A DNA stretch of 64,000 nt, taken from assembly GCA_026706895.1 (NCBI GenBank), contig JAPOXW010000020.1, forward strand, positions 57,329 to 121,328, given 5' to 3'. The first letter of the stretch is position 1; every line of letters starts with the position of its first letter. The DNA comes from Gammaproteobacteria bacterium (lineage in GTDB: Bacteria; Pseudomonadota; Gammaproteobacteria; Poriferisulfidales; Poriferisulfidaceae). A program made the translations under genes and the position numbers. Below, in pieces: positions 1 through 64,000 of this stretch. Under the pieces are notes generated by a model. The model was not told the origin of the DNA. It saw only the letters and a list, made by a program, of their open reading frames with translations, and ran no database searches.

Positions 1-77
1 TGCGAAAACCTAAAATTCAGTCTTTGCTCTAATCCATACGCTATACTTTCCGCGCCTATTAGCCAAACGGTTTTCTA

Positions 78-2003
78 GTGCCTGTCGTAACTCTTCCTGA
101 CGGTTCCACCCGCGAGTTTGCACAGCCGGTCACGGTGATGCAGATCGCTGAAGACATTGGGTCGGGCCTTGCCAAGGCGGCATTGGCCGGCCGGGTCAAC
201 GGGCGGCTGGTGGATGCCTGCGTTGAGGTGGACGAGGACGCCGATGTTTCCATCATCACTAATCGCGACGAAGAGGGCATCGAGATCCTGCGCCACTCGC
301 TGGCGCACATGCTGGGACAGGCGGTCAAGCAGTTGTATCCGGATGCCCAGATGGCGGTGGGTCCGGTGATCAAGGACGGGTTTTACTACGACATCGCCCG
401 TGATGAGTCCTTCACCGAGGAAGATCTTGAAAAAATCGAGGCCAAGGTACAGGAGTTGGTTGCGCAAGATTACGATGTGCTACGAGAAGTGGTGACCCGC
501 GAGCGGGCTCGTGAAGTATTCGAAGGACGCGGCGAAACCTACAAGGTTCAGATCGTCGACGAGATTCCGGAAGGCGAGGAAATTGCGCTGTACCACCACC
601 AGGAATACGTCGACATGTGCCGCGGCCCGCATGTCCCGAACACCCGCCACCTGCGGGCGTTCAAGCTGACCAAGCTGGCGGGCGCCTACTGGCGGGGCGA
701 CTCCCGCAACGAGATGCTGCAGCGCATCTACGGCACCGCCTGGCCGGACGCCAAGCAGCTCAAAGCCTACCTCCACCGGCTGGAGGAAGCGCAGAAGCGC
801 GATCACCGCAAGTTGGGGCGCGCGATGAACCTGTTCCATTTCCAGGAGGAAGCGCCGGGCATGGTGTTCTGGCATGCCAACGGCTGGATCCTGTATCGCC
901 AGTTGGAAAGTTACATTCGCGAACGGTTGGACCAAGCGGGCTATCAGGAAGTGCATACGCCGCAGATCCTGGACCGCAGTCTGTGGGAGCGATCCGGGCA
1001 CTGGGACAAGTTTGGCGAAATGATCTTCACTACCGAATCCGAGAACCGCGAGTACGCGGTCAAGCCGATGAACTGCCCGGGGCACGTCCAGTTGTTCAAC
1101 CAGGGGCTCAAGAGCTACCGGGACTTGCCATTGCGCATGGCCGAATTCGGCACTGTGCATCGCAACGAGCCGTCCGGCACCCTGCACGGGCTGATGCGGG
1201 CGCGCCGCTTCGTGCAGGACGATGCGCACATCTTCTGCACACCGGAGCAGTTGCAGGACGAGATTGCCGAACTGATCGAACTGACGCGCTCGACTTACCG
1301 AGACTTCGGATTCGAAGACATCATATTGGGCCTGTCGACTCGCCCGGATCGGAGGATCGGCGAGGATGCCCTGTGGGATCGGGCCGAGAAGGCACTGGAT
1401 GAGGCGATGACCGCCACCGGCTTGGAATTCGCCGTGCATCCGGGCGAAGGCGCGTTCTACGGGCCTAAAATCGAATTCACCCTGACCGACTGCATCGGGC
1501 GCGAGTGGCAGTGCGGCACGATCCAGCTGGATTTCTCCATGCCGGACCGGCTCGGTGCCCGGTACGTGGACGAGAACAGCGAGAAAGTGGTCCCGGTCAT
1601 GATCCACCGTGCCATCTTCGGCTCACTGGAACGATTCATCGGCATCCTGGTCGAACACTACGCCGGGGACCTGCCGCTGTGGTTGGCGCCTTGCCAGGCG
1701 GTGGTACTGAACATCACCGACGCCCAGGCCGACTATGCTGGAGAGGTGGTAGCGCGGTTGGAGGCGGCCGGAGTGCGGGTGCACAGCGACCTGAGGAACG
1801 AGAAAATCTCCTTTAAAATACGCGAGCACACGCTCGCGCATGTCCCATACCTGTTGGTGGTGGGCAACCGGGAGCAGGAAAACCAGGAAGTCGCAGTGCG
1901 TGCGCGGGATGGCGCGGACCTCGGCCCGGTGCCGCTGGATGAACTGGCGGAACGGTTTGCTGTTACAATTCGCGCTCGCCGATTAAATCTGATGGAGGAT
2001 TGA
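78..2003 (+). CDS. thrS: threonine--tRNA ligase
   Basis: 641 aa, GTG start; N-terminus [10 protein letters not shown]... and full-length match to the ThrS architecture; followed by infC-rpmI-rplT as in the canonical operon. Confidence 0.95.
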
Positions 2004-2524
2004 GTATCAGCGCAGAGAAAGAGATTCGCCTCAACGAGGACATCAGCGTACCGCGTGTGCGGCTGATTGACGAAGGCGGCACCAACCGAGGAGTCATGGG
2101 TCTTCGAGAGGCCCGGCAACTGGCCACCGATGCCGACATGGACCTGGTCGAGATTTCCCCCAACACCGAGCCTCCCGTTTGCAAGGTCATGGATTACGGG
2201 AAGTTCTGTTTCGAGCGAAAGAAGAAGGCTCAGCAGGCCCGCAAGAAGCAGAAGCAGATCCAGATCAAGGAAGTCAAGTTCCGGCCCGGCACCGAAGAAG
2301 GTGACTATCAGGTCAAGCTGCGAAACCTGAAACGGTTCCTGGGCGATGGAGACAAGACCAAGGTGACGATTCGCTTTCGCGGCCGGGAACTGCACCACCG
2401 CGAACTGGGGGAGCAGAAGCTGAGCCGAATCGAGGAAGATCTCCAGGAATACGGCGAAATCGAGCAACATCCGAAAATGGAAGGCCGCCAGATGGTCATG
2501 GTGGTCGCCCCTCGCCGCCGCTAA
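2000..2524 (+). CDS. infC: translation initiation factor IF-3
   Basis: conserved IF-3 core (VRLIDEGG...[19 protein letters not shown]...[14 protein letters not shown]). No ATG start: candidates are TTG at 2000 (overlaps thrS stop) or in-frame ATT at 1982. Confidence 0.9.
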
Positions 2525-2548
2525 TCTGCCACAGACTCACCAACGATC

Positions 2549-2746
2549 ATGCCTAAACTCAAGACCAACCGGGGTGCTGCCAAGCGGTTCCGCAAGACGG
2601 CCAGCGGCAGGTTCAAGTGCCGCCAGTCGCACCGCAACCACATCCTGACCACGAAGAGCACCAAGCGCAAGCGCGCCCTGCGCTCTCCAGACCATCTCGA
2701 ATCCTCGGATGCCGCCTTGGCACGGCGGCTGTTGCCCTACGCCTGA
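2549..2746 (+). CDS. rpmI: 50S ribosomal protein L35
   Basis: 65 aa, [20 protein letters not shown]... typical L35. Confidence 0.9.
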
Positions 2747-2752
2747 CCGGTC

Positions 2753-3118
2753 ATGGCCCGAGTCAAACGCGGCGTCACCACGCATGCCCGCCACCGCAAG
2801 GTGCGGCGGCAGGCGCGCGGCTACTACGGCGCGCGCAGCCGGACGTTTCGTTCCGCCAACCAGGCGGTGATTCGTGCAGGGCAGTATGCGTACCGTGACC
2901 GCCGCACGCGCAAGCAGGACTTCCGCCGTCTGTGGATCGTGCGCATCAACGCGGCGGCCCGGATGTGCGGCCTGTCGTACAGTCGCTTGATGCACGGCCT
3001 GGCCCAGGCGGAGATCGAGATCGACCGCAAGATGCTGGCAGACCTCGCGATGAACGAGTTCGACACGTTTGCGCAACTGGCGGATCAGGCCAAGGCCCGG
3101 TTGTCCGCAAGTTCCTGA
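2753..3118 (+). CDS. rplT: 50S ribosomal protein L20
   Basis: 121 aa, [17 protein letters not shown]... typical L20. Confidence 0.95.
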
Positions 3119-6158
<3,040 letters not shown>

Positions 6159-6174
<16 letters not shown>

Positions 6175-6452
6175 CCAAAACCGACCTGGCTGCCCGCTTG
6201 GTCGATCAGATTGGCCTCAACCGGGCAGAGTCCCGCGAGTTGGTGGATGCCTTATTGAACGAGATCAGCACAGCACTCTGTGCAGGCGAGGACGTCCGCT
6301 TGTGGGGCTTCGGCAATTTCATCCTGCGCGACAAGGCGGCGAGGCCCGGCCGCAACCCGCGTAACGGCGAGGAGACGGTCATTGTCCCTCGGCGCGTGGT
6401 GACCTTCCGCCCCGGACAGAAATTGCGCAAGAAAGTCGAAGGCCATGAATGA
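6159..6452 (+). CDS. ihfA: integration host factor alpha subunit
   Basis: MGKTLTKTDLAARLVDQIGLNRAESRELVDALL...GRNPRNGEE...; canonical position after pheT. Confidence 0.9.
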
Positions 6453-6792
6453 GAATGGAAGAGAGGATCAGGCCGTCCTGCCAAACAAGCGATATTTCAC
6501 GATAGGAGAAGTCAGCAATTTATGCCAGGTTAAGGATCATGTGTTGCGGTACTGGGAGAAGGAGATCCCGGCACTGAATCCAAAACGCCGGCGCGGACGG
6601 CGGTACTATCAACGTGAAGACGTATACCTGATTCGGGAGATTCAGGCCTTGATGCAGGAAGGATACACACTGGAGGGTGCCCGGCAGAAACTCCAGGGAC
6701 GGTCTTCGGTTCCGCAGGACACGCCGCAGACCCAGGCCATACGGCAGGCAGTGGCGGAACTCGAGAAAGTCGTCGAAGTGCTCAAGGAGTAG
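6445..6792 (+). CDS. MerR-family HTH transcriptional regulator
   Basis: 115 aa, YFTIGEVSNLCQVKDHVLRYWEKEIP... MerR-type HTH; conserved small regulator downstream of ihfA. Confidence 0.7.
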   Translation: MNENGREDQAVLPNKRYFTIGEVSNLCQVKDHVLRYWEKEIPALNPKRRRGRRYYQREDVYLIREIQALMQEGYTLEGARQKLQGRSSVPQDTPQTQAIRQAVAELEKVVEVLKE

Positions 6793-6845
6793 GAGTGACG
6801 AAAAGGTTGGGCGGGAGAAAGATCCCGCGGCGTTCGGATACGGGA

Positions 6846-6922
<77 letters not shown>

Positions 6923-6955
6923 GTCCCGCCGTGGAAACCCGAGTTCAGCCTGACC

Positions 6956-7744
6956 ATGGCCTGGGACCTGGAGCTGATTCTGGTGGTGGCGACTGCCGCC
7001 ACGGGCCTGATCTACTACGGCCATTTCTTCTGGTACCGCCTGCGCCGTCAGGCACCGCCGATCCACCGGCCCTGGTTCGCCGAGTGGTCGCATGCGCTGT
7101 TCCCGGTATTGCTGCTGGTGCTGGTGCTGCGAACGTTCGCGATTGAACCGTTCCGAATCCCCTCCGGCTCCATGATCCCGACGCTGCTGGTCGGCGACCT
7201 GGTCCTGGTCAACAAGTACAGCTATGGCCTCAGGCTTCCGGTGTTGCACACCCGCATCCTGGAGGTGGGCAAGCCTGAACGGGGCGATGTGGTGGTATTC
7301 CGCTATCCGAAGAACCCGAACCAGGACTACATCAAGCGGGTGATGGGGCTTCCGGGGGACGAAGTGGCCTATGTCGGGAAGCGCCTGATGGTGAACGGGG
7401 AGGTCTATCCCCTGACGGAGGCGCGCCCGTTCCTGGATGCGATCACCGGTCTTCCGTACCCGTATCGCACGCAGTACACGGAAAGCATCAGCGGGCGCCA
7501 GCATGAAATCCTTCACGATGCCCTGTCCAAGAGTGTCCCCGAAAACTTCACGGTGCCGCCGGGCCACTACCTGGTGATGGGTGACAACCGTGACAGTAGC
7601 CGCGACAGCCGGGACTGGGGGTACGTCCCAGAGGGCCATTTGGTGGGCCGGGCCTTTCTGATCTGGATGAATTACGAGCTCCTGCTGCCGTCGCTGACCA
7701 ACCCGGAGGTTTCGCTGCTTTCCCGCCTCGGCAAGATCGAGTGA
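6956..7744 (+). CDS. lepB: signal peptidase I
   Basis: N-terminal TM segments plus catalytic SGSMIPTLLVGDLVLVNK box and GDNRDSSRDSRDWGYVP. Confidence 0.85.
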   Translation: MAWDLELILVVATAATGLIYYGHFFWYRLRRQAPPIHRPWFAEWSHALFPVLLLVLVLRTFAIEPFRIPSGSMIPTLLVGDLVLVNKYSYGLRLPVLHTRILEVGKPERGDVVVFRYPKNPNQDYIKRVMGLPGDEVAYVGKRLMVNGEVYPLTEARPFLDAITGLPYPYRTQYTESISGRQHEILHDALSKSVPENFTVPPGHYLVMGDNRDSSRDSRDWGYVPEGHLVGRAFLIWMNYELLLPSLTNPEVSLLSRLGKIE

Positions 7745-7752
7745 ATCGCTGA

Positions 7753-8430
7753 ATGGCGAAGATCGAGAACTGGTTGCCGAAGGCGGTTCTGGACAGCCCC
7801 GAATACCGGACCGCCCGCACGCACCGCAGCGCCGGCTCGCCGCACAATGAACGACAGGAATTCCTGGGCGACGCACTGCTCGGCCTGGTGATTTCGGATC
7901 TCCTGTGCCAGCGCTTCCCGGATGTTCCGGAAGGAGACCTGAGCCGCCTGCGTGCGCACCTGGTCTGTGGCACCATGCTGGCGAAACTGGCGGAATCGGC
8001 CGAAATGGACCAGTTGCTGATCGCGGAGGCGTCGAGTGCGGCCCGGCCGCGCGCCCGCCGCGTCATGGCGGGAAATGCGCTGGAAGCGGTGATCGCGGCG
8101 GTCTACCAGGTGTGCGGATTCGAGGAAGTGCGCACCTTCATTCTCCGCCTGTACGATCAGGCCCTAGAAGAGTTGCCGCCCTTGGAGTCCCTGCGCAGCG
8201 CCAAGACCGAGTTGCAGGAATTGCTGCAGGCGAGGGGCCGAGAGCGTGCCCGCTATACGCTGCTTGAAGAACGACCGAAGCATTCGCCGCGCTTTGAGGT
8301 GCTGTGCGAAGTGAAGGATCCGAAGGTGCAGACTCGGGGCACTGGCAACCGCATCCGTGAGGCGGAGCAGAATGCGGCGGCGGCCGCGATCGCCGACATC
8401 CAGCGCAAGCGGCCCAAATGGACATCGTGA
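7753..8430 (+). CDS. rnc: ribonuclease III
   Basis: ERQEFLGDALLGLVISDLL RNase III signature plus C-terminal dsRBD. Confidence 0.9.
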   Translation: MAKIENWLPKAVLDSPEYRTARTHRSAGSPHNERQEFLGDALLGLVISDLLCQRFPDVPEGDLSRLRAHLVCGTMLAKLAESAEMDQLLIAEASSAARPRARRVMAGNALEAVIAAVYQVCGFEEVRTFILRLYDQALEELPPLESLRSAKTELQELLQARGRERARYTLLEERPKHSPRFEVLCEVKDPKVQTRGTGNRIREAEQNAAAAAIADIQRKRPKWTS

Positions 8431-9308
8431 CCCGCTGTGGGTTCGTGGCACTTTGCGGCAAGCCGAACGTCGGCAAGTCGACGTTGTTCAACCGTCTGCT
8501 GGAGAAGCCGCTGTCTGCCGCCACCGGCAAGCCGCAGACTACCCGGCACAACATCAAGGGCATTCTGACCGAGCAGGGCAACCAGTTCGTTTTCGTGGAC
8601 ACGCCCGGCATCCATTCCGGGCGGGTTCGGGCGCTTTCTCAATTGCTCAACGCCAACGCCAGCGAAGCCATGAGCCAGGTGGACGTGGCGGTGATGGTGG
8701 TGGAGGTCGGGGTATGGAACGCACGCGACGAAAAGGTGCTGAGTGAATTGCGCGACGCGAAGATCCCGGTCATGCTGTGCGCCAACAAGATCGACCGCAT
8801 GCCTGACCAGGCATTGATCCTGCCGTATTTTGCCCAGTTGGCGGAGCACGAGTTTCTTGAGTACATCCCGGTCAGCGCGCGAACCGGGGAAGGTTGCACG
8901 GTTCTCAAGGAGAACCTGGCGAAGCATGTCCCGGAGCGGGAGCATTTGTTCGAAGCAGACGCGCTGACGGACCGGCATGAACGTTTCTTCGCGGAGGAAT
9001 TGATTCGGGAACAGTTGCTGATTCAGCTGGACAAGGAATTGCCCTACGTCATGCATGTCCAAGTGACCGGCTTTCAGAACCAGGAAGAGCGCGTGCACAT
9101 CTCTGCGCAGATCCTGGTGGAGCGAGAATCGCAGCGCAAGATCCTGCTTGGCCGCAACGGCACACGCATCAGTGCCATCGGGCGTGCAGCACGGCTGCGC
9201 ATGGCCGGGCTCCTGGATCAACCGGTGGTCCTGAAACTGCACGTCAAGGTGCAGCCGAACTGGCAGCGGGACCCGAATATCCTGGCCAGCTATCGCGGAG
9301 GCGTGTAA
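8418..9308 (+). CDS. era: GTPase Era
   Basis: GKPNVGKSTLFNRLL P-loop, DTPGIH, C-terminal KH domain; rnc-era-recO order. Confidence 0.95.
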   Translation: MDIVTRCGFVALCGKPNVGKSTLFNRLLEKPLSAATGKPQTTRHNIKGILTEQGNQFVFVDTPGIHSGRVRALSQLLNANASEAMSQVDVAVMVVEVGVWNARDEKVLSELRDAKIPVMLCANKIDRMPDQALILPYFAQLAEHEFLEYIPVSARTGEGCTVLKENLAKHVPEREHLFEADALTDRHERFFAEELIREQLLIQLDKELPYVMHVQVTGFQNQEERVHISAQILVERESQRKILLGRNGTRISAIGRAARLRMAGLLDQPVVLKLHVKVQPNWQRDPNILASYRGGV

Positions 9309-10003
9309 TGCGGCAGGATGAACTGGTCGCAGCGTACGTGATCCAGGCGCGTCCTTGGCGCGAGACCAGCTTGCTTTACAAGGTGGTCGCACAGGACCAT
9401 GGGCGGGTCAGCCTGATCCATCGCGGGGCACGCAACAACCGCCGTGACCGGCCGCTGCCGACATTGACCCCGGTACGGGTGTCCTGGGGCGGGCGCGGCA
9501 GCTTGTACACCCTGCACCACGCCGAGGTCGCCGGCCCGATGACGGTGAAAGACCCGAAGCGGCAGGTCTACGCCCTGTACGTCAACGAGATCGTCAGCTA
9601 CCTGCTGCCGGACGACCGCTATTCGGACGAGATCTATCCGCTGTACCACGAGGCACTGGCTCATCTGGACACTGCCGCGGACCCTGAATTCGTGCTTCGC
9701 GGAATCGAGATGGACTTGTTGCACTTGGCCGGTCACCCGCTGCAACTGGATCGCACCGAACAGGGGAAGGTCGAACCGGGGCGGCAATATCGTTATCACC
9801 CGGGCGCCGGGCCCACGGAGCTTCCGGAGGGAAGCGAGGCGGATGGGGTCAGCGGTCAGACCCTGCTGACTCTCCAGACCCGACAGGAAATGGACGAGCA
9901 AACGCGGCGCGAGGCGCGCCGCCTGATGCGGCAGGTGTTGGACTACTACACGGCCCCGAACGTGATTCGGTCGCGGGGCATTATGCAAGCCCTGACGGGC
10001 TGA
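9308..10003 (+). CDS. recO: DNA repair protein RecO
   Basis: 231 aa; N-terminus AYVIQARPWRETSLLYKVV... typical RecO OB fold; synteny after era. Confidence 0.85.
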   Translation: MRQDELVAAYVIQARPWRETSLLYKVVAQDHGRVSLIHRGARNNRRDRPLPTLTPVRVSWGGRGSLYTLHHAEVAGPMTVKDPKRQVYALYVNEIVSYLLPDDRYSDEIYPLYHEALAHLDTAADPEFVLRGIEMDLLHLAGHPLQLDRTEQGKVEPGRQYRYHPGAGPTELPEGSEADGVSGQTLLTLQTRQEMDEQTRREARRLMRQVLDYYTAPNVIRSRGIMQALTG

Positions 10004-10033
10004 TCCCTGTAACGCCGCCGATTTGAAGAGGGG

Positions 10034-10891
10034 TTAAGGCAAGCGGTCTTCGGGTTCCGGCGGTTGTCCCCCGTCCCTACGCAAGATGCGCAATGCCGCT
10101 TCGATATCAGCCTCGGCTGCGCCCGCAGCGAAGAATGATGCCGTCTTCATCGCGGAGACCTTTTCGGCGACTGCCATGACGACGAACTGGTTGATGCTCG
10201 TACCTTCCTCCTTGCAAACCTTGGCGACCGCCGACTCCAGGGATGCTGGCCACTTCAAGGAGAAAGCGCTGGCACGGTCGGACTTGCTGGTCGCAGGGTC
10301 CGAGTGGTTGGGGATGTGTTGATTGTCGCGGCAGTACTGCCACAGGTAAGCATCAACTTGTTGCCGAGTGAGTTCATGCTCCCGGCTCAGAAACGTGACC
10401 ATCTCTTCCACGGTTGCGGAACACGCGGCGGCGCATTGCTTCATCCAAGTGTCAGGCTTCTCCGTGTCTTCAAGACCGATGGCCGTTGCCAGGTGTCGGC
10501 TCGTGGCGGGTCCCATATAGGGAAGTTCCGTAAGCACAACCCTGCCGTCCTTGCGCATCCGTTGCTTGAAAGCCTCCCATCCTTCCGCGTGAATCAGTTT
10601 GCACCCCTTGAGGAAAGCATCCGCCTTCCGCTGATTGCGGATCGGCAACGTCTTAGCGTCGATTGACTCCATGGCCACGATCCTGTCCAGGTCGAGGTTG
10701 TGGAATTTCTTGACGATGGTGTCGAAGTGCTCCTCGACGACTGAATTTCGAAAACCTGAGACAAAGATGACATGGAGGTAATTCTCGAGAAATCCTTTCA
10801 GATCGAGATCGTTGAAATTCCATGGCTCCCACGGGTTGCCAACATATGCCCGTGCGGTTTCCAGCATCCGTGTTGCCTTGTTCTTGTCCAT
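10034..10891 (-). CDS. hypothetical protein: N-terminal domain weakly Tag-like (3-methyladenine glycosylase I-like HhH) fused to a C-terminal ribbon-helix-helix (HicB/CopG-like antitoxin-type) tail
   Basis: 285 aa on the opposite strand, inserted between recO and pdxJ. C-terminal LKWPASLESAVAKVCKEEGTSINQFVVMAVAEKV...EADIEAALRIL..PPEPEDRL matches the RHH antitoxin pattern; the N-terminal assignment is tentative. Confidence 0.5.
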   Translation of the reverse strand: MDKNKATRMLETARAYVGNPWEPWNFNDLDLKGFLENYLHVIFVSGFRNSVVEEHFDTIVKKFHNLDLDRIVAMESIDAKTLPIRNQRKADAFLKGCKLIHAEGWEAFKQRMRKDGRVVLTELPYMGPATSRHLATAIGLEDTEKPDTWMKQCAAACSATVEEMVTFLSREHELTRQQVDAYLWQYCRDNQHIPNHSDPATSKSDRASAFSLKWPASLESAVAKVCKEEGTSINQFVVMAVAEKVSAMKTASFFAAGAAEADIEAALRILRRDGGQPPEPEDRLP

Positions 10892-11000
10892 TTGTCATTG
10901 CCGTTTGCGGGCTATTCTAATCAAAGTGCTGCCTGATGTTGTTGAGTTCGGAAAGCCATTAGTGGTACAGTGTTAGCAGCAAAAACTATTCCGCAGTAAC

Positions 11001-11723
11001 GTGACGAATGTACGACTAGGCGTGAATATTGACCACATAGCGACCCTGCGCCAGCAGCGCCACACCGACTACCCGGACCTGAGCGAGGCGATCCGCCGAG
11101 TGGAAGCGGCCGGGGCGGACGGCATCACCATGCACCTGCGCGAAGATCGGCGGCACATTCAGTTGGAGGACGTGGAGCAGGCGCGCCGGGAAGTGAGCGG
11201 GACCCTGAACCTTGAGATGGCCGCAACCGAAGAAATGTTGGACATCGCGGAGCGCATTCGCCCGGACTACTGCTGCCTGGTGCCGGAGCGGCGCGAGGAA
11301 CTCACCACCGAAGGCGGGCTGGACGTCGTGGCGGGCGCAGACCGGATCCGGGAGGCATGCACTCGGCTGAAGGCGGCGGGCATTCAGGTTTCGCTGTTCG
11401 TCGAACCGACGCACGAAGTGATGGATGCAGCGGTCGAACTGGGTGCGTCGATCGTGGAGTTGCACACCGGTCCCTACGCCAACGCGACGGAACCGGAAGC
11501 CCACGAGGCGGAGCTGGAACGGCTGGTTTCCACCACGCAGTATGCGCGTGAACGGTTGACGGTCAACGCCGGACACGGCTTGCATCGCGACAACGTGGGC
11601 TCGGTGGCTTCGATCCCGGGAATGAACGAACTTAACATCGGTCACGCCATCGTTTGCCGGGCGGTGATGGTGGGATTGGAAGCAGCCGTGCGCGAGGTGC
11701 GCGAAGCCATGGAGACGCCATGA
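11001..11723 (+). CDS. pdxJ: pyridoxine 5'-phosphate synthase
   Basis: GTG start; [19 protein letters not shown]...[13 protein letters not shown] typical PdxJ. Confidence 0.9.
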
Positions 11724-12613
11724 GGGAGTATCCGACCATCGAATCCAGCATCGGCAACACGTCGCTGGTTCGCCTGCAGCGCATGGCGCCCGAGGGAGTC
11801 ATGGTGTTGGCCAAGCTGGAAGGAGACAATCCGGCCGGCTCGGTCAAGGATCGCCCGGCCATCAACATGATCGAGGCCGCAGAGGAACGCGGAGACATTC
11901 GTCCGGGCGACACGCTGGTCGAGGCGACCAGCGGCAACACCGGGATTGCGCTGGCGCTGGCGGCGGCGATCCGCGGCTACCGGATGATCCTGATCATGCC
12001 GGAGAACATGAGCCTGGAACGGCGCCAGACCATGGCGGCGTACGGGGCTGAACTGATCCTGGTCACGCAGGAGGAAGGCATGGAGGGGGCCCGCGACCGG
12101 GCGCTGGAGATGAACCGTGCGGGCGAAGCGTTCATCCTGAACCAGTTCGACAACCCGGACAACTCGGATTCGCATTATCGGGGCACCGGGCCGGAGTTGT
12201 GGCGGGACACCGGGGGTGAACTGACGCATTTCATATCTTCCATGGGCACGACCGGGACCATCAGTGGGGCGGGGCGCTACCTGAAGGAGCAGAATCCCGA
12301 CATCGAGGTGATCGGCGTGGAGCCGGCGGACGGTTCCGCCATTCCGGGCATCCGTCGCTGGGCGGAGGGGTACGTCCCGAAGATCCTGGAGCGGGACGTG
12401 GTCGATCGGGAAATCGACGTTACGCGAGAAGACGCGGAAAACACCATGCGCGAACTGGCGAAGCGGGAAGGGATTTTCGCCGGGATCTCATCGGGCGGCT
12501 GCATGCACGTGGCTCTGCAGGTGGCGGCGGAAGTCGCGCCGGGGTCGGTGATTGCCGCTATCGTGTGCGATCGCGGAGACCGCTACCTGTCCTCGGGAGT
12601 CTATCCGTCATGA
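11720..12613 (+). CDS. cysM: cysteine synthase B-like (O-acetylserine sulfhydrylase)
   Basis: ATG 11720 overlaps pdxJ stop; [34 protein letters not shown]-fold motifs; ~298 aa and the QFDNPDN region resemble CysM. Confidence 0.8.
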
Positions 12614-13413
12614 TCGGAGACGTGCTGGCCTTCGACATCGAGACCATTCCGGATGCGAAGCTGGGCCGGCGCCTTTACGATCTCTCAGACGATCTCCCCG
12701 ACGAGGACGTGGTGCGCGCCATGGAGCAGTTGCGCATGCAGAAGACTGGCGGGCACCTGTTTCAGCCGCTGTACCTGCAGAAAGTAGTCTGCATCTCGGT
12801 GGTGTACCACACGGAGTCGGTGTTGGTTGCGAAGTCCCTGGAGGATATCGACGCGGATGAACGCACAATCATCCGCAACTTCTTCGATGGCATCGAGCGG
12901 GCTGCCCCGCGGCTGGTCACCTGGAACGGCAACGGGTTCGACCTTGCGGTGCTGAACTACCGTGCCATGTATCACGGGATCTGCGCTGCGCGCTTCTGGG
13001 AGACGGGCGACAACGAGCGGGAATTCCGCTACAACAACTACATCAGCCGCTACCACGAACGGCACCTGGACCTGATGGACGTGCTGTCACGCTACAACCC
13101 GCGCGCCTCGGCCGGGCTCGACGACTTTTCCACCATGCTGGGCTTCCCCGGGAAGCCGGAGGGGATGTCAGGCGGCGAGGTGTGGCCGGCCTATCGGGAC
13201 GGGCGGCTGGCCGAGATCCGCGAGTACTGCGAAACCGACGCGATCAGCACCTACCTGGTGTTCCTGCGCTTCGAATTCCTGCGCGGCAACCTGCTGCGGG
13301 AGGAGTATGTCGAACTGTGCGACCAGCTGCAGTCCTACTTGGAGGAAGAGGACAAGGCCCACTTCCGTGATTTCCTGACGCGGTGGGATCGCGAGAACGA
13401 TCCGGTCGGCTAG
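12610..13413 (+). CDS. predicted 3'-5' exonuclease related to the PolB exonuclease domain (RNase H-like)
   Basis: ATG 12610 overlaps cysM stop; N-terminal LAFDIETIPD (exo I DxE) and later dispersed acidic motifs (YCETDAIST); resembles the COG3298-type standalone exonuclease. Confidence 0.55.
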   Translation: MIGDVLAFDIETIPDAKLGRRLYDLSDDLPDEDVVRAMEQLRMQKTGGHLFQPLYLQKVVCISVVYHTESVLVAKSLEDIDADERTIIRNFFDGIERAAPRLVTWNGNGFDLAVLNYRAMYHGICAARFWETGDNEREFRYNNYISRYHERHLDLMDVLSRYNPRASAGLDDFSTMLGFPGKPEGMSGGEVWPAYRDGRLAEIREYCETDAISTYLVFLRFEFLRGNLLREEYVELCDQLQSYLEEEDKAHFRDFLTRWDRENDPVG

Positions 13414-13417
13414 GCCG

Positions 13418-14545
13418 TCAGTCCAACAGTTTTCCGATGATGGCGCGGTAGACCTCGGCCAGCCGGTCGAGGTCCTCGACGGCGACGTGTTCGTCGATCT
13501 TGTGGATGCTGCGGTTGATTGGGCCGAATTCGACCACTTCGGCACCGGTTGGGCGGATAAACCGTCCGTCTGAGGTGCCGCCTTCGGTGCTGAGTTCCGC
13601 TTCCGACCCCAGCACTTCCGATACGGCGTCTTGGCAGATCTGGGTCAGGGTGCCGGGTGGCGTGCGGTAAGGCAGGCTCGCCTCCTGCCATTCAATTTGG
13701 TGCTCGAATCCGGCTTGCTCAAGAATTCCGGCAATTCGCTCTTGCAGTTCTTCGGCAGTGACTTCCGTCGAGTAGCGCAAGTTGAAATCCGTGGTCAGTT
13801 CGCCAGGGACCACGTTGGCGGCACCACATCCGCTGTTGAGGTTGGAAACCTGGAACTGGGTCGGCTGGAAGTCCTCGTTACCCTCGTCCCAGATGGTTTC
13901 GGTCAACTCCATCAGGGCTGGCGCGAACCGATGAATCGGATTGTCGCATAGGGCTGGGTAGGCAATGTGGCCCTGGGTGCCGCGAACCGTCAGCCGTCCG
14001 GACAACGAACCGCGACGGCCATTCTTGATGACGTCGCCAAGCCGTTCGCGGCAACTGGGTTCGCCAACGATGCACCAGGCAGGGATCTCCTGGCGCGCCT
14101 GAAGTTGCTCGACCGTGGCCCGGGTGCCGTGCACGGCCGGGCCTTCCTCGTCGCTGGTCAGCAGCAGGCCGATGGCGCCGGGGTGGCCGGGTCGTTGCAC
14201 GACGTACTGGGCGCAGGCGACCACCATTGCGGCGACGCCGCCCTTCATGTCAGCCGCGCCGCGGCCGTACAGAAGCCCGTCGCGTACCGTCGGGCTGAAG
14301 GGATCGCTGGCCCATTGCTCGAGCGGGCCGGTTGGCACGACATCGGTGTGCCCGGCAAACATCAGCAACGGTTCGCCCTCGCCGTGGCGCAGCCACAGGT
14401 TTTGGACCTCGGCGAACGGCATGGATTCAGCGACGAATCCATGAGGTGCGAGGTACTCGGCGATCAGGTCTTGACAGCCCGCGTCTTCCGGCGTGACCGA
14501 CGGCCGCTCAATCAGTGCGCAGGTGAGATCCAGGACTTCCGACAT
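13418..14545 (-). CDS. dapE: succinyl-diaminopimelate desuccinylase
   Basis: 375 aa M20 peptidase; AGHTDVVP, GRGAADMKGG motifs. Confidence 0.9.
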   Translation of the reverse strand: MSEVLDLTCALIERPSVTPEDAGCQDLIAEYLAPHGFVAESMPFAEVQNLWLRHGEGEPLLMFAGHTDVVPTGPLEQWASDPFSPTVRDGLLYGRGAADMKGGVAAMVVACAQYVVQRPGHPGAIGLLLTSDEEGPAVHGTRATVEQLQARQEIPAWCIVGEPSCRERLGDVIKNGRRGSLSGRLTVRGTQGHIAYPALCDNPIHRFAPALMELTETIWDEGNEDFQPTQFQVSNLNSGCGAANVVPGELTTDFNLRYSTEVTAEELQERIAGILEQAGFEHQIEWQEASLPYRTPPGTLTQICQDAVSEVLGSEAELSTEGGTSDGRFIRPTGAEVVEFGPINRSIHKIDEHVAVEDLDRLAEVYRAIIGKLLD

Positions 14546-14546
14546 G

Positions 14547-14894
14547 CTACTGCTCCAGCGCCTGCGCCCAGGCTGTCTCGTCGAAGCCGACGCTCAACGT
14601 GCCTTCGGCATCGAGAAGCGGGCGCTTCAGCAGGGTGGGATGGGTGAGGAGCAATTCAATAGCGGTCGCGTCGGTTAAGTCGGCGCGTTCGTTCTCCGGC
14701 AGTTGACGCCAGGTCGTGGAGCGACGGTTCAGCAGCGTGTCCATCCCCAGCCGGGCGGCCCAGTCTTCCAGTTGGGTGCGCGTCAGCCCATCGGCACGGG
14801 TGTCGTGGAAGCGGTAATCAACAGCTTGGCGTTCCAGCCACTGACGTGCAGCCCGGACCCGGTCGCAGTTTGGGATGCCATAGACGGTCACCAT
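14547..14894 (-). CDS. ArsC/Spx-family protein (YffB-like)
   Basis: VYGIPNCDRVRAARQWL thioredoxin-like CxxR motif; ATG at 14894 just after dapD stop (TTG at 14900 alternative); typical position between dapD and dapE. Confidence 0.75.
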   Translation of the reverse strand: MVTVYGIPNCDRVRAARQWLERQAVDYRFHDTRADGLTRTQLEDWAARLGMDTLLNRRSTTWRQLPENERADLTDATAIELLLTHPTLLKRPLLDAEGTLSVGFDETAWAQALEQ

Positions 14895-14896
14895 GA

Positions 14897-15724
14897 TCAA
14901 CTATCAGCTGCTTCGCGCAGGAGCGCGTTGATGCCGACCTTGCTGCGGGTCTTCTGATCGACCTGCTTGACGATAACCGCACAAGCCAAGCTGTACTTTC
15001 CATCGGAGGCAGGCAGTGAGCCGGGGACAACCACAGCACCAGCCGGGACCCGGCCGTAGGAGACCTCGTCGCGTGCGCGATCGTAGATCCGAGTACTCTG
15101 GCCGATGAACACGCCCATGGAGATGACCGCGCCGCGCTCGATGATCACGCCTTCTACGATTTCCGAGCGGGCACCGATGAAGCAGTCATCCTCGATGATG
15201 GTGGGGGCGGCCTGCAGTGGCTCCAGCACGCCGCCAATGCCGACGCCGCCGGAGAGATGGACGTTCTTGCCGATCTGGGCGCAGGAGCCGACCGTCGCCC
15301 AGGTGTCCACCATGGTTCCAGAGTCGACGTAAGCCCCGATGTTCACGAAACTCGGCATCAGCACCACGCCGGGCGCGATGAAGCTGCCGAAACGCGCAGT
15401 CGCCGGGGGCACGATGCGCACGCCCCCGCCGTCCAGTTCCTCTTCGCTGCCCAGGGCGAAACGGCCCGCCACCTTGTCGCGGTAGCGGGTGTGTCCGCCG
15501 TCGATGATCTCGTTATCGGTGATGCAGAACGAGAGGAGCACGGCCTTCTTGAGCCACTCGTTGACGACCCAGCTACCGTCGGCAGGTTCGGCGACCCTCA
15601 GGCGGCCGTCGTTGAGGCCTTGCAGGGCTTCCTGCACAGCGTCGCGAACGGGCTCAGGGGCGGAGTCCGGGGTCAGTTGCGCGCGTTCTTGGAACGCCTG
15701 CTCAATGGTGGACTGGAGGCTCAT
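14897..15724 (-). CDS. dapD: 2,3,4,5-tetrahydropyridine-2,6-dicarboxylate N-succinyltransferase
   Basis: 275 aa from ATG 15724 (MSLQSTIEQ...); hexapeptide-repeat LbH region; the 514-aa track ORF is a GC-driven upstream extension. Confidence 0.9.
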
Positions 15725-15801
15725 GGGAAAAATCCGGGCAAAAGCACGCGCGTATGTTAACAAGAAGACGCGAACGAGGCTTCCGGCAGGCTGCCGATAG
15801 C

Positions 15802-18444
15802 CTATTCGCGCAGGGAATCTCCGAGTTCCTTGATGTGCTGGCGCAGGGTATCGGAGATCTGCATCTGCATCTTGGGGTCGCGAATCGGGCGGGACTCGGC
15901 ATCGGTGACGGTGAACACGTCCTGCACCTGCGCGCCCAGGGTCGTGATCCGCGCTTGGGTGATCCGGACCTGGCACGAGTCGAGGGCCCGGCTGACGGTC
16001 CAAAGCAGGCCCGGATGGTCGGAAGTCGAGAGGTTGATCCGGGTCTCGGGCGGGGTCTCGCGCTGCACAAACTCGATTTCGGTCGGAAGGTCGAAATGCC
16101 GGGTCCGTCGTTTCGGTTGACGCAGCACCGGGCGATCGAAGTCCCCTGGTGCCTGCGCCACGTTCTGCAGGGTCGTGCGCATTTCCTCCAGCGCGTAGCG
16201 TTCGCTGATTGGATGGCCGTCGACATCGGTCACCAGGAAAGTCTGCAGGATGTGGTGGTCGCGGGTCTCGGTGATGCGCGCGTACAGCACGTTCGCGCCG
16301 AGCCGGGCGAGCGCCGCCGTGAGCGGGACGAACAGGCGGGCATGGCTTTCGTCGTAGACCAGCACTTCCGTGCAGTGATGCTCGCCCTGGTGGCGTACGA
16401 ACACCTGGGTCGGGATTCCGGGGTCGCGGCCGACGATGCACTCGGTCTGCCAGGCCAGCTCGTCGTCGGTGTAGTGCAGGAGGTCGCCGTCGGGCAGGGA
16501 GTCCCAGAACCGGTGGCAGGCGGCCAGCTCACCATGGGGAACTTTCGCGAGTGCCGAAGTCTTGAGGTCCTCGATCTGCTGTGCCGCGTCGAACGGCTGG
16601 TCCAGGCCGCGCTGCAACTGCTGGTCGGTCGCGACGTACAGTTGGTACAGCAGTGCTTCGCGCCAGGGCGTCCATAGCGCCGGGTTGGTGCCGCGCAGGT
16701 CGGCGACCGTCAGCAGGAAGAGGCCGCGCAGGCGAACCCCGTTTCCGACCAGCATCGCAAACCGGCTCACCACGTCCGGGTCGCTGATGTCGCGCTTCTG
16801 TGAGGTCATCGACATCTGCAAGTGATGCTCGACCAGCCAGTGAACCATGCCGGCGTCGTAGGCACTCAGATGGTGATCCAGGCAGAACTCCCGGGCGAGC
16901 GCGCTGCCGATGCTGGAATGGTCGCCGTCGCGCCCCTTGCCAATGTCATGGAACAGGACCGCGAGGTACAGCAGTTCGGGCTTGGGGAACTGCAGGAACA
17001 GCTCGCGGTAAAGGGGGTTTTCGCCTTCCCGGACCATCTTGGTGATATGCCGCAACTCGGTCAGCACCCGCAGGGTGTGTTCATCCACCGGGTGGATGTG
17101 GAACAGGTCGTACTGCATCATGCCGACCACCTTCGCGAAGTCCGGCCAGTACCGGCGCAAAACGCCGTAACGGTTCATGCGGCGCAGTTCGCGGGCGACG
17201 TGCTGGGGCTGTCGCAGGATCTCCATGAACAGGCTCTTGGAGGCCAGCCGGGCACGGAAGGCCTCGTCGATCCGATGCAGGTTGGCGCGGGCTGACCGGA
17301 TGGTGTGCGCCCGCACGCCCTCGATTTCAGGGTTTTGCTGCAGCAGCAGGAACAGTTCGAGAAGCCCTTGGGGATGGCGTTCGAAGACCTTCTCGTTGCG
17401 GGTCTCCAGGTAGCCGTCCGAGACTTGGAAATAGGCGTTCAGGGGCCTCGGAGCATTGCGGCTGGACGGTTGCAGGCTCTCGCGGTAATGCTGGCTGAGC
17501 ACCTCGGCGAGACGATCGGTCTCACTGGTCGTGCGGTAGAAGTCCTGCATGAATGACTCGACGGTGTGGTTGACAGTGTCGCCCCGATAGCCGAGCCACT
17601 CGGCGATCGGGCACTGGTAGTTGAACAGCAAGCGTTCTTCGGCCTGGCCGCTGGCCTCGTGCAGGGCGAAACGCACCTGCCACAGGAACCGCTCTCCCTC
17701 GCGCAGCAGTTCCAGTTCTTCCGGCTCGCAGAAATCCGACGGGCTCTCGATGTCTTCGTGCCGCTTCAGGATCCAGTGCAGGGTCTGGATGTCGCGCAGT
17801 CCGCCGGGCCCCTCCTTGATGTTGGGCTCCAGCCGGTAGTTGCTGCCGCCGAATTGCTGGTGGCGGGATTCCTGTTCCGTGACCTTGCCCTGAAAGAACT
17901 GCTCGTGGGTCCACAGGGGTGCCCGGAACAGCCCGATCCGGGGCTCCAGGTTGCCTTCCAGGTCGCGGGCCAACTTGGAATTCCCGCACAGGTGCCTCAT
18001 TTCGAGCCAGCTGGTCATCAGGGTGATGTCGTCGCGGGCATCCTGGCGGCACTGGTGGACGGTGCGCACGCTCTGAGACAACTTCAGCCCGCCGTCCCAC
18101 AGGGCTTGGAAGAACGGGCCCAATTCCTCCGGGGCGCGCCGCCCCCGGTACAGGGCCAGGACGTCGATATCGGAATAGGGGTGCAGTTCGCCCCGGCCGT
18201 AGCCGCCGACCGCGAGTAAAGCGAGATCCTCGATCTCATTCAGCCGATACTCGCGCCACAATACTTGCAGCATCCGGTCGATGAGTTCGGCCCGCGCGTG
18301 AATCAGTTCGGCAATGTCATGGTCCGGGAAGCGTTCCGACAGGAACTGCTGGATCGCCTCGGTCCACTGCTTCCAGCTTGCGGAGCCGGCATCCTGCGGC
18401 GAGGGATGCGCGTTGAGGCAGGCCTGGGCCAGGTCGGTTCTCAC
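15802..18444 (-). CDS. glnD: [protein-PII] uridylyltransferase / uridylyl-removing enzyme
   Basis: 881 aa from GTG 18444, 2 nt overlap with map stop; nucleotidyltransferase motif [18 protein letters not shown] domain, two C-terminal ACT domains; the 1092-aa track ORF includes a spurious extension through map. Confidence 0.85.
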
Positions 18445-19211
18445 GGAAACCGTTCGTCGGGCCGGGCGGTCAGCACCTCGAAGCCGTCCTCGGTGACCAG
18501 GATGGTGTGCTCCCACTGGGCCGACAGGCTGTGGTCGCAAGTGACCACGGTCCACTGGTCCGGCAACAGTCGCACCTGTGGCATCCCGGCGTTGATCATC
18601 GGCTCGATCGTGAAGGTCATGCCGGGCTTCAGCGCCATCCCGGTGCCAGCCTTGCCGTGGTGGAGGACTTGCGGTTCTTCGTGGAATTCGCGCCCGATGC
18701 CATGACCGCAGTATTCGCGCACCACGGACAGGTTTTGGCCCTCCGCAAAGCTCTGGATGACGTGGCCGAGGTCGCCGAGCCGGAGGCCCGGGCGCACCAG
18801 GCAGATGGCCCGGTGCATCGCTTCGTAGGTCAGTTCGACCAGCCGGCGGGCCTGCACGGACGGCTTGCCGAGAAAAAACATGCGGCTGGTGTCGCCGTGG
18901 TAGCCGTCCTTGATGACGGTGACGTCGATGTTGAGGATGTCGCCGCGCTTGAGCTTGCGTTCGGAGGGGATGCCGTGGCAGACCTGGTGGTTGAGCGTGG
19001 TGCAGACGGACTTCGGGAAGCCGAGGTAGTTCAGCGGGGCTGGGATGGCATCCTGTTCCTCCGTGATGTAGCGGTGGCACAGGTCGTTGAGGTAGTCGGT
19101 GGTGACGCCGACTTCGACGTGTTCGGCGATCATTTCCAGCACGTCCGCGGCGAGGCGCCCGGCCGTGCGCATCTTTTCCACTTCTTCGGCGGTCTTGATG
19201 GTGACAGGCAT
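18441..19211 (-). CDS. map: type I methionine aminopeptidase
   Basis: 256 aa; pita-bread fold metal-site residues in conserved context; map-glnD-dapD order as in E. coli. Confidence 0.95.
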   Translation of the reverse strand: MPVTIKTAEEVEKMRTAGRLAADVLEMIAEHVEVGVTTDYLNDLCHRYITEEQDAIPAPLNYLGFPKSVCTTLNHQVCHGIPSERKLKRGDILNIDVTVIKDGYHGDTSRMFFLGKPSVQARRLVELTYEAMHRAICLVRPGLRLGDLGHVIQSFAEGQNLSVVREYCGHGIGREFHEEPQVLHHGKAGTGMALKPGMTFTIEPMINAGMPQVRLLPDQWTVVTCDHSLSAQWEHTILVTEDGFEVLTARPDERFP

Positions 19212-19304
19212 GGTTGGAGGACGCGTCGGGGGCTAGGTCTGCAACAAACTATTATGAGCCATCGGGCCATGTCAGCCACGCCCCGACAGCCTGATTCCAG
19301 TCAA

Positions 19305-19348
19305 TTGATGCACTTATAAGCATCACTTGATGTATAATCTATGCATCA
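19305..19348 (+). promoter_or_regulatory. putative vapBC promoter/operator: two TGATG-N10/11-CATCA palindromes overlapping a TATAAT -10
   Basis: TGATGcacttataagCATCA (19306-19325) and TGATGtataatctatgCATCA (19328-19348) directly upstream of the vapB SD (GGAGG) and ATG. Confidence 0.3.
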
Positions 19349-19367
19349 TATCCGGATGGAGGCTGGC

Positions 19368-19571
19368 ATGCGAACGACACTGAACATCGACGAGACCCTG
19401 CTGGCGCAGGCGCGGTTGCTCACCGACATCGAGTCGAAATCGAAATTGGTTCGCGAGGCGCTGAGGGCGCTGGTGGAGCGAGAGAGTGCCCGCCGGCTCG
19501 CAAAACTGGGCGGCAGCCAGCCTGAACTTCTGGATATTCCGCGCCGCCGTCTCGCCGATGATCCTAGCTGA
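19368..19571 (+). CDS. vapB: type II antitoxin VapB-family (Rv0623-like)
   Basis: 67 aa, MRTTLNIDETLLAQARLLTDIESKSKLVREALRALVERESARRLAKLGG; GGAGG SD; overlaps vapC by 14 nt. Confidence 0.8.
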   Translation: MRTTLNIDETLLAQARLLTDIESKSKLVREALRALVERESARRLAKLGGSQPELLDIPRRRLADDPS

Positions 19572-19929
19572 CACTTCCGTCTGGATCGAGCATTTCCGCG
19601 TCGGCAACGAGGCGTTGGCCCGCCTGCTCGACGAACATCAGGTGTGGGTCCATCCGTTCGTGATTGGCGAGATCGCCTGCGGCAACCTCGAGGATCGCAA
19701 GGAAATCCTGTCGGGGCTCACGCATCTTCCCGCGGTGCCGGTGGCGACGCATTCCGAAGCGCTGTTCTTCTTGGAGCGGAATCGGCTGGCAGGGCTCGGC
19801 ATCGGCTATGTCGATCTGCACCTGCTGGCGTCAGCGTCGCTGGCGCCACCGATGCGGTTGTGGACGCGGGACCGGCGACTCGGGGCGGTGGCGGATGGCA
19901 TGGGCTGCGCCTATGGACGTCACCACTAA
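19558..19929 (+). CDS. vapC: PIN-domain toxin VapC
   Basis: MILADTSVWIEHFR... PIN acidic residues (DTSV, GEIA, DLHLL). Confidence 0.85.
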   Translation: MILADTSVWIEHFRVGNEALARLLDEHQVWVHPFVIGEIACGNLEDRKEILSGLTHLPAVPVATHSEALFFLERNRLAGLGIGYVDLHLLASASLAPPMRLWTRDRRLGAVADGMGCAYGRHH

Positions 19930-19958
19930 AGTAAAGGATTTGACATGCATGTTCTACA

Positions 19959-21515
19959 ATGTGCTTTGTGCCGTTGCATAGACCCGTCAACCGTGCTGGA
20001 ACAGGGCAGATGACTGCTGAAATTGGGCTTCAAATAGAAAATACGGGCCCGTTATCGGTAGTGGACCAAACCCGCCTAGAAGTATCAAGGCGCACTGGTG
20101 CAGAAAAAAAATCATGCCTTGGGCAATTTCTAACACCTGCGAGCACGGCAGCATTTATGGCGGGACTTTTTCCCCGATCTCAAGGGGAATGCCGCTTGCT
20201 TGACGCTGGAGCAGGAATTGGTTCTCTTTCAAGTGCATTTTTGGAAAGGTGCGTAAATGGAGAAATGAAATTCGATGCAGTCCAGATTGCAGCGTTCGAA
20301 ATTGATCCGGCAATCCAAGAAGAACTGCAACGTTCTTTGTCCTACTACACCGAGAAATGTCCTTTATCCTATGAAATCGTCGGCGAAGATTTTGTAGAAG
20401 AGGCAGTCAATTCGATCCAGTTTCAAAAATGCAATTTCACGCACGCTATTCTGAATCCTCCCTACAAGAAGATCCGTAGCAACTCTAGATACCGGGAACT
20501 TACGCGTCAAGTTGGGATTGAGACTGTCAATCTTTATTCCACGTTTGTAGCTTTGGCCATCGCGCTGACCCAACCGAATGGACAGATCGTGGCAATTATC
20601 CCTCGCAGCTTTTGCAACGGGCCTTACTATCGCCCTTTCCGTGAATTTATTTTTGCTCACACTGCCATCCAGCATATACACCTATTCGCATCCCGGGACA
20701 AGGCCTTCAGGGATGATGATGTACTTCAGGAAACGATCATCATCCGGCTTGAGCGAGAGGCTAAACAGGGGTCTGTGACAGTTTCCACATCGACCGACAA
20801 CACTTTTTCCGACCTGACCGAACACACATATCCGTTTGAGCAAATCGTGCAGCCAGATAATTCTGAGCGATTTATTCATATTCCCACTTCTTCGACTATG
20901 GCCACGGGTCTTCCTCCGATCGTTCGCCACACGCTGGATGAATTGGGCATCAAGGTTTCCACTGGACCCGTAGTGGACTTTCGACTGAGGGAACACCTGC
21001 GCGAGATGCCAGGCCCAGATTGCGCCCCCTTGCTCTATCCCGGACACTTCAGCAATGGCGGCATCACATGGCCTGCTACCGGAGAAAAGAAGCGAAATGC
21101 CATTAGGCGCAGTGCCGATACTGAAAAGTGGCTATATCCCTGTGGATTCTATTGCGTGGTCAGGCGCTTTTCATCCAAGGAAGAAAAACGTCGAGTCGTG
21201 GCCAGTGTGGTCGACCCCAGTCCATTTGGCGATGCGGATGCACTCGGTTTTGAGAATCACCTGAACCTGTTCCACGAAAACAAGCGCAGTCTGCCACAAG
21301 CTCTTGCACACGGTCTCGCCGTATTCCTGAATTCGACTCTTGTCGATGACTATTTCAGACGTTTCAGCGGACACACCCAAGTTAATGCCACGGATTTGAA
21401 GTTCATGAAATATCCGAGTCGAGGCATGTTGCTTAAGCTTGGCAAGTGGGCCATGCGGAATGGGAAAATCACTCAAGCCATGATTGATAACCGGATACAT
21501 GCGCTCTTCACATGA
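19959..21515 (+). CDS. type II N6-adenine DNA methyltransferase, BsuBI/PstI-family (gamma class)
   Basis: FLTP (motif X), LLDAGAGIGSL (motif I, AdoMet), ILNPPYKK (motif IV NPPY); ~518 aa like M.PstI/M.BsuBI; lower GC than the flanks; alternative start ATG 20010. Confidence 0.8.
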   Translation: MCFVPLHRPVNRAGTGQMTAEIGLQIENTGPLSVVDQTRLEVSRRTGAEKKSCLGQFLTPASTAAFMAGLFPRSQGECRLLDAGAGIGSLSSAFLERCVNGEMKFDAVQIAAFEIDPAIQEELQRSLSYYTEKCPLSYEIVGEDFVEEAVNSIQFQKCNFTHAILNPPYKKIRSNSRYRELTRQVGIETVNLYSTFVALAIALTQPNGQIVAIIPRSFCNGPYYRPFREFIFAHTAIQHIHLFASRDKAFRDDDVLQETIIIRLEREAKQGSVTVSTSTDNTFSDLTEHTYPFEQIVQPDNSERFIHIPTSSTMATGLPPIVRHTLDELGIKVSTGPVVDFRLREHLREMPGPDCAPLLYPGHFSNGGITWPATGEKKRNAIRRSADTEKWLYPCGFYCVVRRFSSKEEKRRVVASVVDPSPFGDADALGFENHLNLFHENKRSLPQALAHGLAVFLNSTLVDDYFRRFSGHTQVNATDLKFMKYPSRGMLLKLGKWAMRNGKITQAMIDNRIHALFT

Positions 21516-22462
21516 GTAGTGGAAACGACCACATTCAGGCAGCGCAGGAAATCATCATCTTCCTAGGTTTGCTAAAGGCTCAGCAGAACGAGCGTTCAGC
21601 ATTATGTTTGTTGGCGTTGTTGAATTTAACCCCAGATAAAACATGGGCCGAATCGGAAAGCCCGCATATGGGCATTACTCCCATTATGGACTGGACGAGG
21701 GAACATTACGGCAGAGACTACGCTCCGAACACTCGGGAGACATTTCGGCGTCAAACGATGCATCAGTTTTGTGATGCGGGAATCGCCCTGTATAACCCAG
21801 ATGATCCTGATCGTCCGGTGAATAGCCCTAAAGCAGTTTATCAAGTTGCGCCAGCCGCTTTGGATTTGCTACGCCTGTATGAAACTTCTGCATGGGATGA
21901 TGCCCTTATATCCTATTTGGATAGGCATCCAACGCTCATGAGTCGCTATGAGAAAAAGCGCGAACAAAATCTTGTCTCCGTCACAATTCCACCAAATCAA
22001 GAGATAACCTTCAGCCCCGGCAATCACAGCAAACTTATTCGAGGAGTTATAGAGGAATTTGCCCCACGTTTTGCGCCGGGAAGCGTTTTGATTTACGCCG
22101 GTGACACTGGCAACAAGTGGGCTTATTGCGATACCGCCCTTATGGGCGAACTCGGTATTGATGTTGATTTACACGGCAAAATGCCTGACGTGATGTTGCA
22201 TTATGCTGAAAAGAATTGGTTGTTTTTGGTCGAGGCCGTTACCAGCCACGGACCGGTGGACGGCAAGCGTTATGAAGAATTAGCCGAACTCTGTTCCGGA
22301 GTCAAAGCCGGTCTGGTATATGTAACGGCCTTTCCCGACCGTTCTTCCATGCGAAAATTTCTTCCTGAAATTGCTTGGGAAACAGAAGCTTGGGTTGCTG
22401 ATTCTCCGTCTCACCTGATGCATTTCAATGGTACTCGTTTTCTTGGCCCTCATGACAGGTGA
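21512..22462 (+). CDS. BsuBI/PstI-family type II restriction endonuclease
   Basis: 316 aa, ATG overlaps the MTase stop (ATGA); size and position downstream of a PstI-type MTase match the BsuBI/PstI REase family; low GC. Confidence 0.65.
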   Translation: MSSGNDHIQAAQEIIIFLGLLKAQQNERSALCLLALLNLTPDKTWAESESPHMGITPIMDWTREHYGRDYAPNTRETFRRQTMHQFCDAGIALYNPDDPDRPVNSPKAVYQVAPAALDLLRLYETSAWDDALISYLDRHPTLMSRYEKKREQNLVSVTIPPNQEITFSPGNHSKLIRGVIEEFAPRFAPGSVLIYAGDTGNKWAYCDTALMGELGIDVDLHGKMPDVMLHYAEKNWLFLVEAVTSHGPVDGKRYEELAELCSGVKAGLVYVTAFPDRSSMRKFLPEIAWETEAWVADSPSHLMHFNGTRFLGPHDR

Positions 22463-22612
22463 CAGGCTGCAAACCCATAAAAGAGCTATACAAAATTGAT
22501 TCTCAAGGCGAATTTAATTATAATAAGTGCCCGGCATGAGCCGGGCCATCAATCCTTAACTATAGAGTCGCGTAACGCTTTGGTAACTAGCGGCATGATT
22601 GAGCGGTAGTCG

Positions 22613-23539
22613 ATGCCAATTCCCGACTTTCAGTCACTGATGCTACCCACCCTCAAGGCATTTAATGCCAGTGAGGAGATGCCGTTGTCGGAGGTCCGCA
22701 AGCAGGTCAAAGACGCCGAGGGGCTATCTGCTGAGGATATCCGGGAAATGCTTTCGAGTGGCCGACAGACAAAGTTCGCAAACCGTGTGAATTGGGCTGT
22801 GACCTACATGGAGCGCGCCCATCTTCTTGCTCGGGTTCGCCGTGGTGTGTACCGGTTGACGCAAGAAGGTAAGCGCTTGCTTGTTCAGGCACCTTCACGC
22901 ATCGACATCAACTTGCTTGGAGAATACCCTGATTTTGCCGAATGGCGGCAACGAGCAAACACGTCGCCTCGCGGCAAGGATGAGGGGACTAAGCAAAACG
23001 ATAACATTATCGAGACACCAGAGGAAGTGCTGGAAAGAGTTGTACAGCAATTGCGCAGCGAGCTGGAAGCGGATGTGCTGAGTCGGGTTCGTGATGCAGA
23101 GTCAAGTTTTCTTGAGCAGATTGTTGTCGACTTGCTGATCGCGATGGGCTACGGTGGTGGCGATGCCGCGAGAGGCCAAGTAACTGGACGTTCGGGCGAT
23201 GGGGGGATTGACGGCACGATTCGGGAAGATGCGCTCGGTTTGGACGAAGTTTATGTGCAGGCGAAAAGGAACAAAGACGGCAACACTGTGGGCGAAGGAG
23301 ATCTGCGCAATTTTGCTGGAGCGATTGATGCTGTGGGCACAACCAAAGGCGTGTTCGTTACTACGGCTGATTTTACGCGCGCTGCGAGAGAATACGTATC
23401 GCGAAGTCCGAAACGAATCATTCTGGTCGATGGTGCGGAACTTGCCCGCCTGATGGTCCAGCACGGGATTGGAGTACGTACACGAGTTCAAGAGGTCAAG
23501 CAGATCGACGAAGACTACTTCGATCAGGAAGCGATATAA
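22613..23539 (+). CDS. mrr: Mrr-family type IV (modification-dependent) restriction endonuclease
   Basis: 308 aa; N-terminal winged-helix Mrr_N, C-terminal Mrr_cat core (DLLIAMGYGG...GDGGIDG...VYVQAKR). Confidence 0.8.
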   Translation: MPIPDFQSLMLPTLKAFNASEEMPLSEVRKQVKDAEGLSAEDIREMLSSGRQTKFANRVNWAVTYMERAHLLARVRRGVYRLTQEGKRLLVQAPSRIDINLLGEYPDFAEWRQRANTSPRGKDEGTKQNDNIIETPEEVLERVVQQLRSELEADVLSRVRDAESSFLEQIVVDLLIAMGYGGGDAARGQVTGRSGDGGIDGTIREDALGLDEVYVQAKRNKDGNTVGEGDLRNFAGAIDAVGTTKGVFVTTADFTRAAREYVSRSPKRIILVDGAELARLMVQHGIGVRTRVQEVKQIDEDYFDQEAI

Positions 23540-23714
23540 GACCGTAAGCCCTTGCCATGTATAATGCGCGCTCGCAGGCTCGCCTGCGAAAATTCGCGTC
23601 CGAACCGACACGAGCGGTGGGTGCCCCCAGGGTTGCTGCGAGGGGTTCGGGCAAGTTGACAACCCGCAAGGCTTCGGAACTTGACAGCCCGGAGCCGCCA
23701 TCAGGAGGGCCGCA

Positions 23715-24722
23715 ATGCCGTGTGCCACCTTGCGTGAGATGCTGGAAGCCGGTGTCCATTTCGGACATCAGACCCGGTACTGGAACCCCAGCATGGCGCC
23801 GTACATCTTCGGCGAGCGCAACAAAATCCATATCATCAATCTCGAAATCACCCAGCGTATGCTGGACGAGGCCGCCGAGCAGGTGCGCCAGTGGGCTGCC
23901 GAAGGCAAGACGATCCTGATCGTCGGTACCAAGCGGGCGGCTCAAGACATCGTCAAGTCCAAGGCCGAGGAGTGCGGGATGCCGTACGTCTCGCAGCGCT
24001 GGCTGGGCGGGACGCTGACCAACTTCCACACCGTGCGCAATTCCATCAAGCGCCTGCAGGATCTCAAACGCATGGAGGGCGAGAACCTGATGGCGCGCAT
24101 CAGCAAGAAGGAAGCGTTGCGCCTGACCCGCGAAAAGCTCAAGCTGGAGCGCAGCCTGGGCGGCATCGAGGACATGGAGCGGTTGCCGGACGCCCTGTTC
24201 GTGATTGATGTCCGCTACGAGAACATCGCGGTGCGCGAGGCTCGCCGCCTGAACATCCCGGTGGTTGCGGTGGTCGACAGCAACAGTTCGATTGAAGGCA
24301 TCGACCGGATCATCCCGGGCAACGACGACGCGATCCGCTCGATCCGGCTCTACATGGGCGTGATCAGCAATGCGATCCAGGAAGGGAGCAAGCAAGCGGA
24401 GGAAGAAGGGGTCGCGGTGGAAGCGCCCGCTCCCCGGGAGCCTGCCGTGAAGCGCAAGGGCCGGCGGACCAAGTTGCGCGTCGAGGCGAAGGAAGACTCG
24501 CAACCGGAGGAGGCCACCGACGAGGCGGCGCCTGAACCCGAAGCCGCGGCGGTGGAGGATTCGGGGGATTCCACTGAGCCGGCTGAAGAAGACACCCAGG
24601 CCGAAGCGGCCGGGAATGGAACCGAAGCCGAGGCTGCTGCGGTGAAGGAGCCAGCCGAAGCTCCAGCGGCAGCCGAGGCCGAGGCCGAGGCCGAACCTGA
24701 AGCCGAGACGGCTGCCAAGTAA
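23715..24722 (+). CDS. rpsB: 30S ribosomal protein S2 with a ~95-aa acidic Ala/Glu/Pro-rich C-terminal extension
   Basis: [17 protein letters not shown]2 signature; core ends near aa 240, then [11 protein letters not shown]...[16 protein letters not shown] low-complexity tail. Confidence 0.95.
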
Positions 24723-24746
24723 GCGGATGGAACCGAGGAATCATTC

Positions 24747-25622
24747 ATGGAGATTACGGCACAACTCGTCAAGGAACTGCGCACCCGGACCGGGGTGGGC
24801 ATGATGGAATGTAAGCGCGCGCTCAGCGAGTGCGATGGCGACATCGACGCCGCCATCCAGCACCTGCGCACGTCCGGGCAGATGAAGGCGGACAAGAAGT
24901 CCGCTCGCACGGCGGCAGAAGGCTCGCTGGCCCTTGCAAAGTCGGGAGACGGCGCCCGGGCACTGCTCTTGGAGCTGAACAGCGAGACGGATTTCGTTGC
25001 CAAGGACGAGGGTTTCCTGGCGTTCGCCCAGACCTGCGCCGAGGCCGCGCTGTCGTCGGGGACCGACGATGTCGGGGCCCTGATGAACCAGACCGTCGAC
25101 GGCGGCACGCTCGAGGAGACGCGCCGGGAACTGGTGGCTCGCCTGGGCGAGAACATCCAGGCCCGCCGCCTGCAGGGCCTTGATGCCGACGGTGCCTCGA
25201 TCGCCTGCTATCTGCATGGGCGGCGAATCGGTGTGCTGGTGGCGTTCGATGGCGAGCCCGAACTGGGCCGCGACCTGGCCATGCATATCGCGGCGTCCCG
25301 CCCGGTGTGCGTGAACGAAGACGAAGTCCCGGAAGACCTTCTGGAGAAGGAACGCGAGGTGTTGACCGCGCAAGCGCAGGAATCCGGCAAGCCGCCGGAG
25401 ATCATCGAGAAGATGATTGCCGGCCGTCTGCGCAAGTACCTGTCCGAGATCACGCTGCTGGGCCAGCCTTTCGTCAAGGATCCGGACGTCACGGTCGGCA
25501 AGTTGCTCCAGTCGAAGAATGCTTCGGTCCGGGCGTTTACGCGCCTGGAAGTCGGCGAGGGGATCGAGAAGAAGCAGGAAAACTTCGCCGAGGAAGTTCG
25601 AGCCCAGGCCGAGAAACACTGA
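24747..25622 (+). CDS. tsf: elongation factor Ts
   Basis: [27 protein letters not shown]-like N-terminus; 291 aa. Confidence 0.95.
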
Positions 25623-25635
25623 CTCCGACACCGCC

Positions 25636-26364
25636 ATGTCTGCCGCATACCGCCGCATCCTGCTGAAGCTGAGCGGTGAGGCGTTGATGGGGCCCAATCG
25701 CCACGGGATCGAGCCGGACACGGTACGCCAGTTGGCCTCCGCACTGGCCGGGGCGCAGGCGCAGGGCGCACAGATCGCGGTAGTGGTGGGCGGTGGCAAC
25801 ATCGTGCGGGGCGAAGGCTTGGAAGCGGCCGGAATCGACCGAGTCACCGGTGACCAAATGGGCATGCTGGCCACCTTGATCAACGCATTGGCCCTCCAGG
25901 AATCAGTGGAACAGAATCAGGTCCCCTGCCGGGTGATGTCCGCCATCCCGGTGCCGCAGGTGTGCGAGAGCTACATCCGGCGCCGCGCCGTACGCCACCT
26001 TGAGAAAGGCCGTCTGGTGGTATTCGCCACCGGAACCGGCAACCCGTTCTTCACGACCGATTCCGCGGCCAGCCTGCGCGCGGTGGAAATCGGTGCCGAT
26101 ATCCTGCTCAAGGCGACCAAGGTGGACGGGGTGTATTCCAGCGATCCCCTGACCGACAAGGACGCGCAGCGTTTCGACGTTATCGACTACGACGAGGCCC
26201 TGCACCGCAAGCTGGGCGTCATGGATTCGACCGCGCTGGTGTTGTGCCGGGACAACCGGATCCCGATCCGGGTGTTCGACATGTTCGAGGAAGGGGCCCT
26301 GTTGCGGTTGCTGGCTGGTGAGCCGGTCGGGACCCTGGTGCACGCGGAGGGCGCCCATGCGTGA
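25636..26364 (+). CDS. pyrH: UMP kinase
   Basis: [23 protein letters not shown]; 242 aa. Confidence 0.95.
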
Positions 26365-26914
26365 GGAAATCCTGGCCGATGCCCGCGAGCGCATGCAAAA
26401 AAGCCTCAGCGTTCTGGGCGAGGCACTGACACGCATTCGTACCGGCCGCGCCCATCCAAGCCTGCTGGACCCGGTGAAGGTGGAATATTACGGGGCCGAG
26501 GTGCCGATCACCCAAGTCGGCAGCGTGACGGTCGAAGAAGGGCGCACGCTGGTGGTGCAGGTGTGGGAAAAGAACATGGTGGAAGCGGTCGAGAAGGCTT
26601 TGCTGAACTCCGACCTGGGAATCACGCCGAACAGCGCAGGGCAGGTAATACGCCTGCCGATGCCCCCGCTCACCGAGGAGCGCCGCCAGGTACAGGTGCG
26701 GCAGGTCCGGGAGATCCTGGAGGAGGCGCGCGTCTCGATTCGCAATGTCCGGCGCGACGCCAACCACATGCTCAAGGACCTGTTGAAGGAGAAGGAGATT
26801 AGTGAGGACGAGGAGCGCCGCGACCAGGAAGCGGTGCAGAAGCTGACCGACGACTCCATCCACAAGGCGGAGCAGATGGCGTCGGAAAAGGAAAAAGCTC
26901 TGCTGGAAATCTGA
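26357..26914 (+). CDS. frr: ribosome recycling factor
   Basis: 185 aa; ...[14 protein letters not shown]...; ATG overlaps pyrH stop. Confidence 0.95.
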
Positions 26915-26930
26915 GGATTTCGGGAGAGCG

Positions 26931-27641
26931 GTGCGCGAATTCACCCTGCCGCGGTCCGAGCTTCCGGCCCATGTCGCGCTGATTCCGGACGGCAACCGCC
27001 GCTGGGCGCGCCAGCGCGGAAAACCCCACGAGGACGGCTATCGCGCCGGCATCAAGGCGACCCGCGCCCTGGTCGAGCATGCTGCCCGGCGCGGGATTTC
27101 AACCCTGACCCTGTTCGCGTTCAGCAGCGAGAACCGCAGGAGGCCAAAGCCGCAGGTGGAGCTGCTGATGAGGTTGCTGGTCGAAACGCTGGACGAACAG
27201 GCTCGCGAATTCATGGAGCAGGGCGTTCGGTTGCACTTCATCGGCGAACTGGATCGGCTGTCCACCAAGATTCGGTCGCGGATCCGGCAGATCGAGGCGC
27301 AGGCTCCGGACAAACCAAACCTGGTGATGTACGTGGCGCTGCATTACAGCGGCCGCCAGGACCTGTTGGCCGCATTCGAGCACTGCCGGAAGGCGAATCT
27401 GGATACCATCAGCGAAGCGGAAGTGTCGAGGGCGCTCGGCACCGGGGAATTGCCGGATCCGGACCTGCTGATCCGCACCGGCGGCGAATTTCGATTGAGC
27501 AATTTCCTGCTGTGGCAGATGGCCTACACGGAGCTGTATTTCACCGACTGCCTGTGGCCTGATTTCGACGAGGCGGCGTTCGACCGGGCGCTGGAGTGGT
27601 TTGCCGAACGGGATCGGCGTTTCGGGGGCAGTGCCGGGTGA
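26931..27641 (+). CDS. uppS: undecaprenyl diphosphate synthase
   Basis: HVALIPDGNRRWA, cis-prenyltransferase fold. Confidence 0.9.
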   Translation: MREFTLPRSELPAHVALIPDGNRRWARQRGKPHEDGYRAGIKATRALVEHAARRGISTLTLFAFSSENRRRPKPQVELLMRLLVETLDEQAREFMEQGVRLHFIGELDRLSTKIRSRIRQIEAQAPDKPNLVMYVALHYSGRQDLLAAFEHCRKANLDTISEAEVSRALGTGELPDPDLLIRTGGEFRLSNFLLWQMAYTELYFTDCLWPDFDEAAFDRALEWFAERDRRFGGSAG

Positions 27642-28444
27642 ACGAACTTGCGAAGCGTATCGGCACGGCCGCAGTTCTGCTGCTGCTGGTGGTGGGAGCG
27701 CTGGCCCTGAACGAGACCGGCATAGGGCCTGCGCCTTGGATGCTGTTCGTTGCCGTGACGTGCGGGGTGGCGGCCTGGGAGTGGGCCAGGTTGCTGGGGT
27801 TGGAGCGCCTGGGGCAGATCGCCTACCTGACGGCCAGCGCGTTGCTGGTATCGGCCCTGATGTCGCCGGCTCTCGAAAACGCGGTTTGGCTGGCGTTCGG
27901 GCTGTGGATCATCGCACTCTTGCGCATCGCGGGCGTCCCGTTCCCGCGCACCGTCGAGACCTTGTTTTTTGGTATGCTGGGGTGGGTGGCTGTTCCGGTG
28001 GCGGGACTAATTCTGGTGGCTTTCTTGGGACCGTTTGTGTGGGCGTTTCTTGTGGTGGTAATCGTGGCAGATACGGCTGCTTACTTCGGGGGTCATCGGT
28101 ATGGGAAGACCGCGTTGGCTCCAGAGATTTCTCCGGGCAAGACCCGGGCCGGACTCGTGGGTGCCCTGCTGGCGGTAGCGGCGGTCAGTATCCCGATCGC
28201 GTGGGGCCTTGATCTTCCCTTGACGGCTTGGTTCTATTTCGCCTGTCTGGCGTTGCTCGTGGCCTGCTTCAGCGTGGTTGGCGACTTGAGCGTCAGCCTG
28301 CTCAAGCGCCGGGCAGATGTCAAGGACAGCGGCCGCTTCCTGCCTGGGCACGGGGGAGCACTGGATCGGGTCGACGGCCTGCTGGCCGCGGCACCCGTGT
28401 ATGCTTTGGGCATTCAGGCGTTGCAGGGGGTACTGTTGATATGA
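27638..28444 (+). CDS. cdsA: phosphatidate cytidylyltransferase
   Basis: GTG overlapping uppS stop; polytopic membrane protein with C-terminal CdsA signature (SLLKRRADVKDSGRFLPGHGGALDR). Confidence 0.85.
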   Translation: MNELAKRIGTAAVLLLLVVGALALNETGIGPAPWMLFVAVTCGVAAWEWARLLGLERLGQIAYLTASALLVSALMSPALENAVWLAFGLWIIALLRIAGVPFPRTVETLFFGMLGWVAVPVAGLILVAFLGPFVWAFLVVVIVADTAAYFGGHRYGKTALAPEISPGKTRAGLVGALLAVAAVSIPIAWGLDLPLTAWFYFACLALLVACFSVVGDLSVSLLKRRADVKDSGRFLPGHGGALDRVDGLLAAAPVYALGIQALQGVLLI

Positions 28445-29607
28445 CTACGATGCGGCTGACGGTGCTGGGTTCATCGGGCACGATCGGGATCAACACGCTG
28501 GATCTCGCCGCACGTCACTCCGATCACGTCGAGGTATTTGCGCTGGCTGCGAACTCGGACCATGCAACCCTCCTCGAACAATGCCGCCAGCATCGACCGC
28601 GTTATGCCGCCTTGGCCAATGCGGGTGCAGCGCAAAGCCTGCGGGATGCGCTCCGTGAGGAGCGACTCGACACCGAAGTGCTGCAGGGGGAAGACGAGTT
28701 GCGCGATCTGGCGGGCGATACGACTGCCGATTGCGTGATGGCCGGAATCGTCGGGCTGGCCGGGTTGGTGCCGACGCTGGCCGCGGTTCGGTCCGGGCGG
28801 AGAGTGCTGCTGGCGAACAAGGAATCGCTGGTGGCGGGAGGCCGGCTGTTCATGGATGAGGTGCGTCGGCACGGCTGTGAACTGGTTCCAGTCGACAGCG
28901 AACACAACGCGTTGTTCCAGTGCCTGGCGCAGACCGACCCCGAGGCCATCGAGCGTGCAACCCTGACTGCGTCGGGCGGGCCGTTCCGCGAGACTCCGCT
29001 GGAGCAACTTGACGCGGTCACCCCGGATCAGGCGTGCGCGCATCCGAACTGGAAGATGGGACGGAAGATCTCCGTGGATTCCGCGACCATGATGAACAAG
29101 GGGCTGGAGTTGATGGAAGCGCGCTGGCTGTTCGGTCTTGACGCCGACCGGGTCGACGCGGTGATTCATCCGGAATCGATCGTCCATGCCCTGCTGACCT
29201 TGCGCGATGGTTCCACGCTCGCTCACCTGGGGCCGGCCGACATGCGCGTGGCCATCAGTTACGCCCTGTTCGGCCCCCAGCGCCTGCCTTCCGGGGTCGA
29301 ATCCCTGAACTTGGTGGAATGCGCGCCATTGAACTGGTATCCGCCGCCGCCCGGGCGCTATCCCTGCCTGGAACTGGCACGCCAGGCCATGCAGATGGGT
29401 GGACCGGCGCCGATCGTGCTGAATGCGGCCAACGAGATCGCGGTTGACGGGTTCTTGAACGAACGCATCCGATTCCCGCAGATCGCGGATGTGGTGGGAC
29501 GGACGCTGGAAACGGGTCCATCCGGCGAGCCGGGCGGGATTGACGACATCATCGAGACGGATCGCGAGGCACGCGCCCAAGCCCGACAGGTCATGGAAGC
29601 ACTGTGA
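28441..29607 (+). CDS. dxr: 1-deoxy-D-xylulose 5-phosphate reductoisomerase
   Basis: LTVLGSSGTIGINTLDL NADPH motif; 388 aa. Confidence 0.95.
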   Translation: MTTMRLTVLGSSGTIGINTLDLAARHSDHVEVFALAANSDHATLLEQCRQHRPRYAALANAGAAQSLRDALREERLDTEVLQGEDELRDLAGDTTADCVMAGIVGLAGLVPTLAAVRSGRRVLLANKESLVAGGRLFMDEVRRHGCELVPVDSEHNALFQCLAQTDPEAIERATLTASGGPFRETPLEQLDAVTPDQACAHPNWKMGRKISVDSATMMNKGLELMEARWLFGLDADRVDAVIHPESIVHALLTLRDGSTLAHLGPADMRVAISYALFGPQRLPSGVESLNLVECAPLNWYPPPPGRYPCLELARQAMQMGGPAPIVLNAANEIAVDGFLNERIRFPQIADVVGRTLETGPSGEPGGIDDIIETDREARAQARQVMEAL

Positions 29608-30962
29608 GTTTCCTGATCAGCCTGGCGGCATTCCTGGCGGCCATCGCCGTACTCGTGACATTCCACGAATTCGGGCACTACTGGGTGGCGCGCCGGTGCG
29701 GCGTGAAAGTGCTCCGGTTTTCGGTCGGTTTCGGCCGCCCCCTGTATTGTCACGTCTCGCCGCACACCGGGACCGAATGGGTGATTTCCGTCCTGCCGTT
29801 CGGCGGGTACGTGAAGATGCTGGACAAGCGCGAGGCCGGGGACATCCCGGAGGAGGAGCAAGACGTCGAGTTCACCGGAAAACCGCTGTATCAGCGAGCG
29901 GCGATCATCGCCGCCGGTCCGGCGTTCAACCTGTTGCTGGCCTTCCTGCTGTATTCCCTGGTTTTCATGACGGGCGAGACCGGCCGGCGTCCGCTGGTCG
30001 GCCACGTGGCGGAGGGCTCGCCAGCTGCGGTCGCCGGCCTTCAGACCGGCGATGAAATATTGTCCGTCGGCGGCCAGCCGATCCGCACCTGGCAGGCTTT
30101 CATCGTGCCGCTCTTGGATTCCGGGCTTGGCGACGGCGTCATCGCCATGGAGGTGCTCCGCGAGGATGGCGACGTGGCGTACCCGGTCATCGACGTGGGA
30201 CCGGGGCTGCTGAAGAACGAGAATGTATTCGGTGCACTCGGCTTGCACCCGCTGCGCTCGACGTCCATGCCCGTGGTCGGCACCGTTTTGGAGGGTGCGC
30301 CGGCCGAGGCGGCCGGTTTGCGCGAAGGCGATCGCATCGTGCGTCTCGACGAGTCTTCAGTGGCAACCTGGGAGGGGATGTCGGGGTATATCCGTGCGCG
30401 GCCGGGCCAGACCGTGACGGTCGAACTCGAGCGGGACGGGCAGCGCATGCGGCAGGAGATTCGCGTCGAGGCGATTGATGTTTCCGGTACGCTGGTCGGT
30501 CGAATCGGCGTGACGCCGTACCGGAATCCGGAACTGGCGGAACACCTGAGCGTCGTCGTGCGCCACCCGGTCGGGGAAAGCCTGATACTGGGCGCGGAGC
30601 GGACCTGGGACTTCAGTGTCTTGACCGTCCGCTTGATCGGGCAGCTGATCGTCGGCGGCGCGTCGGTCAAGAACATCAGCGGCCCGGTCGGCATCGCCGA
30701 ATTCGCCGGGACATCGGCCATGATCGGATTCGCGGCATTCGTGTCCATGCTGGCCCTGCTCAGCGTCAGCCTGGGAATTCTCAATCTCCTTCCGATCCCC
30801 ATCCTGGATGGTGGGCACCTGCTGTACTGTCTGGCTGAGGCCCTAACCGGTCGACCGGTGTCGCCGGCAGTCGAAGCTGTGGGTCAACGTTTGGGCGTGG
30901 CCATGCTGGCGGCACTGATGGGGCTTGCCCTTTACAATGACCTTGCCCGATTGCTGGGATAG
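29604..30962 (+). CDS. rseP: RIP zinc metalloprotease RseP
   Basis: HEFGHYWVA HExxH, PDZ domains, LDG motif (ILNLLPIPILDGGHLL). Confidence 0.9.
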   Translation: MSFLISLAAFLAAIAVLVTFHEFGHYWVARRCGVKVLRFSVGFGRPLYCHVSPHTGTEWVISVLPFGGYVKMLDKREAGDIPEEEQDVEFTGKPLYQRAAIIAAGPAFNLLLAFLLYSLVFMTGETGRRPLVGHVAEGSPAAVAGLQTGDEILSVGGQPIRTWQAFIVPLLDSGLGDGVIAMEVLREDGDVAYPVIDVGPGLLKNENVFGALGLHPLRSTSMPVVGTVLEGAPAEAAGLREGDRIVRLDESSVATWEGMSGYIRARPGQTVTVELERDGQRMRQEIRVEAIDVSGTLVGRIGVTPYRNPELAEHLSVVVRHPVGESLILGAERTWDFSVLTVRLIGQLIVGGASVKNISGPVGIAEFAGTSAMIGFAAFVSMLALLSVSLGILNLLPIPILDGGHLLYCLAEALTGRPVSPAVEAVGQRLGVAMLAALMGLALYNDLARLLG

Positions 30963-30965
30963 CCC

Positions 30966-33305
30966 ATGTTTCGCTCGAGATTCGGTCCGATTCTGCTCGT
31001 TCTTGCCCTAATGCTGGTGGTGCCGCGCGCATTTGCATTCATCGTGGAGGATATCGAGTTGCAGGGCCTGCAGCGCCTGGAGGCCGCGACCGTGTTCACC
31101 TATCTCCCGGTGGAGGTGGGCGAGGATTTCGACGTGTCCCGGACCAGCGAGGTGGTGCGAGCACTGTTCAAGTCCCAGCTGTTCAGCGACGTGGAGGTGT
31201 CGCGCCGCGGCAACGTGCTGGTCGTCAGGGTGGTGGAACGCCCGGCCATCACTGAAATTGCCTTCGAGGGCCTCGAGGTTATCAAGGACGAAACCCTGGA
31301 GGAGGTGCTGGAGGACGCCGGCATCGCGACCGGACGGATCTTCAACCAGCCGTTGCTGGACCGCCTCAACAACGAGATTCTGCAGCAGTACCACGCGATC
31401 GGCTTCTACAACGCGGAAGTTGCGGTCAGCGTCCACGACATGGGCGAGAACCGGGTGGCGGTCCATATCAACGTGGTGGAGGGCGAGCCGGCGACCATCC
31501 GGCAGGTGCACGTGGTCGGCAATGTCTCGTATACCGAGGAACGGCTGCTGGAACTGTTCGAATCCTCCGAGCCGGCCTGGTACGACATCATGGGCAACAC
31601 CGGCAAGTACTCGAAATTGCAGTTGTCGGGTGACCTGGAGCGGTTGCGTTCGTTCTACTTGAACCGGGGATTCCTGAAGTTCCGGGTGGATTCGGCGCAG
31701 ATTTCGCTGAGCCCGGATCGCGAGGGCATCTACATCACGGTCCACATCAACGAGGGCCGACGTTTCGTGGTGCGCGAGGTCTCCCTTTCCGGCATCTTCA
31801 TCGTGCCGCAGGCAGAACTGACCTCGTTGCTGACCATTCAGGCGGGCGAATATTTCTCCAGTGCGCGGGCACAGAGTTCCAGCAGCCGGCTGACCGCCCG
31901 GCTTGGCGAAGAAGGTTATTCCTTCGCCAAGGTCAACCCGGTCACCAATCTCGATGAGGAAGCGGGCGAGGTGACGGTCAACTTCTTCATTGATCCGGGT
32001 CAGCGAGTGTACGTGCGTCGTATCGACATCGTGGGCAACTACACGACCCAGGACGAGGTGCTGCGCCGGGAGTTGCGGCAGATGGAGGGAGCCTGGCTGT
32101 CGTCTCCGAACCTGGAACGCTCGCGCCGGCGTTTGCAGCGACTTCCGTATATCGACACCGTGGAGATTGCGCAAACCCGGGTCCCGGGCACCAACGACCA
32201 GGTCGACCTCATCATCACCGTCACCGAGCGGCTGGCCGGCAACTTCACGGCCGGCGCGGGGTTCAGCAGCGGAAGCGGCCTGTCGCTGGCGGCCGGCGTG
32301 GAGCAGGAGAACTTCTTCGGTACCGGCAACCGGGTCGGCATCCACTTCGACAACAGCGAGACCTCCACCCGGTATTCCTTCGACTTCTACAACCCGTACT
32401 ACACCATCAACGGCGTCAGCCGCAGCTTCGGCTTCAGCACGCGAAAGGTGGATACGTCGGGTGCCGACCAGCAGACCCAGTACGAGTCACGCGACTTCGC
32501 CGGCTATCTGAGCTACGGGATCCCGATCGCCGACGACAGCACTTTCACCTTCGCCGCCCGCTTCCAGAGGATTAATTTCGATGTGGGCAGGAGTTCGTCC
32601 TTCCTGGTGCTGGACTTCCTCGCGAATAACGACGGGGACTGCCTGTATACCGGGGTGATTGCGGACACGCAAGCGAACCTGTGGCACTGCGAGGCCACGT
32701 ACTACAACCTGTCGCTGATCGGCTCCTTTGCCTACGACACCCGCGACCGCAGCCTGTTTACGCGCGAGGGTTCGCTGCGCCAGGTATCCGCCCGGGCGAC
32801 GATGCCCGGCAGCGGCCTGGAGTACTACGTCCTGTCCTATGTCCAGGAGGAATACCTGAAACTGACCGAGGACCTGACGTTCGCGCTCAAGGGCGAGGCC
32901 GCCTATGGGGACGGCTACAGGGACACCGACGATCTGCCGTTCTCGCAGAAGTTCGTGATCGGCGGGCCGAGGAGCGTGCGCGGCTTTGAAATCAACACGC
33001 TGGCTCCCCGCGATGAATTCGACAAGCCATACGGCGGCAACCTGAAGTTGGGCTACTCGCTCGAACTGTCGTTTCCTCTCCCGTTCATCGACGAGGCCAA
33101 CCTGCGCGGGGCCATGTTCCTGGATTCGGGCTACGTATTCGAAGAGGCAGAGGATTTCGATTTCCAGGAGATGCGCGCTTCACTTGGCATCGGCATATCC
33201 TGGCTGTCGCCACTCGGGGGGGTGTCGATGAGCCTGTCTCTGCCGATTAACGATCACGAAACAGACAAGACGGAGTCGTACCAGTTCAATCTGGGGTCGC
33301 TCTAG
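30966..33305 (+). CDS. bamA: outer membrane protein assembly factor BamA
   Basis: 779 aa; signal peptide, five POTRA repeats and a C-terminal Omp85 beta-barrel ending ...SLSLPINDHETDKTESYQFNLGSL. Confidence 0.9.
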   Translation: MFRSRFGPILLVLALMLVVPRAFAFIVEDIELQGLQRLEAATVFTYLPVEVGEDFDVSRTSEVVRALFKSQLFSDVEVSRRGNVLVVRVVERPAITEIAFEGLEVIKDETLEEVLEDAGIATGRIFNQPLLDRLNNEILQQYHAIGFYNAEVAVSVHDMGENRVAVHINVVEGEPATIRQVHVVGNVSYTEERLLELFESSEPAWYDIMGNTGKYSKLQLSGDLERLRSFYLNRGFLKFRVDSAQISLSPDREGIYITVHINEGRRFVVREVSLSGIFIVPQAELTSLLTIQAGEYFSSARAQSSSSRLTARLGEEGYSFAKVNPVTNLDEEAGEVTVNFFIDPGQRVYVRRIDIVGNYTTQDEVLRRELRQMEGAWLSSPNLERSRRRLQRLPYIDTVEIAQTRVPGTNDQVDLIITVTERLAGNFTAGAGFSSGSGLSLAAGVEQENFFGTGNRVGIHFDNSETSTRYSFDFYNPYYTINGVSRSFGFSTRKVDTSGADQQTQYESRDFAGYLSYGIPIADDSTFTFAARFQRINFDVGRSSSFLVLDFLANNDGDCLYTGVIADTQANLWHCEATYYNLSLIGSFAYDTRDRSLFTREGSLRQVSARATMPGSGLEYYVLSYVQEEYLKLTEDLTFALKGEAAYGDGYRDTDDLPFSQKFVIGGPRSVRGFEINTLAPRDEFDKPYGGNLKLGYSLELSFPLPFIDEANLRGAMFLDSGYVFEEAEDFDFQEMRASLGIGISWLSPLGGVSMSLSLPINDHETDKTESYQFNLGSL

Positions 33306-33344
33306 CAACAGTGTAAAATGAGAGGCAATAGGAGCACTCAACTG

Positions 33345-33860
33345 ATGAAGAAATCATCCATTTTCTGGTCGCATGTGGTCGGTTTGGCATTGCTTGCCAT
33401 GGGCGGAACGGCTGCCGCACAAAACGCAAAAGTCGGATTCGTGGATGTCGGGCGCCTTCTGGAGGATTCTCCGCAGGCGGTGGCGGCTCGGCAGAAACTT
33501 CAAAACGAATTCGCACCCCGCAACGACGAGCTGGAAAAACTTCACAAAGAAGTTACCGATCTGGCCCAGAAGCTGGCGAATGAGAGCGACGTGATGTCGG
33601 AAGAACAGCGGCTTGAGCAGGAGCGAGAGGTGCAGCGTCGGCGCCGCGACTTCGAGCGCAAGCGCGACGAGGTGCGCGAGGATCTGGCGATCCGCCGCAA
33701 CGAGGAACTCGGCAAGCTGCAGGAAGAGGTCAATACGGTGGTCGCCGAGATTGCGAGCGAGGAGGGCTTCGACCTGATCCTCACCCAAGCCGTGTCCCTG
33801 TACGCCAGCAAGCGCATCGACATCACGGAGCGGGTGCTCAAGAAGATGAACAATCCGTAA
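33345..33860 (+). CDS. skp: periplasmic chaperone Skp (OmpH)
   Basis: signal peptide then coiled-coil Skp/OmpH sequence (KVGFVDVGRLLEDSPQAVAARQKLQNEF...). Confidence 0.8.
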   Translation: MKKSSIFWSHVVGLALLAMGGTAAAQNAKVGFVDVGRLLEDSPQAVAARQKLQNEFAPRNDELEKLHKEVTDLAQKLANESDVMSEEQRLEQEREVQRRRRDFERKRDEVREDLAIRRNEELGKLQEEVNTVVAEIASEEGFDLILTQAVSLYASKRIDITERVLKKMNNP

Positions 33861-33866
33861 CCGGAT

Positions 33867-34886
33867 GTGGTGTCGCTGACCCTGGGTCAGATCGCGGAAA
33901 TCGCGGACGCCCGGATTTCCGATCCTCCGCCGGTTCCGGATCTCCTTATCGATCACGCTTCCTCCCTGGGCACTGCCGGGCCCGGTTCCATTTCCTTCTA
34001 CAGTCACGCCCGCCACCGGGCTGAACTGCAACAGACCCAAGCGAGCGTGGTGCTGCTGCGCGAACCGGACCGGGCCGATTGCCCGGTTCCGGCGCTGTCC
34101 TGCAAGGATCCCTATCTCGGCATGGCGCGAGTGCTGCAGGCCTTGTACCCGATCCCCGAGGTGACGCATGCCGTCCATCCCGGCGCCCTCGTCGACGACA
34201 GCGCGCAGTTGGAGGCGCCGGTGCGGGTGGATTTCGGTTGCGTGGTGGGGGCGAATGCGCGCGTCGGCGCCGGCAGCGTGCTCGGCCCGCACTGTGTGAT
34301 CGGCGAAGGCGTGACCTTGGGCGAAGGCTGTGTCCTGCATGCCCGGGTTACCTTGAACGAAGGGGTCCGGGTCGGTGACCGGGTGGAGTTCTGGCCCGGC
34401 GTGGTGGTCGGATCCGACGGTTTCGGCTATGCCCAACAGGATCAGCAGTGGGTCAAACTGGTACACCGCGGCGGCGTACGGATCGGGGACGACTGCGAGA
34501 TCGGGTCCAACAGCACCATCGACCGCGGCATGCTGGATGACACCGTGATCGGCTGCGGGGTCAAGATCGACAACCAGGTGCAAGTTGCACACAACGTCCG
34601 CATCGGCGATCACTCCGCCATCGCCGGCAATGCGGGCATCGCGGGAAGCGCGAAGATTGGCCGCTACTGCCAGATCGGAGGGGCGGCCGGCGTGCAGGGC
34701 CACGTGGAGTTGGCCGATGGGGTTATCATTACAGGCATGTCCAAGGCGAACCAGACGCTGACCCGTGCCGGTGCATACAGTTCCGGCACGTCCATCCAGG
34801 AGAATGCGGACTGGTTGCGCAACGTGGCCCGCTTCAAGCAGCTCGACCGGATCGTGCGGGCCCTGAAGCAAGGAGAGAAGACGTGA
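33867..34886 (+). CDS. lpxD: UDP-3-O-(3-hydroxyacyl)glucosamine N-acyltransferase
   Basis: GTG start; left-handed beta-helix hexapeptide repeats; bamA-skp-lpxD-fabZ-lpxA order. Confidence 0.9.
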   Translation: MVSLTLGQIAEIADARISDPPPVPDLLIDHASSLGTAGPGSISFYSHARHRAELQQTQASVVLLREPDRADCPVPALSCKDPYLGMARVLQALYPIPEVTHAVHPGALVDDSAQLEAPVRVDFGCVVGANARVGAGSVLGPHCVIGEGVTLGEGCVLHARVTLNEGVRVGDRVEFWPGVVVGSDGFGYAQQDQQWVKLVHRGGVRIGDDCEIGSNSTIDRGMLDDTVIGCGVKIDNQVQVAHNVRIGDHSAIAGNAGIAGSAKIGRYCQIGGAAGVQGHVELADGVIITGMSKANQTLTRAGAYSSGTSIQENADWLRNVARFKQLDRIVRALKQGEKT

Positions 34887-35341
34887 GCGAAGGTTTTGAC
34901 ATCCAGGAGATCCAGCGGCTGCTGCCGCATCGTCACCCGTTCCTGCTGGTGGACCGGGTTCTGGAAATTGACCCCGGGGTATCGATTCAGGCGATCAAGA
35001 ACATTACGGTCGACGAACCATTCTTCCAAGGGCATTTCCCCGGAATCCCGATCTTCCCGGGCGTCCTGATCCTGGAGGTGATGGCCCAGGCTTCTGGCCT
35101 GCTGGTGTTTAAAACGCCGGAGTACTGCCCGGAGAACGACAACCTGTACATGTTCGTCGGGGTCGACAAGGCCCGCTTCAAGAAACCAGTCGTGCCTGGC
35201 GACCAGCTGGAGGTCGACGTGAAACTGATGTGGATGCGCCGGAACTGCGCCTCATTCGATGCCACCGCCTCAGTCGACGGCGAAGTCGTGGCCACCGCCG
35301 GGATCATGTGCATGTTCAAGGAACTGCCGTCAGAGGCGTAA
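34883..35341 (+). CDS. fabZ: 3-hydroxyacyl-ACP dehydratase FabZ
   Basis: LLPHRHPFLLVDRVLE, HFPGIPIFPGVLILEVMAQ hot-dog fold. Confidence 0.95.
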   Translation: MSEGFDIQEIQRLLPHRHPFLLVDRVLEIDPGVSIQAIKNITVDEPFFQGHFPGIPIFPGVLILEVMAQASGLLVFKTPEYCPENDNLYMFVGVDKARFKKPVVPGDQLEVDVKLMWMRRNCASFDATASVDGEVVATAGIMCMFKELPSEA

Positions 35342-35355
35342 CCGGACTCCGAGAC

Positions 35356-36138
35356 TTGAGTATTCATCCGACGGCCGTGGTGGACGCCGGGGCGGAGATC
35401 GACCCCACGGCGGAAATCGGCCCGTACGCGGTCATCGGCCCGCACGTGCGCATCGGCGCCGACACCTGGGTCGGCCCGCACGCCGTGGTCACCGGGCGCA
35501 CCACCGTGGGCCGGGAGAACCGGGTCTTCCAGTTTGCCTCGGTCGGCGAGATTCCGCAGGACAAGAAGTATGCCGGCGAGGACAGCGAACTGGTCATCGG
35601 CGACGGCAACACCATCCGCGAGTTCGTGACCCTCAACTGCGGCACGGCCCAGGGCGAGAACTGCACCCGGATCGGGAACCGGAACTGGATCATGGCGTAC
35701 GTGCACATTGCGCACGACTGCGTAATCGGGGACGACGTGACATTTGCGAACGGTGCAACGCTGGCGGGTCATGTCGAGATCGAGGATCACGCGATTCTGG
35801 GAGGCTTCACCCTGGTGCACCAGTTCTGCCGCATCGGACGCCATGCGTTCAGCGGCATGGGCTCCGCCTTGAACAAGGACCTCCCGCCTTTCGTGCTGGC
35901 ATCGGGCAACCTGGCCCGTCCTTACGGACTCAACCGCGAAGGATTGCGCCGGGCCGGCTTCTCCGAGGAGACGATGGAGGCGTTGTCACGGGCCTACAAG
36001 CTGCTGGTCCGTGTGTCGGGCGGGCAGCCGGAGGACGAGATCCAGCAACTGGCCGGACAATATCCGGAAGTGGAGCAGATGCGGGCGTTTATCGCAGAGA
36101 GTCGCCGCGGCATCATCCGCGAGAAGAGTTCCGACTGA
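35356..36138 (+). CDS. lpxA: acyl-ACP--UDP-N-acetylglucosamine O-acyltransferase
   Basis: TTG start 15 nt after fabZ stop; SIHPTAVVDAGAEI... hexapeptide repeats; 260 aa. Confidence 0.9.
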   Translation: MSIHPTAVVDAGAEIDPTAEIGPYAVIGPHVRIGADTWVGPHAVVTGRTTVGRENRVFQFASVGEIPQDKKYAGEDSELVIGDGNTIREFVTLNCGTAQGENCTRIGNRNWIMAYVHIAHDCVIGDDVTFANGATLAGHVEIEDHAILGGFTLVHQFCRIGRHAFSGMGSALNKDLPPFVLASGNLARPYGLNREGLRRAGFSEETMEALSRAYKLLVRVSGGQPEDEIQQLAGQYPEVEQMRAFIAESRRGIIREKSSD

Positions 36139-36190
36139 ATCGATTCGCTAGACGGTTTCTTGTGCAGAATGCCCTGCCCCATTTATGCTT

Positions 36191-36219
36191 TTGACAGCAT
36201 ATAATCTATAAGTTATATT
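36191..36219 (+). promoter_or_regulatory. putative sigma70 promoter (TTGACA - 17 bp - TATATT) in an AT-rich spacer after lpxA
   Basis: near-consensus -35 and a good -10 in an unusually AT-rich 150-bp stretch upstream of the inserted membrane-protein gene. Confidence 0.3.
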
Positions 36220-36296
36220 ATTCGCATGAGGTGGGCGGTTGCGTTTGATGTAATTTCTGGGCAAGAGCCTGGGGTTTTGGCTGCCGGGGCCGAACA

Positions 36297-36632
36297 ATGC
36301 GGAGGCGTGTCTGCTCTTGGTATCATGAGAGCGTTCTCATGGCTTTTGGGCGCGAAATCAAGATGGAGTTCGAGCGAGTGAAAGTGAGTCCCGAGATGGT
36401 GGGGATCGTCGGCGGATGGCTGACCGTTCTCGTGTTCGTGTGGACCCTAGGCCAGGATATGAGCGATTTGCGCACGGACATGAGCGATCTGCGCGTGGAC
36501 ATGAGCGATCTGCGCACGGAGCTGAAGGGCGATATCGCGCATCTCAACGGACGCATGGCGCGTGTCGAAGGCTTGCTCGAAGGTTACATCGAGAGATCTC
36601 GGACTGGGGAAGATATTGCGGTAACCGAATGA
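36297..36632 (+). CDS. hypothetical membrane-anchored coiled-coil protein with tandem DMSDLR(T/V) repeats
   Basis: one TM helix (MVGIVGGWLTVLVFVWTL), then DMSDLRT-DMSDLRV-DMSDLRT-ELKGDIAHLNGRMARVEGLLEGYI heptad coiled coil; start uncertain (36297/36339/36363). Confidence 0.45.
   Translation: MRRRVCSWYHESVLMAFGREIKMEFERVKVSPEMVGIVGGWLTVLVFVWTLGQDMSDLRTDMSDLRVDMSDLRTELKGDIAHLNGRMARVEGLLEGYIERSRTGEDIAVTE
36456..36518 (+). repeat. 3 x 21-bp perfect/near-perfect tandem repeat (GAYATGAGCGATYTGCGCRYG) inside the membrane-protein gene
   Basis: gatatgagcgatttgcgcacg / gacatgagcgatctgcgcgtg / gacatgagcgatctgcgcacg, in frame, encoding DMSDLR(T/V). Confidence 0.85.
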
Positions 36633-36728
36633 TCCGATCAGACAGGTCTTTCGCCTTTGGGACAGAGCGGTTCTACTGAGCGAGCGAGAAAGGAGATATA
36701 GAGTTCCGGGCAATCACCGAGAGTTTTT

Positions 36729-37082
36729 GTGGGCAGTAAAACATCGAAGACTTTGGAGGAGGTGCTGAACCAGTTCTCTCCTGAGCAGCGCAAGAAAATC
36801 GACGAACGAACGGACGAACTGATCGCCGAAATCATGTCGTTGCGGGATTTGCGCAAAGTCCGGGAGCAGACTCAGGAGCATGTCGCCGAGGTGCTCGAAA
36901 TCACCCAGGAGAATGTTTCGCGCATTGAGCGACGTCGGGACCTCCTGGTCTCGACGCTCAGGCGGCACGTCGAAGCGTTAGGCGGGCGATTGAGCCTGAT
37001 CGCAAAGTTTCCCGACCGTCCTCCAGTGGAACTGACCGGCATCGCCGATTCGGATGACAGCGAATCTCCGGCTCGGTCGTAA
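36729..37082 (+). CDS. XRE-family HTH regulator of the HigA-like antitoxin type
   Basis: GTG start; SLRDLRKVREQTQEHVAEVLEITQENVSRIERRRDLLVSTLRRHVEALGGRLSLIAKFPD matches antitoxins usually paired with an upstream RelE/ParE/HigB toxin. Confidence 0.7.
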   Translation: MGSKTSKTLEEVLNQFSPEQRKKIDERTDELIAEIMSLRDLRKVREQTQEHVAEVLEITQENVSRIERRRDLLVSTLRRHVEALGGRLSLIAKFPDRPPVELTGIADSDDSESPARS

Positions 37083-37172
37083 GGCGGGTCGGCTCGGGTG
37101 TGGCATCGTCTGTCGGCGCAGCCTCCCTGGGCATCTGCTTAATATGACTACATTGGTCTTTTCTGGCTGAAA

Positions 37173-37414
37173 ATGCAGGAAATTCAACTGCGCGAGGCAA
37201 AGGCGAAACTGTCCGCCCTCGTCGACGGCCCTATCATGGAGCCACCGTGGTGATTACCCGACACGGCAAGCCCCGAGCGGTTATTCTGGGGGTTGACGAA
37301 TGGAATCGGCTCCGCCGGGTCCCTTCCTTCGGTGAATTGCTGATGTCGGCTCCCATAGAGGACGGGGACCTGCCGGAACGGGACACCAGTCCTCCGCGTG
37401 AGATCGAGTTTTAG
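37173..37414 (+). pseudogene. Phd/YefM-family antitoxin gene disrupted by a frameshift
   Basis: frame 1: MQEIQLREAKAKLSALVDGPIMEPPW* (stop 37251-37253); -1 frame continues VVITRHGKPRAVILGVDEWNRLRRVPSFGELLMSAPIEDGDLPERDTSPPREIEF*; together a complete antitoxin. Confidence 0.55.
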
Positions 37415-37422
37415 GGTTGTCC

Positions 37423-37527
37423 GTGTACCTCGCGGACACAAACGTGCTATCGCTTGGGGCACTGGACCGACCCGATGCGCCCATACTGGAGTGGATGCAC
37501 GGGCACTCCGATAGCCTCCGAATATAG
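37423..37527 (+). pseudogene. truncated VapC (PIN) toxin remnant
   Basis: VYLADTNVLSLGALDRPDAPILEWMHGHSDSLRI* is the first ~34 aa of a PIN toxin including the first catalytic Asp, then terminates; abuts the lpxB 3' end. Confidence 0.45.
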
Positions 37528-37561
37528 AATTCTCGAATTTTTTCCCGCGCTGCGACAGAAA

Positions 37562-38686
37562 TCACCCGGACGTCGAAATCACCTGTTCCGCGCAGTCGGC
37601 CAGCTGGCGCATGCCGGCAGCCGGCCCCAGCCGCTCCTCGACTTTCTGCAGTCGCGCGCGCATCTGGTCGAGCTGGGTCGGATCGTCCAGCCATGGCGTA
37701 AGGGCAGCCGTAACCTGCCGGGGTGTTGCATCGGCCTGGATCAACTCGGTGACCAGGTCTTCGCCCGCGACGATGTTCGCGAGGCAATACCGGTCGATGC
37801 GCACCAGCAGGCGTGCCAGCAGGTAGCTCAGGTTCGCCAGACGATAAATCATGCAGAACGGGACGCGCATCAAAGCCAGTTGCAAAGTGACCGTGCCGGA
37901 GGCCGCCGCCGCCATGTCGCACACCTGCATGGCGTCGTAGACCGGTTCCTGCAGGCATTTCACTTCGGGCAGGTCGCCGAGCCACGGGGCGTAGTCGCTC
38001 GGTTTCAGCCCGGGCGGCATCACCAGCGCGAACTGTGGCCGGGCGGGATGATTCCTCAGTTCGCGCACCGCTCCGGCGCAGACCGGCATCAGGTGGGCGA
38101 GTTCGCTGCGACGGGAGCCGGGGAAGAGGCCGACCACGGGGCGCTGCGCGTCCAGTCCCCAGCGCTCGCGGACGGCATCGGGCGATCGCGTCGGACTTGT
38201 TTGCCCGCGCAGGGGGTGTCCGACATAAGTGACGGGCACGCGATGTTTTTCGTAGAAATCCCGCTCGAACGGGAAGACCACCGCCATGTGGTCGACGTGA
38301 CGGCGGATGGCGTGCACCCGCCAGGCCCGCCAGGCCCAGATCTGCGGGCTGATGTAGAACAGCACCGGCACGCCGTGTCGATGCGCGAACCGGGCGAGCC
38401 GCAAGTTGAATTCCGGGTAGTCGACCAGCACCAGAAGTTGGGGTTTCCAGGCCAGGACCTGTGCCTTGAGGGTCTTCAGCGCACTTCGGATTTCCCGGTA
38501 ATGGCGCAAGACCTCCACCAGCCCGACGACCGCAAGCTCGGTGGAATCGACCACCAGTTCGATGCCGGCTTCGCGTGAGGCTTCGCCGCCCATGCCGGAC
38601 CAGGTCCATTCGGGATGCCGGGCATGCAGTTCCTTGACCAGTTCCGCTGCGTATCGATCCCCGGAGGCCTCCCCGGAGACCAGCAT
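37562..38686 (-). CDS. lpxB: lipid-A-disaccharide synthase
   Basis: 375 aa from ATG 38686 (MLVSGEASGDRYAAELVKEL...); GT-B fold; the 454-aa track ORF is a GC-driven extension. Confidence 0.9.
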   Translation of the reverse strand: MLVSGEASGDRYAAELVKELHARHPEWTWSGMGGEASREAGIELVVDSTELAVVGLVEVLRHYREIRSALKTLKAQVLAWKPQLLVLVDYPEFNLRLARFAHRHGVPVLFYISPQIWAWRAWRVHAIRRHVDHMAVVFPFERDFYEKHRVPVTYVGHPLRGQTSPTRSPDAVRERWGLDAQRPVVGLFPGSRRSELAHLMPVCAGAVRELRNHPARPQFALVMPPGLKPSDYAPWLGDLPEVKCLQEPVYDAMQVCDMAAAASGTVTLQLALMRVPFCMIYRLANLSYLLARLLVRIDRYCLANIVAGEDLVTELIQADATPRQVTAALTPWLDDPTQLDQMRARLQKVEERLGPAAGMRQLADCAEQVISTSG

Positions 38687-38702
38687 CAAGTGGGGGGCCG
38701 TT

Positions 38703-39800
38703 TCAGGATTCGGCACGAGCGAGACTGGCGCAGATTTGTTCGATCTGGGCGGGCGAAAGCTCCGGGAACATTGGCAGCGACAGGCACTGGTCGCAGACCT
38801 GCTCGGCCGCCGGCAGCGAAACCCCATCCGCCCATGGCACATAGGCTTCCTGCCGGTGCAGGGGGATCGGATAGTAGATCCGGCTTTCAATGCCGTCCTT
38901 GGCCAGTTGCTCCTGGAGGGCGTCACGCTGCGGGCTCAGCAGGGTGTATTGGTGCCAGACGTGGCCGTCCGCGTCCGCGGGAGGCTGGATTCCGTCCAGT
39001 TTCTGGAGCCTTTCGGCATAGCGGCCTGCGGCCTGCCGGCGTTTCTCGTTCCATTCGGCGACATGCGGGAGTTTGATGCGCAGGACGGCGGCCTGGAGCT
39101 CGTCGAGGCGGCTGTTCAGGCCCAGCGTTTCGTGGTGGTAGGGCTGGCTGGAGCCGTGGTTGCGCAAGGCGCGCAGCCGGGTGGCGAGCTCGGGGTCCCC
39201 GGTCGCCACGGCACCGCCGTCGCCGCATCCGCCCAGGTTCTTGCTGGGGAAGAAGCTGAAGGAGGCGATCTGCCCGAATGTGCCGGTCGCCTGGCCTGCG
39301 GTTCTTGCACCAAAACTTTGCGCGCAATCCTCGACAATGGCGACATCCGGCCCGATTGCCTCTCGGACGGCGGAAACGTCGGCGGGTCGGCCGTACAGGT
39401 GCACGACCACGGCCGCGCGGGTGCGGGATGTAATCGCGTTTCGGCACGATTCGGGATCGACCAGGAAAGAGTCGGGGTCGATGTCCACGAAAACCGGGCG
39501 CGCGCCGGTCAGGGCGACGGCCTCGGCGGGCGCGGCGAATGTGAAGGCCGGGACCAGGACCTCGTCGCCGGGACCAATATCAAGTGCACGCAGGGACAGG
39601 CACAGTGCGTCCGTGCCGGAAGCGCAACTGACCACGTGGCCGATGCCGAGCATCTCGCCGAGTTCTGCTTCCAGGGCCCCGACCTCCGGACCGAGCACGT
39701 ACCGGCCGCTGCGCAGCACGCGCAGGGCGGCGGCCTCGATATCCTCCTGCAGGGCCGCGTATTGCTTGGTCAGGTCCAGGATGGGAATGGTGGGGCTCAT
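38703..39800 (-). CDS. gnnB: DegT/DnrJ/EryC1-family PLP aminotransferase (GnnB-like UDP-3-keto-GlcNAc transaminase)
   Basis: 365 aa; aminotransferase class V-like fold with the PLP-lysine region (SFFPSKNLGGCGDGGAV); lies between lpxB and a Gfo/Idh/MocA gene as in the gnnA-gnnB lipid A loci. Confidence 0.7.
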   Translation of the reverse strand: MSPTIPILDLTKQYAALQEDIEAAALRVLRSGRYVLGPEVGALEAELGEMLGIGHVVSCASGTDALCLSLRALDIGPGDEVLVPAFTFAAPAEAVALTGARPVFVDIDPDSFLVDPESCRNAITSRTRAAVVVHLYGRPADVSAVREAIGPDVAIVEDCAQSFGARTAGQATGTFGQIASFSFFPSKNLGGCGDGGAVATGDPELATRLRALRNHGSSQPYHHETLGLNSRLDELQAAVLRIKLPHVAEWNEKRRQAAGRYAERLQKLDGIQPPADADGHVWHQYTLLSPQRDALQEQLAKDGIESRIYYPIPLHRQEAYVPWADGVSLPAAEQVCDQCLSLPMFPELSPAQIEQICASLARAES

Positions 39801-40744
39801 GAGGCGTCCGTCTCCCGCATTCGCCGGGTGACTTCCAGTGCGGTGCGCAAGGCACGCAGGCCATCTTCTCCCCGCACCATGGGTTCGGTGCCCTGCCGGA
39901 TGCAGTCGATGAAGTGGTGGATCTCCTCGCGCAGCGAATCGGTCTCCTGGAAGGCCTCGGTCGTATGCTCGATGCGTTCCGAGGGTGGGGCATCGCCTTC
40001 GCGCAGGCGGTAACGGTCCAGTTCCCGCTTGTGCAGGTCGAGAGCGTAGCAGGAATGGTGCTGGAAGACGCGCATCCGGCGCTCGCTGCGGCGGCTCAGG
40101 CGGCTGGCGGTGACATTGGCGACGCAGCCGCCGGGGAACTCGAGCCGGGCATTGGCGATGTCCAGGGTGTCGCCGATCACGGCGGCGCCGCTGGCGCGGA
40201 TTTCATGGGGATCCTCGCCGACCACGGTCAGGGCCAGATCGATGTCGTGGATCATCAGGTCCAGGGTCACGTCGATTTCGGCGCCGCGCGGAGTCCAGGG
40301 CGCCAGGCGGTGGACTTCGATGAAACGGGGGGTCTCAAGCCCCTGCATCAGGGCGCAGAACGCCGAGTTGAACCGCTCCAGCAGGCCGACCTGAACGATG
40401 CGTTGCTTCTGGCGGGCGAGATCGATCAGTTCGGTGGCTTCTTCGACCGAGGAGGTGAAAGGCTTCTCGACCAGCACGTGGCAATCGGCTTCCAGGCAGG
40501 CCCGGGTGATCTCGTAGTGTTTCGCGGTCGGCACGACGATGCTGACCGCATCCGCTTGGCCGAGGATTTCGCGGTAGTCGGTGAAGCCGGGGACGTCGAG
40601 TTCTTCGCAGGCGGCGGCGAGGCGTTCGGAATCGGTGTCGACCACGCCGACCAACTCGGAATCGCCTAGGTCAGCGTATTTCTGCGCGTGAAACCGCCCC
40701 AGGTAACCGACCCCGATGACGGCGGTGCGAAGCGGGGAAGTCAC
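39797..40744 (-). CDS. gnnA: Gfo/Idh/MocA-family NAD-dependent oxidoreductase (GnnA-like UDP-GlcNAc 3-dehydrogenase)
   Basis: Rossmann N-terminus AVIGVGYLGRFHAQKY, EKP motif; probable GTG start at 40744; the 437-aa track ORF is extended by GC artefact. Confidence 0.65.
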   Translation of the reverse strand: MTSPLRTAVIGVGYLGRFHAQKYADLGDSELVGVVDTDSERLAAACEELDVPGFTDYREILGQADAVSIVVPTAKHYEITRACLEADCHVLVEKPFTSSVEEATELIDLARQKQRIVQVGLLERFNSAFCALMQGLETPRFIEVHRLAPWTPRGAEIDVTLDLMIHDIDLALTVVGEDPHEIRASGAAVIGDTLDIANARLEFPGGCVANVTASRLSRRSERRMRVFQHHSCYALDLHKRELDRYRLREGDAPPSERIEHTTEAFQETDSLREEIHHFIDCIRQGTEPMVRGEDGLRALRTALEVTRRMRETDAS

Positions 40745-40881
40745 GGGAGAAAAGGCGGTCGGACAGTGTGGCGCGGTTCCCGAAATTATAGCCCGCGGGA
40801 CTTTTCGAGGCACGGATTCCGGCTTGGGTACAATGCAGTTGTACACCCAATTTCGCTGTCTGGCCTTTCTCGATCCTGCCG

Positions 40882-41496
40882 ATGCCCGTTTCGCTGGAGT
40901 TATTGCCGACCCTGCCGGATCTTGGCTGCGTTGCGGGGGTGGACGAAGCAGGGCGGGGCGCGTTGGCCGGCCCGGTTGCCGCCGCCGCCGTGGTGCTGCC
41001 GGCGGATTGCAGTATCGAGGGCCTGACCGATTCCAAGAAGCTGACGCCAGCGCAGCGGGCGCGCGTGGCGGTGCAGGTTCGGGCCTCTGCCCGGGCGTAC
41101 GCGGTGGCATTCGTGCCGGCGCAGGAGATTGACCAAATCAACATCCTGCAGGCGAGCCTGCGTGCGATGGCGGAAGCGGTGGCCCGACTGCCGAACGGGA
41201 TCGAACACGTGCTGGTAGACGGCCGGCATTGTCCGGAATTGCCGTATCCGGCGACGGCGGTGGTTGGCGGAGATGCCCGGGTGGCCAGCATCAGCGCGGC
41301 ATCGGTGCTCGCCAAAGAGGCGCGCGACGCCTGGATGCGGCACTATGACTTGCAGGAGCCATGCTACCGGTTCACCCGGCACAAGGGTTACCCGTCGGTG
41401 GAACACCTGCGCGCGCTGTCCGAACACGGGCCCGGGCGGCAGCATCGCCGCAGTTACGCCCCGGTGCGCGCAGTTTTGGAGGAGCAGGCCGCATGA
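40882..41496 (+). CDS. rnhB: ribonuclease HII
   Basis: VAGVDEAGRGALAGPV...LTDSKKLT RNase HII motifs; 204 aa. Confidence 0.9.
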   Translation: MPVSLELLPTLPDLGCVAGVDEAGRGALAGPVAAAAVVLPADCSIEGLTDSKKLTPAQRARVAVQVRASARAYAVAFVPAQEIDQINILQASLRAMAEAVARLPNGIEHVLVDGRHCPELPYPATAVVGGDARVASISAASVLAKEARDAWMRHYDLQEPCYRFTRHKGYPSVEHLRALSEHGPGRQHRRSYAPVRAVLEEQAA

Positions 41497-44400
41497 GCTT
41501 TGTTCACCTGCACCTGCACACCGAGTATTCACTGGACGACGGGCTGGTGCGCATCGATCCGCTGATGGAGCGGGCGGCGGAACTGGCCATGCCGGCGGTC
41601 GCCCTGACCGACCGCAACAACCTGTTCGCAGCCGTCAAGTTCTACAAGACGGCGCTGAACTACGGCATCAAGCCGATCCTGGGCGCGGAGATCGACCTCG
41701 AGATCCCGGTCATGCACGACCGGTCCGCCCGGACGGTGCTGCTGTGCCAGAACCAGGACGGCTACCGGAATCTCTGCCAGTTGCTGAGCGACCGCTATCG
41801 GAAAGGGAGCGACCGGATCTTGCGCAAGGACCTGGCGAAGTGTAGCGAAGGGTTGATCGCCCTTTCCGGCGGCGTCGCCGGGGATCTCGGGCAGGCCATG
41901 GTCACCGAGAACCGTCGGGCCGCGGCCGCGGCGCTGGAATACTGGAAGCGCCATTTTCCCGAGCGGTTCTACCTGGAGGTGACCAAGACCGACCGGGAGC
42001 ACGAGGAGGATTTCCTGCAGTTCGCTCTGGAGTGCGTGAGCGAACACGATTTGCCGATGGTCGCGACCAACGACGTACGGTTCCTGTCCAGCGAAGATTT
42101 CGAGGCGCACGAGGTTCGCGTATGCATCCGCAGCCAGCAGCGCGTCAACGATCCGGACCGGGCGCGCGAGTACAGCAAGGAGCAGCATCTGCGCTCGGAG
42201 AGCGTGATGCGGGAGGCGTTCGAGGGCTACCCGGAGGCGCTTGAGAACACCGAGCAGATCGCTGTGCGCTGCAACTGCCGGCTGGACCTGGGGCGGACGC
42301 TGTTGCCTGCCTTCCCGACTCCCGACGGGGAGTCGATGGACGATTATCTGGACCGGCTGGCGCACGAGGGTTTGACCCGTCGCCTGGAGCGCCTTGAGGC
42401 CAGCGGGCGGATGGTGGGACCGGAGTCCGACTACCGGGAGCGGCTCGAGCATGAGCTCGGCGTGATTCACCAGACCGGCTTCAGCGGCTATTTCGTGATC
42501 GTCGCGGATTTCGTGGAATGGGCGCGCGACAACGACATCCCGGTCGGCCCCGGGCGCGGCTCCGGCGCGGGATCGCTGGTGGCTTACGCCCTCGGGATCA
42601 CTGGCCTCGATCCGTTGCGTTACGGACTGCTGTTCGAACGCTTCCTGAACCCTGCCCGCGTCAGCATGCCGGACTTCGACATCGATTTCTGCAACCAGAA
42701 CCGCGACCGGGTGATCGAGTACGTGCGCAAGCGTTACGGGGAGGACAGCGTGGCGCAGATCATCACTTACGGCACGATGGCGGCCAAGGCGGCGATCCGC
42801 GATGTCGGCCGTGTGCTCGGCGCGCCGTACAACTACTGCGACCGCATCGCACGCGCGGTGCCGAACGAGCTGGGGATCACCTTGGCGAAAGCCTACCAGG
42901 ACTCTCCGGAATTCCGGGAGCTGGTCAGCCATCCGGAAGACACGACGGGCGCGCACCTGTACGAGGTGGCGCTGCAGCTGGAGGGGGTGGTGCGCAATGC
43001 CTCGCGGCACGCTGCCGGGGTGGTGATTGCACCGGGCGCGCTCACTGACTTCACGCCGCTGTACTTCGAGGCCCGGCAGCCCGACGTGGCGATCACCCAG
43101 TTCGACATGAAGGATGTCGAGGCGATCGGCCTGACCAAGTTCGATTTTCTCGGTCTGCGCACGGTGACGCTGCTGCACCAGTGCCTGGGCACGGTCAATG
43201 CGCACCGGGAGTCGCGGGGCGAGCCGCAGCTGGACCTGGACACGCTGCCGCTTGACGACCCGGACACTTATGAATTGCTGCAGCGGGCGCAGACCATGGA
43301 GGTATTCCAATTGGAATCGGCCGGGATGCGCGACCTGCTGATACGGATGGGGCCGGACTGTTTCGACGACTTGGTGGCGTTGGTCGCGCTGTATCGTCCG
43401 GGACCGCTCAACTCGAAGATGGACATTGAGTACATCCAGTGCAAGCACGACCCGAGCCGGGTCAGCTACCTGCATCCGGATCTGGAGCCAATCCTGGCAT
43501 CGACCTTCGGCGTAATCCTGTATCAGGAGCAGGTGATGCAGATCGCCCGCGAACTGGCGGGCTATTCGCTCGGCGAGACCGACCTGCTGCGCCGCGCCAT
43601 GGGCAAGAAGAAGCCGGAGGAAATGGCGGAACACGCCGAGCGCTTCCAGAAGGGGGCTGCCGAGCATGGCCTGGCCCCGCTCGTGGCACGGAAGATCTTC
43701 GACCTGATGAAAGAATTCGCGGGGTACGGGTTCAATAAGTCGCATTCGGTCGCGTATGCGCTGCTGGCGTACCAGAGCGCCTGGTTCAAGACGCACCATC
43801 CGGACGCGTTCATGGCGGCGGCGATGTCCAGCGAGATCGACGACACCGACAAGCTCGCGCTGCTGTGCAAGGAGGCGCGCGAACTCGAATTGACGCTGAA
43901 GGGGCCGGACGTGAACGCGTCCGGCTACTATTTCACGGTCCCGGCAGAAGGTGAGATCCGTTACGGACTGGGCGCGATCAAGGGGGTCGGGCAGGGTTTG
44001 GTGGCGCGCCTGGTGGAGGAGCGCGGAGAAACGCCGTTTGCCAGCCTGGAGGACCTGTGCCATCGCCTGGACACCCGCGACTACAGCGAGCGGGACCTGC
44101 GCGCGTTGATTCATGCGGGTGCGCTGGACGGATTCGATGCGAGCCGTCGAGCCATGGCGGAGGCGGCCGGTCGCTTCAAGACCCAGGCTCAGCGGGTTCA
44201 GTCGGACCGGGACGTGGGTCAGGATTCGCTGTTCGCGCAAGAGCCAGCTGCGGAGTTCTGTGCGCTGCCGCAGGCCGAGGAGGAATACGAGACATCCGAG
44301 CGGCTGGCGTACGAGTTCGAAGCCTTGGGGCTCTATTTCAGCGGACATCCGTTCCTGCAGTACCGGCACCAGGTGAAGCAGGTGGTGACGCAGTCGCTGT

Positions 44401-44960
44401 CCCAAGTGCGGCAAGCCGCCGAAGAGGCGGTGGAAGCCGGACGCGGGCGGTCGTGGGAGATACGCACCGCCGGTGTGGTGATGAAGATCTCCTATCCACG
44501 CAACGGTGAGGTGGCATTCCTTGATCTTGAGGACGACCAAGAGCGGTTGGAGGTCGTCTCCCAGGATCCGAGACGTGCGAAGGACTTCGAGGTGGGAGAC
44601 TTGGTACTGGTTCAGGGAGAGGCCCGGGTTCAGCCGAAGGCGGAACGCGGCGAGCGTCTCCGGATCCGGGCAAAATCGCTTTATTCCCTGGAGCAGGTGA
44701 ACCAGCACTGGGCGAGGCGGGTACACATCATCCTCAACGGCGACAGCGGTCCGGACACGGTGCGTGCCATCAAGCAGACGCTGGCCGACCATCGGGGCGG
44801 CTGCGAAGTCAGCGTCGAATACGTGGGACAACAGGGCCCCAGCAAGTGGGTACTGGACGAGGATTGGAAGGTTTCTGCGGACGAAGAGGCGCTGCAGGCG
44901 TTGCGGGGCGTGGCGGGCGTGGAATCGGCAAATGTCCTATACTCGCCAATTGACCCCTAG
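41493..44960 (+). CDS. dnaE: DNA polymerase III alpha subunit
   Basis: ATG 41493 with GGAGGA SD, overlaps rnhB stop; MSFVHLHLHTEYSLDDG PHP domain; 1155 aa. Confidence 0.95.
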   Translation: MSFVHLHLHTEYSLDDGLVRIDPLMERAAELAMPAVALTDRNNLFAAVKFYKTALNYGIKPILGAEIDLEIPVMHDRSARTVLLCQNQDGYRNLCQLLSDRYRKGSDRILRKDLAKCSEGLIALSGGVAGDLGQAMVTENRRAAAAALEYWKRHFPERFYLEVTKTDREHEEDFLQFALECVSEHDLPMVATNDVRFLSSEDFEAHEVRVCIRSQQRVNDPDRAREYSKEQHLRSESVMREAFEGYPEALENTEQIAVRCNCRLDLGRTLLPAFPTPDGESMDDYLDRLAHEGLTRRLERLEASGRMVGPESDYRERLEHELGVIHQTGFSGYFVIVADFVEWARDNDIPVGPGRGSGAGSLVAYALGITGLDPLRYGLLFERFLNPARVSMPDFDIDFCNQNRDRVIEYVRKRYGEDSVAQIITYGTMAAKAAIRDVGRVLGAPYNYCDRIARAVPNELGITLAKAYQDSPEFRELVSHPEDTTGAHLYEVALQLEGVVRNASRHAAGVVIAPGALTDFTPLYFEARQPDVAITQFDMKDVEAIGLTKFDFLGLRTVTLLHQCLGTVNAHRESRGEPQLDLDTLPLDDPDTYELLQRAQTMEVFQLESAGMRDLLIRMGPDCFDDLVALVALYRPGPLNSKMDIEYIQCKHDPSRVSYLHPDLEPILASTFGVILYQEQVMQIARELAGYSLGETDLLRRAMGKKKPEEMAEHAERFQKGAAEHGLAPLVARKIFDLMKEFAGYGFNKSHSVAYALLAYQSAWFKTHHPDAFMAAAMSSEIDDTDKLALLCKEARELELTLKGPDVNASGYYFTVPAEGEIRYGLGAIKGVGQGLVARLVEERGETPFASLEDLCHRLDTRDYSERDLRALIHAGALDGFDASRRAMAEAAGRFKTQAQRVQSDRDVGQDSLFAQEPAAEFCALPQAEEEYETSERLAYEFEALGLYFSGHPFLQYRHQVKQVVTQSLSQVRQAAEEAVEAGRGRSWEIRTAGVVMKISYPRNGEVAFLDLEDDQERLEVVSQDPRRAKDFEVGDLVLVQGEARVQPKAERGERLRIRAKSLYSLEQVNQHWARRVHIILNGDSGPDTVRAIKQTLADHRGGCEVSVEYVGQQGPSKWVLDEDWKVSADEEALQALRGVAGVESANVLYSPIDP

Positions 44961-44972
44961 TTTTTCGCCGCC

Positions 44973-45929
44973 ATGAACCCGGATTTTCTCGACTTCGAAC
45001 AGCCGATCGCCGAACTAGACGCAAAGATCCGCGAACTCCGCCACATGGGGGCGGAGAGCGACCTGGACCTCGACACCGAGATCGAGCGCCTGCAGGGCCG
45101 CAGGCGGGCACTGGTTGAGGACATCTTCTCGAACCTGTCGGCCTGGCAGGTCACGCAACTGGCTCGCCATCCGCAGCGTCCCTACACTCGCGACTACCTG
45201 TCGTACCTGTTCAGCGAGTTCCATGAACTGCACGGCGATCAGGCGTATGCGGACGACCAGGCCATCCTGGCCGGCATGGCGCGCCTGGACAGCACGCCCG
45301 TCATGGTGATCGGACATCAGAAAGGCCGGGATACCAAGGAGAAACTGGAACACAATTTTGGCATGCCGCGGCCGGAAGGCTACCGCAAGGCGCGCCGCCT
45401 GATGCAGATGGCAGAGCGCTTCCGGATGCCGATCATCACATTCATCGATACGCCGGGCGCATACCCGGGCATTGGTGCGGAGGAACGCGGACAAAGCGAG
45501 GCGATCGCCCGCAACCTGGAGGTCATGGCCGAACTGAGGGTGCCGATCGTGAGTGTCGTGATTGGCGAGGGCGGTTCCGGCGGCGCGTTGGCGATCGGCG
45601 TGGGCGATCACCTGATGATGCTGCAGTACAGCATCTATTCGGTGATTTCCCCGGAAGGCTGCTCATCCATTCTCTGGAAGAGTGCCGAAAAGGCGCAAGA
45701 GGCCGCCGAGGCCCTGGGCCTGACGTCGGAGCGTCTCAAGCAACTCGAATTGATCGACGAAATCGTGGAAGAACCGCTGGGCGGTGCGCACCGCGACCTG
45801 GAGGCCATGTCCGCCACCCTGAAGCAGGCGTTGGCGAAGAGTCTGGCGGAACTCGGGGCCCTGGATCCGGTGGCGCTGGTCGACCGTCGGGAGGACCGGT
45901 TGCTGCAGGTCGGGATGTACCAGACATGA
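44973..45929 (+). CDS. accA: acetyl-CoA carboxylase carboxyltransferase alpha subunit
   Basis: 318 aa; [19 protein letters not shown]..., crotonase fold. Confidence 0.95.
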
Positions 45930-47191
45930 CGCCGTCCGCTCTTGCCGTCGCGAAGGCCCTGGAGGCGCTGCCGGAAGTCTGTCCCGGCGTGCGGACTTGG
46001 GTCGTGGCCTACAGCGGGGGCCGGGATTCGACCGCACTGTTGCATGCCACGCGTGCGTTTGCCGCGCAGCGCGGCGACGCGGTTCGGGCTGTGCACGTCA
46101 ACCACGGGTTGCAGCCTGCGGCCCGGGACTTCGAGCAACACTGCGTGGCAGTCTGTCGCGAGTGGGGGATTTCCTTGGAGCGGATGCAGCGGGAGGCAGA
46201 TCCGACCCCCGGGCTAGGCCCGGAGGCGCAGGCGCGCGAGATCCGCTACCAGGCATTGCGTCGGCATGCGCGTCGCGGGGTTGCTATCCTGCTGGCGCAC
46301 CACCGGGACGACCAGGCGGAAACCCTGCTGCTGCAGTTGCTGCGCGGCGCCGGCGTGGCCGGGACCGCCGCCATGCCGTTGTGCCGGGACTGGGGAGAAG
46401 GGAAGCTCGTGCGCCCGCTGCTGGACGTGTCACGCCAAGAGATTGAAGACTACGTCCGCGACCACCGTTTGGCGTTCATGGAGGACCCCAGCAACCTCGA
46501 CACCGGGATCGAGCGCAATTTCCTGCGCCGCGAGGTGCTGCCCCTGCTGGAGGAACGCTGGCCTTCGGCATCGCAAACATTGGCCCGCTCGGCCCGGCAT
46601 CATGCGCACGCTGCACATTTGTTGAAAGAACGCGCTGAACAGGACCTGGACGACGCGGACACGATCGAGGTGGAGTTCCTGGCCTCGCTCTCGCAGGACC
46701 GGCAGATCAACCTGGTGCGCTTCTGGATTGCCCGACAGGGGTTTCCGGTCCCAAGCGAACGGCGGCTTTCGCGGTGGCTGGACACGGTACACGCCGCTGG
46801 CGCCGACCGCGTGCCGGCAGAGATCTTCGAGGCCTACCGGATGTACCGTTGGCGCGGCCATCTGCATCTGGTGCCCCGGTTGCCGACCGTGCCGGAGGGG
46901 CAGTGCTGGCACTGGCGCCGGGGAGAAGCGCTGGTCCTGCCGGAATTGGATATGGAATTGCGCTGGGAGTCGCTGCAGGAGCAACTGGGCGAGGAAGTCG
47001 AGACGGATCTTGAAGTGCGGTTGCGTACGGGAGGGGAGCGCTGCCGGCCCGAAGGCCGGCAGCACCGCCATTCATTGAAGAAACTGCTACAGGAAGCGGG
47101 GATTCCGCCGTGGCGTCGCGGTCGGATCCCGCTGGTCTACCAGCACGCGAACCTCCGGTTGGTCTGGGACCATTTCGCGTGCCGGCCGTAG
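45926..47191 (+). CDS. tilS: tRNA(Ile)-lysidine synthetase
   Basis: [15 protein letters not shown]-loop SGGxDS; 421 aa; follows accA as in E. coli. Confidence 0.85.
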
Positions 47192-47207
47192 CAGCCAGGG
47201 ATCGGAG

Positions 47208-47429
47208 CTACTTGCTGGAAATCCCGAATATTTTATAGACTGGGCAGTTTCCGACCAGGCCGGTCACCAGCGGGATCAATCCCAGCCATGCCCACCAGGC
47301 CGCGTCATACATCTCCAGTCCGACATAGAGGATCACGACTCCGGCAATCACCCGAAGGACGCGTTCCACGATATGCACGTTAACTGTCATGATGTTCCCT
47401 CCTCTTGGAGTAATTTTCATGCCCGTCAT
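47208..47429 (-). CDS. small inner-membrane protein, DUF2892 (YgaP-like)
   Basis: 73 aa; two hydrophobic helices (VIAGVVILYVGL / WLGLIPLVTGLVGNCPVY). Confidence 0.5.
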   Translation of the reverse strand: MTGMKITPRGGNIMTVNVHIVERVLRVIAGVVILYVGLEMYDAAWWAWLGLIPLVTGLVGNCPVYKIFGISSK

Positions 47430-47497
47430 GCGGACATGATCTCAGTATACTCTTGGACGGAATTTTTGCAGAGGGGCTCCGCCCAGCACCTTTCTAA

Positions 47498-49165
<1,668 letters not shown>

Positions 49166-49166
49166 C

Positions 49167-49994
49167 GTGCCAGTGTTCTGCGATTTCCAGGCGGGGGTCC
49201 GCCAGCCGCTGTTCCTGATCTCCGGGCCATGCGTGATCGAGAGCGAGGCCCTGGCAATGCAGGTGGCTGAACAACTGGTCAAAACGACCCGGCAGCTCGG
49301 CATGCGCTACGTGTTCAAGGCATCGTTCGACAAGGCCAATCGCACCAGTAGCGGCAGTTTTCGCGGTCCGGGCATGGAGGAAGGGTTGCGCATCCTGGAA
49401 CGGGTGCGCACGCAGTTCGACGTTCCGGTCCTCACGGACGTGCACGAGGACACGCCAGTGGACGAGGTGGCGGCGGTGGTGGATGTGCTGCAGACGCCGG
49501 CGTTCCTGTGCCGGCAGACCAACTACATCGCGCGGGTGGCGGCGGCCGGGCGTCCGGTCAACCTCAAGAAGGGCCAGTTCCTTTCCCCTTGGGAGATGAG
49601 CCAGGTGGTGACCAAGGCGCGTGAGGCCGGCGGGGAGGACTTGCTGGTCTGCGAGCGCGGCGCGAGTTTCGGCTACAACAACTTGATTTCCGACATGCGC
49701 GCGCTGACGGTCCTGCGCGAAACCGGCTGCCCGGTTGTTTTCGACGCCACGCATTCGGTGCAATTGCCAGGCGCGGGCGGCGGCGTCTCGGGCGGTCAGC
49801 GGGAATTCGTGCCGACCCTGGCGCGGGCGGCGGTGGGCGTCGGCGTGGCCGGGTTGTTCATGGAGACCCACCCCGACCCCGATCAGGCGCTCAGCGACGG
49901 GGCGAACGCCTGGCCCCTGTCCGAGATGAACCCACTCTTAAAAACTCTTCTGGAACTCGACGAAGTCGCCAAGCGAAATCTGTCGCAGGACTGA
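49167..49994 (+). CDS. kdsA: 2-dehydro-3-deoxyphosphooctonate aldolase (KDO8P synthase)
   Basis: [18 protein letters not shown] fold; 275 aa. Confidence 0.9.
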
Positions 49995-50004
49995 GGCGGC
50001 TTTC

Positions 50005-51387
50005 CTACAGCAGCAACGCGGTTCCCAGGCCGAGGAACGCCACGAACCCGACCACGTCCGTCACGGTCGTCAGGAGCACGCCGCCGGCCAGTGCCGGATC
50101 GATGTTCAAGCGTCGCAGAGTCGGTGGCAGCACCACGCCTGTCAGCGCCGCGAACACCATGTTGGCGATCAGCGCCAGCGCGATGACCGCTCCGATCATC
50201 CAGGTATCGAACCACAGCCCGGCAACCAGCGCGACCACGCCGCACCAGACCAGGCTGTTGACCAGCCCGACGCCGAGTTCCTTGAGCAGCAGGGCCCGCA
50301 CGTTCTGCGAGCTGACTTGGCCGAGCGCCATGCCCCGGATGACCAGGATCAGGGTCTGGCTGCCGGCGATGCCACCCATGCTGGCGACGATGGGCATCAG
50401 CACGGCCAGCGCCACCACGCGCTCCAGGGTGTCCTGGAACAGCCCAATGGCGGCCGCAGCGATGAAGGCCGTGATCAGGTTGACGCCGAGCCAGACCGCA
50501 CGCCGCCGCGAGGCGGACAATACCGAATCGAACAGGTCTTCGTCTTCGCTCAGTCCGACGTAGCTGTGCAGCGCCTCCACGCCTTCGTCGCGAATCACGT
50601 CCACCACGTCGTCCACCGTGATCCGCCCGAGTAGCAGGTTGTTCTCGTCGACCACGGCCGCCGACACCAGGTCGCGGTCCTCGAAGACCGCGGCGACCGC
50701 GCCGTCCGGCATGTCCGCCGGAATCGGCGGTCGGTCGGATTCCATCACCTCGCCGACCAGGGTGTCCGGGTCGTGCAGCAGCAGGGCGGTGATCGGCAGC
50801 ACGCCGCGGTAGTGTTCGAACCGGTCCACCACCATCAGCACGTCGGTGTGGCTCGGGATGCTCTCGTGCCGGCGCAGATAGCGCAGCACCACCTCCAGCG
50901 TGACGTCTGCGCGCACCGTGATCACGCTGGTGTCCATCAACCCGCCGGCGGTGTCCTCGTCGTAGGTCAGGACCGCCTCCAGCCGGGAGCGGTACTGCTG
51001 ATCCATGTCGTTGAGGATCTGCGAGCTGACGGCCTCCGGGAGATCGGCCAGCAGGTCCGCCATGTCGTCGATGTCCAGGCCCTCGGTCGCGCTGACCAGG
51101 GCGTCCTCGTCCATCTCGCCGATCAGGGAAACGCGGACCTCGTCGCCGACCTCGAGCAGGACTTCGCCGTCGTGCTCGTGGTCCAGCATGCCCCAGACGA
51201 TGAAGCGCTGGGCGCGCGGCAGGGATTCCAGCAGTTGCGCGACCTCGGCCGGATGCAGCGCCCGCAGCATCTTGCGGACCGTCTGCATGGTGCCGGAATT
51301 CAGGGCCTCGGCCAACGCCGTGACCTGCTCGCTCGGCGTCGGCACGGGCGGCTGGACAGGCGGCGGGGTGGGGACGGCGGCGGTCAT
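50005..51387 (-). CDS. mgtE: magnesium transporter MgtE
   Basis: N-terminal MgtE_N, tandem CBS domains, C-terminal 5-TM channel; 460 aa. Confidence 0.9.
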   Translation of the reverse strand: MTAAVPTPPPVQPPVPTPSEQVTALAEALNSGTMQTVRKMLRALHPAEVAQLLESLPRAQRFIVWGMLDHEHDGEVLLEVGDEVRVSLIGEMDEDALVSATEGLDIDDMADLLADLPEAVSSQILNDMDQQYRSRLEAVLTYDEDTAGGLMDTSVITVRADVTLEVVLRYLRRHESIPSHTDVLMVVDRFEHYRGVLPITALLLHDPDTLVGEVMESDRPPIPADMPDGAVAAVFEDRDLVSAAVVDENNLLLGRITVDDVVDVIRDEGVEALHSYVGLSEDEDLFDSVLSASRRRAVWLGVNLITAFIAAAAIGLFQDTLERVVALAVLMPIVASMGGIAGSQTLILVIRGMALGQVSSQNVRALLLKELGVGLVNSLVWCGVVALVAGLWFDTWMIGAVIALALIANMVFAALTGVVLPPTLRRLNIDPALAGGVLLTTVTDVVGFVAFLGLGTALLL

Positions 51388-51453
51388 GTGAGGCAGGGCA
51401 AATAAATGTTCAGGGCCTCGGCAAAGTCCCGGTGCTGGCGGTGGGTATGGCGC

Positions 51454-53193
51454 TCAGGCCTTCGCCAGGGCCTCGACCATCCCGTGGATCTTTTCCGGCT
51501 GCGGGCAGGCCAGGATCTCCTGGCACTGCTTCTGCAGTATTTCGGACGAAACGTGGTTGATGATCTGCTTGATTTCGAGCAGGGAACCCGGATGCGTGCT
51601 GAATTCGCGCAGGCCGAGCCCGATCAACAGCCGGGTCAGGCGCGGGTTGCTGGCCATTTCGCCGCACATGCTGACCGGTGTGCCGGCCTGCCGGCCGGCC
51701 TGAATCGTGTGGTGGATCAGGAACAACACAGCCGGGTGCAGCGGGTCGAACAGGTAGTGGACCTGGTCGTCAACCCGGTCGATGGCCAGCGTGTACTGGA
51801 TCAGGTCGTTGGTCCCGATCGACAGGAAATCCAAATGATGGGCGAAGACACTGGCGGAGATGGCAGCGGCCGGCACCTCGATCATGCCCCCGATCTTGAT
51901 CTCCGGGTCGTATGCGGCGCCTTCGGATCCCAGTTCCTCCATGCAGTCGCGGATCAGGGCCAGACTCTGCGACAGTTCGGAGCTGTTGGTCAGCATGGGC
52001 AGCATGACGTGGACGGGCCCGTGCGCGGAGGCGCGCAGGATCGCACGCAACTGCGCCATGAAGACGGGCTTGTTCTGCAGGGATCGCCGGATCGCACGCA
52101 GGCCGAGGGCGGGGTTCGGCGCGATCGCGCCTTCGTAGTCCGGGTCGAATTCCTTGTCGGCACCCAGGTCCAGGGTGCGGATGGTCAGCGGCTTGCCGTC
52201 CAGCGCGACGACCAGATCCCGATACACCTCGTACTGTTCGTCGGTGCTGGCGCCTTCGGGGCGGTCGAGGTAGAAGAACTCGGTGCGGTACAGCCCGACG
52301 CCTTCCGCCTGAACCTCATGCACATGGGGGATCTCTTCGATCAGGTCGATGTTGCACTTTAACGTGACCGACTGTTTGTCGCGCGTGATGGTCGGCTTGT
52401 CGCGCAGCGCCATCAACTTCTCTTCCCGCTCCTGCTCCGCGCGCTGGTACTCCCGGTACTGGTCGACCAGCCAGTTCGCGTCGTCGGCGCACAGGATGGT
52501 GCCGCCGTGCCCGTCGATCAGCACGAGCTCGCCGTCCTCCAGCAGCATGCCCGCGTCGTGCAGGCCGACCACCGCCGGGATCTGCAGGCTGCGGGCCAGG
52601 ATGGCGGTGTGCGACATGGAACTGCCGAACTGGGTGACGAAGGCGGCGACGTTCTGGTGCTGGATCAGCACGGTGTCGGCCGGCGTCAGGTCGTCCGCGA
52701 CCACGATGCGGCCGGTCAGGTCGCGCTCCTGGACTTCGGCCTCGCCCTCTTCGGTCTCGCTCAGGTTCTCCTGCACCTTGCGGATGACATGCTGCACGTC
52801 GTTCTTGCGCGTGCGCAGGTAGGCGTCCTCCATGCTGTCGAACACGGCGACCAGTTGCTCCAGGGTGTCCTCCAGCGCCCATTCGGCGTTGCAGGACTGG
52901 GCGCGGATGGTCTCCGCGGGCATGTCCACCAGCATGGCGTCGTCCAGCATCAGCAGGTGGGCGTCGAGAAAGCCGGTCACTTCCTGGCGCATTTTTTCGG
53001 GCACCATGTCACGCACTTCGCGCAACTGCTTGCGGGATTCCTCCAGCGCCTCGTTCAGGCGCTCGACCTCGGACCCGATCTGGTCCGGCTCCAGGGTGCG
53101 CTTCGAGATATGGGTCTCACCACGCTTGAGGACGTGGACCCAGCCCTGGGTAATGCCTCGGGAAACCCCGATGCCGTTGATGATCATGGGCAT
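51454..53193 (-). CDS. ptsI: phosphoenolpyruvate-protein phosphotransferase (PTS enzyme I, no GAF domain)
   Basis: 579 aa with the EI PEP-utilising domain; no N-terminal GAF, so a plain EI rather than EI-Ntr. Confidence 0.85.
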   Translation of the reverse strand: MPMIINGIGVSRGITQGWVHVLKRGETHISKRTLEPDQIGSEVERLNEALEESRKQLREVRDMVPEKMRQEVTGFLDAHLLMLDDAMLVDMPAETIRAQSCNAEWALEDTLEQLVAVFDSMEDAYLRTRKNDVQHVIRKVQENLSETEEGEAEVQERDLTGRIVVADDLTPADTVLIQHQNVAAFVTQFGSSMSHTAILARSLQIPAVVGLHDAGMLLEDGELVLIDGHGGTILCADDANWLVDQYREYQRAEQEREEKLMALRDKPTITRDKQSVTLKCNIDLIEEIPHVHEVQAEGVGLYRTEFFYLDRPEGASTDEQYEVYRDLVVALDGKPLTIRTLDLGADKEFDPDYEGAIAPNPALGLRAIRRSLQNKPVFMAQLRAILRASAHGPVHVMLPMLTNSSELSQSLALIRDCMEELGSEGAAYDPEIKIGGMIEVPAAAISASVFAHHLDFLSIGTNDLIQYTLAIDRVDDQVHYLFDPLHPAVLFLIHHTIQAGRQAGTPVSMCGEMASNPRLTRLLIGLGLREFSTHPGSLLEIKQIINHVSSEILQKQCQEILACPQPEKIHGMVEALAKA

Positions 53194-53465
53194 GGTTCGG
53201 CGCCTTCTCCAAATCCGCTCTCAAACAGGGCGACGAGGGCCTGCATGGCCTCTTGTTCGTCCGGGCCGCTGGTGAACAGCCGCACCGGGGTGCCGTGGGT
53301 GGCCGCCAGCATCATGATGCTCATGATGCTCTTGGCGTTGGCCCGCTTGCCTTCCTTTTCGATTTCCATTTGCGCCTGGTACTGGCTCGCTTCGCTGACC
53401 AACTTGGCGGCGGCCCGCGCGTGCAGCCCGAGCTTGTTGACGACGGTAGCGTTTTTTTCGATCAT
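53184..53465 (-). CDS. phosphocarrier protein HPr/NPr
   Basis: 93 aa; His-15 motif NKLGLHARAAAKL; regulatory Ser region. Confidence 0.85.
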   Translation of the reverse strand: MIEKNATVVNKLGLHARAAAKLVSEASQYQAQMEIEKEGKRANAKSIMSIMMLAATHGTPVRLFTSGPDEQEAMQALVALFESGFGEGAEPCP

Positions 53466-53863
53466 TCGGACTCTCCCGCTTCGATAATGATGCCGATGCG
53501 GCCATTGGTGGCCAGGCTTTCGGCAAGTTGACTTCGGCTGCGTTGCTGCAGGTTGAACAGCTTCACGACCATCGGCAAATTGATGCCGGAGACGAGGGTG
53601 GTTTCCGGATATTCACGCATCAGCCGCTTCGCCAGGTTGTACGGTGTGGCGCCGTACAGGTCGGACAGGATCAGCAGGCCGTCCTTGCAGTCCAGCGATG
53701 CGCAAAGCTCCCGGAGTTCGGCGAGGGCGGCGTCCAGGTCGCCGTCCTCGATGACTCCGTAACAGGCCAGGTTTTCGGGGGGGCGCGCGAAAATCCGCGA
53801 CGCGACGTCCACCAGCTGCTGACCCAGCCGGTGATGCGTGATTGTCAGCATGCCTACGCTCAT
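53462..53863 (-). CDS. PTS EIIA component, mannose/fructose family
   Basis: 133 aa; N-terminal GMLTITHHRLG active-site His context like ManX IIA (IVIGTHG); LILSDLYGATP; GINLPMVVKL. Confidence 0.75.
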   Translation of the reverse strand: MSVGMLTITHHRLGQQLVDVASRIFARPPENLACYGVIEDGDLDAALAELRELCASLDCKDGLLILSDLYGATPYNLAKRLMREYPETTLVSGINLPMVVKLFNLQQRSRSQLAESLATNGRIGIIIEAGESE

Positions 53864-54726
53864 GGTTGGGCCTCCATGTCCCGGTGCAGCATGGTGATCT
53901 GCAGGGTGGTGCTGTCCGAAAGCAATTCGGCCAGTTGTTCCACCAGGTAGACCGAGCGGTGCTGTCCGCCGGTGCAGCCGATCGAGATGTTCAGGTAATG
54001 CCGCCCCGCCTCGACGAAAGAGGGGATCCAGTGATCCAGAAACTTCTTCAGGTCTTCGAGCATGGCGGCGGCCTGTGGCTGATTCGAAAGATAGTCGCGA
54101 ACCGCGGGATCCGTGCCGTTGAGCGCGCGCAATTCGTCCACCCAGTGCGGGTTTGGCAGGCAGCGCGAGTCGAACACAAAGTCCGAATCGCTCGGCACCC
54201 CGCTCCGGTAGGCGAAGGATTGTAGCAATACTGACAATGGGGCGCGATCGAGTTTCAGGCGCTGGCGCAGCAGGGTGCGCAGCTCATGGACGTTGGTGCG
54301 GGAGGTGTCCAGGCGCAGATCGGCCAGGTTGGCGATCGCCGCAAGGCACTCCCGTTCCTGCCGTACCGCCTCGCGCAGGGTCGGGACCCGGTCGGCCAGC
54401 GGGTGCCGGCGGCGCGTATCGTTGAAGCGCCGGATCAGGGTGTCTTCGTCGGAGTCGAGGAACATCACGGTGATATCGCAGGGCAATTCCCGGATCTGTT
54501 CCAGGATGGACGGGAGCCGGTCCAGGTCTTTCGGCAACGCGCGGGCATCCATGCCGATGGCGGCTTGCTTCGGGTAGTGCGAGTCCGGCTGCATCAGCAG
54601 TTCCACGTACTCCAGCAAGAGGGTCGGCGGCATGTTGTCGACGCAGTGCGCGCCGAAGTCCTCCAGCGTGTCCAACGCCACCGATTTTCCCGAGCCCGAC
54701 AGGCCGCTGACGATGACGAGCTGCAT
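53860..54726 (-). CDS. rapZ: RNase adapter protein RapZ (YhbJ)
   Basis: VIVSGLSGSGKSVAL Walker A; 288 aa; between ptsN and HPr as in the rpoN operon. Confidence 0.9.
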   Translation of the reverse strand: MQLVIVSGLSGSGKSVALDTLEDFGAHCVDNMPPTLLLEYVELLMQPDSHYPKQAAIGMDARALPKDLDRLPSILEQIRELPCDITVMFLDSDEDTLIRRFNDTRRRHPLADRVPTLREAVRQERECLAAIANLADLRLDTSRTNVHELRTLLRQRLKLDRAPLSVLLQSFAYRSGVPSDSDFVFDSRCLPNPHWVDELRALNGTDPAVRDYLSNQPQAAAMLEDLKKFLDHWIPSFVEAGRHYLNISIGCTGGQHRSVYLVEQLAELLSDSTTLQITMLHRDMEAQP

Positions 54727-54729
54727 GGT

Positions 54730-55182
54730 TCAGGGCTGGGCGAGGGCCGCCAGCAGTGGCTTGGCCTCGCGGGAGGTGCGAAGCGTCTTGAGGTGCTCGG
54801 GCGAGTCCAGGATCTCCGCCAGTTCCTTCAGGTATTGCAGGTGGATGTCCTCGGCTTCGCTCGGCACCGCCAGTGCCACGAACACGTCGACCGGCTGCCC
54901 GTCGACCGCGTCGAAATCCACGCCCTTGGTCAGGGTCAGGATGGCGGCAGAACTGTGCGTCCCGTCGGGTATCCGGCAATGCGGGATGGCGACCCCGCCA
55001 CCGAGCCCGGTGCTGCCGAGGCGCTCGCGCGCGGTCAGCAGGTCCAGCAGTGTGCGGGAGCCGGTGGTTTCCAGGCCTCCGGCCAGGGCCTCGCTCAGGA
55101 TTTCGAGCGCACGCTTCTTGCTGCCGATTTGCTGCTGCAACAGGAGGCTGTCGGGGCGCAGCAAATCCAGGATGCCTCGCAT
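54730..55182 (-). CDS. ptsN: PTS IIA-Ntr (nitrogen regulatory EIIA)
   Basis: 150 aa; active-site His region GGGVAIPHCRI. Confidence 0.85.
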   Translation of the reverse strand: MRGILDLLRPDSLLLQQQIGSKKRALEILSEALAGGLETTGSRTLLDLLTARERLGSTGLGGGVAIPHCRIPDGTHSSAAILTLTKGVDFDAVDGQPVDVFVALAVPSEAEDIHLQYLKELAEILDSPEHLKTLRTSREAKPLLAALAQP

Positions 55183-55189
55183 GGCCGCC

Positions 55190-55510
55190 TCAGTTCAGCT
55201 GATGGTGGGTAATCTGGCTCTGATGGTGGTCTTTGCGTTTTTCCTTGTACTTGAGGATCTGTCGATCCAACTTCCCGGTCAGCGTGTCGATCGCTGCATA
55301 CATGTCGCTGTGTTCGGCGCGCGCGTGCATGTGGTGGCCCCGGACGTGCATGGTGGCTTCCGCGCGGTGCGTGTCGTGTTCGACCGCAAGCGTGATCTGG
55401 GTATTGATCACGTCATCGAAGTGACGGGTTAGGCGTTTAAATTTGGTGTGGATGTAATCGCGGAGCGGAGAGGTGATTTCTAGGTGGTGTCCGGTGAGTT
55501 TCAAGTTCAT
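55190..55510 (-). CDS. hpf: ribosome hibernation promoting factor
   Basis: MNLKLTGHHLEITSPLRDYI... YfiA/HPF fold; ATG 55510 preferred over the extended track ORF. Confidence 0.85.
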   Translation of the reverse strand: MNLKLTGHHLEITSPLRDYIHTKFKRLTRHFDDVINTQITLAVEHDTHRAEATMHVRGHHMHARAEHSDMYAAIDTLTGKLDRQILKYKEKRKDHHQSQITHHQLN

Positions 55511-55595
55511 AACAATACTTCCTCCGTGGCCCATCCATTATATACAGAGGGGAAGGGGTCTGGACACCCGGGCTGGAATCCGTCTGGGGTAGACT

Positions 55596-56477
55596 ATGAG
55601 CCGTTTTGGAATGTGTCCAATGCGCGAGGAATTCGGTGTGTCCGCGAAGAAGGCAGGTACATTCGCCTGGATCGTGACCGGTCTGGCGCTGGCGGCCGCA
55701 CCTCCGGCGCTGGCCGAATCCGCCTTGCACAAAGCGGCCCGCGCGGGAAATTTCGCGGAAGTGCAGAAACTGCTGGATTCAGGCGCGGACGTCAATTTAT
55801 TCAAGCAGGGCAAGACCCCGCTGCATCATGCGGCCCTGATTAATCCGAAACCCGAGGTTGTAGAGGCTTTGCTGGATGCCGGGGCCCAGGTGGGCGTGAA
55901 AGGGCATAACGACATGACGGCGCTGCATTTCGCGGTGGTCAACCCGACCCCGATGTCCGCACATCCGCAGTCGAACGTGGAAGCGGACAACAAATCAGGC
56001 GAGACGGCCCGGCGCCTGGAGGTGATCCAACTGCTGCTGGATGCTGGGGCGACGACGTATGCGAAGAACGAGGACGGCCTGACCCCCTTGCATCTGGCGG
56101 CGGGCCACTATTGGGATCCGGAGGTCGTGGACACGTTGCTGCTGGCGGGAGCATTCGTGGATGCAAGGGCCGAGAACGATGCGACCCCGTTGCATTTCGC
56201 GGCGGCCTTCAACGGAAACCCGGAGGTGACGCGATTGCTGCTGGATGCCGGGGCCGATGCGAACGCGCAGGATTCCGGGGGCCTGACGCCCCTGCATTTG
56301 GCGTCGCGCTTCAGGGGGTATGCGACGGTCGCACAGCTGCTGCTGGATGCGGGCGCGGACGTCAATGCGAAAGACCGCGAAGGCAAGACCCCGCTGGATT
56401 ATCACGCGGAGAGAGAAAACCCCAGTTGGCCCCAGGTTCTCGAGGATGTTGGCGGGAAATGCAACAGGAGCTGTTGA
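55596..56477 (+). CDS. secreted ankyrin-repeat protein
   Basis: signal peptide (AWIVTGLALAAAPPALA) then >=6 ANK repeats (G.TPLH.AA..G...V..LL.AGA); GC content like the host; probable start ATG 55620. Confidence 0.7.
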   Translation: MSRFGMCPMREEFGVSAKKAGTFAWIVTGLALAAAPPALAESALHKAARAGNFAEVQKLLDSGADVNLFKQGKTPLHHAALINPKPEVVEALLDAGAQVGVKGHNDMTALHFAVVNPTPMSAHPQSNVEADNKSGETARRLEVIQLLLDAGATTYAKNEDGLTPLHLAAGHYWDPEVVDTLLLAGAFVDARAENDATPLHFAAAFNGNPEVTRLLLDAGADANAQDSGGLTPLHLASRFRGYATVAQLLLDAGADVNAKDREGKTPLDYHAERENPSWPQVLEDVGGKCNRSC

Positions 56478-56561
56478 CGTACAGTGGACATTAACCTGAT
56501 TTTTAAAAATTTCACTACGCTGTGCAGGGATAAAAATCCGTATAAATATCGAGACTAGATG

Positions 56562-56978
56562 TTAATCAGATGTTTTAGTGCTTTTTTCTGCATCCAACAA
56601 GAATTCACAACATTCAAGAGTAAATTCTGCAATGCGTTCCATGTAAGCATCCATTTTTTCGCTACTGGCCTGAACCTGTTGCACCCAGAATTTGGCTTCT
56701 TTCCGGTATTCTTGTAATTGGTATTTTTTCTGGATGGTGTTTTTGGTTGTTTGAAGAAAAATTTCTCTTAAGGCTATCCGATCAATTCCAATTTCCGAGA
56801 AATGCTTGTGGTGGTGAACACGGTTACGGGCCTTTAGTTCCTCTTTGAACTCTTTGTTGAAATCATTAATGAAATCAGTGGCAAACTTCTTCACTCTACC
56901 TTTGGCATGTGCAGGCACTATATCTTTAAAGTACTCTTTGAGTCGCTGCTGGAACTGATAGCATCGACTAAAGTACAT
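56562..56978 (-). CDS. hypothetical protein (low GC), possibly the C-terminal part of a frameshifted gene
   Basis: 138 aa, Lys/Glu-rich helical, HHHKH; overlaps the next ORF by 61 nt in another frame; AT-rich islet. Confidence 0.35.
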   Translation of the reverse strand: MYFSRCYQFQQRLKEYFKDIVPAHAKGRVKKFATDFINDFNKEFKEELKARNRVHHHKHFSEIGIDRIALREIFLQTTKNTIQKKYQLQEYRKEAKFWVQQVQASSEKMDAYMERIAEFTLECCEFLLDAEKSTKTSD

Positions 56979-57304
56979 TTCACAGAATTGGTAATGTGGC
57001 TGCTACGAGTTACCGGAAGGTCTCGAAATGGATATCTTCGGAAGTAATACTCACATTCTTTTAATGAATTAATTATTAGATTTAGTTCTATATACCTTAC
57101 GGTGACTAAGTGCTGCTTTTCGACTTCCTCGGAAAAGTTGAATGCGCGCTCATACTTTTCGGTGTGGTTTGAGGCAATATCATCGAAAAATAATGTATGC
57201 TCGAACTTTTTTTCATTCCATTCTCTCCAGCCAGGATAGTCTTCCAAATCACGTATCCATCTTTGGATGGCCTCCGCTATCTGCGTCCGAGAAATATCTG
57301 TCAT
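56918..57304 (-). CDS. hypothetical protein (low GC), possibly the N-terminal part of a frameshifted gene
   Basis: 128 aa; last ~25 aa are Ser-rich out-of-frame-looking sequence; the downstream frame is open from a TAG at about 57003. Confidence 0.35.
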   Translation of the reverse strand: MTDISRTQIAEAIQRWIRDLEDYPGWREWNEKKFEHTLFFDDIASNHTEKYERAFNFSEEVEKQHLVTVRYIELNLIINSLKECEYYFRRYPFRDLPVTRSSHITNSVKCTLVDAISSSSDSKSTLKI

Positions 57305-57350
57305 TCCGAGCTTTGATGGGCTTGTTCAAAGGTTTGTATGGGAGGCTAAT

Positions 57351-57677
57351 CTATTCGGTGACGCGATAAACAAGTCTTTGCAAACTTCCGCTGACAATAT
57401 CAATCACGCTCGGGACAAGCACCTGCAGTTCCTGCAGACGCGTTCTGGAAGCAGCCATGACGATCACGGGTATAGGCAGCTTTTCCAGATTCTGCTGGTA
57501 TTCAATGCCTTGGTCGGCAGTGACAAACGCGTCAAACTTATGCATGGCTGCCTGTTGCAGCAGCGCGCCGTTCTTGCTTCCTGCCCAGCCCATTTGTTGG
57601 ACTGTGTGCAATTCGAACGATTCAGGAAAGAACGCCTTGATCTGTCTGGGAATGGACTCGTCAAGTAATAGTTTCAT
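57351..57677 (-). CDS. DUF5615-family PIN-like putative toxin
   Basis: 108 aa, MKLLLDESIP...FVTAD... PIN-like; immediately downstream of and overlapping a DUF433 gene. Confidence 0.65.
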   Translation of the reverse strand: MKLLLDESIPRQIKAFFPESFELHTVQQMGWAGSKNGALLQQAAMHKFDAFVTADQGIEYQQNLEKLPIPVIVMAASRTRLQELQVLVPSVIDIVSGSLQRLVYRVTE

Positions 57678-57885
57678 CCAGGCTCTCGACCAGCACTGCT
57701 TTTGCCTGATTCAGTACCTCGACCGCTTGGCTTCGCGAGACCGTGGGATGGTTGTCCAGAAACTCATCGATGGAGTCGCCTGCTTCCAGATATTCCATCA
57801 GGATGCGTACAGGAACCCGGGTGCCGGAGAAGACCGGCGTTCCACCAAGAATCTCGGCATCTTTGCTGATCACCGTATCTGTCAT
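57661..57885 (-). CDS. DUF433-family putative antitoxin
   Basis: 74 aa; ILGGTPVFSGTRVPVRILMEYLEAGDSIDEFLDNHPTVSRSQ is the DUF433 signature; 17-nt overlap with the DUF5615 gene. Confidence 0.65.
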   Translation of the reverse strand: MTDTVISKDAEILGGTPVFSGTRVPVRILMEYLEAGDSIDEFLDNHPTVSRSQAVEVLNQAKAVLVESLDETIT

Positions 57886-57979
57886 GGCTTATTCCTTGGC
57901 AAGCAATTATCAGATTATACGCCCGATTCTGGAGCGTCTGCTGATTGCCGCTTACCCGTGAATTCTTCGAAATTCTGTC

Positions 57980-58080
57980 TCAGAGCTGGAATTCTTCTCC
58001 TAGGTAAATCTCGCGTACTTGTGGATTTTCCACGATTTTCTCGCCTTTTTCCTCAGCGATTGACGTGCAGAGTACCTGTG
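57980..58080 (-). pseudogene. displaced duplicate of the lptB 3' end (gene-end remnant)
   Basis: reverse strand encodes ...SIAEEKGEKIVENPQVREIYLGEEFQL*, homologous to the true LptB C-terminus (...[28 protein letters not shown]); ~55 bp of ~85% nucleotide identity with 59043-59100. Confidence 0.55.
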
Positions 58081-58307
58081 GATAGTATGTGTTGCGGGAG
58101 CATCAGTGCAATCAGGCGGCAACTACATCACCAACCCCTCGTACATGAAACATATATAGACACGATATATAGATCTAACACTAGAAACTTTGTGTAGTGT
58201 GCACCATTTTCTGCTACAATTCGCATCTACTACCCCCGTCATTTCGCTGGCGGGCCGCAGGGTCTTAGGAAGAAATTCTTGAGGCCCTTTGCTTTATCTG
58301 GATGAGA

Positions 58308-58928
58308 ATGCGCACAGCCGTTTATATAGATGGATTCAACTTCTATTATGGGGCGGTAAAAGATACGGCCTATAAGTGGCTAGATTTCAAACAATTGTGC
58401 AAAATCATATTAAAACCACATCACAACATTACTTCTATTGTGTACTGAACGGCCAAAGTCAGATGGATGCCTGCAGACCCGGGTGCTCCTAGGCGACAAG
58501 CTACTTACTTCAACGCGATTAAATCTTATATTCCGGAATTGTCTATTATTCGTGGTCATTTTTTGGAAACTAAATTGCTTTGCAGGCCAGTCAACCCGAA
58601 GCACGGGAATCTGATTGAGGTTTTCCGTACAGAAGAGAAAGGATCTGATGTTAATCTGGCAGTGCACATGGTAAATGATGCGCATAAAGACAAATTCGAC
58701 TGCGCGATAGTTATCAGCAATGACAGTGATTTGGCAGAAGCAATGCGGATCGTGAAAAACGAATGCGGGAAAATGGTCGGGCTTTTCACGCCTTGGAGGA
58801 GGTATGCATCAAAACAACTTATGATGCATTCAAGCTTCCAACGAACGATTCGTAAAAGCAGTTTAGCGAAAAGCCAACTTCCGAATCCTATACCAGGGAC
58901 AAAAATTTATAAACCTAAGCAATGGTAA
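58308..58928 (+). pseudogene. NYN-domain (PIN-like RNase) gene interrupted by an in-frame TGA
   Basis: MRTAVYIDGFNFYYGAVKDTAYKWLDFKQLCKIILKPHHNITSIVY-TGA(58446-58448)-TAKVRWMPADPGAPRRQATYFNAIKSY...EKGSDVNLAVHMVNDA...VISNDSDL; both halves in one frame give a full NYN domain; low GC. Confidence 0.6.
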
Positions 58929-59042
58929 ATGCAAATGGCACTTACTGCGAAAGGACTTGGCATTGAAAACTGTCCCGAATTGAATTCAATGCGAGAGCGA
59001 ATAAGAAAACCCCAAGAATAAAACGTAAGTGCAGTTTTTTCC

Positions 59043-59768
59043 TCAGAGTTTGAATTCAGCTCCCAGGTAAGTCTCGCGTACTTGCGGATTTTCCAGGATC
59101 TCGTCGGGTTCGCCCTCGGCTATGATGCTGCCCTCGGAGAGGATGTAGGCACGGCGGCAGATGCTGAGGGTCTCGCGCACATTGTGGTCGGTGATGATGA
59201 TGCCGATGCCGCGCTCCTGCAATTGCTGGATGATCGACTTGATGTCGGCCACGTGCAGGGGGTCCACGCCGGCGAACGGTTCGTCCAGCAGGATGAAGGC
59301 GGGGTCCATCGCCAGCGCGCGGGCGATCTCGACCCTCCGGCGTTCTCCGCCCGACAGCGAAAACCCGCGGCTGTCGCGGATTTCGGCAATGGAGAATTCC
59401 TCAAGAAGAAGTTCCAGGCGCGCTTCCCGTTCTTCCTTAGACAGGGACAGTTGCTCAAGCACACCCAAGACGTTCTCCTCCACCGTCAGGCGGCGGAACA
59501 CGGAAGGTTCCTGGGGGAGGTAGCCGATGCCCCGGCGGGCACGCTGGCTCATGGACAGCCCGGTGATGTCCTGGGTGTTCAGGAAGATCTGGCCCCGGTC
59601 GCAGGGCACCAGCCCCGTGATCATGTAGAAGCAGGTCGTCTTGCCTGCACCGTTCGGGCCAAGCAGCCCGACCACCTCGTGGTCGCTTGCGTGCAACTCG
59701 ACCTCCGAGACGACCTGTCGGTCGCGGTAGGACTTGCACAGGTCCTGCGCTTCGAGCGTGGCCATCAA
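59043..59768 (-). CDS. lptB: LPS export ABC transporter ATP-binding protein LptB
   Basis: GPNGAGKTT Walker [16 protein letters not shown] signature, [11 protein letters not shown] Walker B; 241 aa. Confidence 0.9.
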
Positions 59769-60829
59769 TCAGAGTCGGTCTTCAGGCGGATTCGCACCCG
59801 CTCGGAGGGCTTCCGGGTGACGGGAGTCTCCACGCGTTCCTCGTCGATCAGGTAGACGATTTCGTGTCCCGTGACCTGGTGCGCGTCGACGCGCAGATTG
59901 ACGTCTTTCTTCAGGATCGCCTTGCGCTGCGGAATCTGGTAGAAGATGCTGCCGGCGCTTGCGCGGAGCGGTTTCCCGGAATCGAGGATCTGGGTCCAGC
60001 GGGCGTTGCCTTCGGCGTGCAGGGCCTGGACCCGGTCGCCTTCGGCGTGCACCGTGAGCCGGTCGGCGAGCAGGACCATGTCTCCTTGCGTGGCACGCAC
60101 GTCCCCGTGGTAGACGCTGACCTCCTTCTGGGCGTCCCACTCCATCCGTTCCGCGCTCAGGTCGAGCGTTTCCTCCGAATTGTCCGCGGCGTGTGCGGTG
60201 CCGAACGCTTCCTTCAGGATTTTCTCCAGCAGCGCCTGCGTGGGCTTTTCCGTGGACGGAGGGAACTGGCGGGCCTGCACGTCCTGCTGCAGCTGGCCGC
60301 CCGAGCCGTCCAACTGGTAGTCCAGCCCGGTGCCGCGCATCACCGCATGGGATTGGCTGAGCACGACCGCCTGCTCGCTGTAGACTCGTCCGTTCTCCGC
60401 GTCCAAGGTCAGCGATTCGCCGCGCATCAGGACCGGGGAATAGTCCGGGGGGTCGAGCAAGAGTTCCACGTTTTCATCCAGGGTGACCCGGGTCTCCCGG
60501 ATTTCCCCGTGCCGAGCCGAGGCCGAGGAATTTTCGAACGCGGGGTCGAGCCAATGCAAACGGGGGGCATCGAGGTTCAGGATTTCGCTGCCGAGATACT
60601 GGTCCAGCCGTTCGGCGACGACTTCGTAAAGCAGTTCTCCCTTCAGGTCCCGGATCCGGTGGCGTACCTGCAGGTAGCTGTTCTCGGGGACCCCTTTGTC
60701 AGGAGCCGAAGCGGTTTCCTCCGGGGTCGGGGTTCGGGTCAGGGCCCACAGGCCGATGACGACGACCAGCGCGAGCAGCAGGGTCAGCAGCCGGCGGAGG
60801 TTCATTATTTTCTGAGGATCCAGTCGCAC
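59765..60829 (-). CDS. apparent LptC-LptA fusion protein (LPS transport bridge)
   Basis: single 354-aa ORF; N-terminal TM anchor plus LptC-like domain (aa ~1-190), then an LptA/OstA-N-like domain ([20 protein letters not shown]...GNARWTQ...[15 protein letters not shown]); no stop or frame change between them; probable start ATG 60805. Confidence 0.55.
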
Positions 60830-61275
60830 ACGTCCCGCACCGCGCCCATGCCGCCCGGATTCGGGGTGATCCAGTCCGCGGCCTGGCGCGCTTCCATGCG
60901 GGCATCCGCGACCGCCACGCCCAGGCCGGCGGCCTCAAGCAGGGGCACGTCGGCGATGTCGTCGCCCATGCAGACGACCTCATTCCAGCGAAAACCGAGC
61001 CGCTGGATGAGGGCATTGGCTTCAGCGTACTTGTCGTCGCAACCGAGGATGACTTCCTCGATGCCCAGTTCCTGCAACCGCTCTTGGGTCGCCTTGCTTG
61101 CCCGGGCGCTGATCACCGCGATCTGCACGCCGACGTCGTACAGCAGGACCAGCCCCTGGCCGTCGTGCACGTGGAAGCATTTGCTTTCGGTGCCGTCCTG
61201 GGAAAGGTACAGGCGGCCGTCGGTCAGGACGCCGTCGACATCCAGGATCAGCAGTTTGACGTCCCGGGGATTCAT
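60805..61275 (-). CDS. kdsC: 3-deoxy-D-manno-octulosonate 8-phosphate phosphatase
   Basis: 156 aa from ATG 61275; HAD motif LLILDVDGVLTDG, GDDIAD. Confidence 0.85.
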   Translation of the reverse strand: MNPRDVKLLILDVDGVLTDGRLYLSQDGTESKCFHVHDGQGLVLLYDVGVQIAVISARASKATQERLQELGIEEVILGCDDKYAEANALIQRLGFRWNEVVCMGDDIADVPLLEAAGLGVAVADARMEARQAADWITPNPGGMGAVRDVCDWILRK

Positions 61276-62252
61276 CGCAGTCCGGCCGCGACCAGGTCGT
61301 GCATGTTGAGGACGCCGACCAGTTGGTCGTCCTGCATGACCGGGGCGGCGTTGAAGCGACGATCCCGCATCCGGTGCAGCACGTCGCGTGCGAGTTCGTC
61401 CGGCGCGGCAGTCTGAAAGTCCCGCGTCATCACCTGATCCACCGTCGTGACGTGGACGTCCACCGCGTCGCCCAAGCAACGGCGCAGGTCACCGTCGGTG
61501 AACACCCCGACGACCTGTCCGCTCTCATCCAGCACGGTCGTCATGCCGAGCCCCTTCTCGGAGATCTCGGGCAGGGCGTCCCTGAGCAGGGTCCCGACCG
61601 CGACTTTCGGGATTTTCTCTCCGTCGCGCATCACGTCGCGGACCGTGGTCAGCAGTTGCCGGCCCAGGTTGCCGCCCGGGTGAGTGCTCGCGAAGTCCTC
61701 CGGCTTGAAGCCGTGGACGTGCATCAAGGCGACGGCGAGCGCATCGCCCATGGCCAGTGTGGCGGTGGTGCTGGAAGTGGGGGCGAGGTTGAGCGGGCAG
61801 GCTTCGCGTGCCACCGGGATTTCCAGGTGAAGATCGGCTTTACGAGCCAGCGTGGATTCCGGCTGGCCGGTCAGCGCGATGATGGTGGCGCCGATCTGGC
61901 GCACCAGCGGCAGCAGGTTCAGCAATTCCTCGGTTTCGCCGGAAAAGGACAGGGTCAGTACGACGTCGTTGCGGGTGATCATGCCGAGGTCGCCGTGGCT
62001 GGCCTCGGCCGGATGGACGAAGAACGAGGGGCTTCCGGTGCTGGCGAAGGTGGCGGCAATCTTCTGTCCGATGTGGCCGGACTTGCCCATGCCGATGACG
62101 ATGATGTGCCCGGTGCACTTGCTGAGCACTTGGCAGCATTCGACGAAATCCTCGCCGGTGCGGTCCGCCAGGCTGCTTACCGCATCCGCTTCATGCCGCA
62201 GTACGTCGCGGGCGACCTCAAGGATGTCCGAAGTTTGTTCAGAGTCGGTCAT
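61272..62252 (-). CDS. kdsD: arabinose-5-phosphate isomerase (SIS plus tandem CBS)
   Basis: 326 aa from ATG 62252; SIS motif VIGMGKSGHIG, C-terminal CBS pair. Confidence 0.9.
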   Translation of the reverse strand: MTDSEQTSDILEVARDVLRHEADAVSSLADRTGEDFVECCQVLSKCTGHIIVIGMGKSGHIGQKIAATFASTGSPSFFVHPAEASHGDLGMITRNDVVLTLSFSGETEELLNLLPLVRQIGATIIALTGQPESTLARKADLHLEIPVAREACPLNLAPTSSTTATLAMGDALAVALMHVHGFKPEDFASTHPGGNLGRQLLTTVRDVMRDGEKIPKVAVGTLLRDALPEISEKGLGMTTVLDESGQVVGVFTDGDLRRCLGDAVDVHVTTVDQVMTRDFQTAAPDELARDVLHRMRDRRFNAAPVMQDDQLVGVLNMHDLVAAGLR

Positions 62253-63199
62253 ACAGGCACCATCATGCGCTCGGCGTTCCAGCCTAGATAGCCTATATAG
62301 CACACCAGCAGCAGGATTGCGCCGGATCGGGTCAGCCGGAAGCCGCCCCGGCGAAACAGGAGGAAGCCGAGCAGGGCGGTGAGCGCCAGCATGATCAGGC
62401 CGTCGTACCACAGCATCGGCGACACCGAAAACGGGCGGATGGCGGCGGGAACCCCGACCACGCCGAGCGTGTTGAACAGGTTGGAACCAACCACGTTGCC
62501 GAGGATCAGCCCGCTGCCTTCAGCACGCTTTAACGAGGCCAGCGATGCGGCGAGTTCCGGCAGCGACGTGCCGATGGCGACCAGGGTCAGGCCGATCAGC
62601 AGTTCATCCACTTCCAGCATCCGGGCCAGCCCGACGGAAGCCCAGACGAGCGCCCAGGCGCTGCCGAGCAGGAGGACCAGCCCGATCAGGATCAGGGCCA
62701 GGGCGGTCACGGTGGTGTGTTCGGTCGACTTGCTGGTGATCGGGGCGGCGGCCTGCCCGCTGCGCACGATCCAGGTGATGATTCCGACTAAAGCGATCAT
62801 CAGGAGGATGCCCTCCCAGCGTCCCAGTGCCAGGTCCGACAGGATCAGGAACACGCCCGCGGTGCCGAACAGGATCAGGGGGATGTCGCGTTTCACCAGG
62901 GTTCGATCGGCGGCGAGCGGGAGAATCAGTGCCGAGATGCCGAGGATCAGCGCGATGTTGGCAATGTTCGAGCCAAAGGCGTTGCCGATCGCAATGCCAC
63001 CGCTGCCGCGGAAGGCAGCCGTTGCAGAAACGAGCAGTTCCGGCAGGCTGGTGCCGAATCCCAGGATGACCACGCCAATGGCGAAGGTCGAGATGTTCAG
63101 TTGGCGGGCTAAAGAGGATGAACCCTCGACCAGTCGGTCTGCGCTCCAGGCCAAGACCACGAATCCGACTGCGACGACGATCAGGTAGGTTAGGAGCAT
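62249..63199 (-). CDS. yrbG: Ca2+/Na+ antiporter (YrbG/CaCA family)
   Basis: two alpha-repeat GTSLPEL motifs; ~10 TM; canonical position upstream of kdsD. Confidence 0.8.
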   Translation of the reverse strand: MLLTYLIVVAVGFVVLAWSADRLVEGSSSLARQLNISTFAIGVVILGFGTSLPELLVSATAAFRGSGGIAIGNAFGSNIANIALILGISALILPLAADRTLVKRDIPLILFGTAGVFLILSDLALGRWEGILLMIALVGIITWIVRSGQAAAPITSKSTEHTTVTALALILIGLVLLLGSAWALVWASVGLARMLEVDELLIGLTLVAIGTSLPELAASLASLKRAEGSGLILGNVVGSNLFNTLGVVGVPAAIRPFSVSPMLWYDGLIMLALTALLGFLLFRRGGFRLTRSGAILLLVCYIGYLGWNAERMMVPV

Positions 63200-63441
63200 G
63201 GGCGTAATCGGGACAGATGTTCGGGTGGATACGGGGAGAAAACGGAGCCAGCGCTTCCGTCGCAAGGGGCGAGGAAAGGGTGTCGGCAGGGCTGTAATTT
63301 TACCCCACGGCCACTTGGGTCCGGGGCTGGTGAAAGGCCTGCAACGCCCGCGGGGAGTTTGGTAGACTAGGCCGATGCGCTGGATCGAGACGCCATTTTG
63401 CTCTGGAATCCAGATGTTGCCAGCAGCGCATTTTTCTTTTC

Positions 63442-64000
63442 ATGACTGACCGGCTGCGCGCCTTCTACGATCACTTGGTGCTGGACCGCCCGTGGGCGGT
63501 GCTGGTGTTCCTGGCCGCGGTGGTGGCCGTCATGGTGACGCAGGCCGGGAATTTCCGGCTGGACGCCTCGTCTGATTCCTTGCTGCTGGAAGGCGACGAG
63601 GACCTGCGCTACTACCGCAAGGTGCTCGAGCAGTACGGCACCCGGGATTTCCTGTTCGTGACCTACAACCCGGACGCGCCGATGCTCGATCCGGCCATGC
63701 TGGAGGGCTTGGAGGCCCTGCGCGAAGACCTTTTGGCAGTGCCGGCGGTCGAGGACGTGGTCACCATTCTGGATGTGCCGCTCCTGAATTCTCCGCCGAT
63801 CGACTTCACCGAGCTCGGTGACGCCAACCGCACCCTGCGCGATGCCGACACCGATCAGGAGTTGGCGCAGCGCGAACTGACGACCAGCCCGTTCTACAGC
63901 GACATGCTGATGAGCAAGGACGGGGAGACCACTGCTCTGGCGGCCTACCTGAAGGCTGACACGGCCGGCAACGAGTTGCTGCGCGAACGCACCCGGCTTC
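63442..64000 (+). CDS. MMPL/RND-superfamily exporter (3'-truncated by the window end)
   Basis: ATG 63442; N-terminal TM then a large periplasmic loop start (RLDASSDSLLLEGDEDLRYYRKVLEQYGTRDFLFVTY), typical of MMPL/RND exporters; the ORF runs off the window. Confidence 0.5.
   Translation, partial: MTDRLRAFYDHLVLDRPWAVLVFLAAVVAVMVTQAGNFRLDASSDSLLLEGDEDLRYYRKVLEQYGTRDFLFVTYNPDAPMLDPAMLEGLEALREDLLAVPAVEDVVTILDVPLLNSPPIDFTELGDANRTLRDADTDQELAQRELTTSPFYSDMLMSKDGETTALAAYLKADTAGNELLRERTRL

Follow-up and report, generated by a model that had tools for sequence, protein, structure and literature searches.

What is a gene for a 285-aa protein, part glycosylase-like and part antitoxin-like, doing on the opposite strand between recO and pdxJ, and where did it come from? 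In the window (the whole 64-kb stretch of DNA that was analysed) the ORF begins with ATG and is present exactly as first described, convergent to recO and divergent from pdxJ (Table 1). The sequence-only reading of this locus had presented it as an antisense orphan gene of somewhat lower GC, encoding a Tag-like domain fused to a ribbon-helix-helix (RHH) tail. As a whole that interpretation is supported, but the term orphan was wrong: an exhaustive profile search yields ~700 clusters of N-domain homologues (50% identity level, E<=1e-3), most of them single-domain proteins of 200-225 aa, and the tail has more than 740 homologues in a database search. The best-supported reading, to which we would attach a probability of about 0.4, is that the gene encodes a monofunctional glycosylase that limits its own level and acts on non-canonical bases, probably as part of a conflict with mobile DNA.

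A foreign segment between recO and pdxJ

The two flanking genes can be found with nothing between them. In two relatives (L035 and L034), with RecO identities to the window of 85% and 72%, recO is followed by pdxJ after ~100 bp, and both genomes can be aligned with the window as far as ~10004 on the left and again from ~10962 on the right. The insertion is therefore demonstrated and not merely inferred, and the proposal that this gene splits recO from pdxJ holds. The lower GC that had been remarked upon is also real: the gene has a GC content of 0.564 and a GC3 of 0.69, against 0.60-0.65 and 0.76-0.85 for its neighbours, and the 109-bp spacer upstream of it falls to 0.44. The foreign segment contains the 285-aa gene only, with ~70 bp of its own leader upstream and ~30 bp downstream. 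The first reading had also noted that pdxJ is followed by cysM instead of acpS. This order is correct, but it has no bearing on the insertion: the empty-site genomes share the downstream order of the window (pdxJ, PALP/cysM-like, PolB-exonuclease-like, dapE, arsC, dapD), and since it is native to the lineage the missing acpS is unrelated to the insertion.

Several related assemblies have orthologues, 77-90% identical, between recO and pdxJ as well, and the nearest genome records for the protein are metagenome-assembled genomes (MAGs) named 'candidatus Porisulfidus' or Chromatiales; Porisulfidus is a known sponge symbiont. Many database entries start the gene at Met9 (277 aa). Since stand-alone homologues in other phyla keep the MDKxKAxxML N-terminus, translation likely begins at Met1. 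The imported leader carries a conserved TAGAAT (-10-like) and a AACATCAGGCAG block, and the interval 10860-11010 contains no consensus sigma-70 promoter, terminator, direct repeat or inverted repeat. The most conserved block upstream of the gene was considered as a part of the insert and rejected, as the empty-site alignment identifies it as native pdxJ upstream DNA.

In one Porisulfidus genome (L007:3426-5900, OZ241993.1) three more genes occupy the recO/pdxJ gap: a frameshifted IS1595 transposase, an N6/N4 DNA methyltransferase and a 199-aa ORF, the last two possibly forming a restriction-modification pair. These genes are inserted ~25 nt upstream of the start of the glycosylase-RHH gene, where the native leader has been replaced by one with a perfect TATAAT. 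Since this gap holds further inserted genes, the recO/pdxJ spacer appears to be a small hotspot for foreign DNA. Two other features of the window were recorded. The PolB-exonuclease-like gene (PF10108 DNA_pol_B_exo2, E 7e-80; 12565-13413, +) overlaps the end of the cysM-like gene and is syntenic in all relatives, with the insertion present or absent. A tRNA-Pro(GGG) (6846-6922, +) lies between a MerR-family gene and a signal-peptidase (lepB-like) gene and accounts for the spurious overlapping ORFs listed there.

Table 1. Features of the inserted segment and its flanks (positions in the window).
Feature	Position	Strand	Basis or remark
recO, left flank of the insertion	9308..10003	+	Pfam RecO_N/RecO_C on the same gene in L001
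Foreign segment, ~0.96 kb	10005..10961	.	Empty-site alignment and GC/GC3 dip
285-aa ORF: Ogg2/Cap11-like HhH-GPD glycosylase-like domain, linker and RHH antitoxin module	10034..10891	-	
Conserved C-terminal antitoxin extension, residues 249-285, FFAA..AEADIEAALRILRRDGGQPPEPEDRLP	10037..10147	-	(Near-)invariant columns in 60 stand-alone homologues; dN/dS 0-0.55
RHH core, residues 209-248: beta-strand SAFSLKWP, helices 216-229 and 233-254	10148..10267	-	
Variable linker, residues 196-208, former intergenic spacer	10268..10306	-	Neutral; in-frame 5- and 10-codon indels
All-helical HhH-GPD glycosylase-like domain, residues 1-195	10307..10891	-	Ends where stand-alone homologues end, ...NQ(R/H)IP
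Helix-hairpin-helix, Gly/Pro loop and Asp, residues 120-149, LTELPYMGPATSRHLATAIGLEDTEKPDTW	10445..10534	-	Nth hhalign, MjOgg HMM alignment, conservation
Upstream leader, imported with the gene; presumed promoter, possible operator	10892..10961	-	89% mean identity over five orthologous loci
Native pdxJ upstream region, GTGGTACAGTGTT block	10962..11000	+	Also in empty-site genomes; outside the insertion
pdxJ, right flank of the insertion	11001..11723	+	Pfam PdxJ

A solitary branch of the HhH-GPD superfamily

The 285-aa protein had no match above threshold in Pfam or NCBIfam, and Pfam gave a single sub-threshold match (DUF6642) on ten multi-domain relatives. The PADLOC 'OGG' model (PDLC00910), in turn, matches residues 25-191 at E 1.5e-26 over 167 residues (model positions 37-206 of 215), and it matches stand-alone relatives at E 7e-27 to 9e-20. 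In PDB searches the single sequence recovered Arc only, with no Ogg2 match for the N-domain, and a profile of close homologues (A1) recovered no glycosylase; only a broad profile (A5), built on a 75-sequence alignment with identity down to 23%, gave any. With A5, homology to the Ogg2 family extends over the full domain (MjOgg, 3fhf/3knt, E 3e-6, positions 11-198 to 12-207; TmOgg, 3n0u, E 4.7e-5; SsOgg, 3fhg, E 4.8e-4), with EndoIII at 0.01-0.05, and hhalign to E. coli Nth gives a probability of 78% (E 1.7e-5). Tag is matched at E 4.4e-5 by the N-terminal half only, and homology across the whole Tag domain was not found. The Tag-like label thus picked up a real, though incomplete, sign of membership in the HhH-GPD superfamily.

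The domain has the two-lobed all-alpha fold of Nth, MutY, AlkA and Ogg, and carries the helix-hairpin-helix (LPxxG), the Gly/Pro-rich loop and the Asp at their fixed spacing. Residues F34, G46, K89, G127, G139, K145, D147 and D180 are near-invariant in the 75-sequence alignment. Its LPYMGPAT...EKPD147TW stretch is in register with GIGYK129...D147 of MjOgg and LPGVGRK120...D138 of Nth, and on these alignments the catalytic-type Asp is conserved. Ala129 stands in the place of the Schiff-base Lys (Nth K120, MjOgg K129), and the family consensus is also non-Lys at this position; the Lys nucleophile of the bifunctional glycosylase/AP lyases (Nth, Ogg1, Ogg2) is absent from the family. The monofunctional HhH-GPD glycosylases MutY, AlkA and MagIII also lack this Lys. 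An Asp that is kept with the Lys missing is the pattern of monofunctional HhH-GPD glycosylases. Four cysteines (C97, C153, C157 and C187) are invariant or nearly so among close homologues and not in the wider family, and could be the ligands of a metal site, or form disulfides, specific to this clade.

Members of the family mostly stand alone, as do ~70 of the 93 close homologues. Close stand-alone homologues, 51-71% identical, occur in MAGs of Nitrospirales, of Bryobacterales/Acidobacteriota/Terriglobia, of Alphaproteobacteria and of Pseudomonadales, and such identity across phyla argues for recent horizontal transfer. To go by their isolate names, these MAGs presumably come from sponge metagenomes. 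A neighbourhood census of homologues, which the sequence-only reading had proposed along with the question whether the gene is always alone, found them mostly solitary, in varied contexts and with no recurring neighbour family. By tblastn, no RHH was found near the stand-alone homologues at 20 loci, and no conserved operon partner emerged from an all-vs-all BLAST of 151 neighbour ORFs at 20 loci, which paired ORFs from closely related genomes only. At one stand-alone locus a NERD protein is encoded 40 bp upstream in the same orientation and Dcm lies nearby, and another locus has a convergent PLD/NgoFVII-like nuclease; other contexts include a resolvase with transposases, and IS elements with Cas genes. 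A Pfam and PADLOC census of 119 neighbouring ORFs listed ThsB-TIR (2), integrases (2) and AbiEii-like ATPases (2), as well as McrBC, a type II methyltransferase and restriction enzyme, MazG_C, Nmad2 and Hen1; these are raw counts, in which defence genes are mixed with housekeeping genes. Searches of IMG/VR, of INPHARED phages and of PLSDB plasmids returned no relative of the N-domain, bar one weak unannotated plasmid match to a distant member. This match (L052:6001-6378, Piscinibacter gummiphilus NZ_CP136337.1) falls in a stretch without a listed gene, ~1 kb from a gene for an SOS-response-associated peptidase (SRAP, an abasic-site-crosslinking family); HEPN and thermonuclease genes are close by.

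Could the domain belong to an ordinary repair enzyme for oxidative or alkylation damage, an Ogg or Tag analogue that has gained a DNA-binding tail? Its best structure-solved sequence relatives are indeed 8-oxoG glycosylases and Tag, and the gene adjoins recO. However, that adjacency is due to the insertion and is on the opposite strand, the catalytic Lys of Ogg is absent, and the gene is polymorphic for presence or absence among close relatives and foreign in composition. An identity of 60-70% across phyla, in variable and mobile contexts, also speaks against routine repair, and we consider this explanation very unlikely.

The missing Lys (A129) may be taken in another way, as the sign of an inert base-recognition module in which the HhH-GPD domain only senses modified or damaged bases and the RHH converts the signal to transcriptional control or to the recruitment of a factor. 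HhH-GPD domains have been re-used in this manner to sense hypermodified phage DNA in END nucleases, and some stand-alone members of the present family adjoin NERD or PLD nucleases. The END sensors, however, have lost their catalytic residues, whereas here the catalytic-type Asp and the KPD motif are near-invariant family-wide; monofunctional enzymes of the superfamily do without the Lys as well, and no nuclease recurs as a partner. A sensor of this kind thus seems distinctly unlikely, if somewhat less so than routine repair.

Several distant members carry other domains. P0107 (325 aa) has an N-terminal HigA-type antitoxin HTH (PDB 3cec, E 6.6e-16) and is a second, independent fusion of the family to an antitoxin-type DNA-binding domain, in the reverse domain order. 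Two candidates were not counted as RHH fusions of the family: P0021, whose N-terminal extension is not demonstrably an RHH, and P0092, whose C-terminal domain has no significant relation to the family. P0092 (290 aa) begins with the same RHH antitoxin, after which comes a ~190-aa domain with an HhH-like LPGV..PTA....D motif, and may be another RHH/HhH-type fusion. In P0148, P0168, P0176, P0185 and P0207 a common ~110-aa N-terminal domain without a Pfam match precedes the glycosylase-like domain (MTDKEIA.RL..V..V.TP.Q.I.N.I..V....VVV.S.RT...R.IP..DLR.A..V..NGV.V..LA...G).

The RHH tail and the history of the fusion

The assignment of the C-terminus to the HicB/CopG type of RHH stands. The tail has the Arc/MetJ/CopG signature of an N-terminal beta-strand and two helices, matches the Arc repressor (E 0.008 as a single sequence, 0.004 as a profile) and the PHROG Arc-like repressors (6e-5), and reaches 84% identity to HicB-family antitoxins. 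Nearly all of its homologues are stand-alone proteins of 83-84 aa, and it is 76-84% identical to free antitoxins, with the upper value reached over 83 aa (e.g. MKKSASTYPLRLP...GGQPPEPEDRLP). On metagenome contigs the stand-alone gene lies 3' of a PIN_3 gene with a 4-nt overlap, and a Methylosinus plasmid has the two genes annotated as a 'PIN family toxin' followed by a 'HicB family antitoxin'. The tail is therefore orthologous to bona fide type II antitoxins and, since the free homologues follow PIN toxin genes, corresponds to the whole antitoxin of a toxin-first TA module. Its C-terminal extension is presumably the partner-binding part in the stand-alone relatives. The 8 kb on either side of the 285-aa gene contain no PIN or RES gene, and the window has no second copy of the tail. 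Identical 83-84-aa RHH antitoxins (P0309, P0317 and others) are each found on up to 12-14 contigs, which suggests that these metagenomes contain several copies of the PIN-RHH module or share it widely.

The junction between the two parts is legible. Stand-alone glycosylase-like homologues terminate at ...NQR(I/V)P, where the fusion ORFs run on; orthologues with a long linker keep the antitoxin's own N-terminus internally (...DRAMKKPASTYPLRLP...), and in the window and its nearest relative 10 linker codons, including the antitoxin Met, are gone. Read from these sequences, the simplest history would be that of a glycosylase-like gene followed by an RHH gene, the two being fused by loss of a stop codon before the Porisulfidus copies diverged. 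At the same locus in another relative (L032:4220-4919) only the 194-aa N-domain is left, with a stop right after ...NQRIP, as in the stand-alone homologues, and ~40 nt from the start of the linker run straight into the final ~25 nt of the tail. Here the RHH has been lost secondarily by an internal deletion, and the N-domain is intact and constrained; the RHH is therefore an accessory and not a requirement.

Pairwise dN/dS values (Nei-Gojobori) among six orthologous copies were 0.16-0.35 for residues 9-194 and 0.09-0.25 for the RHH core, with the C-terminal extension as given in Table 1. The ~14-residue linker has an omega of ~1, yet its length changes only by in-frame steps of 5 or 10 codons. 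Low omega in the domains together with only in-frame linker indels indicates that both domains and the frame that joins them are under selection. For the same genome pairs the RHH part had a higher dS (0.15-1.2) than the N-domain (0.21-0.36), which may reflect recombination with free antitoxin copies, although the numbers of codons are small.

The main rival to the preferred reading is built on this history. The protein would be a fused toxin-antitoxin, comparable to CapRel, in which a glycosylase-like DNA-damaging toxin has taken the PIN slot with the RHH antitoxin covalently attached; the RHH would repress the promoter and inhibit the enzyme in cis until a trigger (a phage protein, or proteolysis of the tail) released it, with abortive infection or addiction as the outcome. 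Where the tail occurs free it is a genuine antitoxin, and the glycosylase-like ORF takes up precisely the upstream place of the corresponding toxin. Long-linker variants retain the antitoxin start AMKK(S/P)ASTYPLRLP, and the C-terminal extension shows the same strong conservation in the fusion as it does in free antitoxins. The HigA-type fusion of a distant family member points the same way, as do ORFs in the databases that link the tail to PIN or RES toxin domains, although the latter could be artefacts of gene calling or assembly. Against this, the predominance of stand-alone members both among the close homologues and in the ~700 clusters, with no antitoxin-like neighbour, is hard to reconcile with an unguarded toxin, and L032 keeps its N-domain under purifying selection without the RHH. 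Nor does the full-length AF2 model contain a confident inter-domain contact; its linker and tail have low pLDDT. We regard a fused toxin-antitoxin as unlikely, though as the strongest of the competing explanations.

The tail could instead be the selected part. As a decoy 'anti-addiction' antitoxin it would neutralise the PIN toxins of incoming elements, and the fusion would be incidental, a way of borrowing a promoter. The tail is indeed close to free antitoxins, which occur abundantly and in multiple copies in metagenomes of the same kind, and purifying selection acts on all its parts. The N-domain, however, is equally constrained, the frame has been kept through several linker indels, which suggests selection on the joint product, and L032 retained the N-domain and not the tail. 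Moreover, short-linker forms, that of the window included, lack the internal Met, so that no free antitoxin can be made from them. We give this explanation little credence.

Proposed role and relation to known systems

We propose that a solitary DNA glycosylase of the Ogg2/Cap11-like branch of the HhH-GPD superfamily was acquired horizontally, that it probably uses Asp147 to remove a non-canonical (modified or damaged) base and would have no AP-lyase activity, and that in the Porisulfidus lineage it captured a complete PIN-type RHH antitoxin as its C-terminal module. This module most likely provides dimerisation and DNA binding, most plausibly at the gene's own imported promoter, and a potentially genotoxic enzyme may thereby be held at a low, self-limited level. 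Its role would most likely lie in conflict with mobile DNA, for example in excising hypermodified phage bases, and less likely in routine repair. Through the link to Cap11, 7-deazaguanines are an attractive guess for the substrate. Several observations count against this proposal: neither an operator-like repeat nor a consensus promoter or terminator was detected in the leader; at least one relative (L032) does without the RHH; Cap11 is unneeded for defence and its proposed substrate is not DNA; the neighbourhoods, for all their defence-gene flavour, also contain housekeeping genes; and phage, IMG/VR and plasmid collections hold no homologue apart from the one weak plasmid match to a distant member.

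If the main reading is right, it defines a sizeable branch of the HhH-GPD superfamily, ~700 clusters with a model in a defence database only and none in Pfam or NCBIfam, which keeps the Asp, moves between MAGs of several phyla and is a candidate for a single-gene base-excision defence or toxin. The history of the fusion can be followed through an empty site, a filled site, an internal start codon, in-frame linker indels and the deletion of a tail; it shows a TA antitoxin re-wired onto a different effector and bears on how TA and defence modules diversify. More speculatively, and in our judgement doubtfully, Cap11-like HhH-GPD proteins at large could be unrecognised solitary base-excision effectors controlled by antitoxin-type modules (RHH here, HigA-HTH elsewhere). 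Were this true, the 285-aa protein would be a single-chain 'glycosylase toxin-antitoxin' that replaces the PIN toxin of a classical TA pair, and were its substrate 7-deazaguanine or a similar phage hypermodification, it would be the first catalytically active HhH-GPD defence glycosylase and would offer a handle on the function of Cap11.

Both parts of the protein come from known superfamilies, and their pairing is undescribed: as the first reading had suspected, no description of an HhH-GPD-RHH fusion was found in the searchable literature, and no curated family covers the protein. The archaeal-type 8-oxoguanine glycosylase/AP lyases of the Ogg2 family (MjOgg, SsOgg and TmOgg) differ from it in their Schiff-base Lys, which is Ala or Val in the present family, and the family has its own near-invariant K-P-D motif together with K89 and D180. 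Tag has no match over the half that carries the helix-hairpin-helix and the Asp, and Ogg2 and MutY/AlkA/Nth score higher; Tag has no catalytic-type Asp, which the family of the 285-aa protein keeps. The PIN_3-associated RHH antitoxins (83-84 aa) are present as a complete copy in the tail, with the same fold and the same place downstream of a partner, but here there is no PIN toxin, the partner is glycosylase-like and part of a single polypeptide, and the variant of the window has lost the antitoxin's own start codon along with 10 linker codons.

Among defence systems, END nucleases join a PLD or PD-DExK nuclease to an inactivated EndoIII/Ogg sensor whose catalytic residues are lost. They likewise place an HhH-GPD/Ogg-like domain outside classical repair, fused to another module and in a defence context; unlike them, the 285-aa protein has no nuclease domain, retains the Asp and has an RHH of the transcription-factor type as its partner. 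Brig1, Brig2 and Brig3 are single-gene defence DNA glycosylases of the uracil-DNA-glycosylase superfamily that excise modified phage bases, which is the mode of action we propose here, but they are not HhH-GPD proteins and have no sequence or fold relationship to the 285-aa protein.

The one relative that has been studied is Cap11, the OGG-related accessory protein encoded in type IV CBASS operons. We infer that the PADLOC 'OGG' model was derived from Cap11; a retron origin of this model was considered and rejected, as no paper linking the two was found. Cap11 is a 23.5-kDa protein with no proven activity, dispensable for CBASS defence, whose deletion raises toxicity and whose proposed substrate is a protein-nucleobase conjugate rather than DNA. 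The strong profile match over 167 residues, the similar size and the defence-island flavour of the neighbourhoods connect it to the 285-aa protein, in which, however, the solitary domain continues into an RHH. Genes for a CD-NTase, Cap9 (QueC-like) or Cap10 (TGT-like) were found neither near the 285-aa gene nor at ~25 homologous loci, and they are missing too from the 25 leading families listed in the Pfam and PADLOC census. Cap11 thus offers a lead, 7-deazaguanine chemistry, and no answer. If the main reading is right, the family described here would in turn provide, as a tractable relative that stands alone, a way to learn the function of Cap11 in type IV CBASS.

Follow-up and report, generated by a model that had tools for sequence, protein, structure and literature searches.

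The region between the divergent genes map and rpsB in the analyzed window, i.e., the whole 64,000-nucleotide stretch of DNA under study, is most probably a layered chromosomal defence hotspot in which cargo is swapped by homologous recombination. The insertion is real when compared with other Gammaproteobacteria, and it is ancient, lineage-wide, assembled in steps and still exchanging its cargo. In the window it comprises a vapBC toxin-antitoxin pair, a PstI/BsuBI-type restriction-modification (R-M) pair consisting of a methyltransferase (MTase) and a restriction endonuclease (REase), and mrr; all five island genes (vapB, vapC, MTase, REase, mrr) are co-oriented on the plus strand and tightly packed. 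The following features were identified:

18441–19211, minus strand: map, methionine aminopeptidase (Peptidase_M24, 3.9e-56), conserved left flank of the proposed hotspot
19212–19367, no strand assigned: divergent intergenic region between map and vapB, read from the sequence
19368–19571, plus strand: vapB, predicted antitoxin of 67 aa (PF09957 VapB_antitoxin, 8.7e-13)
19558–19929, plus strand: vapC, predicted PIN-domain toxin of 123 aa (PIN, PF01850, 7e-07), overlapping vapB by 14 nt
20010–21515, plus strand: gamma-class N6-adenine DNA methyltransferase of 501 aa (Pfam Eco57I, 2.5e-12)
21512–22462, plus strand: BsuBI/PstI-family type II restriction endonuclease of 316 aa (BsuBI_PstI_RE_N, 4e-53; BsuBI_PstI_RE, 1.7e-61)
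22479–23536, plus strand: mrr cassette of ~1.06 kb, delimited by spacer alignments with relatives
22496–22524, plus strand: promoter-like site TTGATT-17-TATAAT, putatively serving mrr; best consensus match in the region (10/12)
22613–23539, plus strand: mrr, 308 aa (Mrr_N, 1.6e-25; Mrr_cat, 6.8e-32; PADLOC mREase_IV, 3.3e-74)
23558–23714, plus strand: putative rpsB promoter and conserved 5' leader, right boundary of the proposed hotspot, with the extended −10 element TGTATAAT at 23558–23565
23715–24722, plus strand: rpsB, ribosomal protein S2 (Ribosomal_S2, 3.1e-92; NCBIfam rpsB_bact, 1.1e-95), conserved right flank

The original prediction had placed three consecutive layers (toxin-antitoxin, R-M and Mrr) between map and rpsB, within an otherwise intact dapD-glnD-map/rpsB-tsf layout. 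This layout was confirmed, since dapD, glnD, map, rpsB and tsf are all recognized by NCBIfam equivalog models (for map, met_pdase_I at 4e-94, above the cutoff). The gene calls and the three layers were likewise borne out by the open reading frames and the family profiles, and all three gene groups matched the families assigned to them, with the exception of the family name given to the antitoxin. The spacer between map and rpsB measures 4503 bp in the window. As a background for spacer length, GTDB species representatives were scanned with Map, yielding 80 loci, 69 of them with both genes. The spacer was only 167–651 bp long in 68 of these 69 other gammaproteobacterial loci, the one exception being a Legionella MAG with 3083 bp. 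Map identity never rose above 73% among the species representatives, and island genes were present in none of the 80 loci. An exact-sequence look-up of the window Map returned no record.

The open reading frame of vapB can be extended to position 19341; the GGAGG at 19358–19362 and the 67-aa calls in relatives favour a start at 19368. The extended −10 element TGTATAAT is also found ahead of vapB, at 19331–19338, and together with the ribosome binding site GGAGG it may constitute a vapB promoter region. The matches of VapB to PF09957 and of VapC to PF01850 are both above their cutoffs, so that the antitoxin is assigned to VapB_antitoxin and not, as had been proposed, to an Rv0623-like family. 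In VapC, the acidic residues D5, E38, D86 and D105 do not vary among 11 homologues with identities as low as 50%. Known VapBC modules of the type II toxin-antitoxin class likewise combine a small antitoxin gene with an overlapping PIN toxin gene, and VapC shares their four catalytic acidic residues. However, VapC reaches only 31.4 bits against the NCBIfam VapC equivalog model, the cutoff of which is 80, and the protein is best described as a predicted PIN/VapC-like toxin outside that curated equivalog. The pair also differs from such modules in behaving as vertically inherited chromosomal genes and not as recent mobile cargo. None of the PADLOC defence models matches vapBC.

The MTase is recognized by PADLOC MTase_II (PDLC03227, 4.8e-200), and its translation contains the AdoMet motif LDAGAGIG followed by NPPY. 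It also matches PDLC03359 at 7e-139; in this PADLOC model of 840 positions the MTase covers positions 6–512 and the REase 529–839, which is the M-then-R order of the window. Both Pfam matches of the REase lie far above the gathering score, and the protein further matches PADLOC REase_II (4.2e-146) and, over its full length, the SdaI structure 2IXS (1.4e-79). It keeps all columns that are invariant across 14 aligned sequences, including PD225-226 and E241/V243-T-S-H246. The Pfam, PADLOC and 2IXS matches bear out the predicted combination of an N6-adenine MTase carrying NPPY with a BsuBI/PstI-family REase, and the predicted ATGA overlap of the REase start with the MTase stop was confirmed. A PDB sequence search with the MTase gave no match.

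In keeping with PstI/BsuBI systems, the REase contains N-terminal HTH and catalytic (PD-(D/E)XK) domains at full length. The MTase resembles M.PstI, a monomeric gamma-class N6A enzyme (PMC3874165), in its class and in its NPPY motif. Homologues of the REase at ~70% identity are distributed across phyla and on plasmids. The PstI genes are reportedly divergent and YenI is said to be a single fused polypeptide, whereas the M and R genes of the window are separate and arranged in tandem with a 4-nt overlap. By family membership, the recognition site of the pair would be CTGCAG or a close variant. This hexamer occurs 46 times in the host part of the window, compared with 48 occurrences expected under a 4th-order Markov model; it is not depleted there, and the presumed R-M specificity thus leaves no genomic footprint. 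The island itself contains none of the 46 sites, against an expectation of about one.

The junction was then compared among relatives, which are metagenomic assemblies of the same uncultured gammaproteobacterial lineage. Map shows 88–97% amino acid identity to that of the window in L081, L082, L087, L088 and L091. We found vapBC at the map-rpsB junction in all relatives and the R-M pair in nearly all, while mrr was confined to the window lineage and one sister lineage (L091–L093). The independent Logan assembly L090 matches the window over 10,098 nt at 100% identity. In the sister lineage, L091 (a 1.0-Mb scaffold with host proteins 95–98% identical to those of the window) and L093 have the complete set of vapBC, R-M pair and Mrr at the map-rpsB junction; in L092, Mrr directly precedes rpsB and lies at the end of a contig. 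Only vapBC and the R-M pair are present in L081, L084/L085 and L088/L089, the last two assembly pairs each being counted as one organism. In L085, an HTH_3 gene is located between vapC and the MTase, whereas the R-M pair of the window has no controller (C) protein. An AbiEi-like gene is inserted in the map/vapB spacer of L082/L083, before vapB. The mrr slot of L096 is occupied by an IS element and Shosta (ShosA, 1e-94; ShosT, 1.2e-23), and L087 harbours two IS elements, a GmrSD_N/NsnA-like gene and a RelA_SpoT-like gene in addition to an inverted, highly divergent R-M allele. The 1.8 kb following vapC in L095 has no similarity to the other loci and no Pfam or PADLOC match. Different defence cargo thus lies between the same core genes on at least nine independent contigs, as is characteristic of a chromosomal defence hotspot.

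The third layer had been predicted to be Mrr, and the matches to Mrr_N, Mrr_cat and mREase_IV support this identity. Its translation includes GDGGIDG...VYVQAKR, corresponding to the D...QxK motif. The protein shares this signature and the Mrr_N winged-helix plus Mrr_cat architecture with E. coli K-12 Mrr, a type IV endonuclease that depends on DNA modification, and both are laterally acquired and located beside other restriction systems. The window Mrr is 100% identical to P0121 and 89% identical to P0122, a deletion has shortened its C-terminus compared with the sister lineage, and a PDB sequence search with it gave no match. The cassette starts after CAAACCCAT, 16 nt beyond the REase stop codon, and extends as far as the mrr stop codon, a short distance ahead of the rpsB promoter. 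It is common to the window, L091, L092 and L093 and is absent at the same position from L081, L082, L084 and L088. A GC hairpin (22529–22546) is located 3' of the putative mrr promoter; the −10 element and the hairpin fall within a 59-bp segment that is missing from L091. Elsewhere, a 75%-identical Mrr homologue is the cargo of an integrase/HigBA/IS110 element. As judged from these sequence comparisons, mrr appears to be mobile cargo in the form of a single-gene cassette with its own putative promoter.

The low GC content predicted for the DNA between map and rpsB was found from ~19950 to 23540, i.e., in the R-M pair and mrr, but not in vapBC, which is near the host level. GC is 0.49 in the MTase, 0.48 in the REase and 0.54 in mrr, compared with 0.62 in vapB, 0.64 in vapC and 0.64 in the host, and a sharp GC step is located at ~19950. 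The corresponding GC3 values are 0.50, 0.47 and 0.55 for the MTase, REase and mrr, 0.71 and 0.79 for vapB and vapC, and 0.81–0.88 for the host. The same genes do occupy this site in relatives with up to ~13% nucleotide divergence, but GC in these relatives is not host-like for the R-M pair and mrr, which are low in GC there as well (GC3 0.46–0.62). At a site of this kind, a low GC content does not imply recent insertion. The lasting low GC of the R-M genes across relatives was considered as a possible puzzle of non-amelioration; this was dropped, because the host dS of the closest lineages is only 0.13–0.24 and the R-M alleles are being exchanged.

Among the relatives, vapBC distances parallel host distances. 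The R-M distance between the window and L081 (0.099) is smaller than that between the window and L091 (0.117), while the respective host distances are 0.123 and 0.050. Likewise, L087 has the closest map gene (0.035), yet its R-M distance is 0.257, with dS above 2. When L082 and L085 were compared in sliding windows, divergence was 1–6% in the middle of the MTase and at the 3' end of the REase, and 19–33% in the remaining R-M parts. The R-M alleles are thus mosaic, and their distances are incongruent with host relationships. All five island genes are under purifying selection, with dN/dS values of 0.05–0.19 (vapB 0.06–0.18, vapC 0.09–0.18, MTase 0.05–0.12, and mrr 0.19 against L091). Even when sister lineages are compared, the dS of island genes exceeds that of the flanks by a factor of 1.5–3, which could be due to relaxed codon constraint instead of exchange.

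We propose that vapBC is the oldest layer, a resident toxin-antitoxin operon that is fixed in all relatives found, has a composition close to that of the host and diverges in step with it. In the tandem M-then-R system next to it, the MTase would mark the host DNA by adenine methylation, leaving incoming DNA that lacks this mark to be cut by the REase; the alleles of this system may have been repeatedly exchanged or converted between lineages via homologous recombination. The slot between the REase stop codon and the rpsB promoter would accept variable extra cargo, which in the window lineage is the mrr cassette. Mrr would cut foreign-methylated DNA and could in this way cover phages and plasmids whose modification lets them evade the type II enzyme. 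The conserved flanks would act as homology arms, with map and vapBC at the left end and rpsB with its leader at the right, making a mobility gene unnecessary, and the vapBC and R-M modules may additionally stabilise the locus via post-segregational killing. The order of acquisition is deduced from composition and distribution only, since neither an empty site nor one with vapBC alone was present among the clade members found.

The original prediction had described a compact islet, either delivered by recombination or decayed. While delivery by recombination is plausible, insertion as one unit is not, because the three modules differ in composition, in distribution among relatives and in history. 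A single, recent, horizontally acquired islet of vapBC, R-M and mrr that has since lost its integrase or transposase would explain why the five genes are co-oriented and tightly packed, why GC is markedly low in the R-M pair and mrr, why the window has no mobility gene, and why IS elements occur in the same locus of two relatives, L087 and L096, the only ones to have them there. However, this scenario is very improbable given three distinct GC3 classes, the co-divergence of vapBC in all relatives including the ~13% divergent ones, the absence of mrr, as a cleanly delimited cassette, from L081, L082, L084 and L088, the incongruent and mosaic R-M phylogeny, and the different neighbours of the nearest Mrr homologue outside the clade. 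The claim that integrases and transposases are lacking was correct, as the window contains no such open reading frame; of the other classical signs of a mobile island, neither a nearby tRNA nor a significant flanking repeat was detected in the window. Direct and inverted repeats in the window are short (≤25 nt) and imperfect, and none brackets the island. The occurrence of ATGTATAAT at both island ends was considered as a flanking repeat and rejected, since the two copies are −10 elements and chance repeats of 9-mers are to be expected at such a scale. An assembly or binning chimera joining foreign low-GC DNA to a host contig can be practically dismissed: the source is a MAG, according to the name of P0121, and the GC step at ~19950 is sharp, but the identical arrangement is present in L090 (100% over 10 kb), and this explanation is refuted by the recurrence of the arrangement in no fewer than seven other assemblies, which come from different samples and include the scaffold L091.

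It is also quite unlikely, although not mutually exclusive with a defence hotspot, that the locus is mainly a graveyard or safe harbour of selfish addiction modules in which vapBC and the R-M pair are kept by post-segregational killing. Lateral spread and recombination of the R-M alleles, the REase homologues across phyla and on plasmids, a toxin-antitoxin pair as the constant anchor and the lack of a PADLOC defence model for vapBC are all consistent with such modules. On the other hand, the variable cargo of the relatives is made up of established anti-phage systems (Shosta, AbiEi, GmrSD/NsnA-like) with the clustering typical of defence islands, and Mrr has no addiction property, yet it is under purifying selection.

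The closest analogue of the proposed defence hotspot is the hsd-mcrBC-mrr immigration control region of E. coli, where mrr adjoins hsd and mcrBC (PMC3874165, PMC2993543). Both are fixed chromosomal loci with conserved core-gene bounds and without dedicated mobility genes, and both contain alternative restriction or defence cassettes in related strains. The window locus differs in that it occupies the map/rpsB divergent promoter region of another lineage, is anchored by vapBC, and in relatives includes Shosta, AbiEi and GmrSD-like genes among its cargo. None of the components is new, all of them belonging to well-known families. The locus provides a clean example of a defence hotspot that has no mobility gene and immediately precedes an essential ribosomal-protein operon; its natural variants show cassette gain, cassette loss and intragenic mosaicism.

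The MTase adjacent to mrr is part of the type II pair and also occurs in relatives without mrr. Heitman and Model reportedly observed in 1987 that M.PstI-modified DNA is attacked by E. coli Mrr. If such an attack were valid for the window Mrr, the combination of Mrr and the R-M pair would be self-toxic. In contrast to E. coli Mrr, the window Mrr stably coexists with an adjacent m6A MTase and so must tolerate that mark, which would imply that its specificity differs from that of the E. coli enzyme. E. coli Mrr is activated by foreign m6A MTases, M.HhaII among them, and by type III Mod (PMC5435990, PMC3152355); M.PstI is absent from the reviews as a trigger, only M.HhaII and type III Mod being mentioned. 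It is conceivable, though unlikely, that the locus represents a lineage-specific, recombination-driven cassette slot, with vapBC and the rpsB leader as homology arms and addiction anchor, in which Mrr has evolved to tolerate PstI-type m6A. If this were true, type II and type IV systems of potentially conflicting logic would coexist as a two-sided filter and would offer a natural pair for mapping the determinants of Mrr target choice. With this locus, a naturally compatible Mrr homologue and PstI-type m6A MTase become available, and they could be used for studying Mrr specificity.

At the right boundary, the rpsB promoter and leader hardly differ among all the relatives, whether or not these have mrr. 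At the gathering threshold, the Rfam search gave tRNA only; the leader at 23579–23663 showed a weak full-length match to t44 below gathering (18.5 bits, E 0.17). The RpsB protein of the window has a long A/E/P-rich tail.

The island, which lies between map and rpsB, comprises five genes, whose coordinates were taken from the ORF listing read together with the sequence:

18441-19211, reverse strand: map, left flank
19368-19571, forward strand: vapB, 67 aa; ribosome-binding site GGAGG at 19358-19362; ORF extendable to 19341
19558-19929, forward strand: vapC, overlapping vapB by 14 nt
20010-21515, forward strand: MTase gene, 501 aa, with LDAGAGIG and NPPY
21512-22462, forward strand: REase gene, 316 aa, overlapping the MTase gene by ATGA
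22613-23539, forward strand: mrr, 308 aa
23715-24722, forward strand: rpsB, right flank

As judged by profile searches, every component of the island is a member of a well-known family. VapB matches VapB_antitoxin (PF09957, 8.7e-13), a minor correction to the Rv0623-like antitoxin of the original prediction, and VapC matches PIN (7e-07). The MTase carries an Eco57I-type MTase domain (2.5e-12), the REase BsuBI_PstI_RE_N (4e-53) and BsuBI_PstI_RE (1.7e-61), and Mrr the Mrr_N (1.6e-25) and Mrr_cat (6.8e-32) domains. The R-M pair and Mrr were also recovered by PADLOC (MTase_II, 4.8e-200; REase_II, 4.2e-146; mREase_IV, 3.3e-74). The ATGA overlap and the NPPY motif are both present in the sequence. 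No PADLOC model matched vapBC. The sequence of the SdaI crystal structure (2IXS) aligned with the REase over its full length (1.4e-79). Within the 840 positions of the PADLOC model PDLC03359, the MTase covers 6-512 and the REase 529-839, and the M-then-R order of the model is that of the genes in the window.

The map-rpsB spacer measures 4503 bp. Among 80 gammaproteobacterial loci retrieved with Map, 69 contained both genes in divergent orientation; the spacer was 3083 bp long in one Legionella MAG and 167-651 bp in the other 68. None of the 80 encoded any of the five island proteins. Compared with the rest of the class, the island is therefore a genuine insertion. The dapD, glnD, map, rpsB and tsf genes around the site all matched NCBIfam equivalogs, as expected from the conserved surroundings predicted, and no integrase or transposase was found among the ORFs of the window, also as predicted; nor was there a nearby tRNA or a meaningful flanking repeat at the island. 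The observation was confirmed.

Base composition divides the island. Host genes have a GC of ~0.64 and a GC3 of 0.81-0.88, as against 0.49 and 0.50 for the MTase, 0.48 and 0.47 for the REase, and 0.54 and 0.55 for mrr. The low GC predicted for the whole stretch between map and rpsB is accordingly found only at ~19950-23540, but not in vapB (GC 0.62, GC3 0.71) or vapC (0.64, 0.79). That low GC3 has persisted in the R-M pair and mrr is unsurprising at a host dS of only 0.13-0.24 among the closest lineages, and does not indicate recent arrival.

Relatives were found via the closest REase and Mrr homologues on their own contigs and via a VapC scan of metagenomes. The recovered clade has a common backbone, glnD-map followed by rpsB-tsf-pyrH-frr. 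The window comes from an NCBI MAG, and its Mrr is identical (100%) to the database entry P0121; an assembly chimera is ruled out by an independent Logan assembly (L090) with 100% identity across 10,098 nt. The content of the individual loci was as follows.

Content of the map-rpsB region in the window and related loci (L084/L085 and L088/L089 each treated as one organism)
Window, L090, L091, L093: vapBC, R-M pair and Mrr
L092 (partial, contig end): Mrr, then rpsB
L081, L084/L085, L088/L089: vapBC and R-M pair only; rpsB ~165-220 bp past the REase
L085, 1078-1371: 97-aa HTH_3 gene between vapC and MTase
L082/L083: vapBC and R-M pair, plus an AbiEi-like DUF6088 protein encoded between map and vapB (PADLOC AbiEi, 8.7e-56)
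L096 (MKWU01000324.1, 10900-14500): in the REase-rpsB slot, which holds mrr in the window, an IS (11193-12731, reverse strand; DDE_Tnp_1_4 transposase, GC ~0.7) and a low-GC Shosta system (ShosA, 12993-13910, 1e-94; ShosT, 13846-14442, 1.2e-23)
L087 (1-8424): map, IS630-like transposase, inverted R-M pair, RelA_SpoT-like gene (PADLOC PDC-S33), GmrSD_N/NsnA-like gene, vapBC, second IS
L095: map-vapBC (map 92%, vapC 85% aa identity), then 1.8 kb of unrecognisable sequence (4163-6000)
L086 (another genome, 194-kb contig), 8523-10954: 82%-identical M-R pair between ihfB/HU and lapA-lapB-pyrF, with no vapBC or mrr

In its behaviour the locus resembles chromosomal defence hotspots of a known kind. 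Particular to it are its site, the divergent map-rpsB promoter region 5' of an intact rpsB leader, the vapBC pair as a fixed anchor, and a documented turnover of cassettes, in most variants with no mobility gene present. The M-R pair of L086 shows that the R-M cassette also lands at other core-gene junctions. The second IS of L087, whose map is the closest to that of the window among the relatives (97% aa), is related to the IS of L096 (76% nt identity). The 1.8-kb stretch 3' of vapC in L095 has a host-like GC and showed no similarity to the other loci, no Pfam or PADLOC match and no MTase. The HTH_3 protein of L085 is possibly an R-M controller protein, and the AbiEi-like protein of L082 (7113-7709) stands without an AbiEii partner.

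Histories of the host and of the layers were derived from nucleotide distance matrices. The window, L091, L082 and L087 form one host subclade (pairwise distances 3.5-5.6%), and L081, L084/L085 and L088 a second (9-10% from each other); most pairs between subclades differ by 11-13.5%, the L087-L081 value of 0.084 being based on only part of map. Consistent with vertical inheritance, the vapBC distances mirror these subclades at ~1.7 times the host rate. The R-M pair departs from the host structure, the window being closer to L081 (0.099) than to L091 (0.117) despite host distances of 0.123 and 0.050, respectively. The L087 pair lies at a distance of 0.26 from every other pair (dS above 2). In sliding windows, the pairs of L082 and L085 form a clear mosaic: the central MTase and the REase 3' end differ by 1-6%, but the 5' end of either gene by 19-33%. 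At the REase 3' end and in the spacer, L082 is nearer to L085 (4% divergent) than to its sister L091 (13%), a pattern that fits replacement of this segment by homologous recombination, with mrr lost along with it.

Spacer alignments place the bounds of the mrr cassette at ~22479-23536. Homology with the Mrr-less L081 spacer ends after CAAACCCAT (22470-22478), 16 nt beyond the REase stop, and restarts at TAAGA..GTAA.CC.TTGCC, a stretch that contains the stop codon of mrr (23537-23539) and lies directly 5' of the extended -10 of rpsB, TGTATAAT (23558-23565). The region's best promoter-like match, TTGATT-17-TATAAT (22496-22524), lies inside the cassette. L091, whose host proteins are 95-98% and Mrr 89% identical to those of the window, was compared over 9912-10000 and 10900-11290 with window positions 22479-22612 and 23520-23545. 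Upstream of mrr, the window has 59 bp that are missing in L091 and bear a TATAAT -10 and a GC hairpin (22529-22546). At the 3' end it lacks ~190 bp, a deletion that joins the frame of mrr to the former REase-rpsB spacer (Mrr of 308 aa vs 317).

The best Mrr homologues outside the clade (73-75% identity) come from unrelated genomes, among them those of Roseovarius, Albidovulum and Tectomicrobia. One of them (75% identity; L094, 1-12930, from an unrelated 5.5-Mb genome) directly follows a HigB/HigA pair within an element that also carries a phage-type integrase, AlpA, a DnaB/AAA_25 gene and an IS110 transposase. A toxin-antitoxin pair beside Mrr recurs there in another guise. On this evidence, mrr is a mobile cargo of one gene that was acquired separately. 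Taken together, the interpretation as a single islet is supported only in part: it stands as an insertion relative to the class, but not for its parts, of which vapBC tracks the host, the R-M pair is a mosaic and mrr was separately acquired.

The rpsB 5' leader (23566-23714) is near-identical among the relatives, whether or not they carry mrr. Positions 23579-23663 match Rfam t44 (RF00127) over its full length but below threshold (18.5 bits, E 0.17), and the leader is possibly a divergent homologue of the map-rpsB leader RNA of enterobacteria. RpsB itself (335 aa) has an Ala/Glu/Pro-rich C-terminal tail of ~100 aa from about 24400 and scores below threshold against the '30S_S2 sunset domain variant' model of NCBIfam (255 vs 710 bits); complete rpsB genes of the relatives encode 305 to 379 aa.

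All five island genes look functional, since dN/dS is 0.05-0.19 across them, the four PIN acidic residues are invariant in VapC homologues down to 50% identity, and the REase retains all columns invariant across 14 aligned sequences. The MTase would methylate adenine within a CTGCAG-like palindrome, the REase would cleave incoming DNA without this methylation, and Mrr would cleave DNA with foreign methylation. VapC would be a PIN RNase restrained by VapB, and may stabilise the locus or supply an abortive response. The CTGCAG methyltransferase M.PstI is a gamma-MTase and is monomeric (PMC3874165), and triggers of E. coli Mrr are M.HhaII and type III Mod (PMC5435990, PMC3152355, PMC2993543). The host sequence shows no depletion of CTGCAG (46 observed vs 48 expected), which gives no independent support for this specificity. 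Heitman and Model reportedly found in 1987 that M.PstI-modified DNA is also attacked by E. coli Mrr; no statement on such attack was found in the literature searched. If M.PstI-modified DNA is a target of E. coli Mrr, stable co-residence would imply a different specificity of the Mrr in the window.

Elsewhere in the window, a second low-GC patch (55600-59000, GC 0.43-0.51), possibly a further acquired segment, contains genes for an ankyrin-repeat protein (55596-56477; Ank_2, 9.7e-63) and an NYN-domain protein (58467-58928), besides several ORFs that had no match in Pfam. Further GC dips to ~0.55-0.56 were seen in the 1-kb profile at 10001-11000 and 36001-37000.

Follow-up and report, generated by a model that had tools for sequence, protein, structure and literature searches.

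Why does a HigA-like regulator, of a kind that normally follows a toxin gene, follow the gene of a small membrane coiled-coil protein between lpxA and an inverted lpxB? The pair lies at a chromosomal site, and four readings have to be weighed: a toxin-antitoxin (TA) system with an exchanged toxin, an antitoxin reused as a regulator, two functionally unrelated genes, or a remnant without present function. We analysed the window, the whole 64-kb stretch of DNA that holds the locus, together with related genomes and homologous loci. The reading that best accommodates the evidence is that the cassette is a remodelled HigBA-type operon in which a domesticated antitoxin now regulates the membrane protein and may also bind it. 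We put the probability of this reading at about one half.

A low-GC island between lpxA and lpxB

The cassette falls in the low-GC island that had been noticed earlier downstream of lpxA, with a GC content of 0.50-0.60 over about 36100-37200 compared with 0.62-0.70 in the flanks. Its features are collected in Table 1. The site is an insertion hot spot. Several of the relatives compared here are named as sponge MAGs, and the genomes are small (1.5-1.9 Mb).

Table 1 Features of the cassette and of the adjoining module, in window coordinates
Feature	Position	Strand	Details
Sigma-70-type promoter	36191..36219	+	-35 TTGACA 36191-36196, 17-nt spacer, -10 TATATT 36214-36219; 11/12 matches
Operator-like 20-bp dyad	36199..36218	.	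Arms ATATAATCTA and TAAGTTATAT; between -35 and -10, overlapping -10
Gp49/HigB toxin ORF relic	36226..36381	+	ATG 6 nt past -10; codons 1-8 (MRWAVAFD) toxin-derived
Small membrane coiled-coil protein gene	36339..36632	+	97 aa per NCBI; longest ORF form 36297-36632
Transmembrane helix	36396..36449	+	MVGIVGGWLTVLVFVWTL; mean hydropathy 1.94
Three 21-nt repeat units	36456..36518	+	DMSDLRT/DMSDLRV/DMSDLRT; TRF: period 21, 3.1 copies, 86% matches
Family signature	36552..36587	+	RMARVEGLLEGY; most conserved part of the protein; E, G, L, L, G (near-)invariant
Spacer, membrane gene to HTH gene	36633..36728	+	96 nt; conserved among relatives
HigA-like XRE-family HTH protein	36729..37082	+	117 aa, GTG start; Pfam HTH_31/HTH_37/HTH_3/Sigma70_r4
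Frameshifted Phd/YefM antitoxin pseudogene	37173..37414	+	PF02604 and TIGR01552 match second half; aligns with intact 80-aa copy of L007
VapC/PIN toxin remnant	37423..37527	+	34 codons; intact 147-149-aa PIN genes here in L007 and L009

The Phd pseudogene belongs to a separate, decayed TA module adjoining the cassette. The whole cassette might likewise be a decaying remnant without present function, like the frameshifted Phd gene and truncated VapC gene beside it, particularly as its own toxin ORF has been destroyed and the version in one relative (L100) is decaying. We consider this very improbable: both ORFs of the pair are intact in at least ten lineages, where pN/pS is 0.12-0.46, the promoter and dyad are conserved, and small genomes such as these tend to shed useless DNA. 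No Rfam family matches between 35900 and 37700 at E ≤ 1, which speaks against a structured RNA or known sRNA.

The regulator resembles antitoxins of Gp49 toxins

The identification of the 117-aa protein as an XRE regulator was correct. In addition to its Pfam HTH matches, a profile of its family matches the HigA2 (7EWC, E 3.4e-10) and HigA3 (6LTY, E 4.4e-9) antitoxins of M. tuberculosis. The earlier note had also classed it with antitoxins that normally follow a toxin, and the neighbourhoods of its homologues agree: out of at least 562 HTH loci we took the 80 best, and 68 of these have a toxin gene of the Gp49/HigB type (PF05973) directly upstream, usually with a 4-bp overlap. Values of pN/pS between 0.12 and 0.44 show that the HTH gene is under purifying selection, and by homology and neighbourhood it is the former antitoxin gene of a Gp49 toxin.

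The toxin itself is missing. As had been reported for RelE-like genes in general, the Gp49 profile finds no match in any frame of the island beyond the N-terminal relic described below, and none in the 64-kb window. A tblastn match of a single Gp49 protein to the minus strand (about 37244-37372, E 0.005) is attributed to chance, being antisense to the Phd pseudogene and having a profile score below 0. An nhmmer hint of a toxin 3' remnant in the 96-nt spacer is not supported either: a profile made from the final 150 nt of toxin genes has no match in six such spacers, and shuffled sequences reach 5.3 bits.

Promoter, dyad and first toxin codons are retained

The TTGACA-17-TATATT promoter proposed from the letters alone would by itself be no better than chance, shuffled sequences giving 0.8 +/- 1.1 such matches. 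We take it as real because every relative conserves it, as do canonical Gp49-HTH loci from other phyla. A DNA profile of the canonical loci matches the window at 36173-36249 (E 2.5e-10), and the architecture that relatives and canonical loci have in common consists of TTGACA-17-(C/T)ATATT with a 20-bp dyad and, upstream, an ATGC box, which reads TATGC at 36184-36188 in the window. The arms of the dyad have the form ATAT(G/A)...(C/T)ATAT in all compared loci, and self-complementary positions number 16 of 20 in the window, 20 of 20 in the sister strain L013 and 12-18 of 20 in canonical loci. The automated repeat search, which skips simple AT-rich repeats, lists no inverted repeat at this position, a result that the direct count of 16/20 overrides. 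It is this dyad that the HTH protein would be expected to bind.

The first ORF is placed as in a leaderless-type arrangement, and begins with a remnant of the toxin. N-termini compared with it are MxWEVxFDPAFD in Gp49 proteins, MAWDVVFT in L013 and MAWGVIFD in L095. The toxin ORF is cut after its first 8-15 codons and the remainder is gone, but the reading frame continues: it is open for 51 codons, and its closing TGA overlaps the GTG at 36378 (GTGA). In seven lineages the distance from the ATG to GTGAA is 152, 128, 149, 152, 146, 152 and 146 nt, which is always 2 mod 3; the five length variants of the relic ORF are all in frame, and the frame is broken only in L100. The relic ORF is thus maintained. 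L100 has also lost the HTH gene. The promoter, the dyad and the position of the ATG 6 nt after the -10 element are common to canonical loci of many phyla and are best regarded as ancestral.

The membrane protein belongs to a widespread family

The small ORF had been described as encoding one transmembrane helix followed by DMSDLRT/DMSDLRV/DMSDLRT heptads that run into a coiled coil, and these features stand. The proposed length of 90-110 aa is probably too great: from candidate starts at ATG 36363, GTG 36378, GTG 36384 and ATG 36396, the true protein is probably about 82 aa long and begins at GTG 36384 (VSPEM), because the N-terminus of the family (MSPEM...) aligns there. ATG 36297 and ATG 36339 are unlikely as general starts, as the frame of L007 is closed upstream of the equivalent of 36339 and L009 has ACG at that position. 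AlphaFold2 models a single continuous helix over residues 10-86, with a pLDDT of only 62.

A search of other genomes for the repeat protein, as the earlier note had suggested, returned about 27 close homologues with one to five copies of the heptad, a repeat that TRF delimits at 36455-36520 in the window. Protein lengths among these relatives are 83, 90, 97, 104, 111 and 118 aa, that is, in steps of 7, and the transmembrane helix is 7 residues longer in some of them. Pairwise pN/pS of 0.15-0.46 indicates that the membrane gene is real, functional and under purifying selection. Across the family, lysine and arginine occur 7 times in the N-terminal tails and 73 times in the 15 residues after the helix; by the positive-inside rule the protein is therefore predicted to be oriented N-out/C-in with its coiled coil in the cytoplasm.

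Members of the wider family have a short N-terminal tail, a transmembrane helix, variable repeats and a C-terminal RMAR(L/V)EGLLEG motif. The window protein has the N-terminal M(S/T)PE(L/M/F)(I/V) directly before a single transmembrane helix, with VSPEMVGIVGGWLTVLVFVWTL aligning from profile position 1, and tandem xxLRxE-type repeats after the helix, analogous to the repeats of distant members. It also has the signature LRERMA(R/K)LEGL(L/F)EG, in which LNG replaces LRE. A profile built without the window protein or its close kin matches it with 78.6 bits (E 1.8e-23) over profile positions 1-87, starting at VSPEM. At E ≤ 1e-3 the profile of the narrow family matches 1,224 clusters (50% identity), which in part probably include generic coiled coils, and the membrane protein matches no Pfam, NCBIfam, PADLOC or PHROG family at threshold. 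It is thus a member of a large and widespread family that is uncurated and uncharacterised.

This family membership bears on where the gene came from. De novo birth from the wreck of the toxin is rejected, as the profile of distant members matches the ORF from end to end (78 bits) and the Gp49 profile has no match past the relic; the membrane gene was acquired and is not toxin-derived. MAFFT aligned the heptad TDMSDLRV in frame with TNMKEIRF of Gp49, which we treat as chance because repeats of this type also occur in distant members unconnected with Gp49. A phage or plasmid origin is also rejected: two family members find no match in plasmid and phage records by tblastn, in which the BLAST low-complexity filter may hide some matches, and the family alignment, run against viral contigs, yields one weak relative.

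Six allelic states at one site

The sister strain L013, whose LpxA and LpxB are 95% and 94% identical to those of the window, carries an intact Gp49-HTH pair at the same site under the same promoter. Together with the retained toxin promoter, start and first codons, this supports the proposal that the membrane protein sits in the toxin slot. L095 has only the first 8 toxin codons, the rest having been cleanly removed, and its HTH gene is an orphan. The membrane protein-HTH pair is found in the window and in L001-L009, L012, L092, L093, L096 and L099, in two structurally different junction types: that of the window, and that of L092, where an 84-aa family member occupies the toxin slot and overlaps the HTH gene by ATGA. 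L001 has duplicated the membrane gene and has two copies for one HTH gene, and in L009 an IS605 element lies between the two genes. A further version is interrupted by a restriction-modification system. L100 has kept the membrane gene and lost the HTH gene; its membrane protein reads VEDLLKG in place of VEGLLEG and has a W to G change, and the -10 element of its promoter is damaged. One orthologous site in closely related small-genome bacteria thus displays six states: intact Gp49-HigA, deleted toxin with orphan antitoxin, two types of membrane protein-HigA operon, a restriction-modification-interrupted version and a decaying membrane-only version.

The pairing is old. Four further pairs are suggested by diverged membrane proteins (40-60% identity) that apparently share contigs with HTH homologues (71-81%), and overall membrane proteins down to 30-60% identity co-reside with HTH homologues of 69-81%. 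The two genes co-diverge. Neither the 80 best of at least 562 HTH loci nor the neighbourhoods that we inspected contain the pair outside the lpxA-lpxB site of this clade; among those 80 loci it is present solely in L012, which belongs to the same clade and has it at the same site, and the three pair loci found by a metagenome scan are again all from this clade.

Could the two genes nevertheless be functionally unrelated? The HTH protein would then be an orphan anti-addiction antitoxin against Gp49 toxins of the surrounding community, and the membrane gene would merely borrow the promoter of the dead toxin. Metagenomes of this kind do contain Gp49-HTH modules in great number and from diverse phyla, the window HTH protein retains residues in common with the Gp49-paired HTH protein of L013, each gene occurs by itself (HTH in L095, membrane gene in L100), and insertions are frequent at the site. 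We think this unlikely, since the pairing persists over the deep divergence described above and in both junction types, and since the frame of the relic ORF is preserved as far as the membrane gene start, which argues for selected co-expression.

A remodelled operon or a new toxin-antitoxin pair

In the remodelled operon that we favour, the ancestral promoter, dyad and toxin start codon are retained, the membrane gene fills the slot of the truncated toxin and the HigA-like gene comes next. Co-transcription of the two genes is likely because their spacer contains no predicted terminator. A dimer of the HTH protein would still repress the promoter through the dyad. The transcript would be leaderless, so that ribosomes would initiate at the relic ATG, read the relic ORF of 43-52 codons, stop at or beside the start of the membrane gene and be passed on to it by termination-reinitiation. 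The membrane protein would insert N-out/C-in and form a parallel coiled coil in the cytoplasm, varying in length by 7 residues and ending in the RMARxEGLLEG motif, which would probably bind a protein partner. This account resembles the second option of the earlier note, an orphan regulator controlling a repeat-bearing envelope protein. That option fits at least as well as a TA pair where the regulator and the membrane protein are concerned, although the coil is predicted to lie in the cytoplasm and not in the envelope.

The first option had been a membrane toxin-antitoxin or abortive-infection pair, which stays putative and on balance is not favoured. Its most explicit form is a new type II TA system that arose by partner swap: the membrane protein would inhibit growth, either by perturbing the membrane or because its cytoplasmic coil titrates a cellular partner, and the HigA-like protein would neutralize it by direct binding and also autoregulate. 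Such a system is possible, although we would not expect it. The membrane gene lies exactly in the place of the toxin in a bona fide TA operon and in L092 overlaps the antitoxin gene by the canonical 4 nt, which counts against domestication; the predicted cytoplasmic coil would make contact with the HTH protein possible. Purifying selection and long co-inheritance of two co-diverging genes in genomes of this size would likewise be expected of an addictive pair, and the motif changes and damaged -10 element of HTH-less L100 are what would be seen had a toxin needed disarming first. Protein-neutralized membrane toxins and TA partner swapping are both documented (PMC8832971, PMC10440598).

Against this, the wider family occurs solo in the two contexts sampled (L010/L011 and L102, with no adjacent partner), and the pair was found at a single chromosomal site, which would not be expected of a mobile TA module. 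Two membrane genes accompany one HTH gene in L001, an insertion sequence separates the genes in L009, and in the clade of the window a 96-nt spacer takes the place of an overlap. A strongly conserved soluble motif and length variation in units of 7 residues resemble a scaffold or adaptor more than a pore-former. No PADLOC system matches the membrane protein, and the HTH protein gives a generic HTH match and a weak PbeC match (E 0.0065), so that a known defence system is rejected. Because family members occur solo, the pair was found at one site and PADLOC has no match, and because of the duplication in L001, the split in L009 and the persistence of the membrane gene without HTH in L100, we lean slightly towards the view that the membrane protein is not a classical lethal toxin.

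Broad statistics of gene neighbourhoods are the usual basis for inferring that TA partners have been swapped or antitoxins domesticated, and the lpxA-lpxB site offers a natural experiment on the rewiring of a TA operon. Our analysis also delimits a large uncurated family of small membrane coiled-coil proteins with an invariant motif and 7-residue length steps. If the membrane protein is toxic, this family gains a function; if it is not, the locus shows clearly how the promoter, operator and antitoxin of a TA system can come to serve as an ordinary regulatory module. The broader proposal that a HigA-type antitoxin has switched partner here and now neutralizes the membrane protein, as a new type II TA family amid toxin exchange, strikes us as doubtful. 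Were it true, the wider family of about 1,200 clusters would be a class of effectors that modulate growth and had gone unrecognised, and the toxin-derived leaderless ORF would be a translational coupling device for a new gene.

Relation to known systems

HigBA modules (Gp49/DUF891, PF05973, with a HigA-like XRE protein, for example HigBA2 and HigBA3 of M. tuberculosis) are the nearest counterpart. They share with the window a homologous antitoxin, a toxin slot ahead of it, an operator-like dyad in the promoter and, as in dozens of canonical loci, a first ORF whose start lies 6 nt past the -10 element, and L013 has an intact Gp49-HTH allele at the same site. By contrast, the window has no RelE-superfamily toxin beyond its first 8-15 codons, and its antitoxin gene is preceded by a gene for an unrelated membrane protein and by 96 nt of spacer.

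The PanA-PanT membrane disruptors and toxFtsL:PanA of the NetFlax network are membrane toxins neutralized by a protein (PMC8832971, PMC10440598). The likeness is that a small transmembrane protein, in some cases with a coiled coil, is encoded beside a protein antitoxin of a family otherwise paired with an unrelated toxin fold, as in partner swapping; adjacency of the two genes is here conserved across lineages. However, the antitoxin is HigA-like rather than Panacea, and toxicity and neutralization are putative. Nor is the pair known to move as a module: none was found in unrelated genomes among the best 80 HTH loci or in the metagenome scan. Where sampled, the membrane family is mostly solo, with the putative toxin standing without antitoxin in L010/L011, in L102 and, with mutated motif and damaged promoter, in L100.

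PspB and phage Rz-type i-spanins resemble the window protein in architecture only, with an N-terminal transmembrane helix, a coiled coil and about 75-110 aa. It has no significant sequence relation to them and lies in no lysis-cassette or psp context, and the coil of Rz is periplasmic whereas that of the window protein is predicted to be cytoplasmic. The chromosomal lpxA-lpxB context and the near absence of the family from viral contigs and phage records argue against membership of the Rz type; other family members give weak PHROG matches to Rz-like spanins. The long conserved soluble domain is atypical of type I membrane toxins of the Hok, TisB and Fst type, for which an undescribed antisense RNA might be present at the locus.

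Orphan or domesticated antitoxins and anti-addiction modules are cases in which an antitoxin gene and its autoregulated promoter outlive the loss of the toxin. L095 represents this pure orphan state at the lpxA-lpxB site. The window differs in that a new gene has been recruited and has co-diverged with the antitoxin, and in that the toxin-derived leader ORF has been retained.

The locus between lpxA and lpxB

As an earlier note on this DNA had described, a GC-poor island follows lpxA (GC 0.50-0.60 across the lpxA-lpxB gap against 0.62-0.70 around it in a composition scan) and carries a TTGACA-17-TATATT promoter, a small membrane-protein gene and a gene for a 117-aa HTH regulator. In the protein from the small ORF a single hydrophobic helix is followed by DMSDLRT, DMSDLRV and DMSDLRT, encoded by a 21-nt repeat (3.1 copies, 86% match), and then by a heptad-periodic segment; AlphaFold2 models this protein as one long helix with modest confidence, in agreement with the single TM helix and coiled coil proposed in that note.

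Features of the lpxA-lpxB gap and its flanks, in window positions
Feature	Position	Strand	Remarks
bamA, skp, lpxD, fabZ, lpxA	30966-36138	+	
Promoter	36191-36196 and 36214-36219		TTGACA, 17 nt, TATATT
Small membrane ORF	36297-36632 (open)		One hydrophobic helix and heptads
Spacer	Between membrane ORF and HTH gene		96 nt
HTH gene	36729-37082		117 aa
Phd/YefM gene	37173-37414		Frameshifted: 37173-37253 and 37247-37414
VapC remnant	37423-37527		34 codons
lpxB	from ~37562	-	Minus-strand block 37562-41110
DegT-type aminotransferase	38703-39800	-	
GFO/IDH/MocA oxidoreductase	39797-41110	-	Longest ORF

Downstream of the HTH gene lies a second TA module (37173-37527), separate and decayed, in which a frameshift splits the Phd/YefM antitoxin and the VapC/PIN toxin is truncated; both are intact (80 and 149 aa) at the equivalent place in L007, a relative's locus. 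lpxB, opposite in orientation to lpxA, forms an apparent operon with the aminotransferase and oxidoreductase genes, an arrangement kept in all relatives. We take these two neighbours to resemble GnnB and GnnA, which synthesise the UDP-GlcNAc3N needed for diamino lipid A.

The regulator and its Gp49 partners

The HTH-family profile matches the solved structures of M. tuberculosis HigA2 (7EWC, E 3.4e-10) and HigA3 (6LTY, E 4.4e-9). Searching one genome per species, we found 562 or more relatives, spread over many phyla, and examined the best 80 loci. An intact ORF of ~122 aa lies directly 5' of the HTH gene in 49 of them, typically overlapping it by 4 nt, and the products of these ORFs belong to PF05973/Gp49 (E 1e-20 to 1e-23); with frameshifted copies included, a Gp49-like stretch is found upstream in 68/80. 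The homologues are not consistently orphan, and the regulator does resemble antitoxins that normally follow a RelE/ParE/HigB-type toxin, as had been supposed. It is predicted to be a dedicated Gp49-toxin antitoxin. By the same count of matches the Gp49-HTH module (canonical loci L014-L091) is very widespread across phyla, with HTH proteins ~60-65% identical between phyla; several of the MAGs bear sponge-isolate names (APA_bin, IRC4_bin, RHO1_bin).

Canonical loci of other phyla have the same promoter as the window (TTGACA, 17 nt, (C/T)ATATT). Their toxin ATG stands 6 nt after the -10, with no space for a leader, and this stereotyped arrangement suggests that toxin mRNAs are leaderless throughout the family.

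Replacement of the toxin at one orthologous site

In both trees the MAG locus L013 branches within the clade (LpxA 95% and LpxB 94% identical to the window's); at the equivalent site it carries an intact Gp49 gene and then the HTH gene. Its promoter aligns base for base with that of the window. A 20-bp dyad in the promoter spacer, with ATAT(G/A)...(C/T)ATAT arms, is common to the window, L013 and canonical loci, and is self-complementary at 16/20 positions in the window and 20/20 in L013. A DNA profile of the canonical loci matches window positions 36173-36249 (E 2.5e-10), that is, the promoter and first eight codons. This relic of the toxin begins MRWAVAFD in the window and MEWTVALDSLAGQE and MGWTVALDPLAGQEP in relatives, compared with MxWEVxFDPAFDxEF in Gp49 proteins. 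A Gp49 search found no toxin trace past ~codon 8-15 in the window, so that the earlier observation of a membrane protein in the toxin slot, with no RelE-like gene, stands. A 3' relic of the toxin, suspected in the 96-nt spacer, failed a direct test. We regard it as established that a HigBA-type module has been rebuilt to give this operon.

All seven close homologues with fetched neighbourhoods lie in the order lpxA-[cassette]-lpxB(-), and the HTH gene follows the membrane gene in all except L100. That locus has the membrane gene alone, with a damaged -10, a broken relic frame and a mutated signature motif. L001 has a tandem second membrane-gene copy and an rve transposase, L009 has an IS605 OrfB/TnpB between the membrane and HTH genes, and Phd and/or PIN genes occur in L004 and L006-L009. 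Other states are a clean deletion of the toxin beyond codon 8, immediately followed by the HTH start (L095); an 84-aa TM protein matching the family profile (E 2e-13), encoded directly after the promoter without a relic and overlapping the HTH start by ATGA (L092); and promoter and relic followed by an inserted D12 methyltransferase and EcoRV fragment, then HTH (L094). The L095 gap also holds Fic and a RelE-HTH pair. Insertions in L001, L009, L094 and L095 mark the gap as a hot spot for such events. Cassette type is discordant with the lpxA and lpxB trees, and alleles have therefore been exchanged by recombination.

The toxin-derived ATG opens a 43-52-codon ORF in 8/9 lineages, with a variable middle of at least four different lengths. 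The distance from this ATG to the GTGAA at the membrane gene's start (152, 128, 149, 152, 146, 152 and 146 nt) is nevertheless 2 mod 3 each time, so that the relic stop TGA overlaps GTG 36378. In L009 a point change puts the relic stop on the ATG of M23, giving ATGA; in L099 the frame is a different one, yet a stop follows only 9 nt later. Only L100 has lost the relic frame. The mRNA would be leaderless, and the relic ORF may bring ribosomes to the membrane gene, whose start could be 36363, 36378, 36384 or 36396.

A family of small membrane proteins

The ~27 close homologues of the small ORF (three from NCBI Gammaproteobacteria bacterium MAGs, the others metagenome proteins) are 83, 90, 97, 104, 111 or 118 aa long, in 7-aa steps because heptad number varies from 1 to 5, and their TM helix has two forms, 7 residues apart. 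Length variation across 36456-36632 and its relatives is thus all in 7-residue units, including the TM insertion, and hydrophobic a-positions hold one continuous register, much like a molecular ruler; the L007 and L099 proteins have additions of 11 and 7 residues. One database relative of 36339-36679, P0028, joins the membrane-protein N-terminus to a +1-frame tail (GHERSAHGAERRYRAS...), which points to a frameshift inside the 21-nt repeat tract of its contig, through sequencing error or non-multiple-of-3 slippage.

Pairwise pN/pS of the membrane frame is 0.15-0.46 (pS 0.35-0.69 for between-lineage pairs). By our reading of the alignment, substitutions 3' of the relic stop are mostly synonymous in this frame, and those 5' of it mostly non-synonymous in both frames. 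To judge from these patterns, the small ORF is a real gene under selection. We regard it as established that both it and the HTH gene are functional; that the cassette is a functionless remnant is most improbable.

The protein falls into no Pfam, NCBIfam, PHROG or PADLOC family. A narrow-family profile matches 1,224 clusters at E<=1e-3 among 1.8 billion representatives, many of them multi-stretch coiled-coil matches. Among the matches inspected, about two dozen distant members (74-113 aa) share the window protein's layout: an M(S/T)PE(L/F)I N-terminus, one TM helix, short repeats in variable number and a near-invariant terminal LRERMA(R/K)(L/V)EGL(L/F)EG. A profile of distant members only matches the window ORF end to end from VSPEM at GTG 36384 (78.6 bits, E 1.8e-23 among 884 window ORFs), which rules out de novo birth; the gene was therefore acquired. 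The family is essentially absent from the viral contigs, phage records and plasmid records searched. Summed over the family, K/R number 7 in the N-tails and 73 in the 15 residues past the helix, so the coiled coil should face the cytoplasm.

Function of the pair

All functional steps are read from sequence. The membrane and HTH genes have stayed together over deep divergence, which we consider established because the membrane proteins are 30-60% identical, their co-resident HTH homologues 69-81%, and two different junction designs carry the pair. We think it improbable that they are unrelated co-residents, with the HTH protein an anti-addiction antitoxin.

The membrane gene occupies the toxin slot, its L092 counterpart overlaps the HTH gene, the predicted cytoplasmic coil is within HTH reach and the HTH-less L100 copy looks disarmed. 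These features would fit a true new TA pair with the membrane protein as toxin, and protein-neutralised membrane toxins and TA partner swapping are documented (PMC8832971, PMC10440598). We nevertheless find such a pair somewhat unlikely: two family members sampled outside the locus have no partner gene beside them, the pairing is seen at the lpxA-lpxB site only (best 80 HTH loci and fetched neighbourhoods), the membrane gene can be duplicated (L001) or parted from HTH by an IS (L009), and a 96-nt spacer precedes the HTH gene. The highly conserved soluble motif and ruler-like lengths also count against it, and would sooner fit an adaptor or scaffold than a protein that disrupts membranes. Our preferred reading, with a probability of about 0.5, is that the HTH protein is a domesticated regulator, possibly also a partner, of a non-lethal membrane protein.

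The loss of toxins, orphan antitoxins and the swapping of partners have all been described before. New here are the pairing of this membrane protein with a HigA-like HTH, the series of cassette states at one orthologous site, a leader ORF derived from the toxin and retained, and a large, uncurated family of small proteins that is now delimited.

The window has no second TM/coiled-coil ORF after the HTH gene. Three relatives have one directly 3' of it (L007:5805-6170, 121 aa; L009:7084-7443; L096:3349-3684), with an N-terminal TM helix, a repeat-rich coiled coil and a weak family-profile match (E 2e-5).

Follow-up and report, generated by a model that had tools for sequence, protein, structure and literature searches.

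The closest described counterpart of the locus analysed here is the GnnA/GnnB locus of Acidithiobacillus ferrooxidans, from which GnnA structures are available (7bvj/7bvk; we take PDB entry 7bvj to be the enzyme named GnnA). In an Acidithiobacillus locus used for comparison (L081), a single strand carries rseP-bamA-skp-lpxD-fabZ-lpxA-gnnA-gnnB-lpxB-rnhB-dnaE in that order. Enzymes of the same two classes, a Gfo/Idh/MocA 3-dehydrogenase and a DegT 3-aminotransferase, act on UDP-HexNAc in the synthesis of O-antigen 2,3-diacetamido-mannuronic acid, as WbpB/WbpE in Pseudomonas aeruginosa and as WlbA/WlbC in Bordetella and Chromobacterium; these enzymes use UDP-GlcNAcA, a uronic acid, and their genes are found in O-antigen clusters. 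The biochemical role of GnnA/GnnB is credited to Sweet et al. 2004 in PMC8036547, PMC3342949 and PMC5644692. In the epsilonproteobacterial pathogen Campylobacter jejuni, which we compare with the present locus by the published role of gnnA/gnnB, the pair sets the N-linked versus O-linked lipid A acyl chains, and without it TLR4 is activated more strongly and the bacteria are more sensitive to antimicrobial peptides (van Mourik et al. 2010, cited in PMC8036547).

The window, that is, the whole 64-kb stretch of DNA analysed, carries the same three genes in the same lpxA–rnhB slot (Table 1), but unlike in Acidithiobacillus they occupy the other strand and form a transcription unit apart, read from a putative promoter of its own. 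On the plus strand, bamA-skp-lpxD-fabZ-lpxA precede this unit, and rnhB, dnaE, accA and tilS follow it, with an ATGA overlap at the rnhB/dnaE junction. Family profile matches and coordinates agree with the gene content, order and strands given in the initial annotation, whose coordinates, 37562-40881, open precisely at the lpxB stop codon and close at the last base before the rnhB start. The gnnA stop and gnnB start overlap in ATGA, and the gnnB stop and the GTG start of lpxB (38716) overlap by 14 nt; gnnA-gnnB-lpxB is thus one tightly coupled operon. All three open reading frames are full length with intact catalytic motifs. An alternative ATG start of lpxB is present at 38686. An Rfam search of 35000-42000 gave no match. 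Sampling 10 large ORFs across the window yielded 9 housekeeping genes, among them thrS, pheT, lepB, dapE, glnD, pyrG, mgtE and ptsP, and one ORF without a family match; none of the 10 was wbpA-, wbpD- or wbpI-like.

Table 1. Features of the gnnA-gnnB-lpxB locus (positions in the window).
Feature	Position	Strand	Remarks
lpxB–DegT aminotransferase–Gfo/Idh/MocA oxidoreductase block	37562-40744	-	between lpxA (+) and rnhB (+)
lpxB	37562-38716	-	operon gene 3; lipid-A-disaccharide synthase; TIGR00215 259 bits (cut-off 190), PF02684 272 bits
gnnB candidate (DegT/DnrJ/EryC1 aminotransferase)	38703-39800	-	PF01041 377 bits
gnnA (Gfo/Idh/MocA oxidoreductase)	39797-40744	-	operon gene 1; closest solved structure 7bvj
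lpxA	35335-36138	+	NF003657 360 bits, TIGR01852 330 bits, both above cut-off; convergent with lpxB
rnhB (RNase HII)	40882-41496	+	NF000595 222 bits (cut-off 167), PF01351 124 bits; divergent from gnnA
Putative gnnA/rnhB divergent promoter region	40745-40881		alignment of 10 Porisulfidus loci
TATAAT, gnnA direction	40790-40785	-	conserved; ~40 nt upstream of gnnA start
TACAAT, rnhB direction	40829-40834	+	conserved
Strain-variable 1.4-kb insertion	36140-37559		between two convergent stop codons; outside operon
Small helix-turn-helix protein, 117 aa	36729-37082	+	weak Pfam matches; inside insertion
Phd/YefM-type antitoxin pseudogene	37173-37414	+	frameshift after codon 26
Truncated vapC (PIN toxin) remnant	37423-37527	+	first 34 codons, then stop
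Sigma-70-like promoter in insertion	36191-36219		11/12 consensus matches

The sequence of the oxidoreductase marks it clearly as an orthologue of GnnA, the identity proposed in the initial annotation; it groups with GnnA and not with WbpB/WlbA. Its best match among solved structures is 7bvj (216 bits over residues 7-308), followed by a structure at 88 bits, and the score against the WbpB homologue WlbA (3q2i) is 45 bits, which does not fit orthology to WbpB/WlbA. The motifs GVGYLG and LVEKPF (EKP motif) align with GVGHLG and LIEKPF of 7bvj, and the protein, 315 aa long as in relatives, matches PF01408 (115 bits) and C-terminal domains, as befits the Gfo/Idh/MocA fold and its NAD-binding Rossmann domain at the N-terminus. 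Acidithiobacillus proteins share 97-99% identity with the 7bvj sequence, and the Acidithiobacillus gene of this type sits between lpxA and the DegT gene; against Acidithiobacillus, the window GnnA aligns end to end at ~40% identity (tblastn) and is predicted to perform the same chemistry. The linkage of gnnA to gnnB and lpxA/lpxB is kept in >20 loci. The top NCBIfam model, ‘UDP-N-acetylglucosamine 3-dehydrogenase’, scores 194 bits, under the model cut-off of 450, and we predict that GnnA is an NAD-dependent UDP-GlcNAc 3-dehydrogenase.

The aminotransferase, a PLP-dependent enzyme, belongs to the sugar-nucleotide 3-aminotransferase group that includes GnnB, WbpE and DesV. Its top solved relatives include 7b0d (first), DesV, WbpE and QdtB, the last three presumably C3 aminotransferases by regiospecificity (7b0d is uncharacterised in that respect), and its catalytic-lysine motif SFFPSKNLG aligns with SFFPSKPLG of WbpE, the mutant chain 3nys having A there. 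The structure 7b0d comes from an unrelated context. The claim that the protein is GnnB and not WbpE is weakly favoured by pairwise scores, which are 350 bits and 50.5% identity against Acidithiobacillus GnnB versus 286 bits and 43% against WbpE, with lpxB-linked homologues at 376-388 bits, 7b0d at 348 and DesV at 308. Tree and profile do not decide between the two: neighbour-joining splits WbpE, DesV and 7b0d from the rest at only 46% bootstrap, and a profile built from 17 lpxB-linked homologues gives 475 bits for the window protein, against 493 for 7b0d and 429 for WbpE, whereas members of that profile, left out one at a time, reach 492-660 bits, all above the window protein. GnnB and WbpE are thus not told apart by sequence alone, and we call the gene gnnB because of its conserved position and its coupling to gnnA and lpxB. 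A DegT gene lies immediately 5’ of lpxB in >30 independent loci from several families, with a Gfo/Idh/MocA gene alongside in most, and the three closest homologues from outside Porisulfidus that were checked, in Ectothiorhodosinus, in Geoalkalibacter and in a metagenome-assembled genome, are all directly upstream of lpxB. The homologue lists of GnnA and the aminotransferase cover overlapping taxa (Desulfuromonadales, Ectothiorhodospiraceae relatives). The DegT–lpxB adjacency is more than chance, and the pair is, also as initially annotated, a GnnA/GnnB-type module in the lpxA/lpxB slot; in Acidithiobacillus the same three genes lie between lpxA and rnhB.

The gnnA-gnnB-lpxB unit is indeed inverted relative to lpxA and rnhB, being flipped in place with respect to the one-strand Acidithiobacillus locus and, presumably, also to the E. 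coli gene order. This orientation is an old layout common to many related bacteria. All 12 Ca. Porisulfidus genomes examined (L001-L012) show it on the divergent rnhB/gnnA side, as do, on the convergent lpxB/lpxA side, 10 of the 10 Porisulfidus loci with lpxA within 10 kb. It is kept in all species-level genomes of Porisulfidus, even where LpxB identity falls to 66%, and in at least four further families of Gammaproteobacteria. Ten non-Porisulfidus gammaproteobacterial loci (L013, L014, L016, L017, L021, L024, L029, L040, L054 and L083) share the orientation relative to rnhB; the inverted layout occurs in Ectothiorhodospiraceae, Thioalkalispiraceae and a Thiothrix-labelled genome, and parts of it in Thiohalophilus and Granulosicoccaceae loci. 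Among cultured organisms, Ectothiorhodospira magna (L029) and Ectothiorhodosinus mongolicus CP023018 (L083), whose proteins are about 50-55% identical to those of the window, have an identical orientation, dnaE< rnhB< >gnnA gnnB lpxB> ... <lpxA <fabZ, but their lpxB and lpxA are 3-4 kb apart, with other genes (e.g. a Na/Pi cotransporter) in the place where the window has a 1.4-kb cassette of toxin-antitoxin type. Acidithiobacillus, Geobacter-like and Geoalkalibacter loci are colinear. An old in-place inversion of an ancestral colinear lpxA-gnnA-gnnB-lpxB-rnhB order would account for these layouts, and the orientation is not specific to one genome because the inverted arrangement would have been inherited by many sulfur-oxidising and related Gammaproteobacteria.

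The two boundaries of the unit differ in character. Between gnnA and rnhB, Porisulfidus loci share a conserved 130-180-bp region, in which the block GCATTGTACCCAAGCC is nearly invariant across the 10 aligned loci and the eight closer sequences all have the same CTATAAT; in L011 and L012, TATAAT is present nearby but falls in different alignment columns. These motifs point to putative gnnA and rnhB promoters, and a consensus promoter scan of 40745-40881 found nothing. At the convergent lpxA/lpxB junction, the GC content of the insertion is 0.563, versus 0.63-0.66 in the flanks. Its most widely shared piece is the helix-turn-helix gene (L001, L003, L005, L006, L007 and L010), whose product matches Sigma70_r4 at 26.3 bits, above the gathering score, and HTH_31 (23.1 bits) and HTH_37 (20.4 bits) below theirs. 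The toxin-antitoxin remnants described in the initial annotation are present: the antitoxin pseudogene, once conceptually repaired, scores 47 bits to PF02604 (52 bits for an intact 80-aa homologue in L007), and the vapC remnant aligns to the N-terminus of an intact 147-aa L007 PIN protein (PF01850, 37 bits). The idea that they mark an inversion breakpoint fails, however. In three relatives (L002, L004 and L009) with the same orientation as the window, the lpxB-lpxA spacer is only 21 bp, which makes the cassette a later insertion that varies between strains; other Porisulfidus loci have spacers of about 0.2 to 2.7 kb that differ in content. The debris beside lpxB is unrelated to the inversion and is not its scar.

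Taken together, the best explanation, to which we assign a probability of roughly 0.8, is a gnnA-gnnB-lpxB operon with its own promoter that serves a GlcN3N lipid A route and was reoriented by an old inversion, the insertion beside it being separate and later. GnnA, with NAD+, would oxidise the 3’’-OH of UDP-GlcNAc, and GnnB would transaminate the 3’’-keto sugar to UDP-GlcNAc3N, from which LpxA, LpxC and LpxD would build a 2,3-diamino sugar with amide-linked acyl chains. Two diamino units would then be joined by LpxB, which is encoded on the gnnA-gnnB transcript, and the backbone of the resulting lipid A would contain GlcN3N, either throughout or mixed with GlcN. While gene identities, operon structure and layout conservation are observed directly, and GnnA orthology follows from sequence comparison, the activities of the enzymes and the resulting lipid A are predictions.

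The initial annotation viewed the inversion as a rearrangement with breakpoint features, and a recent, lineage-specific event of this kind, its breakpoints still marked by toxin-antitoxin remnants and the cassette, would fit the flipped order relative to Acidithiobacillus and E. coli as well as the degraded phd/vapC genes and low-GC DNA at the lpxA-side boundary. We give this scenario next to no credence. Comparison with relatives finds the same orientation in all Porisulfidus genomes examined and beyond, as an inherited state without breakpoint features, which is what the initial annotation had named as evidence against it: the junction is clean in the three relatives with the short spacer, and the other boundary is the conserved promoter region. 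The inverted repeats that the initial annotation proposed to look for are absent, none pairing 36140-37560 with 40745-40880, the pairs found being short, imperfect and inside GC-rich coding sequence. GC skew is not reversed in the block: on the plus strand it is +0.062 there and averages +0.060 over the window, with third-position skew not negative, and the GC content of the block matches that of the flanks.

As to function, the 3-amino sugar made by the enzyme pair could instead be destined for some other glycan, for example 2,3-diacetamido uronic acids for O-antigen in the WbpB/WbpE manner or UDP-GlcNAc3N by an archaeal-type route, the linkage of the pair to lpxB being one of position only. 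In line with this, the aminotransferase is inseparable by sequence from WbpE or 7b0d, and the best NCBIfam model of the oxidoreductase is that of the archaeal UDP-GlcNAc 3-dehydrogenase, an enzyme that feeds an acetamido-sugar pathway. We nevertheless consider such a role highly improbable, as the oxidoreductase is far nearer GnnA than WlbA, both genes are joined to the lpxB operon through overlaps of stop and start codons, unlike WbpB/WbpE and WlbA/WlbC, and the aminotransferase–lpxB adjacency is kept across Gammaproteobacteria, Acidithiobacillia and Desulfuromonadales, with gnnA present in most; the pair’s neighbours are lpxB and rnhB, and the 10 large ORFs sampled in the window revealed no companion genes of the wbp type. 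In another reading, possible though on balance unlikely, the intact genes make only a small contribution: the backbone would be mainly GlcN or, as in Campylobacter or Capnocytophaga, a GlcN3N-GlcN hybrid, with LpxA accepting both sugar nucleotides. The closest solved relatives of LpxA are ordinary gammaproteobacterial enzymes (281 bits to E. coli 1lxa, 170 bits to Leptospira 3hsq), and comparison with solved LpxA sequences gave no sign of amino-sugar selectivity. Such hybrids have been described in organisms that carry gnnA/gnnB (PMC3342949). Against a small contribution stand the three full-length reading frames with their catalytic motifs and the 66-97% identity across Porisulfidus species whose complete chromosomes measure only 1.6-2.0 Mb, a conservation that argues for selection on function.

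The GnnA/GnnB pair is already known, and the locus described here is an ordinary further case of that system. A more speculative extension, which we regard as improbable, is that the inversion took gnnA-gnnB-lpxB out of the transcript of lpxD-fabZ-lpxA and provided a promoter for this unit alone, such that the ratio of amide to ester linkages might be tuned independently of bulk lipid A synthesis, with the junction serving as a hot spot for toxin-antitoxin cassettes; the only observations behind it are the conserved separate promoter motif and the variable junction. If true, a clade of sulfur-oxidising Gammaproteobacteria, sponge symbionts included, could adjust membrane robustness or recognition by the host immune system, and cassettes at the lpxB/lpxA junction would possibly affect read-through into lpxB or lpxA. 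For the preferred reading, the GlcN3N lipid A route, the consequence is simpler: GlcN3N lipid A in Ca. Porisulfidus is a plausible prediction, and with the GnnA/GnnB pair present in a sponge-associated sulfur bacterium, its endotoxin should carry amide-linked fatty acids.

The best matches of the GC-rich window (GC ~62%) are metagenome-assembled genomes labeled Candidatus Porisulfidus, sulfur-oxidizing gammaproteobacterial sponge symbionts, with LpxB identity of up to 96%. Gene calls and family matches bore out the coordinates and description that the initial annotation had given for three minus-strand genes lying between lpxA and rnhB. The family calls are unambiguous for lpxB, lpxA and rnhB, and clear at the superfamily level for the oxidoreductase and the aminotransferase; the start codon of the oxidoreductase gene was picked to fit relatives of equal length. 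The oxidoreductase gene ends within an ATGA that also holds the aminotransferase start, and the aminotransferase gene ends 14 nt inside the lpxB frame if lpxB starts with the GTG at 38716; the three genes therefore form one translationally coupled operon.

Features of the lipid A locus, in window coordinates
Feature	Position	Strand	Remarks
bamA, skp, lpxD, fabZ, lpxA, then rnhB, dnaE, accA, tilS	30966-47191	+	
lpxA	ends 36138	+	above curated cut-off
Insertion	36140-37559		1420 bp, GC 0.563
Sigma-70-like promoter, predicted, strong	36191-36219		11/12 matches; ahead of 111-aa ORF
111-aa ORF	36297-36632	+	no Pfam or NCBIfam match
Small helix-turn-helix gene	36729-37082	+	
Phd/YefM antitoxin gene, degraded	37173-37414	+	frameshift after codon 26
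PIN/VapC toxin remnant	37423-37527	+	first 34 codons
lpxB	38716-37562	-	above curated cut-off
DegT/DnrJ/EryC1 aminotransferase (gnnB candidate)	39800-38703	-	365 aa
Gfo/Idh/MocA oxidoreductase (gnnA)	40744-39797	-	315 aa, GTG start
rnhB	40882-41496	+	above curated cut-off

Comparison of the oxidoreductase with all solved structures favored the initial call of GnnA over WbpB. The top match was 7bvj (216 bits, residues 7-308), with only 88 bits for the second-best structure and 45 bits for WlbA (3q2i), a WbpB homolog of the O-antigen pathway. The 7bvj sequence, used as printed in the structure alignment, shares 97-99% identity with proteins listed at NCBI as Acidithiobacillus, and the Acidithiobacillus locus with the 7bvj-like gene reads rseP-bamA-skp-lpxD-fabZ-lpxA-[Gfo/Idh/MocA]-[DegT]-lpxB-rnhB-dnaE on one strand, in agreement with the published GnnA/GnnB organism; the role of this pair is given in PMC8036547 and PMC3342949, after Sweet et al. 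2004. Given the score gap, the Acidithiobacillus source and the lpxA/lpxB locus, we assign the oxidoreductase as an ortholog of GnnA, not of WbpB.

The best solved relatives of the aminotransferase are 7b0d (350 bits), DesV (327), WbpE (300) and QdtB (288), the last three of which we take to be 3-aminotransferases; the catalytic lysine is retained, and by sequence the protein belongs to the GnnB/WbpE-type 3-aminotransferase group. Its nearest relatives by BLASTP are lpxB-adjoining homologs of other genomes (376-388 bits, 54-55% identity), followed by Acidithiobacillus GnnB (350 bits, 50.5%), 7b0d (348 bits), DesV (308 bits) and WbpE (286 bits, 43%). The deep branches of the neighbor-joining trees were not resolved, and we claim no phylogenetic placement for GnnB: the tree of 21 sequences put the Porisulfidus clade outside a group of weak support, and in the tree of 32, WbpE, DesV and 7b0d split from the lpxB-linked sequences at a bootstrap of only 46%. 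A profile of 17 lpxB-linked, non-Porisulfidus homologs did not set the window protein (475 bits) apart from 7b0d (493 bits, above it) or WbpE (429 bits, modestly below it), and scored it slightly below held-out members (492-660 bits). Assignment as GnnB rests on genomic context: the gene is coupled to both of its neighbors, a clear gnnA and lpxB; its slot is that of Acidithiobacillus GnnB; and the three nearest non-Porisulfidus homologs that we looked up, from Ectothiorhodosinus mongolicus, Geoalkalibacter ferrihydriticus and one metagenome-assembled genome, all lie directly upstream of lpxB. Separately, 7b0d, deposited as 'Glutamine--scyllo-inositol transaminase', comes close on this profile to the leave-one-out score of Acidithiobacillus GnnB (503 bits), and may have a UDP-sugar 3-aminotransferase function that this name understates; literature searches on 7BVJ and 7B0D returned nothing relevant.

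With the gene identities, their coupling and their conservation directly observed, the GnnA/GnnB route to GlcN3N (2,3-diamino-glucose)-containing lipid A is the best-supported explanation of the locus, at a probability of roughly 0.8. By analogy with the characterized Acidithiobacillus system, GnnA would oxidize UDP-GlcNAc at C3'', GnnB would transaminate the product to UDP-GlcNAc3N, and the ordinary Lpx enzymes, with LpxB from the same transcript, would yield lipid A with a GlcN3N-containing backbone. A WbpB/WbpE-like role in a glycan other than lipid A is unlikely, considering the gap between the GnnA and WlbA scores, the coupling of the genes to lpxB, and the absence of O-antigen genes among the ORFs sampled across the window. 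LpxA, considered as a guide to sugar selectivity, is merely closest to the E. coli type and uninformative; since, in addition, hybrid backbones are known in other gnnA/gnnB carriers (PMC3342949), the extent of GlcN3N is not predictable.

The orientation of the unit was examined with tblastn searches for 16 window proteins in 80 loci of relatives (numbered with L; L001-L012 are Ca. Porisulfidus) retrieved with LpxB. By comparison with Acidithiobacillus, Geoalkalibacter and the Geobacter-like L025 and L057, the window carries the three-gene unit inverted at the same position. Divergence of rnhB from gnnA-gnnB-lpxB was found in 12/12 Porisulfidus loci (LpxB identity from 96% down to 66%), and lpxB and lpxA converge in the ten of these with lpxA no more than 10 kb away. 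This divergent layout also occurs in Ectothiorhodospiraceae (L017), Ectothiorhodospira magna (L029), Thioalkalispiraceae (L021, L040), Thiohalophilus (L014), HGW-Gammaproteobacteria-1 (L024), Thiothrix sp. (L054), the unclassified gammaproteobacterial loci L013 and L016, and the complete genome of Ectothiorhodosinus mongolicus (L083); in Granulosicoccaceae, gnnB-lpxB converges with lpxA. A recently flipped segment is expected to show GC skew of the opposite sign. The plus-strand skew of the block is +0.062 versus a window mean of +0.060, its GC content (0.663) is in line with that of the flanks, and a search for the inverted repeats that had been suggested at the two block boundaries turned up only imperfect matches at chance level within coding DNA. 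These features indicate that the opposite-strand layout is an old flip; with the arrangement shared by all Porisulfidus loci and other gammaproteobacteria besides, a recent inversion of the block is highly improbable. What had been taken for a notable rearrangement is an orientation common to many relatives, including cultured ones with public genomes.

Among Ca. Porisulfidus loci, the convergent lpxA/lpxB junction varies. The entire 1420-bp stretch is lacking in L002, L004 and L009, where the lpxA and lpxB stop codons are 21 bp apart; elsewhere, the spacer measures ~0.2 kb (L008), 0.8-1.3 kb (L001, L003, L005, L006) or 2.3-2.7 kb (L007, L010), and small helix-turn-helix and toxin-antitoxin-type genes are only partly common to these spacers. 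The toxin-antitoxin remnants noted at this boundary in the initial annotation are real, comprising a frameshifted antitoxin and a truncated toxin, both intact in L007 (PF02604 and PF01850 matches), but they are not an inversion scar: the 21-bp spacers and the variable content elsewhere identify the debris as a variable insertion, at the convergent junction of genomes already carrying the inverted layout. No target-site duplication is evident at the ends of the insertion. Its 111-aa ORF contains three tandem 7-residue repeats, DMSDLR(T/V), after a hydrophobic stretch (21-nt units, ~36457-36519), and L003 seems to have two copies. The divergent Porisulfidus loci L011 and L012 keep tilS-accA-dnaE-rnhB and gnnA-gnnB-lpxB and have no lpxA-fabZ-lpxD-skp-bamA block in the 10 kb after lpxB, indicating a synteny break at the same convergent junction.

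At the opposite boundary, gnnA and rnhB are separated by a 137-bp spacer conserved across Porisulfidus, with a perfect TATAAT ~40 nt upstream of the gnnA start, found by cross-species conservation, and TACAAT towards rnhB; it looks like an ordinary divergent promoter pair. A scan of 36000-41100 for consensus promoters and terminators found nothing at the block edges, and one promoter and one hairpin within the insertion; an Rfam scan of 35000-42000 (E<=0.1) gave no match. Farther away, the stretches at ~19930-23100 and 56480-59160 differ from the rest of the window in having no high-GC3 ORF of at least 90 aa in a crude gene call based on GC3; they may hold RNA genes or foreign low-GC DNA, and one of them may be what the initial annotation meant by 'the inserted cassette above'; a 540-aa ORF at 59687-61309 (+) has good GC3 (0.72) and no Pfam match at E<=1e-6.

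Other arrangements were seen among the relatives. Deltaproteobacterial/Thermodesulfobacteriota loci (L033, L034, L036, L039, L042, L043, L044, L048, L059, L070) have a colinear lpxA-[GnnA-like]-lpxB order without an adjoining DegT gene, the oxidoreductase being 40-47% identical; either gnnB lies elsewhere or the oxidoreductase has a different role. No gnnA homolog was detected beside gnnB in the Granulosicoccaceae loci (L031, L037, L038, L047, L050, L073) or in L085, which has the same gnnB-lpxB convergence with lpxA and carries chloride channel and solute-binding protein genes upstream. In Methylococcaceae UBA2778 (L023, 6977-11116), the order is a colinear [LpxA-like]-gnnA-gnnB-lpxB, in which the LpxA-like product, only 36% identical, may be a second, divergent acyltransferase paralog dedicated to the amino sugar.

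Chemical descriptions of lipid A with 2,3-diaminoglucose in Chromatiaceae and related phototrophs go back decades; a limited literature search for such reports in Chromatiaceae found none. No new mechanism is involved here, the enzymes, the pathway and the lpxA/lpxB association having been known since 2004, and inferring GlcN3N from gnnA/gnnB homologs is routine (PMC5644692, PMC7663294, PMC3342949). The novelty is confined to annotating the gnnA/gnnB pair specifically in Ca. Porisulfidus and related bacteria, for which public records give the generic names 'Gfo/Idh/MocA family oxidoreductase' and 'DegT/DnrJ/EryC1/StrS family aminotransferase' and a more specific annotation is supported. In Campylobacter, according to PMC8036547, the GlcN3N/amide trait results in less TLR4 activation and more resistance to antimicrobial peptides. 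The prediction is that the Ca. Porisulfidus sponge symbionts, and the free-living bacteria sharing the locus, would make GlcN3N lipid A with amide-linked acyl chains.

Follow-up and report, generated by a model that had tools for sequence, protein, structure and literature searches.

A single deletion in the ancestor of 'Candidatus Porisulfidus', a lineage of sponge symbionts (GTDB order TsSOB/Porisulfidales), removed the sigma-54 gene rpoN from its usual place and brought lptB and hpf to within 90 bp of each other. The vacated slot was analysed in a window of 64 kb (the whole stretch of DNA under study, taken from a metagenome scaffold), in which lptB and hpf are now separated by 3,532 bp. 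Normally, rpoN lies between these genes in the cluster kdsD-kdsC-lptC-lptA-lptB-rpoN-hpf-ptsN-rapZ-npr (as in Escherichia coli), the conserved context of which has been described (Francke et al. 2011, PMC3162934). In the window, both flanking blocks keep their canonical gene order and direction, PTS-Ntr genes and rapZ included. The differences from the canonical cluster are the missing rpoN, the fusion of LptC with LptA, a clade-specific TATAAT box in front of hpf and an accessory island in the slot.

Matches to Pfam and NCBIfam families confirm the genes of both blocks, all on the minus strand, and bear out the preliminary description on their presence and canonical orientation. The upstream border of the slot is lptB (59,043–59,765, minus strand; Pfam ABC_tran and BCA_ABC_TP_C), which encodes the ATPase of the lipopolysaccharide (LPS) ABC exporter. 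It has the orientation of the cluster; its orthologue stands before rpoN in 52 outgroup loci, and its identity to outgroup sequences is 51–65%. The preliminary description had listed lptC and lptA as two genes; there is instead one fused open reading frame (ORF) at 59,765–60,805 on the minus strand (346 amino acids as called; open to 60,829), in which Pfam LptC covers residues 17–187 and LptD_N residues 225–331, and which exceeds the NCBIfam cut-offs for both LptC (80 bits, cut-off 38) and LptA (94 bits, cut-off 72). Every clade locus has the fusion, as do 41 of the 43 listed database homologues. The downstream border is hpf, the gene for the ribosome hibernation-promoting factor (55,190–55,510, minus strand; Pfam Ribosomal_S30AE and NCBIfam TIGR00741, 105 bits). 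It is followed, also on the minus strand, by ptsN (54,730–55,182), rapZ (53,860–54,726), an EIIA-Man-type gene (53,462–53,863), npr (53,184–53,465) and an enzyme-I gene (51,454–53,193); the order and orientation of hpf, ptsN, rapZ and npr are canonical, with the EIIA-Man-type gene as an addition between rapZ and npr.

Every search for rpoN in the window was negative. The RpoN box and the activator motif GAFTGA have no match in any frame of the 64 kb, tblastn with an outgroup RpoN protein returned nothing at E ≤ 10, and a profile hidden Markov model (HMM) built from 54 RpoN sequences and run on six-frame translations found nothing below E = 2 in the window, compared with 758 bits for a positive control. 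The claim that rpoN is absent from the slot is thus upheld, and no rpoN-like ORF was overlooked in the window. Run on 17 clade loci in six-frame translation as well as on the window, the profile detected no remnant, and by motif, tblastn or HMM the gene is absent from every clade locus over about 20 kb around the slot. We consider a chimeric assembly or binning join of lptB to hpf that skips rpoN to be extremely improbable. The source is a metagenome scaffold, and two short contigs from other samples break within hpf, as such an artefact might lead one to expect; however, the identical 3.5-kb gap recurs on a 140-kb ENA scaffold and on a Logan contig from other collections (the samples of which may be related), with 18 of 18 tested genes 100% identical at the protein level. 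In addition, rpoN is absent from the slot on seven complete single-contig chromosomes of relatives (OZ241993.1, OY288106.1, OZ220694.1, OZ220480.1, OY764335.1, OZ244883.1 and OZ243950.1). The absence of rpoN from the slot is therefore real.

The comparison with relatives, based throughout on metagenome-assembled genomes (MAGs), dates the loss. The gene is missing between lptB and hpf in all 12 other species-level clade genomes that have both genes, and likewise from a further clade locus that starts inside the gap. Outside the clade, rpoN lies between lptB and hpf or ptsN in 52 of 52 genome loci and occupies the slot in 55 of 55 metagenome loci (107/107 in total). Within the clade, the gap is between 75 and 6,383 bp long and differs in its gene content. 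In a neighbour-joining tree of six linked proteins (without support values), the three deepest branches, L014, L015 and L081, have lptB–hpf spacings of only 84, 75 and 86 bp with nothing in between, which identifies a single deletion in the clade ancestor and places the loss of rpoN before the arrival of the ankyrin-repeat gene that now adjoins hpf and long before that of the strain-specific AT-rich cassettes. 

The preliminary description had proposed that foreign DNA replaced rpoN in this genome. A recent, strain-specific displacement by the incoming AT-rich islet and ankyrin gene could draw on the strongly deviant GC content of the islet (39–53% over 56,480–59,040, compared with about 65% in the flanks) and on the restriction of its most AT-rich part to the strain of the window. 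Such an event is nonetheless very unlikely: the 12 related species lack rpoN as well, three of their slots are empty and that of L006 holds the ankyrin gene only, the ankyrin gene is itself host-like in composition and vertically conserved across the crown group, and no fragment of rpoN is left for the profile HMM to find. The arrangement is typical of the lineage, an outcome that the preliminary description had itself named as counting against its reading.

A separate question is whether rpoN moved elsewhere on the chromosome, such that sigma-54-dependent transcription still operates. The searches cover the 64 kb of the window and, for each relative, some 20 kb surrounding the slot, which leaves some room for relocation, although we consider it improbable. 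The clean junction of less than 90 bp in the deep branches points to deletion rather than to excision and reinsertion, the rpoN cluster is highly conserved among the outgroup loci, and sigma-54 is typically missing from small host-associated genomes (PMC3162934). No activator-type Walker A motif occurs in the six frames of the window (about 3–4% of the genome), and −24/−12 consensus sites are not in excess (5 observed compared with 5.9 expected). With searches of the window and about 20 kb per relative, the likeliest state is that the genome lacks sigma-54 altogether, in keeping with the small, host-associated genomes of the clade: the complete chromosomes, from sponge-derived MAGs, are 1.57–2.02 Mb in length, and two clade MAGs assigned to o__TsSOB in the tables of Robbins et al., from the sponges Rhopaloeides odorabile and Aplysina aerophoba, are 1.8–1.9 Mb.

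The genes downstream of the slot appear to have acquired a promoter of their own. A perfect TATAAT box lies 26 nt upstream of the hpf start codon (55,537–55,542, minus strand), where it would serve as the −10 element of a sigma-70-type promoter. In the clade, 14 of 14 loci carry the hexamer 26–37 nt before hpf; outside it, 0 of 54 loci have one within 120 nt upstream of the gene. A consensus promoter scan of 55,100–59,900 called no promoter at the box, which fits a weak −35 hexamer: none was found at a spacing of 16–18 nt, and the best candidate by eye matches three of six positions. The box now probably drives hpf-ptsN-rapZ. The preliminary description had stated that the co-regulation of these genes with rpoN is broken; the break is real, but it is ancient and apparently compensated by the clade-specific box.

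The slot of the window holds an ankyrin gene and AT-rich accessory DNA, as had been described from the sequence and as Pfam matches and the GC profile confirm. The ankyrin-repeat gene (55,596–56,477, plus strand; Pfam Ank_2, 209 bits over five stretches) is divergent from hpf, and the N terminus of its product resembles a signal peptide as read from the sequence (KK, a hydrophobic run and ALA|ES). Orthologues with 62–93% amino-acid identity are syntenic and adjoin hpf in crown-group loci; at one crown-group locus, L009, an AbiE cassette separates the two genes. No orthologue is present at L013, L014, L015 or L081. Synteny and the tree place the arrival of the gene at the crown-group base; its host-like GC content of about 61–66%, together with this synteny and the degree of identity, rules out recent foreign DNA as its source.

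The remainder of the gap is composite. Two overlapping ORFs of 138 and 128 amino acids (56,562–57,304, minus strand) form its most AT-rich part (GC 39–41%); they have no significant match among Pfam, NCBIfam or PHROG families and are specific to the strain of the window, with only one 41-nt match at other clade loci. Adjacent to each other are genes for a DUF5615 PIN-like protein (57,351–57,677, minus strand; 25.9 bits, cut-off 23.8) and a DUF433 protein (57,661–57,885, minus strand; 63 bits, cut-off 23.6), a putative toxin and a putative antitoxin, which overlap by 17 nt, are apparently intact and may constitute a toxin–antitoxin-like two-gene module. The DUF433 protein has 99% amino-acid identity to that of a different species, L085, and the DNA of the cassette is 94% identical between the two compared with only 78–86% for its flanks; the cassette has thus been exchanged between species. 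Nearer to lptB, a NYN-domain ORF (58,467–58,928, plus strand) covers only positions 63–125 of the 145 in the Pfam NYN profile and positions 61–209 of the 210 in phrog_7929; as the latter match begins at position 61, the ORF lacks its first approximately 60 residues and is probably a pseudogene.

Two non-coding features link the gap to those of relatives. The first is a conserved element of about 115 nt (58,185–58,302), without an Rfam match, that has copies of 85–91% identity in the gaps of L005, L008, L010, L011, L012, L085 and L086. It lies directly upstream of abiEi in L005, L008 and L085 and is followed by a copy of the lptB 3′ end in L005, L010, L012 and L086; in the window, it looks like a remnant of the region upstream of an abiEi-abiEii cassette. 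The second is a family of 82-nt direct repeats (D2), the two copies of which are 78% identical: one (59,042–59,123) is the functional lptB 3′ end with its stop codon, and the other (57,979–58,060) is a displaced, non-functional duplicate with 88% identity to the lptB 3′ end in L007. Comparable extra copies occur in the same four relatives in which such a copy follows the 115-nt element. Other cargo in the gaps of relatives includes AbiEi/AbiEii, EF-hand proteins, further ankyrins, an AAA-ATPase/PDDEXK protein and a collagen/YadA-like protein, and L006 has next to nothing between lptB and the ankyrin gene. This variation in content, together with the repeats, makes the lptB–ankyrin interval a variable island in relatives. 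Neither the gap ORFs of the window nor those scanned in L005, L007, L008, L009, L013 and L016 include an integrase or recombinase, which leaves site-specific integration a candidate mechanism, and homologous exchange between strains could yield the same lptB 3′-end repeats.

Taken together, we have good confidence in an account that combines an ancestral deletion of rpoN, a new hpf promoter, insertion of the ankyrin gene, later turnover of cassettes and a probable genome-wide loss of sigma-54. After the deletion had left lptB and hpf adjacent in the ancestor, hpf-ptsN-rapZ-EIIA-npr-EI would have come under a new sigma-70-type promoter, of which the box is conserved across the clade and the activity is predicted. 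At the crown-group base, the gene for the presumably secreted ankyrin-repeat protein then inserted beside the box, pointing away from hpf, and the short interval that separates its 3′ end from that of lptB became a landing site at which cassettes were gained, swapped between species and eroded. Their insertion most likely involved recombination or site-specific integration at a 70–80-nt segment of the lptB 3′ end, which would have been duplicated each time. The gap in the window is accordingly a mosaic of, from lptB outward, the truncated NYN ORF, the AbiE remnant, the lptB 3′-end copy, the DUF433/DUF5615 pair, the two AT-rich ORFs and the ankyrin gene.

A more far-reaching reading joins three proposals, and we regard the combination as doubtful. 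As parts of it, the vacated junction might be the preferred landing pad of the lineage for defence cassettes and host-interaction genes, the latter being the secreted ankyrin (the oldest), EF-hand and collagen/YadA-like proteins; a symbiosis factor and the ribosome-hibernation and PTS-Ntr genes might share an 85-bp divergent control region, as the ankyrin gene lies back-to-back with the new hpf promoter; and the LptC–LptA fusion might be the natural counterpart of a construct hitherto known only from the laboratory.

The loss of sigma-54 by symbionts with small genomes is already known. Diderm bacteria that lack sigma-54 mostly live as endosymbionts and have small genomes, endosymbionts making up more than 90% of these species; Francke et al. 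2011 (PMC3162934) list host-associated members of the genera Buchnera, Rickettsia, Ehrlichia, Bartonella, Francisella and Neisseria. The clade resembles these bacteria in being host-associated, in its small genomes (1.57–2.0 Mb), in keeping its LPS export genes and in the slot without rpoN; it differs in that its genomes exceed the class of less than 1.5 Mb stressed in that study (PMC3162934) and in that the absence of sigma-54 is known here at the slot. The variable site can be compared with genomic islands and integration hot spots at the 3′ ends of conserved genes, typically of the tRNA/tmRNA type. The two share variable cargo at one site (rich, in the window and its relatives, in toxin–antitoxin and abortive-infection genes), a duplicated target 3′ end and deviant composition; unlike such islands, the target here, lptB, is protein-coding, the copies examined lack an integrase and the cassettes are small and single. 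The sponge symbionts of this clade are presumably extracellular rather than intracellular. Eukaryote-like ankyrin-repeat proteins of sponge symbionts are reported to interfere with phagocytosis. The ankyrin of the window resembles those proteins in its multiple repeats, its signal-peptide-like N terminus and its origin from a sponge-associated bacterium, and the site in relatives holds further ankyrin, EF-hand and collagen-like genes; it differs in being known from its sequence, with secretion predicted. We know of no description that links ankyrin proteins to the lptB–hpf slot. The enrichment of eukaryote-like proteins in sponge-associated bacteria has been discussed elsewhere (PMC12625764).

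The current understanding of sigma-54 and genome reduction is unchanged by these results. The loss of rpoN and the later filling of its slot follow the ordinary pattern of small symbiont genomes. Annotators can treat the lack of rpoN at this place as a genuine and old trait that defines Ca. Porisulfidus (Porisulfidales), neither an assembly error nor a recent displacement. The lptB–ankyrin site could be of use as a marker in typing strains and in the search for candidate host-interaction genes, and the conserved TATAAT box suggests how genes usually transcribed together with rpoN could come under new control once it was gone. For the biology of symbiosis, the clade adds one more LPS-bearing, host-associated lineage that appears to have dropped sigma-54, and in which eukaryote-like proteins and toxin–antitoxin or abortive-infection cassettes turn over between species at one short intergenic site.

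The locus retains every gene of the canonical rpoN cluster except the one that defines it. On the minus strand, yrbG, kdsD and kdsC lie upstream of position 60805, followed by an open reading frame (ORF) for a fused LptC–LptA protein (59765–60805, up to 60829) and lptB (59043–59765); beyond a gap of 3,532 bp come hpf (55190–55510), ptsN (54730–55182) and rapZ (53860–54726). An EIIA-Man-type gene (53462–53863), also found in many outgroup loci, separates rapZ from npr (53184–53465), after which lies an enzyme-I gene (51454–53193). The 579-amino-acid enzyme-I protein could be aligned to an E. coli PtsP-type model from position 175 onward only, and it thus lacks the region that carries the N-terminal GAF domain of EI-Ntr. 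The window locus recurs in a 140-kb metagenome scaffold (sample SAMN13943208) and in a Logan contig (exact RapZ protein match).

Conservation of the rpoN context, namely lptABC, kdsCD, PTS-Ntr, hpf and yhbJ, has been reported previously (Francke et al. 2011, PMC3162934). Wherever lptB and hpf (or ptsN) were both present at outgroup loci, which are those outside the clade of the window, rpoN lies in between (52/52 genome loci and 55/55 metagenome loci). The preliminary description placed no rpoN in this slot, and we confirmed this by three approaches that were negative both in the gap and in the rest of the window: neither an RpoN box nor a GAFTGA motif occurs in the six frames of the whole window, tblastn with outgroup RpoN gave no match at E ≤ 10, and a profile hidden Markov model built from 54 RpoN sequences found nothing below E = 2 (positive control, 758 bits). 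There is also no rpoN match within ~10 kb of the loci of clade relatives.

A RapZ scan of species-representative genomes identified 13 close relatives with RapZ identities of 69–99%; outgroups begin at ~51%. The relatives are mostly labelled ‘Candidatus Porisulfidus’, and seven are complete chromosomes of 1.57–2.02 Mb. Two metagenome-assembled genomes of the clade, from the sponges Rhopaloeides odorabile and Aplysina aerophoba, have been assigned to the Gammaproteobacteria with TsSOB as order, family and genus (Robbins et al. 2021 supplement); the supplements of that study hold no per-genome gene tables naming rpoN or K03092. The order name Porisulfidales is used in a 2025 paper (PMC12625764). 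In a neighbour-joining tree based on a concatenation of six proteins, locus L081 is basal, followed by L014 together with L015, then by L013 and finally by the crown group, to which the window belongs. In the three deepest genomes (L081, L014 and L015), just 86, 84 and 75 bp, respectively, separate the stop codon of lptB from the start of hpf, and the slot of L013 holds a 1.66-kb AbiEi/AbiEii module. The ankyrin gene is confined to the crown group (62–93% amino-acid identity), where it adjoins hpf and points away from it; L009 differs in that an AbiE cassette with AbiEii is positioned between the two genes. The most parsimonious history is that rpoN was deleted once on the stem lineage of the clade and that the ankyrin gene was gained much later. 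This history rules out that the DNA found in the slot today displaced rpoN, as the preliminary description proposed; the same description held that a lineage-typical arrangement without rpoN would tell against its account, and such an arrangement is what the relatives share. A metagenome scan for intermediate lineages with which the loss could be dated yielded only two further crown-group loci, and no locus with a RapZ identity of 52–68%.

Removal from this slot could reflect either relocation of rpoN elsewhere in the genome or its complete loss. Relocation is improbable and complete loss is likely, given that lptB and hpf meet cleanly in the basal genomes, that the lptB–rpoN–hpf linkage is extremely conserved elsewhere (107/107 loci), that no sigma-54 activator motifs occur in the 64 kb of the window and that the genomes of the clade are small and host-associated. 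Consensus −24/−12 sites in the window are at chance level (5 compared with 5.9 expected), which is too weak to weigh either way. More than 90% of the diderm species without sigma-54 are endosymbionts, most of which have small genomes (Francke et al. 2011, PMC3162934).

The gap itself is a mosaic. Next to hpf, the ankyrin-repeat gene (55596–56477, plus strand) has a host-like GC content, and the GC content then falls from ~65% to 39–53% between 56480 and 59040. This AT-rich islet contains two orphan ORFs (56562–57304), a DUF5615/DUF433 pair (57351–57885) and a NYN ORF without its first ~60 residues (58467–58928), and it has no DNA match in phage or plasmid collections. An 82-nt direct repeat with 78% identity (59042–59123 and 57979–58060) copies the 3′ end of lptB. 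A conserved element of ~115 nt (58185–58302) is shared with seven other gaps, and a copy of the lptB 3′ end often follows it. Its position in L005, L008 and L085 is immediately upstream of abiEi, and the window copy is therefore best read as what remains of the sequence upstream of an AbiE cassette that has lost its genes. It does not correspond to a known RNA, as no Rfam family was found in 55000–60000 at E ≤ 1. The sole tRNA of the window (6846–6922) is unrelated to the gap.

The interval between the 3′ ends of lptB and of the ankyrin gene differs widely across the crown-group genomes. The site is almost empty in L006 (46 bp), and AbiEi/AbiEii genes are present in L005, L008, L010 and L085. 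A secreted EF-hand protein (~350 amino acids in L007:7079–8119) is encoded in L007 to L012 and L085, additional large ankyrin proteins occur in L008 (531 amino acids, 6627–8222) and L011, and L016 has an AAA-ATPase/PDDEXK protein together with a collagen-repeat protein with a YadA-like anchor (L016:2991–8134). Eukaryote-like proteins gather at a single slot across species. Additional copies of the lptB 3′ end comparable to that of the window are present in L005, L010, L012 and L086. The DUF433/DUF5615 cassette of the window (57348–58003) is 94% identical at the DNA level to L085:3329–3984, and the two proteins are 99% and 93% identical, whereas the flanking lptB and ankyrin–hpf DNA of L085, which is from a different species, is only 78–86% identical to that of the window. 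This disparity suggests that species of the clade recently exchanged the cassette horizontally at one shared chromosomal position. The island is similar to integration hot spots that lie at the 3′ ends of genes, yet no integrase was found among the gap ORFs scanned (window, L005, L007, L008, L009, L013 and L016); either site-specific integration acting in trans or homologous exchange with the lptB 3′ end as its anchor may be the mechanism.

Two other stretches of lowered GC content were observed in the window. The first, of 48–51% GC at ~19486–23540 just upstream of rpsB, encodes a PIN-domain protein, an Eco57I-type methylase, a BsuBI/PstI-type restriction endonuclease and an Mrr-type endonuclease, and is a further defence islet within a housekeeping region. 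The second is a small GC dip (~56%) at 36297–37082 with two short adjoining ORFs, which may be another toxin–antitoxin-like pair, given the helix-turn-helix domain of the second ORF.

Upstream of hpf, a perfect TATAAT is present 26–37 nt from the ATG in 14/14 clade loci, even where the surroundings cannot be aligned (55542–55537, minus strand, in the window), and a GGAGG-type ribosome-binding site lies 3′ of it. None of the 54 outgroup loci has TATAAT in the 120 nt upstream of hpf, a stretch much of which is occupied there by rpoN coding sequence, as rpoN ends at most ~120 nt from the hpf start. We infer that the box is the −10 element of a putative clade-specific sigma-70-type promoter that would substitute for transcription from the rpoN operon; a simple consensus promoter scan made no call at the box, consistent with a poor −35 hexamer. 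In two contigs from other metagenomes with RapZ identical to that of the window (L003:1–260 and L004:1–300), the C-terminal end of a VapC/PIN-like frame (...DCMIAAAAEGIGATLATRH) is joined to hpf at approximately codon 44, with the contigs ending 50–90 nt beyond the join. On the basis of this fusion, the first half of hpf and the TATAAT box seem to have been swapped for another toxin–antitoxin-type insertion in some strains.

The preliminary description listed lptC and lptA as two genes; they in fact form one ORF of 346–354 amino acids, for which the scores with both NCBIfam equivalog models exceed the cut-offs. The fusion is present at every clade locus, and the genes are separate in outgroups. 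Of the 43 database homologues listed (41–94% identity), 41 carry it as well, and the other two are truncated entries. An engineered LptC–LptA fusion functions in lipopolysaccharide transport in vitro (PMC12065857), and we found no report of a naturally occurring counterpart in the literature. Of the features in this region, the fusion is perhaps the more unusual one. The event at the rpoN slot probably belongs to a well-known kind, the loss of sigma-54 that is seen in reduced genomes of symbionts; it adds a well-resolved example and no new phenomenon, and would not surprise specialists. The locus merits recording as a marker of the clade and as a hot spot of eukaryote-like protein genes.
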